A stretch of 62,720 bases of DNA, filler included, from Hausera hauseri (taxonomy: Eukaryota): the NCBI GenBank assembly GCA_046269625.1. It is 10 parts of 10 records of this genome, joined end to end, with 100 filler letters (N's around TTAATTAATTAA, not from the genome) between each part and the next. Parts side by side here need not be neighbours in the genome. Positions count along the whole stretch, not along the records: positions 20,221 to 29,862 come from JBJURY010323272.1; 9 more parts are not named here. The stretch is one strand, 5' to 3'. Position 1 is the stretch's first letter, and every line of letters begins with the position of its first letter. A model generated the notes under the pieces. The model saw only the letters and a program-made list of their open reading frames with translations, had not been told where the DNA came from and did no database searches. The position numbers and the translations under genes were made by a program. Positions 1-62,720 of this stretch are shown piece by piece.

Positions 1-2026
1 GTAACCGCTTTGTGGTCGGTAACGATTATAATTCTCTGCCCGTAGACATAAACGTTAAAATGTCGTAAAGCTTCCTTTACAGCTAGCGTTTCTAATTCTA
101 TAACCGAATATTTCTTCTCAGCTTTCTTTAGTGATCGACTTCCATAAGCAGTCGGATGTTCTAGCTATTTGTCTTCTCATTTCTGAGCTAATTCGTATAC
201 AACGCCTTCTTTACTGGTGTCAGTTTTAATTATAAATGGTAGATTAAAATCAGGATACCTTAATATAGGTTCGTTGGTTAAGATTTTCTTCATTTCATCG
301 AAAGCTTTTTGTTCGATATTGGTCCATTTCCATTTAATTCCTTTTTTGACTAAACGATACAAGGGTGCATTTATTTTCGATTTGTCTGGTACATAAGTGG
401 CATAATAACCACCTAGACCTAACCAATGTCTTAATTCCTTCTGGTTCTGAGGTTCTCTACAGTCCGATATTTTGTTTAACATTGACTTATCGGGTTTGTA
501 TCCTCCTCCAACTATATGTCCAAGATACTATACTGCATTTTGAACCAATTTACATTTTTTAAGATTCAGTTTCAAGTCTGCTTTCTCCACTCTCATGAGT
601 GTGTCCTCGATATTTTTAAATGTTTTTCTTCCGTTTTTGATGCGATCATTACGTCGTTCAAGTATGCAAACGCGTGTTCCAGTCCCATCAGCATTTTTGT
701 CATCATTCGAGTAAAGATAATTGGTCCGGTAGTTATCCCGAATGTCATAATGTTAAATTTGTATACACCGTCGTGTGTCTTAAATGCGGTTTTATAGCGC
801 TTTTCCTCTATCTCTACTTGCCAATATCCAGATTGTAGATCTAGCGTGGTAAACCATTTAGCTCCCGAAAGTCTGTCCAAAGCTTCCTTTACTGATGGTA
901 ACGGAAAAGAGTCCTTCATCATAAGTGTATTTAAGGCTCGATAGTCGATACAAAACCGGTGCTTACTGGTACCTTTCTTCTTAACCATAAGTATAGACGA
1001 GTTCCAAGATCGGCAGCTTGATCTAATTATGTCGGCATTTAACATTCGTTCTACTTCCTTAGTTATTTCTGGCCTTAACGAGTGTGGAGGAGGGTACCAT
1101 TTCGGCATCTTTTGATCCTCTAAGTCTATTTCGTCGTTCGATCCAGGCTTTTCTTAATCGGAATCGTGAGTCTTAAAGTTTTGGCTCGGCCAATATCTTC
1201 TTCGTTTCTTGCGATAATTGAACTATAACGACAAAGAAATTTGTAAAATCGACAAAATGATTCTGGTGAAAACTTAATCTCCTCGTGGGGCGGAAATTTG
1301 GCGCCCTTATGGTTTCTCCTCAACAGTGATTGATGATACTCTACACGTGTGTCCCAAAGTGGTATTGGCGTACAATTTAGTCGGGTTTGGTGCATTATTG
1401 GCTATCCTGATTGGCACACGGCCTGTCGATACTCTTGTCAAAACATTACTGAGTACGAGGTTTGGATCGAGTGATTCTTTTGGTTTGAAATATACTGGCT
1501 GATCGTCATCTTGACGTATCTGAGCATATATTAGTATTACTGTTCTGGGTGGTATGGTTTCATCCACTGGAATCCACACTTCTCCAAATTTTTTGTCTTT
1601 TGTGGTTTTAACGCCTTTTATCGGGCCGAGTTCTATCAACTTGTCTGCATTGAAATCGATTGCCATATTGGGTAATTGCCTCAATAGGTCACATCCTAAC
1701 ACTACATTATCCGTTAATTGCTCCATTACTGAAAATTCGTGATGAAAAATTTGTCCCATTATGAGAATTTCTGGTTTCCAACGAAATTTACTTTTCGGCG
1801 ATTGTCCGAAGGCTCCGATACTTTCTGGGTCCGTCGTAGGAGGTGGATATAATTGTTTTTGTAAGAATTGTGGTATCGAATCATATTTTATCAGTGATAT
1901 TTCAGATCTTGTATCTATTAGTGCATAAACCTCCCAATCTTCCAATTGAATCTTTGCGAAGGGCTTGCCTTCAATTACTGTACCGTAATAGTTTGGTGCT
2001 ATCTTGGGTTGTCGTATGGTGGACAC
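1..2026 (-). pseudogene. pol: Decayed Ty3/gypsy pol (aspartic protease - RT - RNase H)
   Basis: Protease motif ALIDTRSEISLI (DTG changed to DTR). RT motifs RFCIDYRALN, LDLQSGYWQ and AYLND (YxDD changed to YLND). RNase H motifs IIKTDTS and AVKEALRHF. Broken over ORFs 1307-2026, 1126-1395, 593-1108 and 177-482 by frameshifts and stops. Confidence 0.95.
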
Positions 2027-2461
2027 TTTGTAACCGTGGATGGTAACTTCGGTGGTTCCAACTGGCTGCTCGACTAATTGTCTTAACTCTCCATTTGGGT
2101 ATAGTGCGTTATTCGTTTCATTCGTGTTTTCTACTCTCTGGTTTCTAACTGGCGGCTGAACATCTGAGGTTCGGAGATTTCCTGCTTCATGGCTTTGAGT
2201 AAATATCGATTGCGTTTCGTTTGGCTTAGGTATTCTGGACGAGTAAATTATACCGTGGTCGTCGACTGCTGGTCTATGGTTTGGAACTGAGGTTTTCTCT
2301 GTTTCGTGGATCTTACGCAGTATCCCATAGCGTTTTGTTCCTTAGTAAGGATCCTCTAAACTAAACGGCTCCCGATAGATGTCTGTCTGGCACGAACTTA
2401 GATTGTTTCTTACAATCTTCATACATAGGCGCCGTTGGCGGCAATATGGGTAATGGTAGTT

Positions 2462-4075
2462 TCATAGCGGAGTAATTTTTGTGCCTGTTTGGCCTGAAGA
2501 GGACGTCTCCTCCCTTAGGCTCGTCATCATCTGAATTATTTCTTCGTGTCTTACTAAGAATTTTTGCCTGTAATTAGTTACGCGTCTTTTACGTTTCCTA
2601 TTGTGATAGCCAACATGTCGTTTTACATTTGTTTTCCATTTATTCTCTTCATAGGCCTTTAAGAATTTGCCGAAAGGAGTGATAATAGCCGTTAAAATTT
2701 TGCACGAAAATCCTGCCAAGGTAAATATCTCGTATCCATTTATGATTGACTGAATTATAGCTTTTACCAGTTGAATTAAAAAATATATCGCTAGAAATCC
2801 TGACGCGGCTTGTCCTAATATTAGGAATCTTCCCCAAATTTTGTATAATATTTCTGTAGTTACCTTCTTATAATAGCCAACACCAAGTAAAGACTCCAAT
2901 TTCGCCTGGTAGCGCGAGTCCTCTAATATTGTATGCATTGCTCTGTTTAATTCATGAGTATGTTGGCGGGGAAAAGCGAAAAATTGTCTAAAAGTCTCGA
3001 CTTCTTTTGGTCGATAAATACCTTTTGCGGCTGTATCTTGAAACTTATCGTCGGTTATTCCTTTTATTAGGTTTGTTTTTGTCAGCTTGGTAGGTGGTGC
3101 GATAATACCACCATTCGGTAGACTTACCCAGTCGGTCTCGCTCCGTCTGAACATTGGCTCTTCTAAGCTAGTTTTGCAATCTCTCAAAATTGTCGGTTGA
3201 GTAGAGGTTGCCAACAACACTCTGGTAATCGGTGTTACTAATCGCGGTACGTCCTTATATATCACTGGAAGTTCTTGTATACACCTCTTTTCTTCCACGT
3301 TGATCGGTACGTCTTTCTTCTCACACTCATACGTCAATGAAATCGCTGCAGTTACTCGTCCAAAAACATCTTCCTTCATTGGAATTATTGGTGATGCCAA
3401 CTCAGGATTTACGTATATCAGAGCTAGTTTAGTTCTCATGATTTCCAAGTCCAATTTACAGTCGTTTGTTATCATCTTGTGGTACAATTCGGCTATTCCG
3501 GCTTGTCCTTTACAGTAGAAATAGTCGTCTCTGTTCTTTAAATAGTCTTCAATCCGGATGTCCTGAGTCTAGAGTTTGAACGTTCTGGCATTTATTTCTG
3601 TCTCGGCTACGAAAAATGCTTCATAGTTGGTGGCATACATTATGACGTCACATCTGGTAAGCATCACTTTCTTTACAAATTTTAATCCATGAGTATCAGA
3701 AATTAGTATAGTAGGTGTGGACTGTTCGGCTACATCCTCTCGTGTTTTAGAGTTAGTTTCTGTAGTACTTATGCATCGTTTTTCCGTTGTCTCATTGAAT
3801 TTAAGCTCTTTAATTCTGATAAAGTTGCAATCGGTCTTTGCTGGAGGTTCCCAAATTACTACAGAACTTTGAAACAAGCATGTGCCATCCTAATTGTGGC
3901 ACTTGTGATTCTAGGTGTAAATTTTAGAAACACTATGAAACATCACTGTTTGCATGCGCATTTTGGTTTCGTAAAAATCCACTACCACGACGTTTGACTC
4001 TAATCCTTTTCCGGTATCGTATTCTGTACCTTGACAATGTCCGGTGTGCATATCTAGTCTTCCTGCTGCCACTTT
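2462..4075 (-). pseudogene. env: Env-like glycoprotein, chuvirus-G / class III fusogen-like (C-terminal two-thirds)
   Basis: Cys-rich ectodomain (GHCQG, VIWEPPAKTDC, TYECEK, RCIQELPV) and a C-terminal membrane region FLILGQAASGFLAIYFLIQLVKAIIQSIINGYEIF, typical of chuviral G and the retroelement-captured versions of it. Paralogous to 50090-51544. Confidence 0.8.
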
Positions 4076-4480
4076 ATACACCCTGTGGAGGATTTAAAAT
4101 GGGTATCTTATTATAAACAAATGCACCATATATTCTAAATGCCCCATTACTAATTAGATGTTTGCTGGGCCCATAACTAGCAAACTTTATTCCCTTCATT
4201 ATCTGTGTTTTTTCTTTTAAACTTGACCTTAATTTCGTAGACACCGGTTTATATATCCCCATATACCCTTTACCCAATATATAATAATATATAATATTCC
4301 TCAAATCAATTTCTTTAGTTTTCGCAGTTATTGATATCGGAGGGCTGCTCTCCGGGGGAATTTCTCCACCATTAACTTTGTGTCCCAAAACATACATACT
4401 GAGTTTATCATGCATACTCACAGCACAACCCCTGGCAGGGTCCACAAAACAGAAAAAACAAGAGTAACGAATAACAATAC

Positions 4481-4580
4481 NNNNNNNNNNNNNNNNNNNN
4501 NNNNNNNNNNNNNNNNNNNNNNNNTTAATTAATTAANNNNNNNNNNNNNNNNNNNNNNNNNNNNNNNNNNNNNNNNNNNN
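4481..4580. other. Artificial contig linker
   Basis: N44-TTAATTAATTAA-N44, with stops in all six frames. Confidence 0.99.
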
Positions 4581-4749
4581 CTGACATTTCATGATCAATC
4601 TTGTAATATGTAATGTAAATAAGGTAAATTTGTGGTAAATTACATTTATGTGCATCATTCATTGGCAAATTTTATTTTTTTACTTTATTAAAAATCACAA
4701 CACTGTATATATACCATACATTCCCACGCGCATTAGGACATTTTCTCCG

Positions 4750-7600
4750 ATTGAGACACAGTTGAGGTTTTGTACAGTTGACCACGCTGATTTCAAAAAT
4801 GAACTCGAAAATGTTCCATGACAAGAGGAACACCTTCCGGTTTTAGTTGAAAATCACAAAATGTAAACCGTATGTGTAGTTTTCGCTGAATAGCTTTTTA
4901 TATACTCACTAGATGACGCCTTAATTAAAATTTAAAGTGGGCGATTTTGATCCGTTTGTTTTACCAAAAAATAAAGTTAATTTTTGAAGCCCTTTACCCG
5001 AGCTTCCGCTTACTGAACTACTGAAGCGCTCAAGTTGTGAGACATTTCCGTTTCTTAAAGTAAAACAAGTATACCAGTTAACAAAGCAGTTATTTCTCAA
5101 TTAGTCGAGGCCTTTGCAATCGATAAAGCATTCCAACGCATTTGCTGAATAACGGTATGCTATTTGGAATTTACGAACCAGATATCATTATTTCGAGATA
5201 TTTTTCTGTTGCGGTGCCCTTAACTCGGCTCAACGTAGTCGAGCATGGGAGCCTAAGATTGGTGCCTTTTGTTTGGAATTTTACGAACATTTAATATTAA
5301 TTTTGGAGATTCTACTATCAGCAAGACTTTACAATCAAGCCTACCTGTACAGAATGATTTCAGCAATACGTTATGTTGTCATCAATAACGTAAAGCCAGG
5401 ACCACTGTCACAGGCAACATGAGTGACAACAGTCAGCAGCGTTTGCCGTCTGTATGTGTCGGCAAAAGAACCAAGTCCAGAACTCTGCTCCCTGACCAAG
5501 TTCGTCGCATGTCATTATGGATCGATGTGGTTCGATAACACGTGTCGTCCACGTGTCACTTTCTCGTATCAGTCAAGTTACAGAGAACGCTCCCTTATAA
5601 CATCAAGAACATCGTTTGGCCCGTCATTCATAAGAATGCCTACTGGGCACACGAAGAGAACGTTCTATTGGTAATGTTGACAGATGGAAACTTGTCGACT
5701 TGTCAAGCCGACATCGACAGAATCAAGTCAATCCAACATGCAATCAGCAACAAGTCAGGCAGTTCGTGTCTCCTCAGGTTAAAGAATCTATCGATACACT
5801 ACAAGATCTACTTCTACCAGGTGTCTGTGAACTTCCGCTCACCATGAAATTGTCTATTGAACAGCTGGAAAGATTCGATAAACAACCAATTATCGTCGAG
5901 ATACCATGTCATTCACAGGGAGTTGAACGTTGTTTGAAAATAGTAACAGATACGTCTTCTCATGTTTATGGTATGGAGACAAGAGACCTTCTTTCACGTG
6001 TAATTGAACGTTATGTAAACTGTTTGCATTTGGTATGAAAAACATTGTAGCTAACTTTTCTTATACCGTAATACGTTATGGAGTTTTAAGCTATTCATTT
6101 ATTTGCAGTTAAAACTCAAGTAAAACCGGGGGCGATTTTTTTTTGAAAAATTATAAAAACAGCTATTTTTGGTAACGGGTGGTCACTAAAAATCTGGAGT
6201 AAATTGTTACATGCTCTATTGTATCTGATGCAAACAAATTTAAAAGTTTGTTTATTTGGTTTAAGTGGTTGTTAATATACTTGAGGAAAATTCAAATTGC
6301 TGCTTGATTCATAACGCCTATTCACAAATGCAACATTTGAATGAAAAACAACGCCGTGAACTTATCGTACATTACAGAGAAAATCATCCACAAGACATTA
6401 ATTATTCCATCACCAAGTACTTCAAAAGTTAGGAATTCCTGAGTCTATATCATATTCCATCCTGAGTCGCTATGCGGAACGTGGTGAAGTTGCGAGAGCT
6501 ACTGGATGTGGAAGACCTGCACAACTAATGTCCTTAAACGACATTAACTCTTGGTGAAATACTATAGTAAATTCAAAGGGTGCCTCTCAACGACATCTAG
6601 CCTGTAAATATGAAAAATCGAAGAACTACATTGCCAAATTCTGCATAAACAAGGCGTGCACTGCTTCAAGAAATCAAAATGCCCAAAAGTTGCCAAAAAG
6701 CAGAAATCCCAACGTGTAAGAATCGATCATCACTACCGTCATCTGACTAGCGGAAATTTGGAATCGCCATCAATAGTGATGGATGACGAACCGTATTGAG
6801 TTAAATGGCGAACGCATGTCAGGCGACATACACTATTATTATACAAGTCTAGCGGCTACGTCATCTATCCAGAAGTTTGTACCTTGGCAAAATTTGGACC
6901 AAACCTTCTTGTGTGGGCTGCCATCAACAACATGGGAATTTCACACCTATACTTTCTTCCTTCTGGTGGTGCACTCAAAGCAGAGACGTATAGTCTCGAG
7001 AGCATGGTAAAGAGATTCAATCTCTTTATAGATGCCTATCATAGCAATGGCAATTACCTCTTGGCCCGATCTAGCTTCATGCCATTATGCGACATCTACA
7101 GTCACAGTTCTGGAGGATCTGAACATTCAGTACGTCACCAAGGATATGAATCCCCCTAACTGTCCTCAGCTGCGGCCTATAGAGGACTTGTGGGGTTGGC
7201 TCAAGCAGTTTGTCTATGAGAAAAGATGGATTGCAACTGGACTTGATCAGCTCAAGAGAATCAAGTATTGTATAAGGAAACTTGACATGGATGTTGTACG
7301 TGATATGACGTAAAAAGTGCAGTAAACCATTTGCAAAGCACGGACACAAGGAACTAAGTCACGATTGCATTAGTATAGTTGTCTTTGTTAATAATAGAAT
7401 CACTATTCTGCGTTTTTGAATTCGAGACCGAACTTAATGCTCCCATGTGAAAGCACAAAATAGTTTACTCCAGATTTTTAGTGACCACCCATTATTTTCG
7501 AAGTCAACCAGGGGATTGTTCCATTTGTTTTATCAAAAAATAAAGTTCATTTTTGAAATCAACATGTTTAAGTTAACAAATCCCCAGATGTACCTCAAAA
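4750..7600 (+). mobile_element. Decayed DNA transposon (possibly Sola-like) interrupted by a DD37E element
   Basis: Transposase remnants YWAHEENVLLVML and IPCHSQGVERCLKIVT (about 5200-6040). Inverted subterminal repeats gatttcaaaaatgaact (about 4790) and agttcatttttgaaatc (about 7544). Superfamily and exact ends are uncertain. Confidence 0.5.
6175..7492 (+). mobile_element. Tc1/mariner superfamily DD37E-type transposon, decayed
   Basis: TIRs gggtggtcactaaaaatctggagtaaa / tttactccagatttttagtgaccaccc with TA on both sides. Motifs MDDE, WPDLASCHY and NPPNCPQLRPIEDLW. Confidence 0.9.
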
Positions 7601-7689
7601 TCACCCATTTCACTACACCGAAACACATTTGTACTTCTATAATTTAGTGTTCACTAGATCACCCAACTTAACTGTCTAGAACTAACACT

Positions 7690-8235
7690 AATGAAGATAC
7701 AAAATACAACACAACATGAACACGAATAATTTACCCAATAGATGATGCAGTAGAATCTATATCCGAAGGTAGACACTGTAGAAGGAAGAAAATTAACCTT
7801 TACGGAATTCGAGAACTACAAACACCTGATTAAACAAGGATTATTTCTGACCAAGAAAAACGAATATTACCTAAACTGTGGATTATGCTTAAAGGAAACT
7901 TATTTGTTAGAGGATATTGACCAACGATGTCTAGATAGATTAAATGCATCCAAATGTGATTATTCGATGTTTGAAACCCCTAATGGTAGAGTGAAGAAAC
8001 TGTCAGGTAAAATATGGAGTATCCGAAATCCAATATGAAATGTACCAGGAAGGCCGATTGACCATATCAATAATAGCGTTATACACAGAGAGGCGAATAT
8101 ACAATATATCAAATATCAGATCATGACCCAACAAAATTTATCCCCAAGAGCATTCGAATTACTTTAAAATCTCAATTTCATTTTCCCCGAAGAGGAAGAA
8201 AAATTTGAATGCCGTTTATGAATTATACTTTAATG
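7690..8235 (+). pseudogene. IAP-like fragment (degenerate BIR plus linker), paralog of 37060-37615
   Basis: Translates to GRKLTFTEFENYKHLIKQGLFL...NCGLCLKETYLLEDIDQRC...SKCDYSMF and AFELL.NLNF, matching RKLTFKENKDNKHLANQGL...RETCLLENIDQRC...SKCMYSIY and AFELLQNLDF in contig 7. Confidence 0.8.
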
Positions 8236-9039
8236 GCCTTGAATGGGTCATTTGCTTGTGTTCATTTGAAAACTCGCCTGACTAATTAAATTTGGCGAAT
8301 TTGAGTTTTCGACGAGAATCGGGAAATGTTTATTGATTGTTGGGTTTCCCGAGGTTAAGGGGAACTGGCAATTTATGTAAATGAATTTGGAATTTCCAAA
8401 TTTCGATAATTAAATTTACCTTGAAGTCGTAAAGATATGGAAATTCGCTTTGCTGCAAGAATAGTTAAATTGAATTGGGCAAACGGTTTATGTAAATCAA
8501 TTTGGGATTTCCAACAATCCTTGCAATTTGAACTTTTAATATTAATTAACCATAGGATTTTGGTTCATAATTTTGATGTTGACAATCAAGACTCCAAACG
8601 TAACGTATCTATCACTAAAATACCGATATAAAAAATTTGGTTTAATATTAGTGTACTTTGGAACAAAATTGATATATTGTGTCATAATTGATTTATCGAG
8701 CAGGATCGCAGTGGTACATTTTTCGTCAACATAAATCTTTCAATTTCAGATATTTCAATTGATTTTCGAAATATTCATATATCAATGTTTTTGCTGGCAA
8801 CATTTGAGTTCAGTTGGTCAATTTGGCGAATATTGTTGGTTCAAAATTCAGAAATTCCGCACAGAATATGATGTCGAAAATTTCAGGGTGCAATGGTTCG
8901 TTTACTTTAAGGTCGACCGAGCACCCCAAAATGTCGGAGTATGTTGGTCACTGTTCCTCTTTTAATAAAATTCAGAGTAATACCGGAATTGCACAATATA
9001 TAAACAACAAGGTTCATCAAAATCCAACTCGGCAGAGTT

Positions 9040-9670
9040 AAATGCGCATCTACCCGGGACGATCGGACCATAATAATGGTCAAGAATCCATTTATATCAT
9101 CCCGAGAAATTCAGTCAACGTTGCCAAAAGAATGTCGTGATTCGTCTCCGAATATTCGCCGACGTCTGGTTGATGCAGGATTACATTCAAGAAAACCGGC
9201 TAAAATGTCATTCTTAAGAGACTTACAGAAGCGTAAACGTTTGACCTTTAGGCGAAAGTACAATGATTGGTCGCCCGAGCAGTGAGCTGAAGTCTACTTC
9301 AGTGACGAATCCTGCTTTCAACACATGACGTCCCTAGTAAGTCAACGTTATTCAACGCAATTCACTGTTCCTGACTCAATAATTGTTTGGGCATGTTTTG
9401 GAGCTAAAGGGAGAGGATCAATCTGGTTTCTTCCTAAAACGCCAAAATGAACTCAGAGAAGTACATTGATTCACAGAAAAACTTCCCGCATTCCTTGCAA
9501 AATGCTAATGACATTTTTCAGCAAGATACCGCACCATGCTGTGTCAAAGCGGTCTATGGCATGGTTTCGAGCAAATAACATTCGTCTTCTGGACTGGCCA
9601 GGTTCCAGTTCAGATTTAAATCCTCTGGAGAATTTATGGATGGAATTTAAAAGAAATTGTAGTCACTCAA
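9040..9670 (+). mobile_element. Tc1-like (DD34E) transposase fragment
   Basis: FSDES, IVWACFGAKGRG and WPGSSSDLNPLENLW motifs across broken frames. Confidence 0.9.
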
Positions 9671-9770
9671 NNNNNNNNNNNNNNNNNNNNNNNNNNNNNN
9701 NNNNNNNNNNNNNNTTAATTAATTAANNNNNNNNNNNNNNNNNNNNNNNNNNNNNNNNNNNNNNNNNNNN
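9671..9770. other. Artificial contig linker
   Basis: N44-TTAATTAATTAA-N44. Confidence 0.99.
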
Positions 9771-10149
9771 TGGATTTTGTACAGATAATTACAACTAAAT
9801 TATGTACGGAAAATAACATAATCGTTGGTAAGTTAACGCCAAAATAAAATTACAAAATTGTACAACAATGTATCTACAATATTTGAAATTGGGTGATTAA
9901 CAGAATGGTATTAACGAAAATGCAAAATCCGAAGTTTCCCAACTGAATATGTCACCAAACAAAATTCCAAAATTTTCTGTGAATTTAGCAATGGAGTAGT
10001 TAAAATTTTGTTGTGCGAGGTTGAGGGATCGACGGAATTGAACTAGGTGCTAAAATTGTAAATTGACGAAAATTTGATTAACAGTGTGTTGTAATTTGAA
10101 TTGTGATGAGTAGGATTCGGAATGTCTTTTTTTCTTCAGCTAATATAAG

Positions 10150-10660
10150 CACCACAATCCGGAAGCAGCTTGAAGAAGAGACCTGTCTCATGCCCGTTGA
10201 AGATGTTTTTCGATTCGTTGAATTTCAAGAGATGGCAGCTATGTAGAGATTCAATGGTTGACAGTTTGCTGACGCAGAGCATTGGCTTCATCACTGATGA
10301 TACGAAACGTTACATCCTTCCACATCTTAAAACGATCGAGCCAGCCTTTAGAAAAACGGAAATTTTTAGTGCCCAAGTCTTCCGCCAAGTTTATCGGTTT
10401 CTCTCCCAAGAGTCCTAGATTGTTTCAGCCATAAGAATGGCGCATCTTCTTTTTAGAATGTACATTTAAGCTGGTGTTTTTTTTATCTCCAAACGACTGC
10501 TGAATGTTGGACTTTTCGTGAATTTTCATACCATCGAAGTAGTAGAACTGTCAAGCTTCATTTCATTTCCAGGGAAGAAATCGATTGCCCCGGTTTTAGG
10601 CTCCGTACGATTTTCTTCTTTTTCTTGAGTGAGAAAAGAACACTTAGTCGTCATCATTTG
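10150..10660 (-). mobile_element. pogo/Tigger-like transposase fragment
   Basis: The minus strand gives GWLDRFK (CENP-B HTH) and IFNGHETGLFFK (similar to IFNxDETGL). A pogo-like terminus (cagtaaaacctcgctaatacga, minus strand) with subterminal repeats lies at about 11750-11860. Confidence 0.7.
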
Positions 10661-12108
10661 TACCGCTGAAAATTATTTTGCATTGGCAGTACAGTACACA
10701 GTTTAAAGCACACACACATATAGATGAGTCATGTCTACATATGTTTGGAGCGACATACAAAAAGTGGAAGAGATGATGCAGTCCGAGTGGTTTATCTCTT
10801 CTCTGCCCGTATCTATGGCGTGCATGAACTAGTGACTACATTCAGTTTCTTACATGGATTAATGCCTTCCGTTTTAGGGCCATGTCCTGTCTACAGTACA
10901 AGACAAACTATCCGATGCTTGTTTTTGCTTGTACAAAGCCGTCTTTCTTATTTAAAATCATTCTCCTGGACTGTGTCAAAAATTTTTACACAAGATTTTG
11001 GCAGAATACAACCTAAAAATATTATTTAATCCCGGTTTACTCAGAATTGAAATATTCGGTTTACTTCGTGCCTAAATCACAAAGGGATTACAAAAAGTTT
11101 CTCTTAAACGTTTTCCCTCCACATAGAACCTCTGACTATATCAACCATTGGATTTACGAATTCTTAGCTAAAAGTACTCCAGAACAGATTCGTTCTGAAA
11201 CGCAATACAGAGTTATAAATTTAAATACTGACGTGCCTATTTGGATAGAATTCAAATAGCAAGAGACAAGAATCCAAATAAAACTTTCGTGTAAAGTTGA
11301 AATTTTGGACAGAGAACCAACAGGCGTAAAAACCGGACGCAGATCTTTCTTAAAAAATGGTATATCTTCGTCAGCCCCAGCATTAAATGTTTCAGCCACA
11401 GATGATGTTATTTACTTCAAGGACATTATACCATCAGTAGTTAACTGTTGATTCATTTCTATGTAATTATTGGTGCTAATTACTTAATCTGCATCATCTC
11501 TTTCTTTTAAGTTTCGTTCAATTGTAATGATATTAGTTAGGCGGTGTCAATAATCCATTTTTCGGCGTATCAAATTCACGTTCTTTGCTTAGAAATTTCT
11601 TTTATATCACTTTTAAGGCATAAGTTTACTTATAAAGTAATTCAAAAAAATTAAATAACTTCACAATTTTAAAAGACTAATTTATTGATTTGTTAATTTG
11701 TATTGATTTGTAAACATCTTGCAATAATGCAATAATGATCAGAAAAAGTATCGTATTATCAAGTTGTCGTATTATCGTGGGATTTTTAAATCTTTCTACC
11801 GGGACTGGAGTCAGGTATCGGATAATCAAGGTTGGTATCGTATTAGCGAGGTTTTACTGTATAAGCTTGGATTTATTAAAAATTACGTAAAATTATTGTA
11901 AATATTATCGTTTTTTGTAATTAATTTGTACAAATTTCGATTTTTCAGCTTCAAATAATAAGGGTTATCGGTTGAGCCGATATGCCGTACTGAGAGAAAT
12001 ATTCTTGTATTCAGTTTAAAAATAGATTATTTTGTTTAGTGGTGACATCAAATTGTAATAATGGACATATTTACTCTGAGTAGTTTGTAAAATAATTATT
12101 GGATATTA

Positions 12109-13376
12109 CACAGTGTATTCAAAAAGTTCCAGGAAAAGTCAAACAGACTATATAACATAGAAAATATACGCATAATTGGTGTCGGGCTTCTATGTAGTCT
12201 CCCTCAATTCGATGCACTTCTGGAACAAGTATACGGGTCCGTAAACGCATTCTGGAAACCCTCCGATTCAATACCGTTAAGGTCCCTTGTCACCACCGCT
12301 TAGATCGCCTCCACCGACTCGTACCGCCGCCCCTTCATCTTCAGTTTCAACTTGTTAAACAAAAAGAAGTCCGGCGGGAGTATCTGCAGAATATGTGGTC
12401 GATGCAAGTAATCTGCCTCCTTGCCAAAAATTGCTGTACATAGATGAACTTATGAGATGGTGCATTGTCGTGCAATAAGAACCAATTTCTATTGTCCAAC
12501 AATTAGGGCCTCAAACGCCGTATTCTTTTCAAAAGCTGATGCAAAACATTTTTGTAGAATGCTCCAGTCATAGTAGAACGTTGACGATAAAATTCTCGAT
12601 GAATTATGCCCCTATTTTAGAAAAAAGTGATCAATATTGTTTTGGTTTTCGATTTGAAAGCGCGAACTTTCATCTGCCGGCCCTTATCTGGACTTCTCTC
12701 CTCAGCATTTTGGCGTTTTATCTCCGCATCATATTCGAAACATCACGAGTCGTCTCCGGTGACAATGTTTTGCAAAAAATTTAATCCGCATCGGACATGG
12801 CAATAAAATCTTTTAGGAAATTCTGTGTTCTTTTTGCTCGAGGTGAGAGAGTGCGACACAAATCTTCCGTCATGATCGTAAAAACTGATCCCACACTCAA
12901 GTTTAACGACTCGGCAATCATTTATATCGTCATTCGGCGGTCTAACCTCACCAACGCTTGCACACGGCCAACATTCTCCTGATTTCGACTCGAACATGGA
13001 CGACCCAATCTCTCATCATCTTCTGTCGATTCTTTTCCAGCTTTAAACCTCGAAAACCATTCAAACACTCGCGAACGACTCATAGTATCATCACCATATG
13101 CAGATTTAATCATTTCGTACGTCTCTGTAGCCGATTTGCCTAATTGAAAACAAAATTTAATGTGCGTACTTTGCTCCACTTTTTTCCCATGACAAGAACA
13201 TACAGAGACTTTATACATAGATGAACGCAGACAAGTCTGAAGTTGTCAGAAATGACTGAAACTTTGTATAGGCATGGCTGAATGGCGTTTCTACGTGATA
13301 CCATTTGTCGGATACAGCTATCACCACTTGTACCGTTTTATGAGCGGTAGTTCTGGAACATTTTGAATACATTGTG
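12109..13376 (-). mobile_element. mariner (DD34D) element, near full length, decayed
   Basis: TIRs cacagtgtattcaaaaagttcc / ggaacattttgaatacattgtg. Motifs GKSATETYEMIKSAYGDDTMSRSRVFEWFSRFK, IVTGDD, LHDNAPSH and PDFFLF. Confidence 0.93.
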
Positions 13377-13428
13377 CAGAAGACATTCATATATCCAGGA
13401 AACATTGTCAACTATGTACCTACTATTA

Positions 13429-14165
13429 CAGTGTTGTGCATAATTCAGAGACTACCAGGAGTTTTTCAATAAAATAAATTAAACTATTTTTGTTCACAAA
13501 ATTACACACGCAGGTATCCAAACATAGCTGTGAAATGTTGTGTAGACAACATATTTAATTGACCAATCAGATTCTTTGCTTAATTGATAAATTATGCACT
13601 TTCATACACATTTTTCATTATTCTAGTTAGTGCAAAAATGATCTCAACTTCAACTGAAAAGCGAGCAAATATTCTTCTCTTTAATGAGGAAGGTTACTCA
13701 CAGCACCAAATTAACAACCGATTTGATGTATTGAAGACTGGCGTGCAGAAAACATTGGCTCGAAATGCATCAACTTAGACAACAGATCCGCGAAAGCGCC
13801 CCGGACGACTTCGCAAAACAAATGTTCAAACTGACAACATGATACGTCGATTTGTGGTATCCATTCCAACAGCTTCAAGCTCATTCATCCAGTCACAACT
13901 GCCTCCAGAAACCAATATATGTACTTCTACTATTCTCTGCCGCTACATCACGGATTTCAACATTCGCAGTTTCAAACCACCTGCAAAACATCGATCATCT
14001 GAGAAGAACAAGAAAGACCGATTAAAGTTTTGCCACACATACCGCCATTGGACTGCAGATCAATAGGGCGAAGTGATGTTCAGCGACAAATCCTTATTTC
14101 GACAGTTTGTCCCGTACATTTCGTACGTCCATAAACCGCCTAATCAACGTTATAATTACCGATGA
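13429..14165 (+). mobile_element. Tc1-like element, 5' portion
   Basis: TA|CAGTG terminus, HTH region (EGYSQHQI, RKRPGR) and a VMFSDK remnant. Confidence 0.8.
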
Positions 14166-14453
14166 TCGATGCTATATGCAAAAAGTAAAAAAAAATCGAA
14201 TACTGTAAATGTTTTATAATCTAATAAAGAAAGGAAAGATAGGATATAAAATTAGATAAATCAATAACACTTACAACCATCATACGCAGATAACATTTGA
14301 ATTTAAACGGATATTAATGTTTAAATTCAATTCAAATTTAATTCAATAAATAGCCAATAGAAAGTCAGGAAATTCTGAAAAGGATGAAAATAAGACTCAT
14401 TTAATGAGTGAAGGAGATAATTGTTATACAAACTTTTATAATAAATCTCTTAT

Positions 14454-14553
14454 NNNNNNNNNNNNNNNNNNNNNNNNNNNNNNNNNNNNNNNNNNNNTTA
14501 ATTAATTAANNNNNNNNNNNNNNNNNNNNNNNNNNNNNNNNNNNNNNNNNNNN
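14454..14553. other. Artificial contig linker
   Basis: N44-TTAATTAATTAA-N44. Confidence 0.99.
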
Positions 14554-14599
14554 TGTTTACTTATTTCCTTCCCTAGCGGGTCGCCAATTCCTTTTCTTT

Positions 14600-15790
14600 C
14601 TGAGGTCCTTAGATCACGATCCACATACAGATCATTACGCTTAAATAGTTCGCTTCGTAATACTAGTACAAGATTCCCATCAGTATTTACTATCCCAAAT
14701 AGATACAGAGGCAATAACCTACAAAATCGTGGCATAATAATTTTGCATTACTTGCATAAAGTTGGACCTATCCCTATAAAACAGATCCTTGAACAACATT
14801 TTTCCACACCGAATTTTCTATCAAAACACAGAAACATGTTATTATCAGTTGCCCAAGGCTCTATCGTTCTTGAAATACTTAAACCACCCTTACCTATTTC
14901 CAAACTGTATGCGTCATCCTTTAAATCTATTTTACTAACAATAGACGTTTGGAATTCTTCCTCATTCAATATTCTAGTCAGAGAAGCCGCTTTTTATACA
15001 TAGAACTAGAATACGCTGATGTCGCAACCTGGCACCATTTTTTTGACATTTCTCCTAATGGTGGAATATCTTTCAATGAATTAGATTGGTTACCCCAATC
15101 CAAAATGCATCAAAACACTCCTATGTGCGAATCCCTCAGCCATATCCTATTGACCAAATTATTTTTGCTGGATACGCTTTAGCATTTTCAGGGAGCTCAC
15201 CCTTAGTGTTACATGTCTTCCTAGCTGACCTGCTAGTTGATCCAAAACACCCCTTAAATATACGATATAAGACTTATGTCCAGCCGAGAGAAAAGATAGA
15301 CAATGTAGACAAACATTGTCATGGAATTTCATTAGATGACCTTGAGATGGCACCTGATTACATAATTTGTAGAGCTCACATTCAACGAGCTGTATATGGT
15401 AGGATATTAGTCACCTTTGACCCTGAATTCTTTCTCAATCTTTGGCATATACCCCGTACTATATTGTTGGGGGCTATAGACCTTAATTATAGTCAGAACG
15501 AAATTAAACCTTTTCATACTTTGTATAAAACTCCGGAATACTTCATACCCAATAAGATGGATGCGGAATATATGGGATTCATTGTACATGACGTATACAA
15601 GGAAAGAAGACGTTTCAATTGGTTACTCCCACCATGGCACCCCCAATCCTTACCCGATATTCCCACAAAATTAACCCATGCCTCACTCTTATCGATACCA
15701 CATTGCAATTGGTTCCATATCTCTTTTTTTAGAAAACCCACCCTTAGCCGTTTCTTCAACGTCTCAAGCGGTACCTACGGATGCGGATAG
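14600..15790 (+). pseudogene. Retroelement accessory gene: unknown N-domain plus inactive REX4/ISG20-like (DEDDh-fold) exonuclease
   Basis: YKTYVQPREKIDNVDKHCHGISLDDLEMAPDY...VYGRILVTFD parallels REX4-family YDTYVKP...SGI..EHL..APDF...LKGRILVGH. The upstream HRNMLLSVAQGSI matches HQQLYIHVADGEI in ORF 25637-26635. Confidence 0.65.
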
Positions 15791-15999
15791 CACGGCAATG
15801 AATCTCCTGCCGATTAATCGATGTCATTTTGACACATTACAACAGGTAACTGAATCAAAAATCTCAATCACAGTTCAAACCGACCAGTCTTCCACATCTG
15901 ACGATTTTACTGCATGGACTGATTCTATTTCACTTTTATCACCCTAACTGTTCAATTATGTCATTGGTAGAAGATGGTACTTATAGACCCCCCCTTGTG

Positions 16000-17024
16000 T
16001 TGAGGCGTGTGAAATGCGAAAGGTGGGAATAATCCCACTGATTACTTTGTAATTACATTGTTGAGGATGCAAGATAATTATATTGAGTAGTAATTACATT
16101 TTTTTTGAAATCCTGCAACAACACAGGGACGAGATAATTAATTCTCAGAGTGACTGAATTGTATAATCTTTGCGGTTGTGTCGTTGTTGTCTTTTTTACG
16201 AGGTATAAATACTCGTATATTACATATTGTAACAGACCTTAATTTTATTGAATTCTTGTGTCAGCACTTGAAAGTTGTATTGCACAGAATATTGCGGTAT
16301 CATTTCAAATAGATTTATTGGCTTCTGTGAACTAGAACAGATCGTTGAGGGTATATCGAATTAGGGCAATCTACAAGTGGGTATTAATTTCGTTATTTTT
16401 TTATTTGTCTACGTTTTAATTGTCATTGTCCTTTTTTTATCCTAAGGCTCTAAAATAGTCCGTTTGTCAAAATCTGTGCATGCTAATAAGAAATTGTGGA
16501 CTATTTGATAAATTGCCATAATTTCTTATTGTGGTTGAAAATTTCTATTAGTGGTTGATAAATTATAAATTGATTGATTTTCTGTAAGTGAGCCTGGTTT
16601 TGATTAAAAATAAATTAACCTCGCTGTTTTGTCGGGTAAAGAATAGAGTGTACCTTGGTACTAGAAATAGAAATTGAACTTAGGTTAAACGTCAAAGCTA
16701 ATTCACGTGTCATTGTTTAGTACATAATTACGACTTTCATAAACCTTTTGAGGCTTCATTGAAATTGAGTAACTCGACACATTTGGCCATTCGAGTGCTC
16801 CACTTTTGCAAATTCTCTCGTATGCGATTGGGGAGTTCTCGCTTTGCCGATTTAGTCGCTTATCAGTATTTTAATTCAGCAAGATTTGTGAGATACGTAT
16901 TTGAACGAGTGATTGCAAAATTGTCTTCTTCTAATAATAACCAAATTGAATATAGAGTAAAACCAATTAATTATAATAAATTGGTCTTAGAATTGAGAGA
17001 CAACGAATAGACTTATAGCGAACA
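16000..17024 (+). repeat. 5' LTR (3' part) of a gypsy element; 5' boundary undefined
   Basis: TATAAAT at 16204, and the sequence ends ...GAACA at 17024, four nt before a PBS and gag. Confidence 0.6.
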
Positions 17025-17028
17025 ATTT

Positions 17029-17050
17029 TGGAGACCACGCCAGGACTCGA
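17029..17050 (+). promoter_or_regulatory. Primer-binding site (tRNA-Arg-like)
   Basis: TGGAGACCACGCCAGGACTCGA is the reverse complement of a tRNA 3' end (TCGAGT-CCTGG-CGTGGTC-T-CCA). The tRNA identity is inferred. Confidence 0.85.
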
Positions 17051-17201
17051 TTTTCGAATTTAAAATTTCTCTGGTCTGGCTAGTAAGTCAAAGAGGTCAT
17101 TTGACGAAAAGGTAGTTGTAAGTGAAAATATCGTAAGAAAAGTTACTGAACATAGTGCTAACACCCCTACAGAAGAGTTTAAATATTCGCAAGTACAGAG
17201 A

Positions 17202-20120
17202 ATGTCCACATCTGCAAACCTAAATTTAGGACGCTATTCTGGGAAAACCACAGAATTTCATGATTTTCTGTTAGTATGCGCAGCACAAACAGGCGGATTA
17301 GAATGGAATGTTAAGGAGAAAATTAAACGTTTAGTTTCACATTTGGAAGGAATTGCTTTACAAGCTTACTTGCAAATTGGGGAAAAGGAGAAAATGAATT
17401 GGGATAAATTTGTTGATGTACTTAGAAGAAACTTAAATCCAGATCCGTCCTCAAATGCAAAACTAAGAAGTCTACAATCTAGAGTCCAACTACCAGGAGA
17501 ATCTGTTAATAAATTTGCTTTCGCTCTTCAACTACTTGGCAAACGATACAAGGAAGCATTGGAAAAGGAAGATGCTGCCAAAGATGATAAAGGTGCACCT
17601 AAAGTTTTTGCAATGAAACCAATTTTAGTAGATTGTTTTATCACTGGACTTAATAACCCTAAACTCCAAAGAAAGCTAATTGAAAGTGATGTTTCTACTT
17701 TAAGTGAATTGGTAAGAAAAGCTATAAATTTTGAAAACGTAGAAAACAAATTAAATCAAATTAATCAAAACTCAGTTAATAACAATCAAATTTCAAGTAG
17801 TAACTTTAGACCTCAAAATCCAAATCAAAATTTTAGGCGATTTAACCAGGCTTGGCGAACTCTATCGTGGTCATATGGACAGGCCAATTGGCAAGTTCCT
17901 TCGATACCGCGTTGGGGTCGGCCTCGTTGGAATGTTGATACTAACCAGAAGGTTAGTCAAAATTTGTTTCCCAATATTGACCCAAATACCGTAAAATCAC
18001 CTATAAGAGCAAATTTACAACCACAAAGAATGGTTACTCCTATTAAAGACGTGGCTGCTGGAGCAAATTTGAACAGAACACAATGGGTTACTCCTCCGGA
18101 ACAGCAAAAACGATATCCCCTTAGATCACAAGTTATGCAGCAGTAGGCAATGGCATTTGAAAGGGACAAAGACAACTATAGAGGATCAATTCAGTGCAAC
18201 CAGTGCAAGAAATTTGGACAAATTGCCAAGTCCTGTCCAGAAGTTAAAAGGATCCCGGTATTAATGCCACCTTATATTCAACAACTTAAGCAGTGCAATG
18301 TTTGTGCACAATAAGGACATGTAGCTCGGAACTGTCCAACTCAGGTAAGTATAATGAACGAAAATAGATTTTGCTATCACTCTAATCAAATTGGACATGT
18401 TTGGAAGAAATGTCCATTGTTGGTAACCCATAATAAATTAACTCTTATGCAAAATAACCAGGATTTTGAGACACAATTGAATGATTCGGAAAACTATGAG
18501 AATTATAAGTGCTATGAAAATGCATGGAATCAAAGAGGAAGTGATGAGAGCAATGTTGAAAACTGTCATAATTCAAATAGTGTAAACGTAGAATTTGAAC
18601 TGAAACAATTGAGAGCCAAAAGGGATGAGATGCGCACCCAAGTGGATAGGTTAAAAGTATTACATGGGAATCAAGCTAGTATGTTTGGAGCGAAGAATAA
18701 GAAATTAAAAGAAATCCCTAAGAATGACAGTTATTGTAAGAAAATAGACTATCCAGAACAAATAAAAACTATTAAACAAATGATGTGTGATTATGGTTGC
18801 TTAGAAGAAATTAATCAGGATGACGATGATGATAATGAAATATTCAAATTTTGGGAAAATGAAGGGAAGAAGTTTATAAGTAAGTATGGCGATTGCTCAC
18901 AAAGAGCCAGTTGTAGTAACTGGTATTATCAAAATGAAAAGGAACCAAGTGCTGAATTAAACGCGGTCGAAATAAAATTGACCGAAGTGTCAAAAATAAA
19001 GGATGTTGAAAGTTTGTTGAAACATGAGTGTATCTATATTGCAAATGAATTAAATGAAAACTATCTAAGGGCACCACCCACTGATTCTAGTAGTGGAAGC
19101 GATGAAAATGTGATCATTGAATCCCATTTAAGCATGGTAATATTGGATAGTGAAAATAATGTTGAAAATTCTTTGATTGATATAGAATCAAATACGAATT
19201 TGGATGTAGTAACGGATAAAGAACCGGATTTTGGGAATTATAGTAAATATAGTAAAAGGATGGACGACAATGAACTGATGGAAGAATTGAACATTAAGGA
19301 GTTTGACATTCTAAGCGTACCCCGAAAAGTTGAGAAGATTAAGATTAAAAATATAGAAATAAGTAATGAATTGGAGAAATTGATTTGAATAAAAATTGAT
19401 AATGAATGTTTAAAAACTAATGAGGTAGATAAAATAGATATAAGTAGAAAGGCAAGTATGCCAGATGAATTAGGAATAAAATTATATGATAATGTAAAAG
19501 GTATAGATGTTAATATCTTGGAAGTTTCTGACGATATGAGCATGTTCGAAAAACAGTATTTAATGATCAGAGAAAACAAAGTAGATTCGGAAGGATCCGA
19601 AGATGAATATGATTTAAGAAACAGATTAGAGAAGTTAAAGGATGCAGAAAAATGACCAAAAAAGGTAGACTCACATAATTATGAAATTGTGAGAAATGTG
19701 AAATTAGTTAATGAGAATATAGAAATACAGATAAACACAGATAGTACTGAGATAAATAAAGTGAAGTTAGAAACGTTTCTGAAACAGTCTTTAAAGACAG
19801 GAAGTTTTGGCTTAAATGAAAAGATAGTAGAAGAGGAGAATGAAATAGCAAAACGGTTGAAGGTTAGACGATCTATTGATATTTTCCAAAAATACAAATG
19901 TAGTCACTGTTTTGATGCAATAATTAAGAAGATAAATGAATTTAGAAAAGTGCCCATGAATGAAGAACTTAATGTATTGAAAGTTAAGCGAATACGATAT
20001 TTAAAAGGATGTAATAATGTCTGTGAAGTAGAAATTGAATGCGTAAGACGAATTTTGGGTATTAATAAATTAAGTATAAAATTTGAAATGAATGTATCAG
20101 TGGAATTATTTATAAAGTTA
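17202..20120 (+). pseudogene. gag: Gag with three CCHC-type knuckles and a long E/N/K-rich extension; one frame with in-frame stops
   Basis: Capsid motif RVQLPGESVNKFAFAL...CFITGL. Knuckles CNQCKKFGQIAKSC, CNVCAQ*GHVARNC and CYHSNQIGHVWKKC. The ORFs at 17202, 18354, 19458 and 19689 all share one frame. Confidence 0.85.
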
Positions 20121-20220
20121 NNNNNNNNNNNNNNNNNNNNNNNNNNNNNNNNNNNNNNNNNNNNTTAATTAATTAANNNNNNNNNNNNNNNNNNNNNNNN
20201 NNNNNNNNNNNNNNNNNNNN
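20121..20220. other. Artificial contig linker
   Basis: N44-TTAATTAATTAA-N44. Confidence 0.99.
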
Positions 20221-21226
20221 AGGTCCAGAAAGATTATGTTTATATGAGAATGTTATTATTATATGAGTTTGTGAATTAAATTATGGATCACAAAAATACA
20301 ACTGTCAGTGACGCCAAATCACTCTACTGAACATAACGTCCTTCGTATTATCAAAGATCAAAACATATTTGATAGTCGGAAAACTACTAACAATGTCTCA
20401 AAAACCGACAAGGTTGATCCGGATTTATCGAGTGAGTTACACTCAATTTGGTCCGATTCTGTTGAAAGGATGTCTAAAATTCTTAATCTAAATATTTTGG
20501 AAAATATGAACAATTCCTTACTTCGAACAGATTTTATCGGTGATCGAATAACCGTTTATAAGTTGCAGTTTCGTCCGAATTTCGATAGATTAAATGAGTT
20601 CATTTTGTTAAAAGCTAAGCGCGTGCTTACTATTACTGATTAAAATGTGTCACGAGATACAAGGCAGAAATCTTATTCCAAGTTTCAGATGATGTTACGA
20701 TGATTATTTTCAGCAATCGTATTCAACACAGATCTACCGACGGAGTTAATCGCAAATATTTATCGCTGACAAAAATGAATATTGATATAAATATAACGAA
20801 GAAGGTTGAAAATGATAATATAGCAATTGATATTCACTATCAATGGAAAGACGTTAAAAGATCATAAGAACTTATTTACAAATGAAAACGAACTGGGGGT
20901 TTTCAAGTTTGAACTCATACTTAACGTGGAGTCATGGACTCACAAAACCGTTTCGTATAGTGATTTGAAATTACATTTTATAATTATTGTTTTGCTCTTT
21001 TCTTGTCTGCTGACGATAATTATATAAATTGTGTTTGCTAAAATCCTTATGTTTGAGTTGCCTCAAAAGATAAAAGGTGAACGAGGCGCCCCGGGGAGCG
21101 ACACCCCGAAACAAATGGTAGTTCATGGTTCAAAAAAGGATATACATGTTTTTGAATTAAGTAAATTTAACAAATTGAAAATTTTATTGTTTCGTAAATT
21201 ATCTGTAGATATCCGAATAAATAGTA

Positions 21227-22492
21227 CAGGGTGCGGCGCCAAAATCTGGAAAAATGATACGTTTTTCCAAATATATATTTTATTACAGAAACAAAAGGGT
21301 TTACAAATTTTTTTAACCACACATTTAGTCAATGTATCTCCCGCTTAATTGGATGACTGCTTCCATTTTCGATCTGAAGCGTGAGAATGTGCGCTTTAAT
21401 GTGTTACGGTCCATATCGGTGAATTCCTCTTCAATAGCGGCTCTCAATGATGCGACGTTTGGATGTCTGGACTTGTTCATGACCCTTTCAACTACGCCCC
21501 ATACATAGAAATCCAAAGGATTCAAATCTGGGCTGTGGAGAAGCCAGAATTCTTTCGACCGAAACATGTCGACGTTGTCCGACAACAAATTTTGCGCCAA
21601 ATGACTAGTGTGGACAGACGCACCGTCCTGCTGGAATACATACGACTTTTCAGACGATAGTTTCCATTCACGGTTTCACTACATTTGTCAAAACACGCAA
21701 ATAAACTTGTTTTGTGACATTTTCCCCTTTGTTAAAGAAATACGATGGCATGACATTATCCTCACACCTAGCACGAGAACATTCGCCGGAAAATTCGTTC
21801 TTGCAACAATGGGGACATCTTCAGGGTTGTGGACGAGCCAGCGGTCATTCCTTCGATTGATTTTCGCAGCCACAGTAAAAATTTTCTCATCAGAAAAAAA
21901 CATAAGTCATCCGGAAGCATTGTTTTTTTAATGAATACAAAAGCAGGTTGCAGCGTTCAACTCGCTTTGTCCTGGTGGCTTGGGAAAGCAACGGTGTCAC
22001 TTTAATTGTGTACGACATGTAGTGCAGGTTCGCCTTGATGATTCGATGCATAGTTTTCTCGCTCACATCAACAACCGACGACAATTTTTGGATCGACAGC
22101 CCTGGATGCTCAAAAATCAGCTTATGAACCAGTTGAATGATGTCGGGCGTCCTGACAACTCGCTCCTTCGAGTGGGTTTTCCTCTCCGGTATTGCGACAC
22201 CTTCGTTGGATTTATCCGACTCGTTGTACTTTGCGATAACATAATATACAGTCGATCTGGGGTACCCGAAGGACTGAATGATTTCTCTCGCCGAGCGTCC
22301 AGCGCGAACACTTGATAATCGCGGATCTTTCATTATGCTCCGGACTTGATTTCAACATTGCGACTGTTTCGAGGTTATGATGATTTAGTACATGCTTCAA
22401 GCCATTTGAATGCTAATCGCGACATCTACCAATGGTATAGAACAGTGAGCATTTCACACTCAATTTTGTCCGGATTTTGGTGCCGCACCCGG
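21227..22492 (-). mobile_element. maT/DD37D-type transposon, full length, decayed
   Basis: TIRs cagggtgcggcgccaaaatc / gattttggtgccgcacccgg with TA flanks. Motifs FFSDEKIFTV, QQDGA and SPDLNPLDFYVW. Confidence 0.93.
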
Positions 22493-22589
22493 TACATATA
22501 TACATAAACTGAAAGTTTGATTGTATGACATTAGTAGGTCTTTGTTATCTTTATTTAGATAGTAATATATTGTATATTATATTTATAGG

Positions 22590-23540
22590 TGATGGGAAAC
22601 AGAAACAATTGTTTGCAGTAGTTAAATAAAATATCATTACACTAAGTCAACACACAACCAAGTCAAAACAAGAAATTATCACAGAGTGCAATGTATCCCA
22701 AAAATCCGTTTTTCGAATACAACACAAGCGTCGTTTGAATGTCTCCCAGGAGGTGCAATCACGGTCTGGACGTCCTCGATGCACAACTACTACCACAGAC
22801 AGAAAAATTGGAAGAGAAGTGAAAAAAATCCATTTTTCAGCTTCGCAAATCAAGACTAGTCTGGCGTCCTTACTGGACAATGTTGCCATTCGCAAAATTC
22901 AACACCGTCTGCATTCTGATCTTCATATGCCGACACTTAAACCACGCCATAAGCCTCTCATTAGTGATTCTGCTTGCAGGAAACGATTGGGCTGGACCAT
23001 GGATGACTGGAAGAAAGTGACATTCAGCGATGAAAGCATGATCCTCCAGGTACAAGTTCATTTGATCCACGGTACACATACAAGACAGTGAAACACCCAC
23101 CTGGTCTTATGATCTGGGGTACATGCAACTGGTACGGGTCTGGTGCATTGACCTTTCTAGAAAGAGGGACAATTATGAATGCTGATAAATATATAGAAAT
23201 GCTGATGGGATTGAGGTTATGGACTGCCCAGGAAACAGTCCAGACCTCAATCCCATTGAAAACCTTTGGCACTTGTTGAAGATGCTACTGAAAGCTGCTG
23301 ATACAGTCAATCAACAGCATTTACGTCAAGCTATCAGCACTAATTGGACCAGCAACATCATGCAAAGGGAATGTCCAAAATTAATCGAGTCCCTCCATGG
23401 GCGAATTGCTAGAGTGCTTCAAAATAAAGGATTTCCCACTAAATACTGATTATCTGGTCTGTATCGCATTGATGATGTATTGATGCTTTTTGTAATTTAT
23501 TAAATGTTTCTCATTTGGACTTCACTTGTCTAAATTCATT
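22590..23540 (+). mobile_element. Tc1-like element, decayed and internally deleted
   Basis: SGRPR, TFSDES, MIWG, PGNSPDLNPIENLW and a KGFPTKY end. Confidence 0.88.
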
Positions 23541-24170
23541 TGTTAGTAGTTGAAGGTGGGCCCTATCCAACACCCAACTATAACAATGAGTAATTGCAAA
23601 ATTCAGATAATATTATTTGAGCAGGGAAGATCTAACGTTCTCGTTAGAATGTTTGCACTAGTTTAAGATGCGTGTACTGCGTGCAGTGATTGCGAAAATT
23701 ATAGTCCCTCGACTTAGCTATAAAGTTTAAGATGAATTTAATTCTTAATGTGGTACTAGTCCCTCGTAAGGAGCGACGGGAAAACTATAAGAGATTTTAA
23801 AAGCTAACAGTTTATTTCTAAATAAAAACAAAAATACCGTATCAACAGCAAAGATCAAAAATGGTGATATCAACAATATTCAACAGTTTCGAAAATCGTC
23901 AATTAATTGGTTCAATCCACCCAATAACTGGAGCTTGGTTACCAATCTGAGATTTGCAAAACAATCAACAATTTGTGACACTACCCATTCGTTCCACGAC
24001 TTTATATAGTAATTTGCCAGTTTATTTACACTTCATTCTTCGGACTAATTATCAATTATTAACCAATTTACGACCATTTTTAATTTACATTTTATAATTC
24101 CATTATCCGATTCTACATACAATTTCGCACTCTATTTACATTTTCTCAATTTCGCAATTATGACATGTTT
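23541..24170 (-). repeat. Probable 3' LTR of the cargo-bearing gypsy element (start not defined)
   Basis: Lies downstream of the RING ORF. Minus-strand TATATAAA at about 24000-24007. Ends ...CTAACA at 23541, where Tc1 sequence resumes. Confidence 0.5.
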
Positions 24171-24227
24171 ATTTATTTCCGTTCAGATTAACTTCAGTTT
24201 CGATTGCACTTTCGATTGTACTTTCGA

Positions 24228-26579
24228 TTATCTATATGCCAAGTCCGCTTCCGAATCTGCTTCGTTCGACGGCGATCGTGAGTCAATGTGGTAGGACGTA
24301 GTGGGTACTCCGGGGAATATTTCTATTATCTTTTTATTTTCTCCATTGGAATAATATCTTAACCTGGTAGCTTCAGCTCTGCATACTGGGCAGGTCGTTT
24401 TCCCATTTTTCAGGGTCCACGTTTCTAAGCAGTACCGGCAGTACTTGTGACTGCAATCTTTGTTGTCTAGGACTACGAATCCTTGATAGAGATCCGCGTC
24501 ACAAACAGGACATTATTTTTTTTCAGCCGCATCAATGTTCACAAGATTTTCATCAACTTCTATTCTCTCAAATACCAGCCCTTTCTTGTCTTGATATAAG
24601 TATCCGTGCAATCTTTTTTGATTTGGGTCTATCGAGCTTTTCCTTGAGTCATCGGATACTGCAACTAAGGTCCATTCGACAATTTCTTGTTTGTCCAAAT
24701 CGAGTACTCCAGTCTTCTTGTACTGTCTTTTTAGTTGAATCCTAACTTGGGTATCTACGGGAATTGTTAATCGGTTAGTGCCACTCTTTGATTGAAATAT
24801 CGGGGCTAGGTATCTGCCGATAGTATGGTCTTCTTTGGCATATCCGTTTCCACTCACTATCTGCCTTGGAACGGTAGATACATAAAATATAGCTTCTTTG
24901 ATTTTTCCCTTGCTATAGTATTCAGCCATGACGAGGATTCGTTTATATTCTTTTACTTGGCCAAATTCTGTGACGATAATTGGGGTATCTTCTTCCCAGT
25001 TCTTTCGAAGAACGTTAACTTCCGTTTTAGGGGCTTTGGGCTTAGTAATTTCTAGTTGGTTTTCTCTTTCTTCTTCCCATTTTTCTTGATTCGATATTCT
25101 TTTCTGATCATCCATGAGTTTCTCGGGAAGTAGGTTATCTGTCGCTGGGCCTTTGCTAGTCTTGCTTCTTTTTTGTTGATGTAGTCCAGGAAAGAGGTCT
25201 TTGTCTTTTGCCCCTTTGGTTTCTCTGAACTATCAGCTCCTATTATTATTTCTCCTTGAGCTTTACTGGTTGATGGTTTCTGTAGATTGGTTGAGACTTC
25301 TGGCTGGTCGTTATAGACTGTTATTCGAAATTGGTTATGTTCGCGGGTTTCGATCTGTCGATAACTAAGGTATTCACTAAACCCTTTTCGGAATTTCTGC
25401 AACAGTGCCTTGGGGTTGTTATCAGACATCGCATTTTGTATGGGGCTTCTGGGTTTTCATTCGTGCTCTCATCGTAATGAGTTGTAGATATCCTTTATAA
25501 ATTTGGTCCTTTGGCTGGCTGTCATTAGCTTAGGGAATTTGAACCGATCGTCATTCATGGCTTCTAGCATCGTCTTAAATTGTGATTCGCGGGATGCTGA
25601 CGGAAGCAGGCAGCCTCTTTTCCGCATTAACAAACTTTACACTTGGCTTACTACTGCTGGGTTCCGACTCAATTCGCGAATTCCGGCTATGTATTCCTGT
25701 CTGATTCCTAATCGTTCCAACGCTTCGTGTACTCGAAATCCGGTAACGACGTATCCGTATAAGCAATGGCTTATATCTTCTTGGATTTCCAAGAAATCTT
25801 TTCCTTTTTCGAGCTGCGGCTTCGTAATTCCAGTAACGTCGGGAAAAGTATCTTGTATCCTAACCCGAGGTGAGATTATTTTGCTTATGATTTCCTCTCC
25901 ATTGATATTTCTAATAGAGACCTCAATCGGAAAGTACCATCCGTCATCCTTTTCTCCATAGTTTACGGCCAATATCCGGGTATGTCGGCCATCTGGGACT
26001 AGTCTGTAGGATTCCCAATTTTGCTCTATTTCGTCTTCCGATGGTTTCTGTACATATAATAACGGGGATAGCAGCTTCATCATTTCTGTACGCCATGTCA
26101 TTTCGATCATGATTTTGGTCGGTAGGTCTGCAATACTGAGTTCCAGAGCATAATTCATAAGGCTATAGCAACATAGCTCATCGGTGCTAAATTTCCACTG
26201 TTGCCCCTTTTGCGTACTGCAGGACTGTCGTACGATCCTGTATTGGATTTCTCCATCAGCGACATGTATGTACAATTGCTGATGTGTCGGCTCATATGGG
26301 ATCAGATCCCTCAAGAGGTATGCTCGTGCATCCTCGGGATTTCTCATGGCATATAATCGGATCAATCTATTCTCTTCTAAACCACATTTTAGTCCGTTCG
26401 GTATTTTACTCTTTTGTTTGAAATCTACATAATTCTGGCTTTTCAAATTTTCTCCAATTTGTCGGTATAGGTTTTTAGATAACGGCTTGAGGACAGTGAC
26501 ATGCTGCTGCAAAAAATTATCGATATCGAAATTGGGACTGACTGATAAATTCTTCGCCTTCTCGGTCATACTTACTCTG
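24228..26579 (-). pseudogene. Accessory polyprotein: unknown N-domain, inactive REX4-like exonuclease, charged linker, unknown domain, C3HC4 RING
   Basis: ORFs 25637-26635, 25052-25429 and 24513-25115 are followed, past an in-frame TAA, by CPVC...CSHKYCRYC...W...CPVCR. Collinear with 47236-49698. Confidence 0.8.
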
Positions 26580-26679
26580 CTGAAAAATAAATAAAGATTA
26601 ATCCTAAGACAGATCATCGTTTTGAAACAAAACATTTTCTCTGTCTGATGATAGGATAACCATATCTGTAGTTGTCAGG

Positions 26680-27936
26680 TTATGCTATCATAAGGTCCGT
26701 CTCGGTACCTGTTATCCGTTTATCTCCCTCTCGATTTTTACAGCGTTTATTACAATTTTTGGAAACTAGAAAAGTCATCGCTGTTGTTATAACAAGAACG
26801 AAAATTGACAAACTAAATATAGCTATTATCGGTAAATTACTCGGCTCAGTAGAACTTTTCGTGGTAAATACATTTTGAGTGCTGATATCTTTATGTGGAA
26901 TTACCTCAACTTTATTGCCAAGAGTTCGTACTGTAAAAGTTTTAGGATCCTTACCTCTCGCAGTAATTCGAATTATATAGTCATGTTGCGGCCGTAAAGA
27001 TTTACATTCAGCTTTTTAACTATTTTTTTTCAGGAATACAACTTGGTTGGTGTGTAAAGTACGACATTCGATTTTGACGTCTCGATTAAGCGTCTCTTCC
27101 GCGTAAAATACGATTTTATCGCTCTTTGCCAAAATCCTGACTGGCGTGTTTCCTGACATTTCATCCGAAGTGACGATCGTAGTAGGGAGAATCGTACTTG
27201 AGATTGAAGGTGGTTTACTTGTAGTAGTTGGGAAGGGAAGCTCCCATATTCCAATTTTCGGGCAATATCCACGCAAATAAGTGCTTGGCTCTCCGGGGAA
27301 CGTATTGTACAAATCGAATTGCAACTGATATTTTTGTCCTAATTGTATCACACAGCACACAGTCGATCGGCATCTTGCCAAAAAACAATATTCCGGAGCA
27401 GGAGTCGAAACAGATAATGGTATAAATCTCTTAGTTTCAATCCGTATGCATTGATTCTTCAAGTCCTTGTAAATTCCCATAATGTTATTATCTAAGAGCC
27501 TTTTAAACGGGTCAATGCATCGGATTATTTCGTCCGTCTTGGCTTGATTTGCATCCTTTTGTTGGGGCATTCTTATTACGAGTCCCGAAAGTATATAAGC
27601 TTGAGCTCCATACTGATTATAATAAAACATTTGGAATCTGTATGCGTAGAATTTCCCGAAATCTAAATCACAACATCTTTTGGAATGTCCGTACGGAAAA
27701 TCACACGTGTTTTTGTTTACGAATATTATTTGAAATTTCATCAAACTTGAAATGGGTTCACTTGCTTTAAACCATGCACAGGGTTTGGTCCAATCCATAT
27801 CGAGTACTCTAAGTGACTGTAAGTTCTGGATATCCTTCCTATGTTTGCTCCGAGCGATCGATTTCGTAGTTGGTATATATGAAGCGATTAACGTTAAGGC
27901 CAGGATTATTTGCGCATACGATATTGGTCTGGTCAC
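26680..27936 (-). CDS. Type I membrane protein (signal peptide, three Cys-containing FN3-like repeats, TM); one frameshift in an A-run at about 27025
   Basis: Signal IILALTLIASYIPTTKS. Repeats CCDLDFGKFYAYRF, CCVIQLGQKYQLQF and CKSLRPQHDYIIRI. TM LPIIAIFSLSIFVLVITTAMTFLV. In frame with integrase behind a single TAA. Confidence 0.65.
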
Positions 27937-27948
27937 TATTGGCGATGT

Positions 27949-29862
27949 TTACTTTTCTTTATTAACTTTATTTGAACGCAAATTATAGCGTTTATCCGGC
28001 CATATTACCGTCTTTACTACTCTCTGAATCGATACAACCTCTTCCTTGCCGTTTTTGTTCATATAAACTGTGGTCGGTGTAACTTTAGTGACTTCATACG
28101 GTCCTCTACTGGTTCTAGTGAGTTTAAGAGTTGTGCCTTTCTTCGCCACCGGGTAGTATACGTAAACCCAGTTTCCGGGTTCTAGATCATGTGGTTTAGC
28201 CTTCTTATCATACTGTTTCTTAAATTGTTCCTGGTATTCTTTAGATAACTCTTTAGCTATTTCCCAACACCGGTGTAATCTTGATTGTAATACCTCGATA
28301 AAATTCTGCTCTAAATCTTCCGTTTTAGTTCTATATGGAATCAATCCTAAATCGGTAGGCAGTACAGCTTCTCTACCGTACATCATATAAAATGGAGTGA
28401 ATCCTGTCGCAGAATATGGAGTAGTATTGATGGCGAACTGTATGTCTTCTAAGAACTCGTCCCAATCTTTCTTATCCTTCGCAACTACTGTCGATAAGAT
28501 TTGTATAACGGTCGCGTTCATTCTCTCGACCATTCCATTACATTGGGGGTGGTAAGCTGTAGTAGTTAATCTTTCGAACTCAAAAATCTTGGTAATTTTC
28601 TCGAACAGTTCACTCGTAAAATTCCTTCCTCGGTCTGTCAGTATTTGTTCGGGTGGTCCGTATCTGCAAATGATCTTTCGGACTACCGCTTCTGCTAAGG
28701 TCTTGGCCTTTTGGTCTAATAGCGCTATAAGTTCGACGAAATGGGTCAATCGACCTACACACGTCAGAATGTATTTGTTATTTTTGTGGGTTGTAGGCAA
28801 GGGTCCTACAATATCCATATACATTGCTTGCATTGGTCTATCCGGCACATCAATAGGCTTGAGCTCAGCAACGTAATTCTTTACTTTTCTTTGCTTGGTT
28901 GCACATACTTCGCAAGCATTTACCCAGTTTTTCACGTCGTTATAGATACTTGGCCAATAGTACTTTTTTAAAATTCTTTTTAATATCTTTTTCCATGACA
29001 TGTGTCCAGCCAAATAAGAATCATGTTCGGCCATGAGAACTTCCGTTCGTAGTCCTTTCGGTAAAAAACTAGTTTCCGTCCCTTTCGTTCGTAATGTAAC
29101 ACATTTTTGCAGTTCAAATCTCCAACGACGTAGTATTTGTGACCATATCGTCGTAAATGTTTCCGTAACTGATGACCTTTGGGTGTTACGTTGGTCTCTA
29201 TGAACTCGATAATCTGTTGTATAACCCGGTCTTTTCTTTGCTTAACAGCAATTTTAGTGCCTTATCCAATGTGAGAATCCGTTGTCTCTCTACTACGTCT
29301 TTAAGGTGAGCTTTTCTCATTACCGTAACTGCGCTTGTTTTCGTTTTAAGTCTCGATAATGCATCAGCGTCGACATGCCTACTTCCGGGCTTATATTTGA
29401 ACTCGATATTATATCGCGATATCTACTCAATCCATCTGTTGAGTCTACAAGTTGGATTATTCGCTCTACCTTTCAAAGTCGTAACTGCCTTATAATCCGT
29501 AACGATTATGATATTTTGTCCGTAGACATATACATTGAAATGCCGTAGTGCTTCTTTTACCGCCAATGTTTCTAGTTTTGTAACAGAATAGTTCTTTTCT
29601 GCTTTCTTCAGAGAACGTCCCACGTATGCAATCGGGTGTTCCAACTCTTCGTCTTCTCGTTTTTGAGCCAGCTCATATCCGATACCTTCCTTACTGGCGT
29701 CTGTTTTCATTATGAACGGCAGGTTGAAATCGGGATATCTTAAAACAGGTTCGCTCGTTAGAATTTTCTTCATTTCATCAAAGGCCTTTTGTTCAACATC
29801 GGTCCATTTCCATTTAATCCCTTTCTTTAATAAACGATACAAGGGTGCATTTATCTTTGCGT
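27949..29862 (-). pseudogene. pol: Ty3/gypsy pol 3' part (RNase H, integrase with GPY motif)
   Basis: KTDASKEGIG and KLETLAV. HHCC zinc finger HDSYLAGH...CEVC. Core motifs MDIVGP, LTDRGRNF and GMVERMN, then RGPY. The RNase H is a close paralog of 1-482. Confidence 0.97.
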
Positions 29863-29962
29863 NNNNNNNNNNNNNNNNNNNNNNNNNNNNNNNNNNNNNN
29901 NNNNNNTTAATTAATTAANNNNNNNNNNNNNNNNNNNNNNNNNNNNNNNNNNNNNNNNNNNN
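29863..29962. other. Artificial contig linker
   Basis: N44-TTAATTAATTAA-N44. Confidence 0.99.
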
Positions 29963-30410
29963 AACAATACATAACTTTATTGATATTCATTATGTAAGAA
30001 CTAAAAATGAGGTACTTAAAGACAAAGAGAAGTTTGTCGTAACTCACATATCGAATTTTCGAGAAGTCAAACAACCTTTGGATGTTATTGTTATTTTTGA
30101 TGGAATTTGTAAAAAATTACCTCATAAAAAGATGGAGCTTTGGCTAGTAGGAGAGGGACCTCTACTTTTGGATGTTCAAGAGGAAGTTCGTTTAAGGGGA
30201 ATAGAAGATAGAGTAAAATTTTTTGGTACACGCTTGGATGTGTTTTGTTTTTTAAAGCAAAGTGATCTCTTTTTGCTTACGAGTAAAGGAGAGTCTTTTG
30301 GTTTGGTCCTTTTGGAGGCAATGAGTTCTGGGGTTCCTTGCCTTTCTTCAAACTTGGGTGGTGTCCCTGAAGTTATAGAAGATGGCATCAACGGGTATTT
30401 ATATGAAGAC
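29963..30410 (+). CDS. Bacterial GT4 glycosyltransferase, BshA-like, C-terminal half (partial)
   Basis: HNFID, THISNFREVK, LVGEGP and SDLFLLTSKGESFGLVLLEAMSSGVPCLSSNLGGVPEVIEDGINGYL. Confidence 0.88.
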
Positions 30411-30863
30411 AAAAATTTTGAAGAGGCTGTTGCGAAAGCGAAAAACATCGAAAATGCATTCAGGGACCAAAGCTACCAAGCAAACAATTACTCAGCTGAA
30501 ATTAACACAATCATGCATTCGCAAATTGAGGGAAATAAAAAATTAATGGAACTCACTAAAAAATTAAATGAAATGGAAGAGACTAAAACTTTAAATAATT
30601 TAGAAGTGAGACAAAATAGTGAAAATCAAAGAGAAAAATTATGTTGTTTAATTTGTGGTAAAAACCATCTAACATTAAATTGTTGGCACTACCCAAATGT
30701 AAGAAACCATCAGCAAAATAATTTCAATCAAAGATACAGCCAAAACTATAATAGAAATAATACAGGAAGGAATAATAGAAACTTCAGACAAGGCAGATAC
30801 CACAGGAAACCAAGAGGAGGTAACTTCAGGCAGCACCCTTACTCAAATCAAAATTTAAACTAG
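30411..30863 (+). CDS. gag: Gypsy gag C-terminus (zinc knuckle, N/R-rich tail)
   Basis: FEEAVAKAKNIE capsid-end helix and CLICGKNHLTLNC knuckle, directly upstream of pol. Confidence 0.8.
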   Translation, partial: KNFEEAVAKAKNIENAFRDQSYQANNYSAEINTIMHSQIEGNKKLMELTKKLNEMEETKTLNNLEVRQNSENQREKLCCLICGKNHLTLNCWHYPNVRNHQQNNFNQRYSQNYNRNNTGRNNRNFRQGRYHRKPRGGNFRQHPYSNQNLN

Positions 30864-30914
30864 GTGGGGGTCCTTGTAACTTTTATAGGTACAATTCCCA
30901 CCAGACAAGGACCC
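30854..30914 (+). promoter_or_regulatory. -1 programmed ribosomal frameshift signal (gag-pol)
   Basis: Slippery T_TTA_AAC in the gag frame immediately before TAG, a 7-nt spacer, then a perfect 10-bp stem GGGTCCTTGT (30868-77) / ACAAGGACCC (30905-14). The -1 frame is open into pol. Confidence 0.85.
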
Positions 30915-33900
30915 ATTATTATCATAAAAGTAGGAATAGTCAAAATTATGATTATTATAAAGAAAATTACAATTACAGAAAAAATCAGCAAAATAGTTAT
31001 CATAATAGGAATAAAAATTGGTACAGAAATAAAAATAGAAACTGGAATAACTATCAAAATAAAAATTGGAAAAACTATTCAAATCACCAAAATAAAATTC
31101 AAAAGCATAAGAAAATAAGTCAAAATTCAGATTTTAAAAATTTAAAAAGAAACCAAAATAAAATTGAAGATAAAACAATTCAAAATTCTAAAGCTAATGA
31201 AGAAATGCTGGTAGTAATGTCTTGTAATGAGAATAAAAATCATTTACCCATTATACGCTTTAAGTTTGGAGATATAATCGTTGACGCGTTGCTTGACACA
31301 GGAGCTAATTTGAGTTTGGTACAACCTAGCGTTATTGAGCAGATAAAATCAACCACTAAGGTAGATTACATCTCACGCGCAGTTAGGATTCACACCTTAA
31401 ACTCTTCAACGATACCATACTTGTCTCCTGTTAATACAAAATTTAAAATCAAAAATAAATGGTTTGAAAATCAATTTTTCGTAACACAGACAGATTGGCA
31501 ATCCAAATACAGGATAATTTTAGGGTATGATTTTCTCCAGCGAAACAAAATAATCATTGACACACCGAACAAATGCCTGATAATGGACAATAATAAATTT
31601 GAATTTGAAGAAGCTGCTCCTGAAAAGATATCCAATAATATGACAAAAAATTTAAAATCGACAGAACAGGTTAAGTCGACAGAGAATGTAAAATCATTAG
31701 AAAATTTAAAATCTAAAGATAAGAAAAAGAAAAAAAAGTCAACAGTAATAGCAAAATGTGTAAATCATATTGTTTTAGAACCTAATTCATCCAAAGTGAT
31801 ACAATTGAAAATTCCTGAGGAAAATAAGAACTTTACTCAAATTATGTTTACCCCTATTGTAAATAAACCAGGACTAATAATAAATGAATCTGTACATATA
31901 TTAAATGAAAATGAAAAATTTTATACTATAATTGAAAATGAATCACAGGAAATAATAAATATAAGGAAAGAGACTAACTTAGGAAAAATTGAGGTATTTG
32001 AGAATAGTAGCAAAATTGCTCCTTCTAAACAAGAGGTTTTGCAAATTAACAATTTAAATTTAGAAGAAGTTATAAAATTAAGAAAGGAAGAAGTGCAAGA
32101 GTCAGATTTTAAATTAGACCATCTGCCAGAAAATGAAAAAAAAGAAATCTTAGATTTGTTAATGAAAAATTACAGGGTATTCTCAAAATCTTACCTTACG
32201 CTTGGCTCGACTGATGCTGTAGTACCTGAGATAAAATTGTTACATAATTTTCCAATTCAAACTAAATCTTATCAAATACCTAAAATAGCAAAAGAATTTG
32301 CAAAAAAAGAAATAGCACAACTTTTAGAAGCAGGAATAATTGAACCATCAACATCAACGTATAACTTTCCAGTAATCTTCGTCAAAAAGAAACCACTTCC
32401 AGGTGCAGATCCAAAAAATTTAAAATTCAGAATGGTCATAGATTACAGATTACTTAACAGCATTACAGAGTCATTCAAAATTTGTCTTCCAAAAATATCA
32501 GAAATTCTTCACAACATTTCAGGAAAAAAACTATACTGTGTTTTGGATCTTAAATCCGCATTTTTCCAAATTAGACTTCAGGACTGTGACAAGCATAAGT
32601 TTGCATTCTGTTGTGAGCAGGGAAACTACCATCCCACGAGATTATTTTTTGGGGCGAAGAATTCAACCTCATTCTTCCATACATTAATAGCTAAGTGTAT
32701 TAATGATATAAAGGGACCCAACATTCAGTATTTTGTCGACGACATCATAATAGCAGCAAACTCCACAGAGGAGATGAAAATCTGGTTGCAGAAAGTATTC
32801 GACAGGTTAGCAAACTTCAATTTAACTTTAGACCCTCAAAAACTCCAAATTTGTCAGAAAAATATCACATATCTTGGCTTCCAAATTAACGAGAATGGTT
32901 TTTCACCCTCAGAGGATAACATTCACAAAGTTTTAAAATTTCCAGTACCAAAAAATATTAAACAGGTCCAGATGTTCATTGGTATGCTAAATTATTTCAG
33001 ACACCTTATACATGATTATGCAAAAATTTTAAATCCCATTGTAAACTTAACAAGAAAAAATGTACCATTTGTATGGAGTGATGCTTGTCAAAATTCTTTT
33101 GAAAAATTGCAAGATATAATTTTAACCCAGCCAACAGTAAAAAACATTGATGAAAATAAACCCTTGTATTTAGTATGTGATGCATCCCACATCTCTATCT
33201 CTGGAATTTTAATGCAGAAGGAGAATGAACAATTCTACCCCGTACAGTTTTTTTCGAAGCAATTAACACCCGCTGAGAGCAAATATCCTTCAATTAGAAG
33301 AGAGTTTTATGCCATCTTTGCATCATGCAAACATTTCTACGAACAGCTGTATGGGAAAAAATTTACAATTCTCACTGATGCCAAACCATTAACTCACCAC
33401 ATGCATTTAGAAAAACAGCCGGATATCGTAGCTAGGTGGTTGTTGTACTTGCAACAATTTGATTTTGTGATGGAACACATCCCTGGTTTTTCGAACCCGT
33501 CTGATTTTCTGAGTCGCATGGAGCCAGTACCATTGAATGTCAACAACTTAAATTTATTTTCGACTGCAGGCAATCTCAGTCAGGAAAACATAAAAAATCA
33601 ACAAGAAAATGATCAAAAAATTTGTGAAATCATAAACAAAATCAAGAATAATGATAAAAAAGTCAAAAGACAATTTAATATTGATACAGAAACAAAATTA
33701 TTAATGAAAAAGAGAAAACCAAGTAAGAAAAATAAGGCAAAGGGTAAAAGCATTGAATTTAGAATTGTAATGCCACAAAATTTAATTAAAGAGTGTATAG
33801 AAACAGCTCACATACCCCATTTTGGCACTGAAAAAACATATAACTATATCAAAACAAAATATTTTTGGAAAGGAATGTTTTTGGACATCAAAAATTTTTG

Positions 33901-34825
33901 TGAAAATTGTACAAAATGTTTGGAGTATAAATCTAAATCAAAGAACACTTTACCTCAGCAAATTTCAAAAAAGCATTTAGCACCAGGAGAGCAAATTGCA
34001 ATTGATGCAGTAGGAAAATTACCTCGATCATATGATGGGAAATTCTTTATACTCACAATAGTCGATCACTACTCCAGGCACCTAGAAGCTTTTCCAGTTC
34101 CAAATATAACCTCAACCACAGTCATAAAATGTTTAAATGAGTACATAGCAAGATTTGGCATTCCCAAAATTTTAATATCTGATAACGGTTCAAATTTTAC
34201 ATCTGATGATTTTGAAAACTTCTTAAAAAATTTAAATATTCAGCATAATAGAACAGCTGTCTATCACCCAGTTTCGAACGGCTTATTGGAGCGGATTCAT
34301 AGGACGATGAAAGCCAGCATATCAGCAATCTCAGACAAAATTTTTGAGTGGCCCAGTGCTCTTTTAACCTTTAAACTACACTATAACAATTCCAAACACA
34401 TTGTCACAGGATATTCACCAGCAGAGATATTTTTTGGTAGGTCATTAAATTTACCACTACAGGCAAAAGACCAGTTAAAACATGTAGAACACTTTGATGA
34501 ATACAAAAAACAATTGGCAGAAATTTCAAAAGAACAAAGAGAATCAATTGCAAATAATGAGGAGGAATATTTTGAAGCACAATCACATCAATTAAGAGGT
34601 AGAAAAATTAAAGCATTAGAAGTTGGAGATCAGGTTTTTATTAGAAAGTTTACCAACACAGGCACTTTTCAAAAAAAATTCGAAGGTCCTTGGGAAGTAG
34701 CAAGATGTTTTCGAAATGATAACTATCTATTGCAAAAAACAGAGGATAATGAATTAAGAACAAAAAAATTACATGTGAGTGACATATTTATCCAAAAACC
34801 ATTGAGACCAAACATTATAGAATAA
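30854..34825 (+). CDS. pol: Intact Ty3/gypsy Pol (PR-RT-RH-IN)
   Basis: LLDTGA, RMVIDYRLLN, LDLKSAFFQ, YFVDD, VCDAS, HHCC finger, AIDAVG/SDNG/LLER and EGPW. No stops from the slippery site to 34825. Confidence 0.97.
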   Translation, partial: FKLGGGPCNFYRYNSHQTRTHYYHKSRNSQNYDYYKENYNYRKNQQNSYHNRNKNWYRNKNRNWNNYQNKNWKNYSNHQNKIQKHKKISQNSDFKNLKRNQNKIEDKTIQNSKANEEMLVVMSCNENKNHLPIIRFKFGDIIVDALLDTGANLSLVQPSVIEQIKSTTKVDYISRAVRIHTLNSSTIPYLSPVNTKFKIKNKWFENQFFVTQTDWQSKYRIILGYDFLQRNKIIIDTPNKCLIMDNNKFEFEEAAPEKISNNMTKNLKSTEQVKSTENVKSLENLKSKDKKKKKKSTVIAKCVNHIVLEPNSSKVIQLKIPEENKNFTQIMFTPIVNKPGLIINESVHILNENEKFYTIIENESQEIINIRKETNLGKIEVFENSSKIAPSKQEVLQINNLNLEEVIKLRKEEVQESDFKLDHLPENEKKEILDLLMKNYRVFSKSYLTLGSTDAVVPEIKLLHNFPIQTKSYQIPKIAKEFAKKEIAQLLEAGIIEPSTSTYNFPVIFVKKKPLPGADPKNLKFRMVIDYRLLNSITESFKICLPKISEILHNISGKKLYCVLDLKSAFFQIRLQDCDKHKFAFCCEQGNYHPTRLFFGAKNSTSFFHTLIAKCINDIKGPNIQYFVDDIIIAANSTEEMKIWLQKVFDRLANFNLTLDPQKLQICQKNITYLGFQINENGFSPSEDNIHKVLKFPVPKNIKQVQMFIGMLNYFRHLIHDYAKILNPIVNLTRKNVPFVWSDACQNSFEKLQDIILTQPTVKNIDENKPLYLVCDASHISISGILMQKENEQFYPVQFFSKQLTPAESKYPSIRREFYAIFASCKHFYEQLYGKKFTILTDAKPLTHHMHLEKQPDIVARWLLYLQQFDFVMEHIPGFSNPSDFLSRMEPVPLNVNNLNLFSTAGNLSQENIKNQQENDQKICEIINKIKNNDKKVKRQFNIDTETKLLMKKRKPSKKNKAKGKSIEFRIVMPQNLIKECIETAHIPHFGTEKTYNYIKTKYFWKGMFLDIKNFCENCTKCLEYKSKSKNTLPQQISKKHLAPGEQIAIDAVGKLPRSYDGKFFILTIVDHYSRHLEAFPVPNITSTTVIKCLNEYIARFGIPKILISDNGSNFTSDDFENFLKNLNIQHNRTAVYHPVSNGLLERIHRTMKASISAISDKIFEWPSALLTFKLHYNNSKHIVTGYSPAEIFFGRSLNLPLQAKDQLKHVEHFDEYKKQLAEISKEQRESIANNEEEYFEAQSHQLRGRKIKALEVGDQVFIRKFTNTGTFQKKFEGPWEVARCFRNDNYLLQKTEDNELRTKKLHVSDIFIQKPLRPNIIE

Positions 34826-35309
34826 TCACACACACATAAAAAATTTAACAAGGCTGTACAAAAGTAACTTCCATACACAATAAATTACATAGTATAACAA
34901 GAAACATAGCTATAACATTTACAATGTGTCGCGACAAGTAAATGTTTTTCCATGAATTGCAGGCTGGTCCGAATGATTGGTAGTGAAAGAATCTTGTAAA
35001 ACATAATGTAAATTTACTTCTGTGTGGTAATTTCTTTAACGTGCAAACTATAAAATTTAATGTGTAAAGTAAATTAATCTAAAGAATGTTTTGATATGAA
35101 TTTAGAAATTGAAAGTCCTGTTAGTGTATAAACAAAGTAAATGGTAATTTAAGAATAATGAAGGTTGAAAAACAAGGTGAATTGGTAAAAAGAGAATGAA
35201 AATTAAATAAGAAAGAAAATAAATGAATAATATGCAAAACAATGAAAAAATGAATTGAGAATGGAAATTGGAAATTGGTACCAAAAAATTAAAATGAATA
35301 CAATGAAAT

Positions 35310-35409
35310 NNNNNNNNNNNNNNNNNNNNNNNNNNNNNNNNNNNNNNNNNNNNTTAATTAATTAANNNNNNNNNNNNNNNNNNNNNNNNNNNNNNNNNNN
35401 NNNNNNNNN
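35310..35409. other. Artificial contig linker
   Basis: N44-TTAATTAATTAA-N44. Confidence 0.99.
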
Positions 35410-35759
35410 AATTAGGTCCAGTTCGATGTGATCAGTGTCAAGAGTATACGCCGTGGAAGTCAGTGATTATAAATGAAAACGAACAAGTGTTATGCCCCAT
35501 TTGCACGTTGACAGAAGAAGATTTGAAAGAAATCGAAGCATCAGTGAAGCAACAGTAGAACGGACGATGTTATGATGAGTTGTAATAAAAGTTTTATAGA
35601 CGTTGTTTAAAGGTGATATTAAGGGAAATATTGTAATCGTTAAGAAAAGCCAAAGGCTGGACGTGGAGGAATATTGAGCAATATATCCAACCCAAATATA
35701 GATAGTAAAATAGCATATTGAAATATTGTATTATTTTGGAATTGAATTTAATATTTTGA

Positions 35760-36173
35760 ATAGAAAACTGCCCCATATGCTTGGATGAATTAGCCGAGGA
35801 AAGAGCAATACTGCCTTGCAATCATAAATATTGTTGTTCCTGCATAAATACGTGGCTGTCAGAACAAAACAACTGCCCATGTTGTCGAAGGTTGTGCGTC
35901 TTTTGTTGGGTGTGCTTTAGAATAACAATGGAGGAAGTGGTTATATTATCATGTCAACATGCCTTTTGTCAGAAGTGTATCATGGAGCATCTGGGATTCT
36001 ACAGGCTATGTCCATCTTGCTTTGAAGAAGTGGAGTTTTATACTACAGGGGAAACAGTGGTTTACTTGAACATTGATAACAGAATCTCAACAACTCTAGT
36101 AGTAGATGAGGATGATGACGAATGGCCAGAAGCATGGAGGAATCCCCAATCGTTTGCGATCGATGACATTTGA
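35760..36173 (+). CDS. Tandem double C3HC4 RING-finger protein
   Basis: CPICL...PCNHKYCCSC...W...CPCC followed by CWVC...SCQHAFCQKC...CPSC. No in-frame ATG before the first RING. Confidence 0.85.
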   Translation: MENCPICLDELAEERAILPCNHKYCCSCINTWLSEQNNCPCCRRLCVFCWVCFRITMEEVVILSCQHAFCQKCIMEHLGFYRLCPSCFEEVEFYTTGETVVYLNIDNRISTTLVVDEDDDEWPEAWRNPQSFAIDDI

Positions 36174-36240
36174 ATATTGTTTTAGAATTAATTATTATTA
36201 AAACTTGTTGAGTGTATTGTTATAATATTAATATAATTAA

Positions 36241-36534
36241 GGTTATCAGTACAGAGAAAACACTATATACAACGGGCTACAATTCACCAAAGGGATATCA
36301 GAAACATATACTACTTATAACCCAAAAGGAGTTTTTTCACCAATAGGACCAGCGTGTGCTATATGCTTGAATCAATATTCAACGGATCCAGCAGAACTGA
36401 TTATTTGCAAACATATATTTTGTCGTACTTGTATAAGAGAATGGTATCACACATCTGATACTTGTCCATTATGCCGTATTAACAACAAATTATTTCGTGT
36501 CGGTCATAAATATTATACCATAAAGAATTTATGA
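36241..36534 (+). CDS. Small C3HC4 RING-finger protein (not in the ORF track; no ATG)
   Basis: CAICLNQY...ICKHIFCRTCIREW...CPLCR, with AATAAA overlapping the stop. Confidence 0.85.
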   Translation, partial: GYQYRENTIYNGLQFTKGISETYTTYNPKGVFSPIGPACAICLNQYSTDPAELIICKHIFCRTCIREWYHTSDTCPLCRINNKLFRVGHKYYTIKNL

Positions 36535-36611
36535 ATAAATATATCTGATTCTATTTTTGATAATTACTCGAATTTGATGGTGATTAATTCAGCTAACGTC
36601 AAAAAAAACGG

Positions 36612-37775
36612 ATGATTAAGAGAATGAGATTTGAAATAAATGGCCAAGATGAAGAGATAGAAGAAACGCAAGTTAATTTGGTCAAATATCTAAAACATTA
36701 TCGCAATAGACAGCTTGGTCCAGCTTTATTTATTAAGAGATTAGTGAGATATGATAATACGAAGTCGGTGGATGATACGATGAAAATTACTCAAAATAGA
36801 AAAATATCATTCTTAGAAAATCCCAATTTACCAGTCCCAGGAGAGTTGGCTTGTTCTTATGCTGAAGCCGGATTATTTAGAACTCCAGCGGGTCAAATCA
36901 AATGCATATATTGCCAAGGAGAATTTCAGTATGAAAAAACGAAGAACCAGCCAAACAAAACCCATAAGAAACTATATCCTACATGCCCTTACTTATTAAA
37001 TGTTGATGTTAGTAACATACCATTAGTAGATGTTTTTACTAAGAAAGCTGATACAGACCTGAGTATTACGCATAATGTTACAGTGATAGCACGGATACAT
37101 TACGAAACAGATAACGCGATATGAACTTAATTTTAAACACCCGCCAAGCAAGAAAGCTAACCTTTAAGGAAAATAAAGATAACAAACATTTGGCGAATCA
37201 AGGATTAGTATTAATACTTAAAGAAGGAGCGCAATATGTGAAATGTACGGTATGATTTAGAGAAACATGTTTATTAGAGAACATTGACCAGAGATGCCCG
37301 AGTATACTGCATAATTCTAAGTGTATGTATTCGATATATAGAACCACAGAGTCACAGAGTAAAAAGCAATGCAGAATTCAGTCTGACATGGAGGAATTTT
37401 GTGAAATGTATCAGGAGAGCACAATAACAGTATCAATAATATCCCGCCATCCAGAGAAGCGAGAGAATATATTGCAGTATATTAAATGTCGAGTGGAACG
37501 ACAACCGGAGTGGTCATTAAACGCATTCGAACTACTTCAAAATTTGGATTTCGTACTTCCATACGAGGCGAATGAAATAGAGAAGGATGATCTTAATGAA
37601 CTTTATTTGCGAGAGTTTGGATGTGTAATCTGCTATGTGAATTCGGCGCAAGTTATTCTTTTACCCTGTGGTCATATGAAAGTATGCGAAAATGTGTGAC
37701 CCAGACAAAGAACTGTCCAGTGTGTAGGAGTCGAATTGAAAGAAAGATAACCTGTTTTCAGTTCCCAGAGATATG
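36612..37775 (+). pseudogene. Inhibitor of apoptosis (BIR-BIR-RING), frameshifted
   Basis: BIR1 RKISF...AEAGLF...KCIYC...H...PTCPY, a degenerate BIR2 RKLTF...LANQGL...VKC, and an IAP-type RING CVICY...LLPCGHMKVC...CPVCRSRI. Confidence 0.85.
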
Positions 37776-37835
37776 AAATGATAACGTTATAATTGATTGA
37801 ACATCTATTGTGTACGAATAAATATATTTTAATGC

Positions 37836-38384
37836 ATGATTACTCATATTGTTAGATTAAATAAATCATTTATAGGAATAACAAACATCAAAGATGTGAC
37901 TCTGACGAATCTTAATGAATGGATAGATCAATTACTAATGATAAAAATACAACCTCCCAAGATAGCTTATGAATGGTACAAACTGTATAACAACAAACTA
38001 ATTGAGAAGATAGCAGAATTGGGATATAATAAGTATTTGGCAATGATTGCTGTCAAAACTAACAAGGATATTCAATATGAAACATCACCAACTATAATGG
38101 TCAACATATACCAATTACAACTAATGGACAACGAGTATTACCAAAAAATTCAACACTTGCAATCGCCACTAAAGGAAAAAGAACAAGAGGTTGAAGAAAG
38201 ATGTACGGAAATCAGCCGCACCGTTTGGATTTGTTTGATTTGTAAAAAGAATCAATCAAATATACTTTATTTGCCCTATGGACATATTATTCATTGCAAA
38301 ACATGCGTTACCGGACATTCCACCTTGTCTCAGTATACTATATGTGAATTGTTTATAGAAGAAACTTGTACTGTTTATGTATAA
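37836..38384 (+). CDS. IAP-like C-terminal module (UBA-like plus degenerate RING)
   Basis: IAELGYNKYLAMIAV (UBA-like) and CLICK...ILYLPYGHIIHCKTC...TIC ending in VYV*, like IAP C-termini. Confidence 0.7.
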   Translation: MITHIVRLNKSFIGITNIKDVTLTNLNEWIDQLLMIKIQPPKIAYEWYKLYNNKLIEKIAELGYNKYLAMIAVKTNKDIQYETSPTIMVNIYQLQLMDNEYYQKIQHLQSPLKEKEQEVEERCTEISRTVWICLICKKNQSNILYLPYGHIIHCKTCVTGHSTLSQYTICELFIEETCTVYV

Positions 38385-41300
38385 TAAGAGAGTTTTTTTT
38401 AAAATATAACAATGGCGCAAAGACATACACACGATACCGATTTCAAAGACGATTAGCGCAAAATACGTCAACAGCACTCAACGAAGATAATGAACAGGAG
38501 GAGAATGTTAGTTCTACTAGTGGTTCGGAAGTAATAAGTACAGCGTCAGCTCCAGAATCTATAATAGACTTAGATTCAGTACAATTATCTCCAACTTTAG
38601 TACAACATAATTGGACAAGAGAAATTAATGGAAGAAGGAGACCATTTCGAGGACGATACCGTAATACCCCAGACCCACGACAGTTAATACAAAGAGTACT
38701 CAATCAAGAATTAGAATGTCGTACACGATATGAAGCACACCAAGTAAATGTAGATGAACTACGAGTGAGGCAAAATAGAACAGAGGGTAATATCCGACAA
38801 TTGCTACAGGAAATACAAAATTTACCTCGACAAAGAGATGATAGCACTATAGAAGACAGTATTTTAAATCCTGATTTGAGGTTAGATAGAATCGAAGAAA
38901 GAGCCGTAGTGTTAGAACAAAAAATAAACGATAATAATATAAATTTAAATGAAATTAAAGAAAAAACTGATCAATTAACACAGGATGTGGGTATTCATAC
39001 CAGACAAATACATGATATACGACTCCAAGCTTACGACCACACGATAGCAATACGTCAAAACAAAGAACAAATAGTAAACAACGATGGACAAGTAACCCAA
39101 GGATTAAATAAGATACAAAACCAATTGACGGTCATTGTAGACGAACAAGAACAGATTCAAGAGAATCATAATTTCGTTAGAAATCATATTGATCATCTAA
39201 CACAGGAAATAACTGAATTAAATGAACACGTTGAGCAGATACAAACGAGAGATATAGTAAATCAAATCAACGAACGACTAAACGTGGTACAATCCCCAGA
39301 ATTTTCAATAGAATTGAGTGAGATATCTTGTGAAACTACTGATAACGATGACAACATGGCTCGACACGGGAATAATCAAGATCGGTTCGCTCAGGATGAA
39401 GAGCGTAACTGCGACCAAAATAACAATGCCGGTTACGGATTATGGAATTTTAGGAGGGAGAAGAAGTATCAAATGCTTCCTCGCCTTCAACCATACGAAG
39501 GACGAGTATCAGATTTAGAGGATTTCTTGGACGAATATGATTCATTGGCAACAGCCATGCATTGGGATGATGCGAAAAAAATATCTATGTTGCCAGTACA
39601 TGTAAACAATGACTTGAGGATAGCAATAACACGAATACCTCCACAAAGAGGGGAAACTTGGGTACAGCACCGAGAAAAAATATTACGGAATCAACAGGTT
39701 GATATACAAGAAAATAGATATCTAAAATTCCAAAATTGTAAACAAAAACCAAATGAAGAGGTATTAACATATATTAATAGATTTAAAACAGCAATGAATA
39801 GGTATTTTGGTGATAACGCACGAGCATTTGGTGCTATGATTATGAAACAATTTGTACTTGGACTCTCACCACCTCTACGAGAAGGAGTCAAATTTCATAC
39901 AGCAGATAATATTAATGACTTAATTGATTATACCCGTCGAATGGCTACTCGAATAGATGAAACACCGGTATGGAATAATCAAACACATATCGCAGCAGTA
40001 GCCACCGCTCCATTATTAGTGAGACCAGACGTACCAAATCGGAGTAATTCACCATGGAGAGATTTACCTAGAAGTCAGAGCCCTAGCGGACAAAGTAATA
40101 ATACATCACAGAGGAGTAACACTCCGGAAAGAAGAAATAATAATCAACCTTCTAGAGACTTCAACAATAATCAAAGGGATACACCATATCAAAATCAAAG
40201 AAACGAAAGATATAATGATAACCGACAACGGAATGAAACAAGATATGAAAGATCACGCGATTACTCAAGAGATAGAAATGATAATAGAAGTCGATTTCCT
40301 AGTAGAGATAGGTACAGTAATGATCGAAATTTCGATCGATACAACAATAGAAATAATCAAGTAAATTCACACTACAGACGCGATGATAGCCGAACCCGCT
40401 ATTCAACTAATAGATCAGATGGACCAAGATTTAATTATTCTAACGATAGAAGGAATGATAGTCGCGATAGATCCAGAAGAGATGACAGTCGGGAACGATA
40501 TAATAACTTTAATAGAAATAATAGTGGAGAAAGAGATAACCGGCGAAGTAACAGCAGAGACAGATATAATTCTGGAAATAATAATAGAGACCGGTATAAT
40601 GATCCAAGATACAGGAATTATGATGGAAGACGAGACTATACTCCACCCCGACGAGAATCAGATAGATACAATAGGAATCCTAGTCCATATCCCCAAAGAG
40701 ATCGAAATCGATCTCCCTCTCCAATACCAACCCATAATAATAACGAAAGATACACTAGACCGACAGACTATATTCTCAGACAAAACGATATTAGTAGAAA
40801 TCCTTCACCATTTCGATATGATAGGAATACGACACCGGAACGGCCCAGATACTCAAATGAGAAAAGACCAGATTCAATGACATCACCAAATAATAATCTC
40901 ACTAAGGAAAAAGGAAGCTCTTCCGATAATGGAAGGAGTAGTAGCGACGAAAGGAGTCTATCACCTCGGCATTCAGTTACGTTTAATGAACAAACCAAAT
41001 CCGCTTTTACAGGATTATTAATAGCGAAACCTATACAAGACGACCAGCAAAGTATACTTAAATCATCATCAAATATTTCTATCTTAGAAAAACCTTTTGT
41101 AACAAGAAATCGCTTAGAACAAGCAGGACAAAAAGTGCCAGATATTCAGCATAATACACTTCCCTATATGCTATGGCCAGAAACCAGAGAAATAAAAGAC
41201 TTACTCTTAACGTTTGTAGCGGTAGAGAAGATTATCGAGAATAATCACGAACCAGAAATCGACCGAATAAGAATAGAGAATAATGAAGGTAATATAATAC

Positions 41301-44300
41301 TGGAGCTAGAAAAAGTACGCTCAGAAAAAGAGAAATACTTTGAAAATCTTAGGCAATTACTCTGTGGAAGAATTGTTGTCGGAATCGATTTACCATGGTT
41401 ATTTAGACAAATACAGCTGAAAGAAACGGATATTTTTGGCACGTTTAACGTGGATCAGAATTTCAATTTACCAAATGATCAATGGAAAAGAGATGGAACA
41501 TTACCACAACGGTTGATTAACTTACGACGAGAATACAAGATAAAACTTAGTCGTCAAGGATCTCCATATTATATCTTCCCAAGTAGACCATTGTTTAAAG
41601 ATAATAAACAACCTATGCAGGAAGTGACATGCAATACCACGCTGATTGCAGAAGTAGCGTTACGACACATGGATATGGAAATAACACGAAGTTGGGATAG
41701 GATATTTGATGATAAGAAAACCAATCGAATAGAGTTTGCAGAAATTGCTAATCAAGGATCAATTTGTATGGAAAGTATTGATAAAGTTTATTTAAAGAAT
41801 ACTGATATTCAAATCAAAAGAGATGACCCACCATGTGCAGTAATCACTGATCAAGGAGAAGTACGGCTACAGATTAATAATAAAGCGGTAATTATCTCCA
41901 AAGAGACTATGATAATTCCCAACTATCCTTATGAAGGAAATTGTCGGATTCAACCATTAGATGACAATCCCTTATATTTAATACAATTACCTAAGAAAAC
42001 ACCCATACTATCCATGGACGAACCTGTAAAACAGGATAAGGAAATAATACTTACAGGTAGATGTATAAACAATGGAGATCAGAAAGGACTTACTCAAATC
42101 ACCGCCAAAAATTTAGAAGGGGAAACAATTTTCAATATTCACATATATTCGAACATACCAGACCCTACGAAGTACACTGAGTATAGTAGACGAGTCAATC
42201 CTCAACGACAAGAAGCAGTGAGTAAGTTTATGAATAAATATTTACCAGGAAAAATAATCATTGAACGACAACTACCAGAACTATTAAATACATTGAAAAT
42301 TAATCCAAAAAATTTAACTGCTGTCTATGATTTAGAACAAACCAACAGAAATTATAGATGTCTAGACTTGTACCATGGTCATAACTCAGAAATAATGGCA
42401 CAAAGATGTTTATATGAGTACTTAAAGACGACACGAGTGGAATACAATCTGCCATGGATAATAGAGAGTCAGAAAACATTACAAATAGCCTTTCCGTTAA
42501 TTCGACAACTTGAGAAAACAAATGAAGCACGAGCCATTCCAGTAATCGAACCAATTGCTCAAAGATGCCCCGATATGGACTCGGACGAATATTCGCAGGA
42601 GCCCGTCAGAACTCGACTAACTGGAGAATGGATAGAACCTCACAATGATAGATTGGTTGCACCTCTAACTCAGCCAAATATTCCACCCCAACGACCTACA
42701 TCATTCGAAGCAATATGGGATTTGGCGCAACCCAGTACATCCAAGAAAGAATCACGATTAGTTGATACAGATGACACATTTGCAATTTTAGATGACGACG
42801 AATTTCTTCCTATGCACGATGCGAACGAATATCCAGAAGATCCGTTTTTATCAGTCGAAAATCCAAAATATACACCAGAAATAAATGTACCTCCAGGTTC
42901 AATAATATATGATGAACCTACAAAGCTAATAATTGAAATACTCAAAGCGAAACTACAAATGACAGATACACCACCGAATGAAGTGTGGAATGCTCTACGA
43001 CAATATGAATCGTTATCACTGACTCATCGAATAGAATGCGCGCCACTACTTATACCGTTGACGAAGGATGATGTATATTGTTTCCTAGCAGCAAGAAAAT
43101 TGCTTAAGACTCTTGGTAGAGATTTAAGAAGAAAACATAGAAGAAAACAGCCATATATAATAAGCATAGAAATTAAAACTAATAAACGGGAGCAGGAAAT
43201 TGAAGTAACGGCTGGAATGTTTACTAAATTCATTGATCTCCGAAGAAAAGTATTGGACGAGTTAGATTTGGAAACCAATATAATAGCAAAAACTGATGTC
43301 TATGGTAGAATAGCCGCTGATAATGATTACATAGTGGATTACGGACTACTTACCGGAAAAATCTACCAGATTATCATGGAATTTGGTACTAAGAAAAAGG
43401 GAGGAAGACCACGAAAGTGCGATTTTAACCCCATAAGTGATGATGAAGAAAATCCTGAGGAAGAAAGACCGGAGAAACAAAAAAGAAAAAAGCCATTATC
43501 AAGAAAACGTAAGGAACAACGAGAAGCATTAGAAGACATACTATATGACAATTTTCAGCAAATTACTATTAGCGATGATGAAAATGAACAAATGAAGGAA
43601 CCAGCTGCAGGAACATCAAATCAACAGGAAATGAATATCCCAAATGTAACATTGACAACCCAAGAACTTATAGAACAATTAATTAAGAAAGTTAACCCGA
43701 ACCAGCTCAAGAAGATACCAGCCATTACAACAATTCCATTACAGTCCATAATAGAAACGGCTAGAAACTTCTCATCACAAATTACAAAGTTACTACAGAA
43801 GTACAAATTAAAAGGAGGTCTGAATAAGACATTAACACGGTTATTAAAGGAATGCGATCAAAACCGACTGCTTATGGCTTTAGGATGTATAGTAGTTAGT
43901 TTTAAAAATCAAACTGAGATTGATGCTAAACTGCACCATACAGTGAGAGACTTAGCCCACCACATGGATAAATTAACGAAGGAATGGGTAACTAAACAAG
44001 GAGGATGGGACGAAATCCTTAAGAAATTTAACCCTTTGTATAATTCAATACAAGTAAACGACAAGTATGTCACATTCAAATTTCATAACCAATACTATAT
44101 GGTCACATTTGATGATAACGCCGTCAAATGTTTTCGAATAATGAAAGAATCCATTAAATGTGATGATCTTCAACCACAACATTCGTATCGAATACAAATA
44201 GTATATTATACACCTCAACTACCCTTCAGGCCAAAGACAGTAGCAATATGCCATATAACCACCTTAGAAGAACGGAACCCTACAAAAATCGAATCACTGA

Positions 44301-45376
44301 AACTTAAGACGAACATAAATCACAAATCATTAATGTTAATAATCATCATACCTTCTATTATCGTCGTGGTCGCCGTAATATCCCTATTGATTTTGCGCAT
44401 CAAAAATCATCATCATATTGAGAGGTATACAGCTCTACATAGAACAAGACCGAAAATTAATTTAAGATTTCCTCGAACGTTATTACTTTTGAGTATGCTG
44501 ATTTGTTGTATGCCAAACTCATTGGCGCAGACCACTTCAAATTCTCAGAAAACAATAACAAATTTACTCAGTCAGGTAACACCAAGTACATTTACAGAAT
44601 TCATGAAATTTTTAAAGAAAAATACCCAAACAGAACCATGGGACATCGAAGAGGTTTCACCAGGAAATCTTTATATACAATATAATCACACAAGACGATG
44701 TTTATCTATGAAATCTTCTTATCCACAAAATAGAATGAAAGATAATAAGACTTCACCTGAAGAATGGGGAACGGTAGTTCTTTACAAACGATCCAAGGAA
44801 ATATGCACTACTACGTCAGTAGATGGGGGTCATTGTTGTACAGTCACTCCAGGAGACACTTATTTAATACAAATACACATAGCGAAGAGAAAAGATTTAC
44901 CTCTTATAGAAAATCGAAAAGCCATAATAGTCATACCAACGAGACAAAAAATCGCTACAATATCCCTAACTTATAATTCAGAGAAGCAAAAGGAGTTAAC
45001 TAATATCGATAAAATATTTTTAGAGAAAAGAATATCGATCAGGCAACCCGACTATGCAAAACAATGTTTGCCAGTAGAATGGGACCGTAAAATACCCAAA
45101 GGGAGAGTAATGCAAATAATCACTCAATATGCCGATACTTCTATTCCTGATGATAAAGTATACTACTCCAGAGAACATAATTTCTCTACATGTATCTCCG
45201 CAAGACCTGATCAAGAATATTCGTTAACATTCACGATGTTCCGTATAATAAAAGGCATATGGAGGAACACAACAAAAAGAGTCGACAGAACAGTACCAAT
45301 AATCCCGTGTACCCCTCTATCGAAGGAAATAAACGCACTGTTGCCAAAATATTCTGTGAAAACGCTACTACCTTAA
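38366..45376 (+). CDS. gag: Gag mega-polyprotein with cargo domains (coiled coil, capsid, R/S/N/D-rich region, two pseudo-exonucleases, Ubl, AT-hook, Bcl-2-like, FN3-like, TM)
   Basis: 2336-aa open frame. Capsid LQPYEG...WDD...CKQKPNEEVLTYINRF...FVLGL at about 39480-39960. BH2-like WVTKQGGWDEILKKF at about 43985. TM at about 44325-44395. The true start codon is uncertain. Confidence 0.85.
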   Translation: MYCLCIIREFFLKYNNGAKTYTRYRFQRRLAQNTSTALNEDNEQEENVSSTSGSEVISTASAPESIIDLDSVQLSPTLVQHNWTREINGRRRPFRGRYRNTPDPRQLIQRVLNQELECRTRYEAHQVNVDELRVRQNRTEGNIRQLLQEIQNLPRQRDDSTIEDSILNPDLRLDRIEERAVVLEQKINDNNINLNEIKEKTDQLTQDVGIHTRQIHDIRLQAYDHTIAIRQNKEQIVNNDGQVTQGLNKIQNQLTVIVDEQEQIQENHNFVRNHIDHLTQEITELNEHVEQIQTRDIVNQINERLNVVQSPEFSIELSEISCETTDNDDNMARHGNNQDRFAQDEERNCDQNNNAGYGLWNFRREKKYQMLPRLQPYEGRVSDLEDFLDEYDSLATAMHWDDAKKISMLPVHVNNDLRIAITRIPPQRGETWVQHREKILRNQQVDIQENRYLKFQNCKQKPNEEVLTYINRFKTAMNRYFGDNARAFGAMIMKQFVLGLSPPLREGVKFHTADNINDLIDYTRRMATRIDETPVWNNQTHIAAVATAPLLVRPDVPNRSNSPWRDLPRSQSPSGQSNNTSQRSNTPERRNNNQPSRDFNNNQRDTPYQNQRNERYNDNRQRNETRYERSRDYSRDRNDNRSRFPSRDRYSNDRNFDRYNNRNNQVNSHYRRDDSRTRYSTNRSDGPRFNYSNDRRNDSRDRSRRDDSRERYNNFNRNNSGERDNRRSNSRDRYNSGNNNRDRYNDPRYRNYDGRRDYTPPRRESDRYNRNPSPYPQRDRNRSPSPIPTHNNNERYTRPTDYILRQNDISRNPSPFRYDRNTTPERPRYSNEKRPDSMTSPNNNLTKEKGSSSDNGRSSSDERSLSPRHSVTFNEQTKSAFTGLLIAKPIQDDQQSILKSSSNISILEKPFVTRNRLEQAGQKVPDIQHNTLPYMLWPETREIKDLLLTFVAVEKIIENNHEPEIDRIRIENNEGNIILELEKVRSEKEKYFENLRQLLCGRIVVGIDLPWLFRQIQLKETDIFGTFNVDQNFNLPNDQWKRDGTLPQRLINLRREYKIKLSRQGSPYYIFPSRPLFKDNKQPMQEVTCNTTLIAEVALRHMDMEITRSWDRIFDDKKTNRIEFAEIANQGSICMESIDKVYLKNTDIQIKRDDPPCAVITDQGEVRLQINNKAVIISKETMIIPNYPYEGNCRIQPLDDNPLYLIQLPKKTPILSMDEPVKQDKEIILTGRCINNGDQKGLTQITAKNLEGETIFNIHIYSNIPDPTKYTEYSRRVNPQRQEAVSKFMNKYLPGKIIIERQLPELLNTLKINPKNLTAVYDLEQTNRNYRCLDLYHGHNSEIMAQRCLYEYLKTTRVEYNLPWIIESQKTLQIAFPLIRQLEKTNEARAIPVIEPIAQRCPDMDSDEYSQEPVRTRLTGEWIEPHNDRLVAPLTQPNIPPQRPTSFEAIWDLAQPSTSKKESRLVDTDDTFAILDDDEFLPMHDANEYPEDPFLSVENPKYTPEINVPPGSIIYDEPTKLIIEILKAKLQMTDTPPNEVWNALRQYESLSLTHRIECAPLLIPLTKDDVYCFLAARKLLKTLGRDLRRKHRRKQPYIISIEIKTNKREQEIEVTAGMFTKFIDLRRKVLDELDLETNIIAKTDVYGRIAADNDYIVDYGLLTGKIYQIIMEFGTKKKGGRPRKCDFNPISDDEENPEEERPEKQKRKKPLSRKRKEQREALEDILYDNFQQITISDDENEQMKEPAAGTSNQQEMNIPNVTLTTQELIEQLIKKVNPNQLKKIPAITTIPLQSIIETARNFSSQITKLLQKYKLKGGLNKTLTRLLKECDQNRLLMALGCIVVSFKNQTEIDAKLHHTVRDLAHHMDKLTKEWVTKQGGWDEILKKFNPLYNSIQVNDKYVTFKFHNQYYMVTFDDNAVKCFRIMKESIKCDDLQPQHSYRIQIVYYTPQLPFRPKTVAICHITTLEERNPTKIESLKLKTNINHKSLMLIIIIPSIIVVVAVISLLILRIKNHHHIERYTALHRTRPKINLRFPRTLLLLSMLICCMPNSLAQTTSNSQKTITNLLSQVTPSTFTEFMKFLKKNTQTEPWDIEEVSPGNLYIQYNHTRRCLSMKSSYPQNRMKDNKTSPEEWGTVVLYKRSKEICTTTSVDGGHCCTVTPGDTYLIQIHIAKRKDLPLIENRKAIIVIPTRQKIATISLTYNSEKQKELTNIDKIFLEKRISIRQPDYAKQCLPVEWDRKIPKGRVMQIITQYADTSIPDDKVYYSREHNFSTCISARPDQEYSLTFTMFRIIKGIWRNTTKRVDRTVPIIPCTPLSKEINALLPKYSVKTLLP

Positions 45377-46977
45377 TAGTGTCAACTCAAACCGATAGAA
45401 CAAATTATGTTATAACTTGTGCAGCAAGACGTTATGATGACGAAATATATATTATTGAGACTACCAATCCGCAACCTATAGTATCGTGCACGAGACACGA
45501 TAATCGAGAAATACTTCTAACATTGCAACTACAATCATCATGTCCAAATACCTTTTGGTTAAGTAGTTTTCAATACGCAGTACAGAATTACATCACGTAT
45601 ATGCCATTAAACCTAATGCAAGTGCCGGAACGGATAACTTCGTTCTTATTTAAACCCCTGGACGCTTACATTCAAGTAAGATCTGACCGTATTTTTATTA
45701 GTCTACCACATCCAGATTTTATAGTAAACATAGAGAATGCTAACGATGCCTGCTATTTACTTACTAGTACTTACGTCGAATGTCCACCACTAATATCCGG
45801 TTATCCTTATCTAGTCCACATTCAACGACCTCACTACAACCCAATACGAAGACACAAGACAATCGCACTTTTGCAGGTTACTACTCTTAAAAAAGGAGTA
45901 AATTCATTGTACAAATTCCCTACACTTGATGAAATAATGAAAGGAGGAAGATTTGTTTCTCGAAAAATCATCGACCCACAAGAAAACAAAAAGTTAGCTC
46001 ATAAATCACCACTTAGCGAGCATATGAAACAATTTCAGATAGATTACAATATGCTTATATTAATCGTAATAATTGTACCAATCAGTGTAGTACTTGTCGT
46101 AACTGTCATAATCCTAGTATGCATATATAGACGCAAATACAACCGAGTGAATGTGTCTCGTCATACAACCACCTTTGTTGATGAACCAATTGAAATCCCA
46201 CTAAATGATCTGGAATATGACTTCGAAATTTACGGTGATCAGAAATGGTTATCTGTTATCCGAAAGGAGGAATATTATCCATATGTAGAAAATAACGAAG
46301 AGCAGGCTCCATCACAAGCCGAACGCTATATGTTAGGATGTATTGACGAACCAACCAACCCAATAGAATATACAACAATAAATGATGCCGGAATAACTCC
46401 ATTAATGTTGGCGGTAGCAGCAGGAAATGAAGATAGAGCTAGAGAAGCTATAACCCAATTAGGCGACGAAGCCACACAAGCATTGAAGTTTCAGGATACA
46501 AATGGCAACACTATAATTCATCTGGCTATTATGAGCGAATGCCACGATTTCTTTATATTAATGCTGATTCAATCTCAAGCACCCTTACATATACCTAATG
46601 TGGACGGAGATATTCCTTTGCTGTTTGCTATACGACATGGTCGACATGACTTGGCAATTCCGATATTCGGTTATGCCTATGACAATAAGGCATTCCAGGC
46701 AATATTCCAAACCCAATTACGCAGTACACCGTTACATCATGCAATAGTTTTTAAACGATTCCTCTTGTTGGAAACCTTTCTAAATAAGAAGTTTGACAAT
46801 GGAACTTATGTATTCGACGTAAACTACGCTCACGGATCATACGAAGAGACTCCTCTTATAACTGCACTCTTGACACGAACCTATGGTGCAGTCTCTATCT
46901 TGATGCGACGACCGGATATTCGACCAGAAATTCATAATTACCGAGGCATGACTATTAACGACATTCTGATACGCGAT
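45310..46977 (+). CDS. Continuation of the polyprotein in the -1 frame: FN3-like repeats, TM helix, ankyrin repeats (runs off the contig)
   Basis: Overlaps the end of the 2336-aa ORF. ECPPLISGYPYLVHI, TM MLILIVIIVPISVVLVVTVIILVCIY, and ANK motifs GITPLMLAV, GNTIIHLAI, GDIPLLFAI, STPLHHAI and ETPLITAL. Confidence 0.85.
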
Positions 46978-47077
46978 NNNNNNNNNNNNNNNNNNNNNNN
47001 NNNNNNNNNNNNNNNNNNNNNTTAATTAATTAANNNNNNNNNNNNNNNNNNNNNNNNNNNNNNNNNNNNNNNNNNNN
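46978..47077. other. Artificial contig linker
   Basis: N44-TTAATTAATTAA-N44. Confidence 0.99.
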
Positions 47078-47187
47078 ATTATTAATAATTTTCCTATTTC
47101 AATATATACAACACCATAATAATTTCTATCCTAATATTTACATCTCCGTATCATCAATATTTACATCCTCTTACATTTCTCCTCTCT
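47078..47187 (-). repeat. Polypurine tract and start of the 3' LTR
   Basis: Minus-strand AGAGAGGAGAAA (47187-47176) followed directly by TGTAAG (47175), about 50 nt after the RING stop codon. Confidence 0.7.
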
Positions 47188-47235
47188 GAGCGACACCTCG
47201 TATGTGCCTATTGTGTCAGGAGAGGTGGCGTCTAA

Positions 47236-49698
47236 TTATTGCCGGCGCAGTAGGTCCAGTCTACTTGGGAGACTACTGTCATCGACTGGACTTGCCTCTA
47301 ACATATGACTGGTGCTAGGTTGATCTTGTATAAGAATGGATCTATTACATTCGCCATTCGAAAAATACTTTAGACCATTTGACTCAGCTCGGCACACTGG
47401 ACACGTAGTCTTACCATTATCAAATGTCCATGTCTCTAGGCATGTACGACAATATTTGTGTCTACATTCTTGATTATCCATTTTAACATATCATTGCCAG
47501 ATATTTTCGCCACATACTGGGCAGGTGCCTTCATTTTTGTTTGTGTTTTCATCCTCATCTAAATCGACTTTGTGTATAATTTGGATTTGCTCGAGTACGA
47601 GTCCGTCTTGGTCGGAGTACAGGTAACCATATAATTCTTTTTGTTGAGTGTTGATCGAACTTTTTATAGGGTCGTAATTCACGGGAACCAATGTCCAATC
47701 CATGGTGGTTTCGTTATCTAAATCGGGAATTTCACCTTTCTGGTAGGTTTGATATTGTTTCTTAAATACCAATTTAATTGGGTTGTTTACGGGAACAGAC
47801 AACTTTCCAGTCCTTTTTGACTTAAATATTGGGACTAAATATTTGCCTATCTCGAAATTCTCCCAAGCGTATGCTCCATCTGGTATTTCTCGTATCCCAG
47901 CACTTTTTACATAAAACATTGCTTCTTTTATTTTCTGATGGCTACAATACTTGGTGGTCACTAGTAGCCTTGGAAAATCTTTATTCGTTGAAAAATGTAT
48001 GTTTTCTTCCGATCTTTTCTTTTTCAAAACATTCACTTTAGTGAAGGTAACATTGCTGTCCGATTTTCTCCTTTGGCTTTGAGTTCTAGTCTTTTTATTT
48101 CTTCAGAGTGTATTTCTTTCGTTTTCGGGGCTTCTGTGTTTTTAGCTTCCTTTTCCGTTGTCATTATTTCGTTCCGGGCTTCTGTCTTTTATGTTTTCAA
48201 TTTCCTTTAGGTTATCTTCCTTATTTTTCTTTTTGAAAAGATACTCATAGGGATAATTTTCTTTTTCCGGTGGAAAATGTCGTCTCTGTTTTGCTCCTTT
48301 TTTCCTCTTCTGGGTTCTTCGGTACCTTGCCCACTTCTTGACCTTGGGGTTTTTGCTTCATAGATTCTAAATCGCGGCTTTGACTGGTGCTAGGTTCATT
48401 TTCAGTTTCGTTTGTTGCTGTGATTTGTTTCGATTCAGCTTTCTGAATGGTAACTCTAATTATCTCCTGGCATTGGTTCGACAGTTCTGATGGGGAATAT
48501 GGTATAAAATGCCTTCTGTGTTTTGAACTTAACACTTCGGGGTTGGTTGAGCTTCGTAAATTTTGTCTAAGATTATCGGGAATCCATTCGTGTTCCAATT
48601 TGAGTCCTGCATATATATATCTCTTAAATATTGGGAGCGTTGGCTCGCCGTTAGAAGTCGGCTTATTCGGACGTGTTCTCCACTCATGGCTTCTAGCATT
48701 AACTTAAATCGGCCCTCTACGGTCGGTGGTAAATAACCGTTTCTTTTCTTAACGGTCTGCTCCATTTGTTCCATTACTATTGGATGAGTCTCGATTTCCC
48801 TAACTCCGCTTACGTGGGTATTGGGTAACTTCAGCTTCTCCATAATCCTTTTCACTTGATAACCAACAATTATACTTCCGTATAGACAATGTAGTAATCC
48901 CTCACGAACTAATTCGATATCTTTTCCATTGACTAATCGTTCCTTATTTATTCCCGTAACTTCTGAATAAGTTTCTTGTATTCTTTTTCTTGGGCTGATA
49001 ATTTCTGTGTAGAGTTCGGTTCCTCCTATCTCTCGTATGGATACTCCAATTGGAACGTCGTTTCCATCATCCCCTTCTCCGTAGTTTACGGATATAATCC
49101 TAGAGTTTCTGACGTCCTGGACTAATCGAAAAGAATGTAGATGGTTATCCCGGTCGTTCTCGGTTGGTTCTTGGTTGAATCATTATGGTGGTAGTCGAAT
49201 AAAGGGTGCGTCTTCGTAACATACCTCTATCATAAGTTTGACTGACAATGCGGCGACTCGAAATTCTATTTCGCAATTGTAGTGGTGGAAATCCCCACTG
49301 TTAATTAGAAAGGTGCTATATCTATGTTGACGTCCTTGTGAAGAATCCCAATTTTGATTCTTTAATCTATAATAGATATCTCCATCCGCTAGGTGGATAA
49401 ATATGTTCTGGTGGTAGACTGGCTCGTATTGAATGAACTGTCTCAGGGCGTATGCTCGTGCATCTTTGTCGTCCCTCATTGCGTATAGCCGCACGGTTCT
49501 ATTCTCTTCCGTACTTCCTTTTAGGTTGTTTGGGATCTCGCTAGTTCGTTTATATTCTACGAAATTCTTTCCGTGTAATTCGTTATTAATTTGCCGAAAT
49601 ATTGATTTGGACGGATGGATTAGCACTGTGCACATTTTTGTAAGAAGTTGTCGATGCTACGCCGCTCTTTTTCGAAATTCATCTGGATACTTACCAAT
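47236..49698 (-). pseudogene. Accessory polyprotein, paralog of 24228-26579 (N-domain, pseudo-exonuclease, unknown domain, RING)
   Basis: Shared blocks EENR..RLYAMR..DARAY, KIKEA.FYV, IG.YL.PIF.SK, L.GYLY.D..GLV and CPVC...C.HKYCR.CLETWT..NGKTTCPVCRAE. Confidence 0.85.
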
Positions 49699-49859
49699 CT
49701 GAACAATAAATAATATGGGTTAATCTTATGACAAAGTTTAGTTTTGAATCAAAACAAATTCTTTGTTTGATGATAGAATAATCCGATCTGTAATTGTCAG
49801 GTTATTTTATCATATACGTATTCTTGGGGTTCCAATACCCTTAATTCCCGTTCTATGAT

Positions 49860-50088
49860 TTCAGAGCGCTTAATCTGGCAATTTATGGTAACTAATCGAA
49901 ATATCGCGATGCATATTATAAGTACAAGCGTTGACAAGCTTACGATCATTACTATGGGTAATGTAGTCAACCCTTCGGGTTTTGTGGTCGTTATTTTTGT
50001 AGTGATTTCCTGTTTCGTGTTTTTGTCTGCATGTGGTGCTGTTGGTATTTCTTCTAGGGTTTGTATTTCAAAGGTTCGGCTCTGCAGG
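49860..50088 (-). pseudogene. C-terminal stalk and TM of the FN3-like membrane protein
   Basis: RTFEIQTLE...LPIVMIVSLSTLVLI matches KTFTVRTLG...LPIIAIFSLSIFVLVI at about 26780-26945. Confidence 0.7.
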
Positions 50089-50089
50089 T

Positions 50090-51544
50090 CTTTGGTCTGT
50101 AAATTCCTTTACTTGCGGTGTCAGCGAACTTATCATCCGTTATGCCTTTTAACAAATTTGTTCCAGTTAATTTACCCGGTGTGGGTATTATTCCTCTATT
50201 AGGCAGACTTACCCAATCTGTCTCACTTCTCTTAAACATGGGTTCGCCTAAACCTGCTTTACATTCTTTCAAAACAGTTGATTATGTCGCGTTTTCTAGC
50301 AAGACTCTAGTGAGTGGCATAACCAATCGAGGTACGTTTTGATATATGACTGGCAATTCTTGAATACAACGTTTTCCCTCCACGTTTAGGGATACATCTC
50401 GTTTTTCGCATTCGTAGGTCAACAGGACTTCGGTAACCCTTCCGAAAATGCCTTTTTTTATTGGAATTACGGGTGATGCTAGTTCTGGATTTGCGTATAT
50501 TAAGGCTAATTTGGTCCACATGATTTTCATATCCAATTTACAGTCGTTTGCGATCATTTTGTGGTATATTCTTCTAATCCGATCTGTCCTTTGTAATAAA
50601 AGTAATCATCTCTATTCTTCAAATTATCTTCTATTCTTACATCTTGTGTTTCGAGAGCAAAAGTAGTTATTGCAGCTCCTGCTACGAAGAATGTTTCGTG
50701 ATTAGTGGCGTACACTACTACATTGCATCGAGAAAGCATTTGTTTCTTAATGAACATTAACCCGTGATCTTCGGAGATTAGTATCGTGGGTGTAGTCTGT
50801 TCATTGACGTTCTTCCTTGATCTGGCATTATTGTCGGTTGTGTATACATATCTTTTTCCCGTGGTTTCGTTAAAGTTTATCTCTTATTTTAATAAAGTTA
50901 CAATCATTTATAGGTGGTTGAATCCAAATAACTATCGAATTCCGGAAAGTACAGGCACCATCTTGGATATGACACTTCTGATTTTCTGTATGTTTTTGTC
51001 ACACTATGGAACATCACATTTTGGTTCCTAATTTCTGTCTCAGAAATCAACTACCACTATTCCTGCTTTTCTTCCTTTTCCTGTATCGTATTCACCTCCT
51101 TTACAATATCCGGTGTGCATGTTTAATTTCCCAATTGCTACTTTATACACGAATTATCTTTCCTGGTTGGGCTTCTAACTCTATCCCACCCCATCTCAAT
51201 GTTTTGGTTTCCTTGGTTTGTTTGCATTGTTGTCGATCCAAATCCACAGGTACTAGCGGTGTTGTTGGTTTTACGATTGACGAATGTCCGTGCATATTTC
51301 CACAGTGGAAAATGCTTCGCGATGGTCGTAACATACACTATATCCCATCTATTGCGATTAGTTCGCGTTGTTGGTACAAGAAATACTTTTTCTCAATGGT
51401 TACCAACTTGTGAGGTCGGGCGTCTTCGCATAGTTCCAGTTCCATTAAGGAATATCTTTTTCCGGCCTTAAACTTATCGCAGTCATATACTGTGATTGCA
51501 CCGAGCTGTCTTACTAACATCATAAGTGTTATTAGTTTAATCAT
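50090..51544 (-). pseudogene. env: Env-like chuvirus-G-type glycoprotein, N-terminal part, truncated
   Basis: Internal signal peptide MIKLITLMMLVRQLGA, then ITVYDCD...YSLMELELC and FHCGNMHGHSS (chuviral G pattern GYDC...SL...C, CGMHSH). The distal part aligns with 2462-4075. Confidence 0.82.
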
Positions 51545-52430
51545 CCAACTTGATTCACTATCTCGCGCTGAGTTAGTTGGTATTAAATTTCTTACCACAT
51601 CTTCAGTTCTTGTGGTCGACCTGTTTCCATCTTCGTCGTCAAATAGCTTGGACCAATTTATTTCTCTAGGTATCTTTCTAGCAGCTTTTCTGATCAATCC
51701 AATGGTTCTATTGAATTCATTCTCTTTTAGGGGATTTGTCTCGATTGCCAAGTACAATATTACTTTCTCTAATTCTTCCTTAGTATTCTCTACCATAATT
51801 TTCTCGATTAAAACTTCATTAGGTAAGTTGCTTTTGTTCATTTTGAACCGAAATGTTCTCATTATCCTTGTTGCGTCGTATGTTGCCTTTTCTTTTAGAT
51901 CTAACATTTCGTTTCTTGGTCCCGAATAGTTCACTATTTTTATAATGTTTCTCTGCAACTCGTTTAATTCTTCGCTACCGGATCTAATCGCGAGCATGGA
52001 TAGTTGCCTTAGTTCTCGTATCAGGACTGCACTTTGGTCAATATCATTTCTTATTTTCCTTGGCCTTCAACTGGTCGTTTCTGTTTCGGTGCAGTTGTTA
52101 TTACTTCACTAATCGGTACTTGATTCTTATCGTATTGTTCCTTACCTTCGTCACTTTGGAGGTAGTCAAAATACATGACAGGGTCTCGGATTCCCATAAT
52201 GCGTCCTACGCATTGTTCATCTCTCACGTTCCTTACAGCCTCATCTTTTGTCTCTTCGTCGGTAATTATAGCCACTATTCGATTCGATTCCTCCGGAATA
52301 ATTCAAACGTATATTAGTAACTCAGGTTCGTCCAGTATCCTACCTCGGAAGTATAACCGATAATTTACTTCATTTTTCCCACTGTTTTGTATTATCCATT
52401 GTTTTACTTCTCTAACCGGATATTATTCAT
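51545..52430 (-). pseudogene. Unknown polyprotein segment upstream of, and partly in frame with, env
   Basis: ORF 51338-51997 runs into the env signal peptide without a stop. No recognisable motif. Confidence 0.55.
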
Positions 52431-52435
52431 GCATA

Positions 52436-52660
52436 CAATCATTTGACACATGGTATAAATGGATTACAGCCAGTTGACGTAATCGATGATTTGAACATAT
52501 GGCTTCATCAAAACCGACGAGGACGACAGGCAATTAAACGCCCAAAATATAAAATCAGTTCTTACGTACGTATTTCGAAAATCAGTACGACGCCATTCAT
52601 TAAGAATTTCAATCAGAACTGGAGCGACGAGGTTTTCCGCATTTCGGCAATCAACACAAA
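52436..52660 (+). pseudogene. Polinton/Maverick integrase C-terminal fragment
   Basis: PKYKISSYVRISK...FIKNFNQNWSDEVFRI matches the Maverick c-integrase pattern KFKVGDxVRISK...FxKGY..NWSxEIFxI. Confidence 0.8.
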
Positions 52661-52760
52661 NNNNNNNNNNNNNNNNNNNNNNNNNNNNNNNNNNNNNNNN
52701 NNNNTTAATTAATTAANNNNNNNNNNNNNNNNNNNNNNNNNNNNNNNNNNNNNNNNNNNN
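52661..52760. other. Artificial contig linker
   Basis: N44-TTAATTAATTAA-N44. Confidence 0.99.
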
Positions 52761-55700
52761 AAAGTGCAATATTATGCACTTGCAGAATTTGAAAACGTTG
52801 AAGGTGACAGGAAACAATGGTACCTGTCACATCGAGCTGTACCATATACCAATGATTTTATTGCCGATGTAGGCGAAAAGCTCGAGGAGAAAATCGTCCA
52901 CTACACGGAAAAGGGTACTGGATGGCTAATTATACGAATTGTCACCCTCGGCTTTACCATAACAAAGTCGAGTGACAGAATATATTTGTCTGGACGATCA
53001 TTCATACAGAGACCTGCAGCTCTGAAACAGTCGCTGGCGGTAGTGAATGCAAAAAATACTAACGATGATTACTGTTTTCTTTACAGTATTCTGGAGGTAT
53101 TGAACTATGACGAAGTGGACAGACATAGTGCATCTGTCCAAAATAGTATCAAAAATAATTTTCCGAATTGGATTTCGATGAAAGCTGGATGCCGATAAAA
53201 CTGAAATACATTACGGCCTTTGAACTGCGTAATCCGACACTGGCAATGAACGTGTTCCGGTACAATACAATCGTAAAAATACCGGCGGGTGAAGAAATTT
53301 ACAAACATCCTTATGTGGATATAATCTATCGTAGTCGGAATCCAAATGGCCACTCAGTAAATTTGTTGATACTGAAACAAAAAGAAAAGTACCATTACGT
53401 TGCAGTGACAAATATGGACAAACTACTGAACATGGAACATGACCATTTCCTCCAAAAAGGGATACAGTGTAGATGGTGTCCTGTATCTCTTCATAGATTC
53501 AGGCCGGAAACAACATGGGAGAAACATGTGACTGCGCAGACAAAATTCGTCAGGAACCGCAATGTATGTCGTCCCTCAAACAGGAACTCAGGTTCACTGA
53601 TTGGTCAAAAACAGACAGACCGGCATATGTAGTATATGCCGATATCGAAGCTATATTACCACGGCACAACATATATGACCAAAAACATGTTCCAATCGCC
53701 GTCGGTATGTTGGTTGTCCCAATAAAAGCCACAGATCAACCCCAATATTATTTTTCCACGGATGGAGTTGTATAGGCGATTTCTTGCATTAGTTGCAAAC
53801 TATAGTGGAAACTGAAATCGCACCCTGGTACAGTAGAAATACAATAAACCCTTGATGTGGACAGATGAAGATAAACGCCTGACGTTTGCAATGACAGATA
53901 AATGTTACCTGTGCCACAAAATATTACCGTTTGACGCACTGGAACGGCTCTTAGCGGACTACGATTATTTTACTGGTCGATATCTCGGAGCAGCATGTAA
54001 TTAATGCAATTTGGCAAGGCGTGTTCGAACATTCTTACAGGTGGTATTTCATAACTTCAGGGGTTATGCTTGTCATTATATTTTCAAAATGGCAATAAGC
54101 GGATTTCCGCACTGGAAACTATCCATAATATCGACTACGATAGAGAAAAGCCTGTCACTTTCTGCTCGTATTAACCGGTTCCAGGTACTCGTCCTTGATT
54201 CATTGCATCTTCTCCATGAATAATTGTAAAATTCTTGCCGGATGTGCCGATAGCACTAATGCAGTTCTCCGCACATATTGCACGCAGCAAAGGCATATTT
54301 CTATATCACTTTGGAACATAATATGAGCGATTCCGGACAGCAGAGGAATTACTGCCGCGATAGACAGGTATCGCAGAGGATAAATACCGGAAAGCACAGA
54401 GGTGTTGGACAAAACTCAGCTGTATAGACATGTTGGATTACATGCTTCAGTATCTTAAACTGAACGCGTACGTATTAGCCAATGTGTTCCAAACGCTTTG
54501 AGCGAAAACGTTGGCTGAAGATAGGCTGGAGCCACTCAACTTTTGTTCCATACCGGAAATGAGTTGGGCGTCACCTCTTATGTCACTGGATTGATACATT
54601 GAGCTTGTGAAAGACACGGAAATGTACTGGCTGTTTGATGTTGGTATTCGTGGCAACATGGCATTTGTCAACAAGCATCAGGTCCCTGCTACAGATACCA
54701 CATCACTTCTGTATATTGATATTAATAACCCGTATGGCTGAGCGCTTTCACAACCTTAGCCGTACGGTTCATTCGATAGGGTTGCCGACAGACAAACTCT
54801 GGACGACATAATGGTCAACCTGACACCAGCAGACATGGCTGACTCAGTATGATACCTGATGGAGATCGATATCGTGGTACCAGATGAGATGCATGATGTT
54901 TTGGACGATTTACCGGTCGCACCATTTAACCCATGTTCGCCAGGCTCAAAAGTGAAGAAACTGCTGATGACGCATGAACCGAAATTGAATTACGTGATCC
55001 ATTGGAGTCTGCTGCAGTTCTACATGCAGATCGGTGTATGCGCCACATACCTGCATCGTGCAATGCGATTGGCTCAGGCTACCATATTCAAAGCGTACAT
55101 CGACGGAAATTCGGAGAAACGAGCCGCAGCTTGTACAAAGTTCAAAAAAGACTACTACAAGCTCAAAAACAATTCATTGTACGGAAAAATTGTGCAGAAT
55201 CTGAAAAAGCGGCTCAATGTACGCCTATACAGTAGCGAAAAGCGGTTGGTCAAGTACACGAGTAGGGCGCAGTTTCGGCGGTCAATGCACATGGCCGATG
55301 GATTGGTTTCCGTGCTTTTAAACAGAGACGGAGTCATTCTGGACCAGCCAAATTACATTGAACAAGTGGTATTGTACCAGAGCAAGTTGCGGATGTATAA
55401 GCTGAATTGTCGCGATTTGGCACTTTACCGGCAAATGTCTGACGGCTGTGACATTAGTATAATTGCCGGTGACACATACAGTTTTTTCCTGCGGCTGAAA
55501 AAAAGTCAATCGCGAACAGCTACTGCAGCAAATGCAGTCAGATGGATTATTGGACACGCCCAACTATCCACTGGATCATCCGTTGTACAGCAGTGCGATC
55601 ACCAACAAAACCGCTGCTTCAAGGATGAATGTGAAGGTCGGATTCAGTACCGAGAATGATATTTCTGTGGCCAAAATGTTATAGCCTGTTAGCTGACGGG

Positions 55701-55940
55701 GGACCGAAAATGTGCGGCAAAGGAATTTAATTGGCCCAGATGGAAATCAACCACGGTGATTATTGCAGCATCTATGAAGAAGAAGAAGGACAACCAAAGT
55801 CTGTTGTGTAACAAACGATCATGCGATCGATTGAGCACCAGTTGTATACGGTGGCCAATACAAAAGTCGCTTTATCATGCAATGATGATAAGCGTAAATG
55901 GGTGGGGCGAAATAAGAATTGGGCGTAAGGACAATGGCGT
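52761..55940 (+). pseudogene. Protein-primed family B DNA polymerase (Polinton/Maverick type), decayed
   Basis: AVVNAKNTNDDYCFLYSIL, VVYADIEA, VVFHNFRGY, LYIDINNPYG, KLKNNSLYGK, GDTYSF (similar to DTDS) and NDDKR, with many stops and frameshifts. Confidence 0.92.
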
Positions 55941-56234
55941 TTGGCATAAAACACGCACGCATGAATTCGGTTCAGACAGATCAAATTACTGTGACAATTT
56001 ATTGTGATCTGTTTGTTTCGTATAAATAATGTATATTATTCGTTGTTTTTGCCTTTTGTTTTATTATCATTTAATTTATCTATTTAACTTAATTTGACAA
56101 GAAACAATATGAAAAACAAACAAAATCAATAAAATTGATATATCATCATAAGCTAAAATCAAAAACAAAGTAAGTCAAATCAGCGTAAAGTTTCCCAGCT
56201 TCCATATTGGTGATTTAACGCCGTGCAGACTCTT

Positions 56235-56510
56235 CTATTCTTTCAAATTCAATGTTAGATGGCCTTTAGCTCCTTCTGGTAGCAAAACTGCTTTTGCTGC
56301 TGCTGATTCTCCACCATGTGAACTGATAATTTTCGCCATATGTCCTTTGAGAAAAATCGACGATATATCTCGGATATCGTTACTCAACACCAAATCACTG
56401 TCACCTTTTCTAATTGTGTATTCCATTGTATCTAAATCATCATCGCTGATCTTTTTCACCAAAAGACCATATTTTACCGGTTTGATTTTGACCGTTTGCG
56501 TCAATGGCAA
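56235..56510 (-). CDS. Hypothetical protein (probably Polinton-associated)
   Basis: 91-aa ORF convergent with pPolB, no motif. Confidence 0.35.
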   Translation of the reverse strand: MPLTQTVKIKPVKYGLLVKKISDDDLDTMEYTIRKGDSDLVLSNDIRDISSIFLKGHMAKIISSHGGESAAAKAVLLPEGAKGHLTLNLKE

Positions 56511-56908
56511 TTGAATAGGGTTGAGCAGATAATGTAAGTTGCCTCAATTATACAACCGTGAATTGCTGAGCGAATATTTGCTGTACCGTGGCTTTATTGA
56601 CAGACTGTCACATGATGAATTGTTTTCCAAAGACGTTTTTTAAATAAGACAAACGTGAAATGAAATTGCATCTATATTTATATCAAAGGTTTGTTTTCAT
56701 TTTAAACAACAGACATTATTTTGTGAGTATTTTCTCATATCACAATGACACAAATTACATCCATGTTAGGGAAGTCATTCGTAATAAATGTGTACAATTT
56801 CCATTATAGTCTTTGAATTATAGTTTTTGAATTATTCAACTGACCAATACTGCTAAACATGACATGAATATTATTTACAGAAAAAAGAAAATACGTACAT
56901 GTATTTAT

Positions 56909-57399
56909 TTATTTGCATGAATCATAGTCAATACAAAGCCGTAGACATTTTTTGTAAGCACAATGTGGTCCACAATCATGATAGAAATATCGAATATTGT
57001 CAGGATCCATCACCGGCGAATTGTTCGATGTTGTTGAATACGTCATCATTTGCAACTCGAGATAGTGTGAATGGAGTTGTGTAAACTTTTGTCCGTCAAT
57101 TTGATCTTTAATATAAAATATTGTATTTTCAATGTCAAACATTCTCAAATCTCTCCCATAATACACGGCTTACAAAACGTTGAATTGCCTTCATACCAGT
57201 GAAGTTAATGATGACGTCGAAAGAGAAATCGATTTGTAATTTTACCTTTTTACGTCACGTCTTTCCACACAATACCGTGCTTGAATATGTACACAAGTGG
57301 TTCGAAAAGGTTACCAGCGTCCATAATGCATAATTTCTTTATTATGTACCGAGCATTATCATCTTTGAAAGCTTTAATATCTATAAATTCTGTCGCCAT
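56909..57399 (-). pseudogene. Polinton-associated DEDD-like small protein
   Basis: FIDIKAFKDD..YIIKKLCI...LHWYEG and a C-terminal H...HCA..KC pattern seen in Maverick accessory ORFs. Interrupted. Confidence 0.5.
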
Positions 57400-57470
57400 T
57401 ATTTATCATGTAAAATCATTTTTTATAACAGAAGCAAAACAACTATCTAATATTAATAATATAACAATCA

Positions 57471-57941
57471 TTAAATATAGGTGGTTTTGTCCATATCACC
57501 AAAACCAAATTCTTTGCATTCATTTGGTGTCGATTCATTGATGCAAAACAATCCCCATTGCTCCGGTGACATTACACTGAATTCCGCCTCTTCATAGCGA
57601 AGAAAAACGATTTGAGCGATTGCACTGCCTTTCGAAAAAGCATACGGTTAGCCGGATTGGTTTTCCACCAACACCTTAATTTCACCACGAAAGTCTGAAT
57701 CAACGACACCGCTGCCACCCGCAACCGTCAATCCGAGTTTTGCCAGTCTGCTTTTCGATAAAAGTTGGCCGTAGAAATCGGACGGAATCGCCAATCGAAT
57801 CCCAATTGTTATGCATTTGATTGTGCTGTCCAAAGTTGTCGTATTAACATTGGAAAACACATCGTAGCCTGCGCTGTTTGCTGTAACACGTCTTGGTATA
57901 AAGGCATTTTCGTTTGTTAAGATAATCTTTACAACATTCAT
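57471..57941 (-). pseudogene. dut: dUTPase
   Basis: SAGYDV, SKSRLA, GVVDSDFRGEIKV, then after an in-frame TAA, KGSAIAQIV and EFGFG. Confidence 0.92.
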
Positions 57942-57942
57942 T

Positions 57943-58042
57943 NNNNNNNNNNNNNNNNNNNNNNNNNNNNNNNNNNNNNNNNNNNNTTAATTAATTAANN
58001 NNNNNNNNNNNNNNNNNNNNNNNNNNNNNNNNNNNNNNNNNN
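57943..58042. other. Artificial contig linker
   Basis: N44-TTAATTAATTAA-N44. Confidence 0.99.
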
Positions 58043-58237
58043 TACAATATTTTATAAGTCCATAATTCTTCGATGGGTTAGATGCACGCCTATTTCAATG
58101 TTATATGTGATACCCACGTGGTTTTTCTAACTAAAATAATGCTAGCCGGATGGACTTGTAATTGTGGGAGGGAAAGAAGGGCGTGGGTGAAATATAATCT
58201 CAAACCAGTAAAGAGATTCATAAATGAAAAAACCGTA

Positions 58238-58274
58238 ATAATAAGATAAGATAAAATAAGATAAGATAAGATAA
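58238..58274. repeat. (ATAAG)n microsatellite
   Basis: ataagataagataaaataagataagataagataa. Confidence 0.85.
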
Positions 58275-59192
58275 TATCTTTATTTAACCAGGGTTGAGAA
58301 ATAAGCAGTATTGCCTGTTTACATTTAATAAATGGAATTGTAAATACATCCACAGTGTGTTTAATCTTTCCCCATCATCGTTAAGCTCGTTATTTACACC
58401 ACAGAATAGGTAACCAGACATTTTGCTAACCATCTAACAGTTATGACTCGTGTGGGCATCACCTCACCTACACGTCTTCAGGAATGAATCGATACGTTTA
58501 CTAATTCTGCTACAAACTAGTGTCAACTGATTGATGAGAATGTTACTTAAAAAGAAAATTAATGTTAGATGCAGATATGGGAGTTTTTTTGTTCCGTTCT
58601 CAACAACTATGCGCGTCGAAGGGATGAATGATTCTGGAATCTCTTCCTAAATAAAAATTTGATGTGAATACTAAAGAAATAGATTTGGAGAGAACAGGTG
58701 TAGTAAGCTCTTCTGGATTAGCTCTTCGAAGGGCTGTTGCAGTTCAAAGGACTATGGAGGAGGGTAGCTGAGCTTTCATGCTGCCCCGGTGGTGTCTAGG
58801 AGGTGGACCGAGGTACTCCAAGTGGCAGTGTAATGCTTGGCTTCCTGTGTGTGATCCACCACTTAATTTGGAACAATCTCGAGCATCCGCCCGGAAGAGC
58901 TGACGCTCGACGATTTGGTGATCGAACATTGACAATAATAAAACTTCTTTGAGGGTCATGTTTTCGCCAGGGAACTTATTATGTTTTGTATACGAATTCT
59001 CTTAAAACATACACTGTAGAATCATTCGATCATTGCACGATATTTAAAAAGAAATATTTATTCATTTTAATATTAAATATGGTATGTATTTTCCAGGACT
59101 TTTGCTGTAACAAGTTAAACACAAGGCCGTCATGCTGACAGTCTTAAAGTGAAAGAAGTCGGTAGTGGTTATTTTATATCTTACATTTGAAG

Positions 59193-59409
59193 ATGGTGAA
59201 TATCTCAAATGTACTCTATATTTATGGGATATCAAGTACGAGTGAGGAATTACAAGATTTAAGCGATGCTACTACGCTGATTTTTCAATGGATCAATTTT
59301 ACATTTGTGTGCCAGTCTATTGTTTTGTTTGGAATAGGGGCAAACATCGTGAATATTCTGTGCTTCATAAAGCAAGGGTTCCAGGAAACGATTAATATAA
59401 GTCTCTTAA
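59193..59409 (+). CDS. Rhodopsin-class GPCR, gastropod chemosensory-receptor type, coding exon 1 (TM1)
   Basis: FGIGANIVNILCFIKQGFQETINISLL, with a phase-1 GT donor at 59410. Confidence 0.85.
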
Positions 59410-59619
59410 GTAATTATGATTATATTGTGTTCCTTCAAGTTCTCATTTTCATGCCATTTTGAGTCACACTATTATCACTGTTTGCAGTTGACCTATTATC
59501 CTGCATGGTTCTATGTAACATATGCAAATATTGTTAGTAACATTCGACAAAATGCAGATCTTAGTTAAGTTACAGAAATCTTGTCGCAGTGACAAAATAT
59601 AAATGTATGCCTCTAATAC

Positions 59620-59825
59620 ATTTATTCATACGTACGTACGCATGCATGCATGTACGAACGTATTTACATACGCACNNNNNNNNNNNNNNNNNNNNNNNNN
59701 NNNNNNNNNNNNNNNNNNNNNNNNNNNNNNNNNNNNNNNNNNNNNNNNNNNNNNNNNNNNNNNNNNNNNNNNNNNNNNNNNNNNNNNNNNNNNNNNNNNN
59801 NNNNNNNNNACACATGCACACATAT
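59620..59825. repeat. Intronic TACG/CATG-type microsatellite around a scaffold gap (N 59676-59809)
   Basis: catacgtacgtacgcatgcatgcatgtacg next to the N run, which carries no linker motif. Confidence 0.8.
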
Positions 59826-59916
59826 CTAGAATGTGTGTATATATTAATCTTGGAGTCTTTAATAACATTCGTGCCGTGATTCATATTCTGATACGTGTCC
59901 TATATTTGATAAACAG

Positions 59917-60131
59917 GTTTGGCCGTGTCTGATATTGGTTGCCTGTTGACCCTTGCATGTAATAACATCTTTTGGACCCCAGCCTTTGTATCAGCAGACA
60001 TACCCTTCGATTCCATTGAGGTTCAATACTTGGCAACTGGAATTCCCCACACTGTGTTCACTCGCATCACAGGCTGGATCACTGCCTTCACCACATTCGA
60101 GAGATGTCTGTGCATCACAATACCTTTAAAG
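59917..60131 (+). CDS. GPCR coding exon 2 (TM2-TM3)
   Basis: Acceptor CAG at 59914-16 restores SLAVSDIGCL. FTRITGWITAFTTFERCLCITIPLK is followed by a GT donor at 60132. Confidence 0.88.
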
Positions 60132-61239
60132 GTTGGTGTTTATATATACAAACGAATGGAGAGGGAAACGCAAGGCCCGAGAGGAAACAACAAAATAAAC
60201 AAACAATTATGTGTGGCGATGGCGCCATTACTGTGTTGTGTGATCGTTTACCAGATTTATCAATTTCCTCTCTGTTTTTCTGTTGTCTAGTGTGTCCTCC
60301 TCCTTCTTATCTATTTCTTTCGGTTCATTGAGTGCCTTTTTCACACAGATATTTTTTTCTTTTTTTCATTGTTTGGTCTTGGACCTTGAGTTTCCATCTC
60401 CTTTGATTTGTTTATTACTAATATGAAATCACCATTTTTATTTCCTGAATATTAATATTTTTACAAAAATGAAAGTTACATTGGTGAGGTGGTGGACGTA
60501 GCCAACAGTGTGACAGTTAACCCTTCCTCTGCTGCCACCATCCAAGGGAAAGTACTCGAATGGTGGAACTCTCCAGTTGGTTACCTAAGTCACAAACTAC
60601 CCTTTCGTGACTCCATTCTAATAATAAACGGACTCTTTCTTTCCGTGGCGCGTGAGTATATGGAGTATTTGACGAGGGGTGACGCGACACTGGTTCTCTA
60701 GGTCCGGATAACAATGTATCTGACTAACTCCCAAGTATGCTGCAGCTCAATCAGTTCACACACACTGCACCATCTTAACGCTCAGGACTTGTAAGTATTC
60801 CACTCAAATTGTCAACTTTCTTTATTTAATTAATATAACACAAATTTAGGCATCCAATGTAAAAGTCATAAAATTAAGCCATATGATAATGAAAATACAC
60901 ATTCCAGACGACAGACAGGAAAGACAAAAGATTATAAACACTTAGAACAATTACTATTACCACAATTCTGCTGAGCTCTGATCAAGTCTATCCTCTCTTC
61001 CAACGTTCCACTTTGCCACTGATCCCTTGACAATTCTTAAATTAGACAACAGTGACTGTCTTTCACAAACACACTAGCCTCTTCCTCCAACTTTACCTTT
61101 GTCAGTTCCAATCGTCAGATAATTCAAAGTCTAAACACAACTCACGAATTGTCAATCTGACGAGCTACTGTTTAGTTTCGATACGTATTGGAATGTCAGT
61201 AGGTACACGCTAGGTCTGTAATTCACGTCAGGTACATAC

Positions 61240-61400
61240 AAAACCACGATGAATCTGCTGCTCACAAGGCATTTACAAGACTAAAATGATGGAACTCGCT
61301 GGAACTGCTGCTCACAAGGTATACACAAAACCACGATTAGGAAACTCTTTGGATCTGCTGCTCACAAGGTATCCAAAAGACCACGATGATGGAACTCTAC
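61240..61400. repeat. Three imperfect tandem repeats of about 52 bp
   Basis: The core ctgctgctcacaagg recurs at about 61256, 61305 and 61355, with accacgat/ggaactc flanks. Confidence 0.8.
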
Positions 61401-62720
61401 TGTCAGTCATAATGCGAGAATATCTACCTGAGATTTATTGCAAATCATCTTCCATGCATTGAACTATACATATAATTCACATAACTTGAGACTGGCGGCC
61501 AGCATAAACCTTTCTAAGTCTACTGTTTCATAACCACTTCAATAACTTCAATGGTCAGTCATCATACAAGACTTGCGGCCATTTAATTATTCATTAAGTG
61601 CTCTGCTCTAAATCACTGTACATACTTCATTGATCAGTTATGAGGCAAGACTAGTGATCATTTAAAAGTGTATAACTTTGTTTACATCAGCTGACTGTCT
61701 TACGTCATCATCTGGTCAGTCAAAATGCGACAGGTGACCAAATGTCTTATACTGTTCATCAAATTTTACTTCTCAAACTAGTATAATTCAAAGACAAATT
61801 GTATATTCACATTATTCTGTCAAATGTCTTTCTCAGACGTAATTCCTACTTCTCTCAGCTAACGTGTTGTAAATTTACTCTTAAAAATATTTCATTAACT
61901 TGCTTTGGCCAACATACCAACTGGCCTAAGAACAATGTATTCGAAACTGATGTTTCTCCTTTGATTCTCACATATAATTTTCACTATTCCTCGAATATTT
62001 TGATCCTTTCATTCTGCTCCCACTGGACTTCTGAATGCTCGACGATTCTAACGAAGTTAATCGAAGCTGTAGGAATGAAACACATTCTTAGCATCAGTCT
62101 TCAGGATCAGAAGACTTTTCCTTCTGAAACCGAATTTGCTTTTCTCCCACACTGGGTTTCAAGGAGAATTTCTGCTCATATCACGGACATACTTGTCCTA
62201 TTCAACAAGTTTCTAGAGCACTTACGAACACCACTGTCCTGTTCAACGACGGAGAGAGAACTGTTTCTTACTTCTGAGTTTCTGTTTTTCTCGATCTCTC
62301 TCGTGAATACACTTAAAACAATTTTCTCGTGCTTATCCTTTCGCAGCTGAACAATTTCTCGAGCATTCCAGGAGCCAAGATTAGACTACTCTGACCATAT
62401 TGCCGTTCATAGTCGTCTCCCCCATTGTTTACATTAACACAATTTCTATTCCTTTCGCATTTTTCTTTTTGCACCTTATTTAATTCTGCCACAACATGGT
62501 AGGGGTGCACAACATTGTACACTGATTTTCAGTCTAGTGTATCTAGTGTATCAGACAACCCTACAACCACATAAATGTATGACATAAATCAAGTTTCAAA
62601 TGAAGCAATACTAGGGAGAATTCTAAAAGACCCTGACCCATATTACGAATTAGTGTATCTGCCAGATAAGTAGACTTGGGTTACATATAGCCACCAGTAT
62701 ATTGTATGGCTTGATATGCG

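Follow-up and report, generated by a model that had tools for sequence, protein, structure and literature searches.

The window analyzed here, a 62,720-nucleotide stretch of DNA from Hausera hauseri, consists of short unrelated contigs strung together with N spacers, and the first of them (1–4480) carries a minus-strand retroelement copy in which env lies upstream of protease and reverse transcriptase (RT). At 4.5 kb, this contig ends inside the element, and gag is absent from it. Read in the direction of translation, positions 4480–4097, starting at the contig end, hold unrelated high-copy sequence that replaces the env N terminus through insertion or rearrangement. Six-frame comparison revealed no similarity of this segment to the env N terminus of relatives or of the paralog described below (best z of 2.9 in 24 comparisons, against 26–31 for the positive control); its depth is high, and it has loose ends near 4294 and 4381. 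Env homology begins at about 4093, and the signal peptide and first ~130 residues of env are absent. What is left, at 4093–2840, is the C-terminal three quarters of the ectodomain of a predicted class III fusogen, interrupted by stops at 3913, 3892, and 3571. It is followed by a transmembrane segment (2830–2774) and a second hydrophobic segment (2728–2672), with hydropathies of 1.66 and 1.65, both of which are aligned in relatives. The env tail and linker (2671–1967) contain stops at 2464 and 2344 and, judging from ORFs and codon periodicity, a probable excursion into another frame at about 2536–2371.

Nothing else lies between env and pol, for which Pfam recovers the gypsy order of protease, RT, and RNase H on the first contig and of RNase H and integrase on a related contig and in relatives. 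The aspartic protease (1966–1673) is of retroviral type (Pfam RVP, 3e-4, above the curated cut-off) and has a degenerate catalytic motif. Downstream of it, at 1600–1310, is a conserved spacer of beta type, located at the site of the dUTPase-like domain in the planarian element Burro. It aligns to five of five relatives (z 6–12), with no Pfam match, no dUTPase match in Pfam or the Atlas, and no named family from the Atlas at 0.9 or more. The RT (1153–596; RVT_1, 2e-22) is broken on both sides, and its catalytic motif is also degenerate, whereas the RT connection and RNase H (614–1; RT_RNaseH_2, 3e-12, and tblastn) are in another frame and cut by the contig end. A related minus-strand copy on another contig (24318–29862) consists of RNase H, integrase identified by Pfam, and then accessory ORFs. 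It shares 78% DNA identity with 1–377 and an accessory block with the paralog contig, and it is likely representative of the 3′ portion of the family. The proposal of an enveloped Ty3/gypsy lineage, made in an earlier sequence-only reading, is borne out.

Reading frames of the decayed copy

The minus-strand stop-to-stop ORFs 3568–2462 (part of env) and 2341–1307 (protease) are in the same frame, separated by stops at 2464–2462 and 2344–2342. This much of the sequence-only reading stands. The env start that it placed at 3487 does not, given the homology farther upstream, and neither does continuity from env to RT in this copy: in addition to the three stops within env, four separate protease from RT, and pol occupies more than one frame. 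Codon periodicity, modeled with other contigs as the training set, places about 1308–1140 in a second frame and, at about 2536–2371, prefers another frame at a switch penalty of 8, but not at 12. RNase H lies in a third frame. Homology across the linker favors no frame (z 4.0 versus 4.1 in 27 comparisons). Two ORFs will share a frame by chance in one case out of three, and because of the env stops, the frame changes in pol, and the probable linker excursion, a common frame with two stops is not in itself proof of one ORF.

Contigs of related copies from two public runs cover 30 of 30 bins of the region. As judged from 40 of 1354 substitution rows, most of them lack the 2344 stop, and a few vary in length near 2553–2557 and 2400. 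In light of these differences and of the linker periodicity, the shared env-protease frame of the window copy is no more than suggestive.

The env product

The 368-aa env piece matches the Pfam family Monjiviricetes_fusion (PF24664) at 1.3e-34, and the Atlas assigns it to the same family and to gB. The ectodomain was modeled as a monomer of 418 residues, lacking the missing N-terminal part and with X at the stops, from an alignment to 88 relatives, giving a pLDDT of 84. The model matched the G protein of a chu-like virus at 8.5e-16 and, in each of two PDB searches, herpes gB (3.5e-5; Z 7.8, rmsd 5.4 over 226 aligned residues). At least the best 34 rows of the PDB Foldseek search were all gB, as were the top five VIA rows; a single-sequence PDB search gave 0 matches. 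TM-scores to gB are low (0.19–0.35), as expected of a hinged monomer, and the Z score, middling when taken alone, is accompanied by concordance of all top rows. Sequence family and the gB-like fold of the predicted model, with its long central helix, thus identify env as a class III fusogen of the chuvirus G/herpes gB type. The sequence-only reading had made this assignment and had proposed a Foldseek comparison with those two proteins, both of which the model matched.

Relatives and the single-polyprotein reading

A full HMMER search with env against 1.84 billion representative proteins gave 418 matches, of which the best 150 were examined. Among the 10 best of the 418, nine have a protease downstream of env in the same protein, and the tenth ends just past env. 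Six proteins (P0002, P0003, P0016, P0021, P0152, and P0155) run uninterrupted from env to integrase, P0152 being 4844 aa in length, and P0009, P0011, and P0021 have gag or a zinc knuckle upstream of env. The env and pol of the first contig are matched collinearly by the same relatives. The comparison of RTs, made as identities to relatives and to the other gypsy element of the window, gave 43–50% for the env-pol polyproteins and 28% for the latter; the closest env identity among the matches listed is just 24–33%. A hydrophobic stretch followed by [YF]DC marks the start of env in all 13 polyproteins examined and in the paralog. The transmembrane segment and protease are 307 codons apart in the window copy, within the range of the 12 measurable relatives (130–370). 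This leaves no space for an LTR or a separate gag, the findings that the sequence-only reading had named as incompatible with its proposal.

Several of these polyproteins, namely P0152 (six stretches), P0003, and P0009, contain more than one protease-like domain, and ankyrin and C2H2 motifs also occur. P0002 is deposited as a protein of a Flavobacteriaceae metagenome-assembled genome, where host contamination of the bin is likely.

An env tree from a quick search comprised 56 rows, the window sequence and 55 of the 150 listed matches chosen by score and coverage. The window env, on a long branch, falls into a set of 14 rows (SH-aLRT 94) that includes every one of the 11 protease-fused envs. 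A 17-row group (SH-aLRT 100) encloses this set, and the remaining 39 rows, mostly stand-alone G proteins, are separate.

The fused relatives, together with the internal signal-peptide-like stretches in 13 of 13, therefore vindicate the idea of one env-pol polyprotein, on grounds other than the window copy itself. We consider it highly likely that the window copy is a dead member of a high-copy Ty3/gypsy family with a gB/chuvirus-type env upstream of protease and RT, the intact form of which likely encodes a single gag-env-pol polyprotein, like its closest relatives. No intact copy of the family was seen in two shared-word protein searches (0 of 2383 candidates of near length and 0 of 2865 of greater length passed) or in a scan of metagenome contigs (0 of 79 stretches confirmed).

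Alternatively, env might end at a true stop, with Pol reached through ribosomal frameshifting in the linker or through read-through there; less Pol would then be made, as happens at gag-pol junctions. The proline-rich, protein-like frame at about 2536–2371 does have a stop of its own at 2363, depth is very high at 2401–2550, and P0008 and P0017 end just past env. However, those two proteins may be cut by contig ends, relatives that reach beyond env are fused to protease, the length differences seen in some contigs coincide with the points where the excursion starts and finishes, and the 2344 stop is, by the substitution rows given above, largely peculiar to the window copy. We regard recoding of this kind as improbable. 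Far less probable still is the chance nesting of a chuvirus-derived or BEL/Pao env fragment beside an unrelated gypsy pol, because, although the region is repeat-dense and the window copy is rearranged at about 4096, collinear polyproteins match env and pol in order, related sequence spans all 30 bins in two runs, and env groups with protease-fused envs and not with P0035, in which a BEL-type DUF5641 precedes G. Classification of the element as BEL/Pao with a chuvirus G was rejected on the position of env before protease, the gypsy-type Pfam domains, and the tree.

Other elements in the window

The paralog (52066–50090, minus strand, on another contig) comprises a helical upstream domain, an internal signal-peptide-like stretch, and an env broken at about 50090. 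Its ORF at 52066–51338, with a Met at 51997, includes a hydrophobic stretch at about 51550 and then, at about 51487, the YDC motif with which the glycoprotein begins, in agreement with the earlier view that the glycoprotein starts from an internal signal peptide. It is a separate, internally deleted copy with about 68% DNA identity. Within its contig sequence (47078–52660, minus strand), the break in env joins an accessory block that lies downstream of integrase in the contig at 20221–29862. The upstream domain, folded without an alignment, gave a pLDDT of 41, and comparison with a BCL2-like domain was no better than with shuffles in two weak tests, a four-sequence profile and pairwise alignment. 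An accessory ORF common to 25598–26155 and 48721–49278 (minus strand; 40% identical) resembles a DEDD exonuclease by eye and is without a Pfam match.

On the plus strand, 35760–47025 contains RING, BIR, and RING ORFs, followed by an open gag ORF of 2342 aa and an ankyrin ORF. Over 1338 aa, the 2342-aa ORF shares 56% identity with the portion of P0017 that precedes env, and its BH2-like motif passes into membrane-anchored accessory sequence, without env or pol. This is likely a non-autonomous Burro-like derivative whose frame has been kept open. The BIR, RING, ankyrin, and gag ORFs of these other contigs fit the description of planarian Burro in PMC6431247 and would make a flatworm the likely host. 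An unrelated gypsy element at 30824–34825 (plus strand) has an open protease-RT-RNase H-integrase frame with no env in that ORF. Fragments of a protein-primed DNA polymerase B (5e-5) and a dUTPase (1e-13) at 52713–57986 likely represent a decayed Polinton/Maverick, and those at 12922–13245 and 21325–21675 (minus strand) belong to mariner-type HTH and DDE transposases.

The env-protease linker and a possible route to the particle

A hydrophobic residue followed by Tyr-Pro occurs in 10 of 13 hand-delimited env-protease linkers, against a mean of 1.0 in shuffles made without control for kinship, none of 2000 being as high; apart from the motif, the linkers resist alignment. In five of them, the motif is 35–39 residues upstream of the protease domain, and the linker of the window copy has LYPNGEL at 2104–2084, in the protease frame. 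PTAP and PPxY, each found in one of the 13, are not conserved, and the PTAP of the window copy (2438) sits in the other frame. YPx(n)L is an ALIX-binding late domain, and Tyr-Pro is a typical site of retroviral protease cleavage. Either role, as a budding signal of ALIX type or as a site of protease cleavage, could account for the linker motif.

From the anatomy of the polyprotein and what is generally known of how signal peptidase and retroviral proteases act, a mechanism can be sketched. Gag and the upstream domains would remain cytosolic while the internal hydrophobic stretch threads the fusogen into the endoplasmic reticulum, where signal peptidase would cut just upstream of the YDC motif. 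Return of the chain to the cytosol through the transmembrane helix would leave Pol riding on the Env tail; a single chain would thereby span the membrane twice, with the fusogen luminal and Gag and Pol cytosolic. Tethered in this way, Pol could be packaged into the budding particle and then released by the element's own protease, the tail Tyr-Pro motif likely recruiting ALIX/ESCRT or marking the cut. Processing would accordingly be shared between signal peptidase and the element's protease, and an intact element might bud and be infectious. A more specific proposal, which we put forward tentatively and with more doubt than conviction, is that env was inserted between Gag and a spacer resembling p6, leaving the budding signal on the cytosolic Env tail, where YPx(n)L recruits ALIX/ESCRT and the tail tethers Pol. 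If true, a retrovirus-like particle would be built from one membrane-spanning polyprotein.

In literature largely outside subscription journals, nothing on point was found concerning a late domain in gag-env-pol elements or newer work on Burro. The Tyr-Pro motif is the sole lead here without a counterpart in the accessible portions of PMC6431247 and PMC13524379, and the latter, to the same extent, does not discuss linker motifs or polyprotein topology. The conserved motif therefore offers a cheap handle on budding and Pol packaging, which those portions leave unaddressed.

Comparison with known gag-env-pol elements

The arrangement is real and of a kind already described, and the window copy is a decayed member of a diverged family. 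The inference of a single env-pol polyprotein was right, but the premise that it was new fails: the same arrangement was published for Burro in 2019 (PMC6431247) and surveyed in 2026 (PMC13524379). Arkhipova and Yushenova (PMC6431247) describe for Burro an ORF1 of 4,873 aa in which an in-frame env separates gag from pol; this env matches mononegavirus glycoproteins, and a further planarian has decaying fragments. In Burro/GYPSM1, giant planarian gypsy elements, a single ORF thus runs from gag through env to protease, as in the relatives of the window copy. A mononegavirus-like env, a conserved protease-RT domain, accessory ORFs, and decaying fragments are further points in common, the likeness being to the published description and not from sequence alignment, and the accessory ORFs here being on other contigs. 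Burro proper exceeds 25 kb and has long LTRs and accessory ORFs; unlike in Burro, a BCL2-like domain before the paralog env was not detected by the weak tests applied.

Chary and Hayashi (PMC13524379) report GAG-ENV-POL errantiviruses of HSV/gB type in Platyhelminthes, Nematoda, and Bryozoa, including six such elements in Schmidtea whose copy numbers reach 215. The window copy resembles these in gene order, gB-type env, Ty3/gypsy pol, and high copy number, and its env shares motifs, by eye, with the six Schmidtea env segments. Their survey kept intact elements only, whereas the window copy is decayed and of a diverged family.

On its visible features, the window copy resembles Burro in its workings and agrees with the GAG-ENV-POL group of gB type. 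We do not assign it to Burro proper, since the BCL2-like and dUTPase-like domains are unconfirmed and the contig shows neither gag nor LTRs nor the full size of the element. Chuvirus G is also reported from BEL/Pao elements of mosquitoes (Dezordi et al. 2020, PMC7642597). Their fusogen family is that of the window env, but the BEL/Pao backbone, with env after integrase, differs, and the BEL/Pao-type match P0035 lies on the opposite side of the env tree. Sacco et al. reportedly found, in 2022, nematode NERVs with a continuous gag-env-pro-pol ORF. NERVs, with env before pol, form a separate host-associated clade according to PMC13524379. As the layout is already known from such elements, the window copy adds only a diverged, dead member to a lineage that is a natural case of a retroelement with a class III fusogen inside its own polyprotein.

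Follow-up and report, generated by a model that had tools for sequence, protein, structure and literature searches.

Why does a retrotransposon carry a gene with the predicted fold of an exonuclease and none of its catalytic residues? The question arises from a 62,720-nucleotide stretch of DNA from Hausera hauseri (GenBank assembly GCA_046269625.1), hereafter the window, which is made up of ten contigs with N spacers between them. The pseudo-exonuclease gene lies in contig 20221-29862, where the minus strand reads RNase H, integrase, an ORF at 27019-27948 and then the gene itself, here called the accessory gene.

27952..29860, minus strand: remnant of an LTR-retrotransposon pol gene cut short by the contig end, with RNase H at 29426-29860 and integrase following at 27952-29241.
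27019..27948, minus strand: ORF between integrase and accessory gene, with an N-terminal hydrophobic stretch.
26018..26557, minus strand: AlkB/2OG-oxygenase-like double-stranded beta-helix domain, in the same frame as the exonuclease and directly N-terminal of it.
25475..26002, minus strand: ISG20/REX4-fold pseudo-exonuclease domain, from profile, predicted fold and alignment.
Catalytic-position codons, minus strand: ExoI A at 25969-25967 and N at 25963-25961; ExoII A at 25723-25721; ExoIII M at 25525-25523 and R at 25510-25508.
25637-25639, minus strand: in-frame stop in the pseudo-exonuclease, from the reading frame.
24516..24953, minus strand: conserved domain of about 135 aa with no fold assigned, after a low-complexity linker; its frame differs here from that of the exonuclease.
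24381..24512, minus strand: C3HC4 RING finger (69% identity), with a stop ahead of it here; in the homologue P0003 it shares the ORF of the exonuclease.

The pol remnant matches Pfam PF17919, PF17917, PF17921 and PF00665 and is 41% identical to the pol of L004, an env-pol element described below. In both elements the accessory gene is an extra ORF beyond gag and pol that follows RNase H and integrase on one strand, and pol domains in family elements run RT, RNase H, integrase. The target contig stops inside pol; env is found upstream of a sister copy of the gene, in contig 1-4480 and in L004. The ORF at 27019-27948 gave no Pfam match, and its likeness to the L004 polyprotein tail was not significant. 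No LTR pair was found in the partial contigs of the window. One public sequencing run overlaps part of the stretch, with 13,004 of its contigs aligning to contig 20221-29862; it may be the window's own source, so that its depth and variant data are not independent support. Summed depth in that run is in the thousands over the element compared with 1 to 8 at the contig's left end, and the element therefore belongs to a repeat family. There were no RNA runs among the sequencing runs listed for the stretch, which has no bearing on expression. Adjoining the element, 31-nt inverted repeats flank transposase-like remnants of a DNA transposon at 21224-22495.

The first-pass annotation had read this locus as a REX4/ISG20 DEDDh pattern with its ExoI, ExoII and ExoIII residues replaced. 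The peptides that it quoted are present on the minus strand at 25475-26002, although the in-frame stop had been read through, and both the pattern and the replacements were borne out. A 27-row family profile matches ISG20L2 from ExoI to ExoIII (E 1.4e-24), a two-copy profile from the 25k and 48k copies retrieved four structures at E<=10, all of them DEDDh (ISG20L2, E 2e-5; PolC exonuclease; SDN1; ISG20), and a profile of 22 canonical proteins scores 43.5 bits against the domain, though the Pfam RNase_T cut-off was reached by none of the five window copies. The AlphaFold model, whose input alignment comprised the 27 family rows and no canonical REX4, reached pLDDT 85 (a two-sequence alignment gave pLDDT 42 and an uninformative fold search). 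Its top Foldseek match is ISG20 (E 3.9e-8), which is also the best match by VIA-align (1wlj; Z 18.0, rmsd 2.0 A, 151 aligned residues) at 15% identity, and the small-RNA-degrading nuclease SDN1 stands with ISG20 among the top structural neighbours. In the ESM Atlas the 48k copy is nearest to RNase_T/REX4-like clusters (0.92-0.94). Judged by homology, the 25k domain is a member of the DEDDh fold family.

All 22 canonical REX4-like proteins in our alignment keep D,E,D,H,D at the catalytic columns, where the 25k copy reads A,N,A,M,R and keeps none of the five: D-x-E of ExoI is A-x-N, the ExoII D is A, and H-x4-D of ExoIII has become M and R. As the domain fails every catalytic-motif test, it was not filed as an exonuclease, and its description as a pseudo-enzyme with the predicted shape of an exonuclease and without the catalytic residues is well supported by the model and the alignment.

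To locate further copies we used a profile built without window sequences, run in six frames with a reversed-sequence control.

47287..49647, minus strand: the entire accessory gene in a sister copy, interrupted by stops and a change of frame; AlkB-like domain at 49611-49138, pseudo-exonuclease at 49122-48595, then the 135-aa-type domain, and RING near 47523-47392.
50091..51150, minus strand: what is left of a broken envelope gene, upstream of the sister copy.
14614..15700, plus strand: distant third copy, with an AlkB-like remnant at 14614-14931 (23.7 bits) and a pseudo-exonuclease match at 15260-15499.
41207..41461, plus strand: degenerate exonuclease-like segment 1, inside a 2342-aa gag-bearing polyprotein (hhalign probability 1.4%).
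42068..42346, plus strand: degenerate exonuclease-like segment 2, inside the same polyprotein.

The five copies announced earlier for four contigs all match this profile and are spread over four N-separated contigs: 123 bits (E 2e-37) for the 25k copy, 122 bits (E 5e-37) for the 48k copy and 48 bits (E 2e-14) for the 15k copy, but the two polyprotein copies are weak, at 19 bits (42068..42346, E 2e-5) and 12 bits (41207..41461, E 2e-3). The best other six-frame match scored 4.4 bits and the best reversed-sequence match 2.2 bits. Plain pairwise search gave good support to the 25k/48k pair only, neither the 15k copy nor the polyprotein region found anything relevant by sequence in the PDB, and no AlkB-like domain was detected next to the polyprotein copies. 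At the catalytic columns the 48k copy reads S,N,I,L,R (0/5 kept); the 15k copy reads G,A,F,M,M (0/5), polyprotein copy 1 A,E,L,gap,K (1/5) and polyprotein copy 2 T,R,L,P,S (0/5), with column placement less sure for these three because they are long-branch rows.

Besides the in-frame stop, the 25k copy has a frame change in the linker and a stop ahead of the RING; it is a broken insertion that yields no full protein. The 48k copy is broken at other places, and the stop at 25637-25639 is absent from about 97% of the depth there (13 related contigs). The envelope remnant upstream of the 48k copy is 68% identical in nucleotides to 3006-4081, which overlaps an ORF for a PF24664 fusion glycoprotein. 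In 47078-52660 this remnant continues into a membrane-spanning tail with no pol between, and L010:3-1679 joins a protease to a similar tail; both are possibly pol-deleted, non-autonomous elements that retain the accessory gene. Downstream of the third copy a gag ORF (PF03732) begins at 17064. In both window 14614-18146 and L001:1344-6782 the accessory gene precedes gag by 1.3 to 2.1 kb, the two genes sharing a strand, a layout that could be a circle junction, a tandem copy or a different gene order.

Other contigs of the window hold further material. Contig 35410-46977 contains ORFs for RING, BIR, RING and RING, then the 2342-aa gag-bearing polyprotein (no pol match, two dead exonuclease-like segments) and a membrane-type ORF with ankyrin repeats. 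Such RING, BIR and ankyrin cargo is typical of host-manipulating DNA viruses; here it sits on a retroelement. A broken, Polinton-like protein-primed DNA polymerase B (PF03175) occupies 52761-57942, and the 4.4-bit match to the exonuclease profile at 53275-53391 may be its proofreading domain. At 29964-30860 a family-4 glycosyltransferase fragment (PF00534, E 4e-30) is in frame with a gag-like tail where the contig begins; bacterial DNA has probably been joined on there as a chimera. The fragment at 59913-60290 resembles, by eye, a seven-helix receptor exon.

The domain is one part of a larger protein. The order in the accessory gene is AlkB-like domain, dead exonuclease, linker, ~135-aa domain and C3HC4 RING, and P0003, an open 870-aa homologue, joins all four domains in one ORF; this intact ORF is known from that single sequence (a cluster of 1). 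Both the 25k and the 48k copies align to P0003 from the first domain to beyond the RING in two blocks at 41-49% identity. The AlkB-like domain (about 150 aa) scores 82.7 bits with a profile made without window rows. Residues 43-198 of its model resemble Ofd2, vCPH and ALKBH3/5/6/8 at VIA Z 8.4-10.3 (Ofd2 5yl6: Z 10.3, rmsd 3.9, 142 aligned; other 2OG oxygenases: Z 8.4-9.5), scores that are middling, with cupins also among the Foldseek matches. Its profile found no relative by sequence among solved structures, and the HxD/E...H iron triad is absent, with one conserved His (26/33 rows) and no conserved HxD/E. The ~135-aa domain (601-735 in P0003) has 57% identity with P0003 and 44% with the 48k copy, and no usable Atlas match came up for it. 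All eight C3HC4 zinc ligands are visible in the 25k RING, and that of P0003 matches PF00097 at 30.8 bits (cut-off 21). The stop in the 25k copy, the AlkB-like domain, the RING and the active-type relatives described below had been overlooked in the first-pass annotation; an AlkB-like domain in front and a RING behind point to a role as an adaptor or ubiquitin ligase.

To place the loss of catalysis we turned to the wider family. A search of 1.84 billion representatives gave 77 proteins, most with Pfam RNase_T, and 22 of the 77 share the AlkB-like domain (iteration 4). The RING is confined to one of these matches, P0003; the other dead members that we examined are without it. Among 25 aligned matches, eight have all five residues (ExoII Asp or Glu), 16 have 0 to 2, and one is truncated with the first three present. 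The earlier statement that all copies lack the acidic set thus holds within the window but not for the wider family. Intact relatives carry His at ExoIII, and 15 of 18 intact members have Glu instead of Asp at ExoII. A metagenome scan with the intact-member pattern produced 18 loci, and ORFs were examined in 8; because the pattern came from intact members, these loci do not give a fair count of intact against dead forms. L018 was rejected as a family member. In L004 a 3006-aa ORF encodes fusion glycoprotein, protease, RT, RNase H and integrase, and behind it lies an ORF (L004:9899-11284) for an AlkB-like domain and a D,E,D,H,D exonuclease, so that this env-pol element carries a catalytically intact two-domain relative; gag lies downstream in L001 and a protease upstream in L010. 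Word-based protein searches found no match with the window copies; the family alignment as query recovered just 2 rows, both already known. Locus scans with dead-clade queries found 0 relatives in metagenomes and 0 in viral contigs. Four proteins of 730-800 aa, P0005, P0006, P0007 and P0012, consist of three or four REX4-like repeats, and by eye the majority of these repeats lack the catalytic set; two of the proteins are named from the insect Clastoptera arizonana.

In a tree rooted on canonical REX4-like rows, the family is a single clade (100/99) whose earliest branches are the intact rows; 25k, 48k and P0003 group together within it (100/99). The tree holds 35 of 66 rows, including 8 of the 22 canonical ones, with long-branch, truncated and near-duplicate rows excluded and no mixture model. 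The 25k, 48k and P0003 rows each keep 0/5 residues and have Asn at the ExoI Glu position, which places catalytic loss before their split. Intact copies, which would speak against a dead family, do occur in other lineages of the family but not in this clade. Since intact relatives with the same two-domain front branch first, the loss in the accessory-gene clade is, on this phylogeny, derived. Repeated independent loss, by contrast, was not established: the tree implies 2 changes, and one dead clade is not rejected (p-AU 0.43).

We then considered whether the dead domain has been maintained. Across 173 codons the 25k and 48k domains share 46% amino-acid identity, with codon-position identities of 0.55, 0.67 and 0.45, and dN is 0.51 and dS 1.91; the resulting dN/dS, the ratio that had been proposed as a check across copies, is about 0.27 and is rough because dS is near saturation. 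In related contigs, third positions account for 26 of the 40 variant places listed, out of 70 in all (p 4e-5). None of the 40 listed variants (of 70) changes a catalytic-position residue, with none listed above 25934, so that ExoI is uncovered. Identity is 43-44% for the dead exonuclease domain, 42-49% for the AlkB-like domain and 44-57% for the ~135-aa domain, which puts conservation of the dead exonuclease close to that of the AlkB-like domain and slightly below that of the ~135-aa domain. As the ExoI Asn is common to 25k, 48k and P0003, the constraint postdates the loss. These comparisons support purifying selection on the dead exonuclease domain after catalytic loss and, together with the predicted fold and the residue loss, the earlier view of a retained pseudo-nuclease.

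Maintained for what? Our preferred explanation, a tentative one that we place somewhat below even, is that the dead exonuclease, as a pseudo-enzyme, has become a binding module through which a RING ubiquitin ligase is directed to an RNA-protein factor of host defence. An ancestral gene for an AlkB fold and an active exonuclease would have been carried by envelope-bearing Ty3/Gypsy elements, and the 25k/48k/P0003 lineage would have lost catalysis and gained the ~135-aa domain and the RING. The two pseudo-enzyme domains would recognise RNA or RNP, and the RING would recruit an E2 enzyme and so tag the target with ubiquitin; that target would be a host silencing or antiviral factor, and the outcome relief of silencing or restriction. 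The observations behind this proposal are the predicted fold, the residue loss, the four-domain order (from one homologue), the selection and the intact relatives, and a further point in its favour is the second window element, where dead copies are accompanied by cargo of the RING, BIR and ankyrin types. Counted against it are the charge of the domain, which shows no overall basic bias (28 K+R versus 25 D+E), the intact ORF from one sequence and the rarity of the RING. Because only 1/77 matches has a RING, it cannot explain the loss in the other dead members, and most of these would work without one.

Neutral charge would suit a pure protein-protein scaffold, in which the dead folds serve as a substrate adaptor or a particle-assembly module and bind no RNA. 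Two further points count for it: among dead members the active-site positions are free to vary, with the Gly, Pro and hydrophobic columns of the core retained, and copies are embedded in a gag-bearing polyprotein. Against it, both folds derive from nucleic-acid-acting families, and two Arg columns are retained in 15/15 and 14/15 dead rows. A conserved Arg is found in 15/15 dead and 13/14 intact family rows versus 7/22 canonical rows, which we count towards the RING-guided module. We regard the scaffold as a lesser possibility, on the unlikely side. Also unlikely, in our estimate, is the role put forward in the first-pass annotation, that of a cap or decoy at RNA 3' ends; it would protect element RNA or keep small RNAs from host trimming, and no RING is needed for it. 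It draws on the structural proximity of ISG20 and SDN1, on the absence of a RING from most dead family members and on Maelstrom and EXD1, described as inactive DEDD proteins that retain RNA binding (PMC5408684), but it is at odds with the lack of basic bias and leaves the RING and the ~135-aa domain unexplained. Maelstrom has in addition been proposed to have undergone an active-site switch (PMC2628886), a precedent for nuclease activity persisting at a rebuilt site. The dead rows share no alternative acidic or His/Cys set, and their sole conserved Asp (14/15) also occurs in intact and canonical rows, which makes a rebuilt nuclease highly improbable. A similarly slim chance is left to neutral decay, with a captured, unused exonuclease simply drifting: both full window copies are indeed broken, but the dN/dS of about 0.27 with third-position bias, replacement residues common to copies that are 44% identical, the open 870-aa homologue and the predominance of depth without the stop have already largely refuted it.

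To put the RING-guided module in context, we compared the accessory protein with known systems. It resembles ISG20, ISG20L2 and REX4 (RNase_T, DEDDh) in fold and profile match, and is unlike ISG20 and REX4 in keeping 0/5 catalytic residues, in falling below the Pfam cut-off and in being borne by an element. Among mobile elements, the bdelloid rotifer Juno and Vesta LTR retrotransposons and Terminons are reported to encode an intact DEDDy ORF3 (Rodriguez, Kenefick and Arkhipova 2017, PMC5408684), likewise a DEDD-superfamily exonuclease carried as an extra ORF in LTR elements. This confirms the rotifer half of the precedent cited earlier, although as DEDDy, but not the nematode half, for which we found no confirmation in the literature searched. 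Unlike that RNase D-like, intact ORF3, the accessory protein is DEDDh, dead and fused to an AlkB-like fold and a RING, a comparison made at the level of subfamily matches, the best being DEDDh. The DEDD to DEED change described for rotifer ORF3 echoes the ExoII Asp-to-Glu of 15/18 intact family rows, and DnaQ-like exonucleases are listed among known accessory domains in a review (PMC6338049). In Phalaenopsis orchids, Gypsy elements are reported to have captured an AlkB/2-ODD domain, a working m6A demethylase near plant AlkB (PMC9289625), similarly an AlkB fold as an extra ORF of a Gypsy element; in contrast, the accessory-gene domain has no iron triad and no detectable sequence match to solved AlkB proteins. 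As in the GAG-ENV-POL errantiviruses with HSV/gB-type env described from Nematoda, Bryozoa and Platyhelminthes (Chary and Hayashi, PMC13524379), env precedes pol in L004 and in contig 1-4480 of the window. In the main text of that paper, the part compared, the words exonuclease, AlkB, RING and accessory do not occur. In the literature searched, which excluded subscription papers, Repbase notes and supplements, we found no description of an AlkB-like/exonuclease/RING fusion, and the retrotransposon accessory protein is apparently undescribed.

PML is a RING protein, with the RING first in its domain order. Its pseudo-exonuclease is reported to bind G-rich RNA and DNA (PMC13659232), and PML-I to promote proteasomal loss of L1 ORF1p (PMC10123124). 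The PXL of PML isoform 1 is described as a catalytically dead domain of DEDDh type, housed in a RING protein and derived from exonucleases that are active in fish; it serves here as a functional model only. Unlike the accessory protein, PML is a host restriction factor with a TREX1/Plex9-like subfamily and another domain set, and homology is limited to the fold. A more specific version of the proposal, doubtful as it stands, is PML in reverse: in envelope-bearing invertebrate retrotransposons, a RING ligase guided by dead AlkB and dead ISG20/REX4 RNA-binding folds would destroy a factor of the host's small-RNA or antiviral defence.

It is still largely open whether host silencing is actively countered by proteins that retrotransposons encode, and exonuclease cargo of elements has been published as without demonstrated function (PMC5408684). 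The family offers matched natural proteins (intact DEDDh, dead, and dead with a RING) that allow testing of what is gained from a fold kept after its catalysis is lost. If PML in reverse is true, the accessory protein would be the retrotransposon counterpart of lentiviral accessory proteins, and the passage from active nuclease to dead adaptor would be preserved in living members of one family.

Follow-up and report, generated by a model that had tools for sequence, protein, structure and literature searches.

The window, i.e., the whole stretch of DNA that was analyzed (62,720 nt), is made up of 10 contigs of ~4.5 to 11.6 kb each, joined by nine N44-TTAATTAATTAA-N44 linkers. On the 11.6-kb contig at positions 35410 to 46977, a cassette of small cargo genes, gag, and a long polyprotein frame all lie on one strand. 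In order, the cassette comprises a zinc-ribbon tail, a double RING, a single RING, a BIR, a degenerate BIR-like segment with a RING, and an IAP-type RING, after which gag begins. Since the contig starts at 35410, inside the cassette, unit A is cut and any upstream LTR or leader exon is missing. The individual features are as follows.

35410 to 46977, + strand: contig carrying part of a giant Ty3/Gypsy-type retroelement that lacks its two ends here (flanking linkers at 35310-35409 and 46978-47077).
35412 to 35558, + strand: unit A, 3' end of a zinc-ribbon-like ORF, CxxC-x18-CxxC (Pfam zf-Sec23_Sec24, E 1e-4, under cut-off; AATAAA at 35584).
35760 to 36173, + strand: unit B, double C3HC4 RING (two stretches match Pfam zf-C3HC4_2, E 7e-17; ATTAAA at 36197).
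36241 to 36534, + strand: unit C, single C3HC4 RING (Pfam zf-RING_2, E 6e-12; AATAAA at 36534).
36612 to 37124, + strand: unit D1, single-BIR gene with its own ATG (PF00653, E 5.6e-7, above cut-off; PDB matches).
37121 to 37776, + strand: unit D2, gene with a degenerate BIR-like part, a helical part, and an IAP-type RING (AATAAA at 37817).
37836 to 38384, + strand: unit E, helical region plus IAP-type RING (Pfam zf-C3HC4_3, E 7e-6, under cut-off).
38412 to 41000, + strand: gag, with a coiled-coil N-terminus and the capsid core at ~39458-40027 (PF03732, E 1.9e-5, 25.2 bits, cut-off 24.1).
41150 to 42430, + strand: two repeats of weak mutual similarity, which may be inactive exonuclease folds of the ISG20 type (internal BLASTP, E 0.004; weak).
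43148 to 43375, + strand: probable ubiquitin-like domain (ubiquilin-2 UBL over its full length, E 1.1, not significant; weak).
43631 to 44044, + strand: probable divergent Bcl-2-like domain (BCL2A1 over the BH2 region, E 0.14, not significant, second of four matches; weak).
44315 to 46977, + strand: transmembrane-anchored domains and C-terminal ankyrin repeats (Pfam Ank_2, E 6e-13; runs off the contig).

The first three units had been described in a sequence-only reading of this DNA as a Cys-rich tail, a double RING, and a single RING, and this description is borne out by the ligand positions and, for units B and C, by the Pfam matches. More specifically, the C3HC4 pattern was matched twice in unit B, with every zinc ligand present in both RINGs, and once in unit C (eight ligands). 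The same reading had pointed to two RING ORFs devoid of an in-frame ATG; indeed, none precedes RING1 of unit B, and unit C has no in-frame ATG. Accordingly, we infer that these ATG-less RINGs need a splice. Unit B offers a single candidate acceptor, the phase-1 AG at 35762-35763, and unit C offers two, i.e., AG 36240-36241 (phase 1) and AG 36248-36249 (phase 0), the latter within the "ttatcag" that is present, as had been noted, at 36243-36249. A two-exon gene joining units A and B was also considered and was rejected, as unit A lacks a convincing phase-1 donor.

Unit D1 is a BIR gene with a complete set of zinc ligands (CX2CX16HX6C, i.e., C103, C106, H123, and C130), and its PDB matches are the BIRs of NAIP, DIAP1, XIAP, and cIAP; a word-based protein search covering a limited length range returned no relative of D1 at its threshold. 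The "BIR-BIR-RING" that had been proposed as one ORF proved to be two genes with a stop/start overlap at 37121-37124, the ATG of D2 (37121) overlapping the stop of D1 (37124). The BIR-like part of D2 can be aligned to D1; its His-bearing segment is absent, an in-frame stop (37253-37255) lies inside its CxxC, and it gave no BIR match in Pfam (even with X read-through) or in the PDB. The D2 RING, whose best matches are the cIAP/XIAP RINGs, is divided by a frameshift near 37690, such that its eight C3HC4 ligands are not in one frame. A diverged D2 homologue is found at 7754-8210 on another contig, with neither BIR1 nor gag within its 5 kb, and its occurrence without D1 fits D2 being a unit of its own. 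As for unit E, the last unit, the best PDB matches of its RING are cIAP2 and the XIAP RING (E 0.002-0.004), two Cys ligands are lost, and its candidate acceptors include one phase-1 AG among others. Its helical region, which we take to resemble a UBA, had no match in Pfam or the PDB; of the "UBA-like-RING" described previously, the RING part stands, as an IAP-type RING without two Cys, and the UBA part is a tentative resemblance. In this copy, units D2 and E look damaged.

The spacers between these same-strand units are short and, as had been stated, AT-rich, with a GC content of 12-28% (versus 31-41% in the units). Poly(A) hexamers (AATAAA/ATTAAA at 35584, 36197, 36534, and 37817) occur within 41 nt after four of the five unit ends, in agreement with the claim that they follow most stops; in shuffled spacers, four or more of five unit ends with a hexamer arise with P of about 0.012. 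Since hexamers also occur at 2.2 per kb in the polyprotein region, relative to 3.7 per kb in the cassette, the poly(A) signal of the cassette is modest. The resulting layout is that of stop, poly(A) signal, 37-178 nt, and AG. Phase-1 acceptors are available to units B, C, and E, a three-way phase agreement that is not significant, and neither a leader exon nor a strong donor lies within contig 35410-46977.

The stop of unit E is 27 nt away from the ATG at 38412, consistent with the earlier statement that the last unit ends less than 30 nt ahead of the probable gag ATG, and this gap is too short to accommodate an LTR. A HMMER scan with the gag capsid core gave 36 matches, 35 of which were at 23-31% identity. 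The one close relative (P0001) is 73% identical in the capsid core and starts at the Met equivalent to 38412, which identifies 38412 as the gag start. The gag frame of this copy is broken near 38436. CCHC knuckles (CX2CX4HX4C) were found neither in the long ORF nor in P0001, and an RS/RD-rich tract stands where they would be in gag.

The polyprotein is a 2342-codon open frame. The repeats at 41150-42430 were compared by hhalign with the exonuclease-like domain of sibling elements in the window (E 0.032, probability 1.6%), a domain that itself matches ISG20L2 with an E of 4.7e-5. For the segment at 43148-43375, the ubiquilin-2 UBL was the sole PDB match at E<=10. The UBL and Bcl-2 matches were sought on the basis of motif resemblance, and they came in the expected order. 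Pfam gave no match for the ubiquitin-like or Bcl-2-like segments, two single-sequence folds were of low confidence (pLDDT 35 and 46), fold searches gave no match above background, and an atlas search with the Bcl-2-like domain gave no usable match. Hydrophobic segments start at 44315 and 46033 in the C-terminal part, with a frame change near 45311. An env is absent from the 2.9 kb that follow the Bcl-2-like part up to the contig end, and no MATH domain was matched by Pfam on contig 35410-46977, which is without both element ends. A word-based search with polyprotein residues 900-2312 against shorter proteins (limited length range) likewise yielded no relative.

Neither protease, RT, nor env was detected within contig 35410-46977, and no LTR, PBS, or pol was found there; a long direct repeat marking an LTR was not found, as expected for a contig missing both ends. 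The complete gypsy pol at 30824-34825 was rejected as the partner of the gag at 38412, since it lies on a separate contig with a CpG o/e of 0.46 versus 1.01. CpG depletion is absent in seven of the 10 contigs (o/e 0.95-1.12); the remaining three may derive from other organisms. Planarians are not known to have CpG methylation. Taken with the env-before-pol order, which is reported for Platyhelminthes, Nematoda, and Bryozoa, the seven contigs without CpG depletion point indirectly to an animal host, probably a flatworm. An Rfam scan of the focal contig gave no match, no tRNA was found in the 62,720-nt window, none of 10 proteins of the window was present in an exact-match protein collection, a PHROGs comparison gave nothing useful, and scans for related loci among viral, metagenome, and genome contigs returned no relative.

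Three other contigs are distant relatives of the focal element by gene content, not by sequence. Contig 1-4480 carries a mononegavirus-type env (PF24664, E 1e-34) followed by PR, RT, and RNase H; contig 20221-29862 carries RH, IN, transmembrane ORFs, an ISG20-like exonuclease, and a RING; and contig 47078-52660 carries env, an exonuclease, and a RING, with pol absent. Thus, two sibling elements also have a RING ORF, which in one of them precedes a short LTR-like end rather than lying inside it. A word-based search with the sibling env, again over a limited length range, gave no relative at its threshold.

We then turn to other copies, as represented in two runs (X1 and X2) in the form of contigs of unrecorded kind. 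Depth was taken at 80% identity and is not equal to copy number. In X1, the depths were 19-41 for near-identical contigs, 13,881-15,170 for the gag core, 278-616 for A-D1, and 36-69 for D2-E, and the same pattern was seen in X2 (227-419, 17-27, and 0.65-1.4 for the gag core, A-D1, and D2-E, respectively). In the X1 bin just ahead of gag, depth was 142, versus about 15,000 for gag. Gag is therefore a large repeat family, A-D1 is present in several copies, and D2-E in very few at 80% identity; most gag copies are either without D2-E or have versions less than 80% alike. Since parts of the polyprotein are also low in X1 depth (80-160), fast divergence and absence are indistinguishable by depth.

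In X1, unit E and gag are connected by one contig (37927-39498); as X1 may be the source sample, this bridge is not fully independent. Another runs from D1 to the spacer after D2 (36729-37876), and none covers the whole cassette. The latter contig has one gap, which is not at the D1/D2 junction, and a continuous BIR-BIR-RING gene was rejected on this basis. Among the 40 listed of 1280 differences, 15 fall in the cassette (eight coding, six of these synonymous), and one of the two non-synonymous coding changes listed falls at a non-ligand Cys. Also among the differences listed, the unit A indel is in frame, and three of the four A-B spacer indels are not multiples of three. This pattern points to selection on the frames. 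For the multi-copy contig, this incomplete table lists no difference over the first codons of unit B, so the lack of an ATG is probably not a defect of this copy alone. Length differences from near-identical X1 contigs occur near 37688, 38436, and 45311, and the three frame breaks may thus be confined to this copy or have arisen in assembly.

Taken together, the array very probably consists of cargo genes captured by a giant LTR retroelement of the Ty3/Gypsy type with a Burro-like way of working, here in a partly decayed copy. The sequence-only reading had seen a virus-like cassette of ubiquitin ligases, a view that survives insofar as the array belongs to a gag-bearing element (through the lack of an LTR-sized gap, the X1 contig joining unit E and gag, and kept RING frames) and is weakened by two units that look damaged. 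Its proposal of splicing combined with separate polyadenylation is reasonable as a prediction, but it did not recognize the layout as that of the known giant retroelements of the Burro type. Its co-occurrence with this gag in other copies could be checked in part, and the cassette is far rarer than gag. For the best explanation as a whole, i.e., cargo, putative cis-spliced expression, and an anti-death function, we estimate a probability of about 0.6.

The element poses a puzzle, namely how it can make full-length RNA while four poly(A) sites, together with genes devoid of an ATG, precede gag. In our proposal, duplication and splitting of IAP-derived BIR and RING modules would have produced the small genes, and the element's own 5' promoter would give rise to short subgenomic RNAs from the cassette. 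The start codon would come from a shared leader exon beyond the contig start, cis-spliced to alternative last exons that each terminate at a separate poly(A) signal; RNA that reads through these signals would provide Gag and the genome. A common phase-1 cis-spliced leader would serve units B, C, and E. Putative cis-splicing to alternative last exons is the best of several expression options, a tentative choice to which we give slightly less than even odds. The BIR products would then bind caspases or IAP antagonists, the RING products would ubiquitylate host death or defence proteins, and, together with the Bcl-2-like domain of the polyprotein, the cargo would keep element-expressing cells alive; this anti-apoptotic and ligase function is predicted from IAP biology and from a report on Burro1.

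The alternative that survives best, albeit an unlikely one, is operon-like expression, in which cleavage at every poly(A) site would divide one precursor, and a host spliced leader would be trans-spliced to the next acceptor, its terminal AUG starting the ATG-less RINGs. The 37-178 nt spacing is within the flatworm range (in S. mansoni, operon spacing has a median of 99 bp and a threshold of 300 bp, according to the available part of PMC12582326), flatworm spliced leaders have a terminal AUG from which translation can begin (PMC9851317, in the portion accessible), and the acceptor that looks best for unit C, at 36248-36249, has phase 0, as an AUG-ended leader requires. However, the one usable AG of unit B is in phase 1 and would place such a leader out of frame with the conserved RING1. 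Moreover, the leader model is that of flatworms, which may not be that of the host, and cutting at every site would destroy the genomic RNA unless it were partial. A further reading, less likely still, is that of a separate giant-retroelement lineage whose IAP parts would have become a variable, operon-like battery of single-domain E3/BIR genes resolved by spliced leader and poly(A), the leader supplying the start codon of at least one ATG-less RING gene, and whose copies would swap modules (A-D1 versus D2-E) in the manner of the host-range genes of large DNA viruses.

Genes lying in an LTR are known from retroviruses, as with sag and nef. The cassette could in this manner reside inside a very long LTR (U3/R/U5) and be expressed from the 3' LTR or from spacer promoters, with gag starting at the PBS, a scenario that we regard as improbable. 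The gag start overlaps ...AACA-A-TGGCGC, which we take to resemble an LTR end followed by a PBS, but only ~7 bases are PBS-like and these also encode the conserved gag N-terminus. While an LTR location would make the poly(A) sites less damaging and A-D1 is more abundant than D2-E, LTR ends should match gag in abundance, in contrast to the depths of 142 and about 15,000 given above. In addition, the sibling RING ORF lies before, not in, the short LTR-like end, and internal promoters cannot provide the missing ATGs. Least probable of all is a chance junction, through deletion, recombination, or mis-assembly, between one gag copy and a host IAP/RING cluster or decayed fragments that would not serve as cargo: D2-E is near single-copy and damaged, the D2 remnant at 7754-8210 lies away from gag, the window may mix organisms and has at least one odd fusion (29963-30863), and the X1 bridging contig is not fully independent, yet the units contain no introns and lie close together, A-D1 occurs in several copies with kept frames, the polyprotein shares the functional theme, and two sibling elements also have a RING ORF.

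We return to retroelement cargo with putative cis-spliced expression and compare it with known systems. LTR elements with captured exonuclease and transmembrane ORFs have been described as Juno and Vesta in bdelloids (PMC5408684); their extra ORF is ORF3, behind pol, and the available part of that text mentions no RING, BIR, or ankyrin. GAG-ENV-POL errantiviruses are reported, in the part of PMC13524379 at hand, from Nematoda, Bryozoa, and Platyhelminthes. The sibling contig 1-4480 resembles them in having env before pol, whereas the focal contig is without env or pol; the words Burro, apoptosis, RING, and accessory do not occur in the main text of PMC13524379. Like cellular and baculoviral IAPs, the cassette has a BIR with C/C/H/C ligands (D1) and RINGs that match those of cIAP/XIAP best (D2 and E), but its BIR and RING are on separate ORFs and ligands are missing in D2 and E.

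The closest comparison is with Burro, a group of giant gypsy-like LTR elements. They are described as carrying gag, SUMO-like, BCL2, BIR, and ankyrin parts, with env placed before pol and, in one species, an accessory ORF upstream (PMC6431247). The set considered consists of planarian Burro1/GYPSM1, Burro2-4, and the D. tigrina element, compared by description only and not by sequence. As in Burro, a giant polyprotein begins with a gag motif (PF03732), the cargo includes BIR, RING-type, and ankyrin domains, accessory ORFs lie upstream of gag, and copy number is high; env also precedes PR-RT-RH in the sibling contig 1-4480. The candidate ubiquitin-like (E 1.1) and Bcl-2-like (E 0.14) segments, whose matches are not significant, come in the order described for Burro. 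In contrast to Burro, whose gag has two or three CCHC knuckles, the focal gag has none and carries its RS/RD-rich tract instead. Burro has MATH in the polyprotein or upstream ORF, with no such match in the focal element, whose ends are missing. After the Bcl-2-like part, Burro continues with env and then PR-dUT-RT-RH-IN, whereas the focal element continues, within its 11.6 kb, with transmembrane segments and ankyrins. Burro elements have LTRs, a total length of >30 kb, and a planarian host, and the focal cargo differs from theirs in being divided into six small units that have separate poly(A) signals. We therefore describe the element as working like Burro and do not file it as Burro, because the CCHC knuckles are absent and pol and LTRs would lie beyond the contig.

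As regards function, a Burro1 region with a RING and a BIR (B-IAP) protects stem cells from apoptosis, according to Lee et al. 2026 (Dev Cell) as cited in the available part of PMC13465017, and this cargo is reported to aid regeneration. The focal cassette shares with B-IAP the BIR and RING cargo on a retrotransposon, presumed to be anti-apoptotic. B-IAP is, in this second-hand description, one region with a RING and a BIR, whereas the focal cassette holds at least five RINGs and two BIR-type modules on separate ORFs, two of them damaged. Among the titles and abstract openings listed by literature searches, none described a multi-gene RING/IAP cassette ahead of gag. Thus, the theme of a giant gypsy element with IAP, Bcl-2, and ankyrin cargo is already published and the split, multi-unit cassette is what is new, and the element suggests that BIR and RING cargo of the Burro type can grow into a modular multi-gene cassette.

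Unit D2 of the cassette, a degenerate BIR-like and IAP-type RING gene, has an isolated, decayed homologue at 7745-8220 (38-45% identity), which is surrounded by transposase-like fragments and has neither D1 (the single-BIR gene) nor gag alongside it. Within the cassette, the D2 ATG overlaps the D1 stop (37121-37124), an arrangement as in termination-reinitiation, and this overlap lies at approximately the position where depth falls between units A-D1 and units D2-E.

At 29963-30863, we identified half of a bacterial-type GT4 glycosyltransferase (in NCBIfam it matches BshA best, with E 6.5e-44 but short of the cut-off), to which a gag-like C-terminus is joined in frame, upstream of a complete gypsy pol (30824-34825). 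This fusion represents either an assembly chimera or a real capture. A CpG o/e of 0.46 here suggests that the sequence comes from another organism.

The window also carries the following features:

1-4480, minus strand: env (PF24664), then protease, RT, and RNase H
17064-20120: a further gag (PF03732, E 3e-5), extended by a long stretch of low complexity
23750-29862 and 47078-52660, minus strand: two elements, related to each other, that carry transmembrane ORFs together with an ISG20-like exonuclease and a terminal RING
52761-57942: remains of a type-B DNA polymerase (a PF03175 match that falls below cut-off), together with a dUTPase
59913-60197: a rhodopsin-class GPCR fragment

Of the related pair, the element at 23750-29862 terminates with a purine tract and what may be a short LTR (~23980-23750, read by eye), and that at 47078-52660 has env without pol. 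The polymerase and dUTPase possibly represent a Polinton-like element. The contig bearing the GPCR fragment, which we take to resemble gastropod chemoreceptors, has a CpG o/e of 0.70 and a microsatellite. Numerous stops and frameshifts interrupt the element at 1-4480, in which env precedes protease, RT, and RNase H, the gene order of the giant planarian Burro elements and of the GAG-ENV-POL errantivirus layout.

Follow-up and report, generated by a model that had tools for sequence, protein, structure and literature searches.

Does a helical segment buried in the Gag-led polyprotein of a giant retroelement descend from Bcl-2, and could it keep the cell that expresses it alive? The question arises in a window of 62,720 nucleotides (the whole stretch of DNA that was analysed), which consists of contigs joined with N spacers; the segment lies on one contig of 11.6 kb (Table 1). 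A preliminary description had placed a Bcl-2-like domain at 43740..44030, inside a retroelement polyprotein and downstream of RING and BIR genes. Our preferred reading, with a probability of roughly 60% that includes the mechanistic steps given below, is that 43655-44035 is a divergent Bcl-2 homologue carried within the Gag polyprotein of a Burro-like giant retroelement that exists in many copies, and that it would bind host BH3 helices and keep the expressing cell alive.

The domain sits in a long open frame whose capsid region passes the Pfam Retrotrans_gag cut-off, confirming that its host is a retroelement polyprotein. The earliest in-frame Met of this frame is codon 337, indicating that the 5' end is frame-broken, in the copy or in the assembly, and the frame is interrupted again at 45211-45376. 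Within the contig we found no LTR or Pol, no long direct repeat and, by motif scan, no protease or RT motif; tblastn with Env and Pol gave E=0.29 at best. Env, protease, RT and integrase are absent from 35410-46977 and could lie past its end.

Table 1. Features of the contig that carries the Bcl-2-like domain, in window coordinates
Position	Strand	Feature	Basis or remark
35410..46977	+	Contig covering the 5' coding part of a large retroelement copy led by Gag	N spacers; ends are assembly gaps
35760..36173	+	Double-RING ORF	Pfam zf-C3HC4_2 E=7e-17, two stretches
36355..36477	+	Short frame with another RING-like finger	tblastn with the double-RING ORF, E=1e-4
36597..37124	+	BIR-domain ORF	Pfam BIR E=5.6e-7
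37256..37699	+	IAP-type RING ORF; frame ends mid-finger	Pfam zf-C3HC4_3 E=6.8e-7, profile positions 4-27 of 49 only; translation
37833..38384	+	ORF with degenerate IAP-type RING at its end	Pfam zf-C3HC4_3 E=7.1e-6
38348..45376	+	Open frame, Gag-led polyprotein, 2342 codons	ORF scan, translation
39596..39865	+	Retrotransposon Gag capsid region	Pfam Retrotrans_gag E=1.7e-5, 25.4 bits vs cut-off 24.1
40148..40927	+	Arg/Asn/Asp/Ser-rich low-complexity region, basic	Composition and motif scan
41198..41581	+	Degenerate DEDD-exonuclease-like domain 1	Row of five-row alignment A6
41999..42421	+	Degenerate DEDD-exonuclease-like domain 2	Row of five-row alignment A6
43142..43393	+	Conserved 84-residue unit	82% identical to P0001; ubiquitin-like by eye only
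43655..44035	+	Helical domain, likely divergent Bcl-2 homologue	Sequence, profile and alignment comparisons
43856..43908	+	BH1-like segment and hydrophobic central helix	Arg of NWGR kept, Gly and Trp lost
43982..44029	+	BH2-like segment (W-x4-GGW)	Motif, alignments
44036..44290	+	Beta-rich unit, possibly FN3-like	Only this copy among run contigs aligned
44330..44404 (about)	+	Transmembrane helix, 119 residues after GGW	Kyte-Doolittle
44477..44515	+	Second hydrophobic segment behind a basic stretch, signal-peptide-like; putative role	Hydropathy
45211..46977	+	Overlapping frame: beta units, TM, ankyrin; exits contig	Pfam Ank_2 E=1.3e-12
45649..45912	+	Second beta unit copy	Sequence comparison
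46039..46125	+	TM in overlapping frame	Hydropathy
from 46402	+	Ankyrin repeats	Pfam Ank_2

Other segments of the polyprotein also resemble known folds. The basic low-complexity region is likely, from its composition, to bind nucleic acid. Singly, the two DEDD-exonuclease-like domains have no exonuclease Pfam match, and the joint profile of alignment A6, which includes exonuclease-like frames of other contigs, matches ISG20L2 at E=7.8e-9. A stand-alone DEDD-exonuclease-like ORF also occurs on a different contig, at 15080-15790 (+), upstream of a Gag frame at 17064, and stretches of two contigs, 24378-29241 (-) and 47389-49796 (-), have a common 3' accessory block in which a RING accompanies a DEDD-exonuclease-like ORF and an ORF of unknown kind (43% and 42% identical, respectively); at 24378-29241 the block follows an integrase and a cassette of signal, beta unit and TM. 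The conserved unit at 43142-43393 has no PDB or Pfam match, and its ubiquitin-like label is unconfirmed.

P0001 (1963 aa) is the only relative to emerge from three indexed protein searches and from a full HMMER search across 1.84 billion representatives. It is itself a cluster of one, so alignments are only two rows deep. Scans of viral contigs and of metagenome contigs yielded no related loci, and the ESM Atlas gave no usable match. P0001 tracks the window's protein from the basic region through the end of the BH2-like helix (54% identity) and then continues as a Monjiviricetes fusion Env (residues 1345-1952, E=2e-63), for a layout of Gag...domain-hydrophobic segment-Env. Identity is 76% in the domain (96/127) compared with 59% over the aligned region (624/1051), and all 18 residues of the BH1-like helix are the same (18/18).

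Features of the Bcl-2 family were taken from excerpts of PMC7022251, PMC9027176 and PMC11209288, which describe up to eight helices arranged round a central hydrophobic helix 5, with NWGR at its start. The BH1-like and BH2-like motifs of the preliminary description are in frame where it had put them, within ORF 38348-45376, but the domain begins earlier than was proposed, near 43655. Its reported replacement of NWGR by DQNR is borne out (43856-43867, with NRLLMALGCIVV at 43862-43897), leaving the domain without the BH1 signature and with its Arg alone; the excerpt of PMC9027176 describes the Gly and Arg of NWGR as important for binding. Of six helices measured, only the one after DQNR is hydrophobic (mean KD +1.04). 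W-x4-GGW, carried in frame by EWVTKQGGWDEILKKF (43982-44029), stands at the correct distance from BH1: the spacing from the BH1 Arg to GGW is 45, against 45, 46 and 47 in three viral Bcl-2s. Pfam gives no BH4 match; viral Bcl-2 members may be without BH motifs, according to the excerpt of PMC7022251.

Bcl-2 ancestry of the domain is, in our judgement, quite probable, in that independent and individually weak lines of sequence evidence agree, although both the NWGR signature and the curated cut-offs are missed. TIGR00865 (bcl-2) matches both members, at E=4e-4 for P0001 (the best) and at 0.054 for the window, where it is the top match, and Pfam Bcl-2 matches both at E=0.19 and 0.061; the scores lie below the curated cut-offs (12.7 bits vs 31.4 for PF00452, 13.4 vs 283.35 for TIGR00865). 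Searched against the PDB, the two-row profile had 13 matches, six of them to the Bcl-2 family (A1/Bfl-1 or Bok, best E=0.0057), which are outranked by a designed thioredoxin (E=0.0023).

We also aligned the domain with three viral Bcl-2s fetched by motif scans, L014 (BHRF1-like), L063 and L129, all of which pass Pfam. They represent one of 19 loci in one scan and two of 12 in-frame matches among 120 loci in the others, with Pfam scanning confined to these three. The Bcl-2 encoded at 91-672 (+) of L063, which is a viral contig of 129.6 kb, includes BH4 and looks much like cellular Bcl-2 (Pfam E=1e-23). The whole domain scores Z 2.6-6.4 against the three (500 shuffles) and is the best-scoring region among 243 windows of the window's frames. 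With BH2 removed, local alignment falls to chance level (Z -1.0 to 1.5) and end-anchored alignment gives summed Z of 2.1 and 3.1 (2/60 and 0/60 shuffles), with the helices upstream only weakly in register; hhalign gives 12-20% probability, in the BH2 region only. The BH2-like motif alone is weak evidence, since the pattern W-[IV]-x-x-[NH]-G-G-W-[DE] occurs in 19 viral loci, of which one, the only locus of these scanned against Pfam, is shown to be a Bcl-2.

Structure prediction gave AlphaFold2 models of the domain region that are unreliable (pLDDT 39 and 43), with a helix order in the domain model that fits the Bcl-2 family at this confidence. In Foldseek, 43 of the 44 rows listed for the domain model belong to the Bcl-2 family (Bak, A1, Bcl-w, Mcl-1, Bcl-2, Bcl-xL, Bax, and Hydra and Schistosoma members), over 134-161 columns and nearly full length; these rows are redundant and below significance (E 0.5-3.5, TM 0.2-0.3, rmsd about 15 A), and the outcome is best read as a match of sequence and helix pattern rather than of fold. 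Bcl-2 appears in none of the 32 rows listed for a longer model. A structure-only search has no Bcl-2 among its best 50 rows with either model (best Z 6.2 and 5.3), a null that excludes nothing because the models are poor. In BFVD, three of the best 50 rows are named BALF1 or Bcl-2 and one more, named ORF64, is presumably a Bcl-2 homologue; all of them are at E>3.

Might the domain instead be some other helical bundle, for instance a death-fold domain, with GGW a chance likeness? Pfam Death reaches E=0.0049 in both members, ranking above Pfam Bcl-2, the Bcl-2 signal comes mainly from BH2, and the BH2-like motif is present in unrelated viral proteins as well. The Death match, however, covers 44 residues only and is below cut-off, whereas the BH1-BH2 spacing, the central hydrophobic helix and the tail-anchor offset fit Bcl-2, Foldseek ranks Bcl-2 members rather than death folds, and BCL2 holds the same position in Burro (excerpt of PMC6431247). 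We consider a different bundle distinctly improbable.

Conservation across copies bears on the same point. Two public runs, X1 and X2, contain the stretch; X1 may be the window's own sample, and no RNA run is among those listed. Over 43600-44400, 1122 contigs of X1 and 140 of X2 aligned. Summed depth in X1, which is not copy number, is about 1,000-38,000 over 43627-44031, drops to 171 at 44032-44058 and is 41, from a single contig, from 44059 on. This profile says that many related copies have the domain and diverge from this copy directly after BH2. The 117 variant sites include 40 that are listed, picked by support, and 29 of these 40 are synonymous, compared with 35% expected for random transitions (p=1e-6); all seven listed variants over the BH1-like helix (43855-43909) are synonymous. 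The family has many copies, and purifying selection acts on the domain (43655-44035) within it. Loss of GGW among copies had been named beforehand as grounds for giving up the Bcl-2 assignment: the motif is kept in P0001, and the one listed variant that falls in it is synonymous.

What follows the domain differs between P0001 and the window. In P0001 a hydrophobic segment begins 28 residues after GGW, close to the 27 and 24 of the viral Bcl-2s L014 and L129, and it is located at the start of the Env match, suggesting that it is probably the Env signal peptide. In the window, the beta-rich unit and strong TM of the preliminary description are present, but the FN3 label is weak: the unit has no FN3 Pfam match, and the only PDB matches to a profile of the two beta units are LIFR, at E=0.092 and 0.2, leaving the label plausible at most. 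Because the unit is peculiar to this copy, the proposal of a designed substitution, with an FN3-like unit standing in for the tail anchor, is unsupported. The best matches of the ankyrin repeats downstream are generic repeat matches. A similar cassette of signal-like segment, beta units and TM follows the integrase on contig 20221-29862 (faint similarity, E 0.017-0.7), and the window's copy may therefore be a deletion or recombination product in which the domain was joined to such a cassette.

An assembly chimera would offer another account of this arrangement, either at the join of the domain and the beta-unit/TM cassette or at that of the IAP-like genes and Gag. The window's assembly is fragmented and the cassette after 44059 is supported by one contig only. 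Against this, one X1 contig spans the domain-to-cassette join (43841-45035), single X1 contigs likewise bridge 37927-39498 and 36729-37876 with 4-9 differing letters across the three, and the reading frame is open across the join. As X1 may be the same sample, these bridging contigs are independent assembly at best; an artefactual join nevertheless seems very improbable.

The RING and BIR genes had been described as lying upstream of the polyprotein, and Pfam finds their frames there, on the same strand. The BIR zinc ligands (C-x2-C-x16-H-x6-C) are intact at 36903-36986, and the frame of the BIR ORF (36597-37124) stops before any RING. The suggestion that this copy blocks caspases is unsupported, since BIR and RING here occupy different frames, some of them broken. 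The run contigs and the window differ in length at several places, so the frame breaks may be copy-specific or assembly errors; with broken frames, function of this copy cannot be assumed. A decayed homologue of the RING ORF at 37256 lies elsewhere in the window, at 7889-8209 (+; 38% identity, E=2e-12).

The closest published design is that of the planarian Burro elements, for which the excerpt of PMC6431247 gives the order Gag, Ubi/SUMO-like, BCL2, in-frame Mononegavirales-like Env, PR, dUTPase-like and RT, adds BIR, RING and ankyrin motifs, suggests meddling with host apoptosis, and calls the BCL2 motif worthy of experimental confirmation. With Burro/GYPSM1 giant Ty3/gypsy elements, the window's element has in common a giant polyprotein led by a retrotrans_gag match (2342 codons), BIR, RING and ankyrin cargo, and high copy number. 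In the relative P0001, as in Burro, a BCL2-like motif immediately precedes a Mononegavirales-like Env in the same frame; Env is absent from the window's contig. In the place of the Burro Ubi/SUMO-like domain before BCL2 stands the conserved unit 43142-43393, for which PDB and Pfam gave no match, and the order Env-PR-dUTPase-like-RT recurs on another window contig (dUTPase-like by eye).

Several differences set the two apart. Burro has two or three CCHC knuckles, whereas a motif scan found none in ORF 38348-45376 or in P0001, which counts against membership. No MATH domain was detected here, two DEDD-exonuclease-like domains are present, and contig 35410-46977 has a beta-unit/TM/ankyrin cassette after the domain and no Env or Pol. 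Burro elements also have LTRs, a length above 30 kb and PR-RT-RH-IN on one element, features that an 11.6-kb contig ending at assembly gaps may be too short to show. The element appears to resemble Burro in design, a kinship that rests on the domain order in the published description.

Burro-like elements are a feature of this genome, judging from two orders on other contigs of the window. A broken element at 596-4042 (-) follows the Burro order, with a Monjiviricetes-type Env, then a protease, a segment that looks dUTPase-like by eye, and RT, and 51341-52422 (-) holds a ubiquitin-like piece (Pfam E=0.015), a helical region and the start of an Env, ordered as in P0001. The helical region at 51341-52422, which lies before Env on contig 47078-52660, has no similarity to the Bcl-2-like domain; tried as an alignment row, it was rejected (0.1% probability against the domain, Z -0.6 to 1.5 against the viral Bcl-2s).

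Among such cargo, the BIR/RING protein of Burro1 (B-IAP) protects stem cells from caspase-mediated apoptosis (excerpt of PMC13465017, citing Lee et al. 2026, Dev Cell). The likeness to the window is that a retroelement carries BIR and RING, either upstream or inside it; the difference is that function is shown there, whereas here BIR and RING are in separate, partly broken frames. Viral Bcl-2s (L014, L063 and L129, together with ORFV125 and KsBcl-2 in the excerpt of PMC9027176) resemble the domain in the order and spacing of BH1 Arg and BH2 GGW and, in P0001, in having a hydrophobic segment at 24-28 residues beyond GGW. Unlike this polyprotein module, which carries DQNR and lies far below the Pfam cut-off, they are encoded by genes of their own in large DNA viruses and have NWGR or xxGR.

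GAG-ENV-POL errantiviruses with a gB-type Env are known from Nematoda, Bryozoa and Platyhelminthes (excerpt of PMC13524379); they too have Env between Gag and Pol and a Chuviridae-like glycoprotein type, but the main text of that paper names no Bcl-2 or apoptosis cargo (0 occurrences of 'bcl', 0 of 'apopto'). The excerpt of PMC8532177 adds nothing further on the domain. In a limited literature search, a Bcl-2 domain appeared in no other retroelement, and nowhere was an Env signal peptide described as a tail anchor. As BCL2, BIR, RING and ankyrin are published for planarian Burro, the concept is already known; by our comparison the family would be new in sequence and the mechanism is a proposal.

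That mechanism starts from what is directly observed (the Gag-led frame, the upstream RING/BIR genes, the many related copies, selection at the protein level and the layout of P0001). In Env-bearing copies, the Env signal peptide would stay in the membrane after cleavage and double as a Bcl-2 tail anchor, which would leave the domain on the cytosolic face of the ER once Env is cleaved off. The retained Arg of BH1 would form a pair with the Asp in the BH3 of Bak/Bax-type or BH3-only proteins, and the BIR/RING products would meanwhile act on caspases. The window's copy would be a rearranged derivative, with the beta-unit/TM/ankyrin cassette straight after the BH2 helix in place of Env and with IAP-like genes that have partly decayed. 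Anti-apoptotic activity of the domain is thus far a prediction from sequence.

A Bcl-2 fold need not act through a BH3 groove: the domain might be an innate-immune or autophagy adaptor, or a spacer that anchors Gag to the membrane via the Env signal peptide. The excerpt of PMC7022251 ascribes non-apoptotic roles to Bcl-2 folds and establishes non-groove roles for viral ones, with vaccinia A46, A52, B14 and K7 acting on NF-kB. The reduction of NWGR to DQNR would suit such a role, as would the roughly 250-fold weaker Puma binding of an SPGR variant (excerpt of PMC9027176) and the other degenerate captured folds in the same polyprotein. Yet the BH1-like helix is the most conserved part (18/18) and keeps its Arg, and BIR and RING genes lie on the same element; we judge a non-groove role unlikely, and favour groove binding by a divergent Bcl-2 homologue.

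On that preferred reading, apoptosis regulators carried by retroelements make the boundary between transposon and large virus less distinct; in planarians, the IAP part is reported to help host stem cells (Lee et al. 2026, as cited in the excerpt of PMC13465017). The tail-anchor offset in P0001 provides a concrete reason for placing BCL2 just before Env, and the family supplies a compact, selected domain suited to BH3-binding or yeast rescue work. Should the host not be a planarian, the design would be either an old one or one that arose twice. A bolder version, which we hold to be rather doubtful, is that giant enveloped retroelements of a second lineage, unrelated in sequence and residing in a non-planarian animal, carry a working kit against cell death that acts in two steps, namely a Bcl-2 module anchored by the Env signal peptide plus IAP genes, and that some copies swap Env for a receptor-like FN3/TM/ankyrin protein.

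Three further stretches of the window are of separate interest. At 29967-30470 (+), the C-terminal half of a family 1/GT4 glycosyltransferase (Pfam E=5e-30) that looks bacterial by eye shares a reading frame with a zinc-knuckle-like Gag region, and a complete Ty3/gypsy pol (30824-34825) lies downstream; the join reflects either a chimeric contig or a captured gene. Broken frames at 52761-57942 match an organellar/viral type B DNA polymerase (E=5e-5) and are, we assume, Polinton/Maverick-like. Three 50-bp units are arranged in tandem at 61250-61397.
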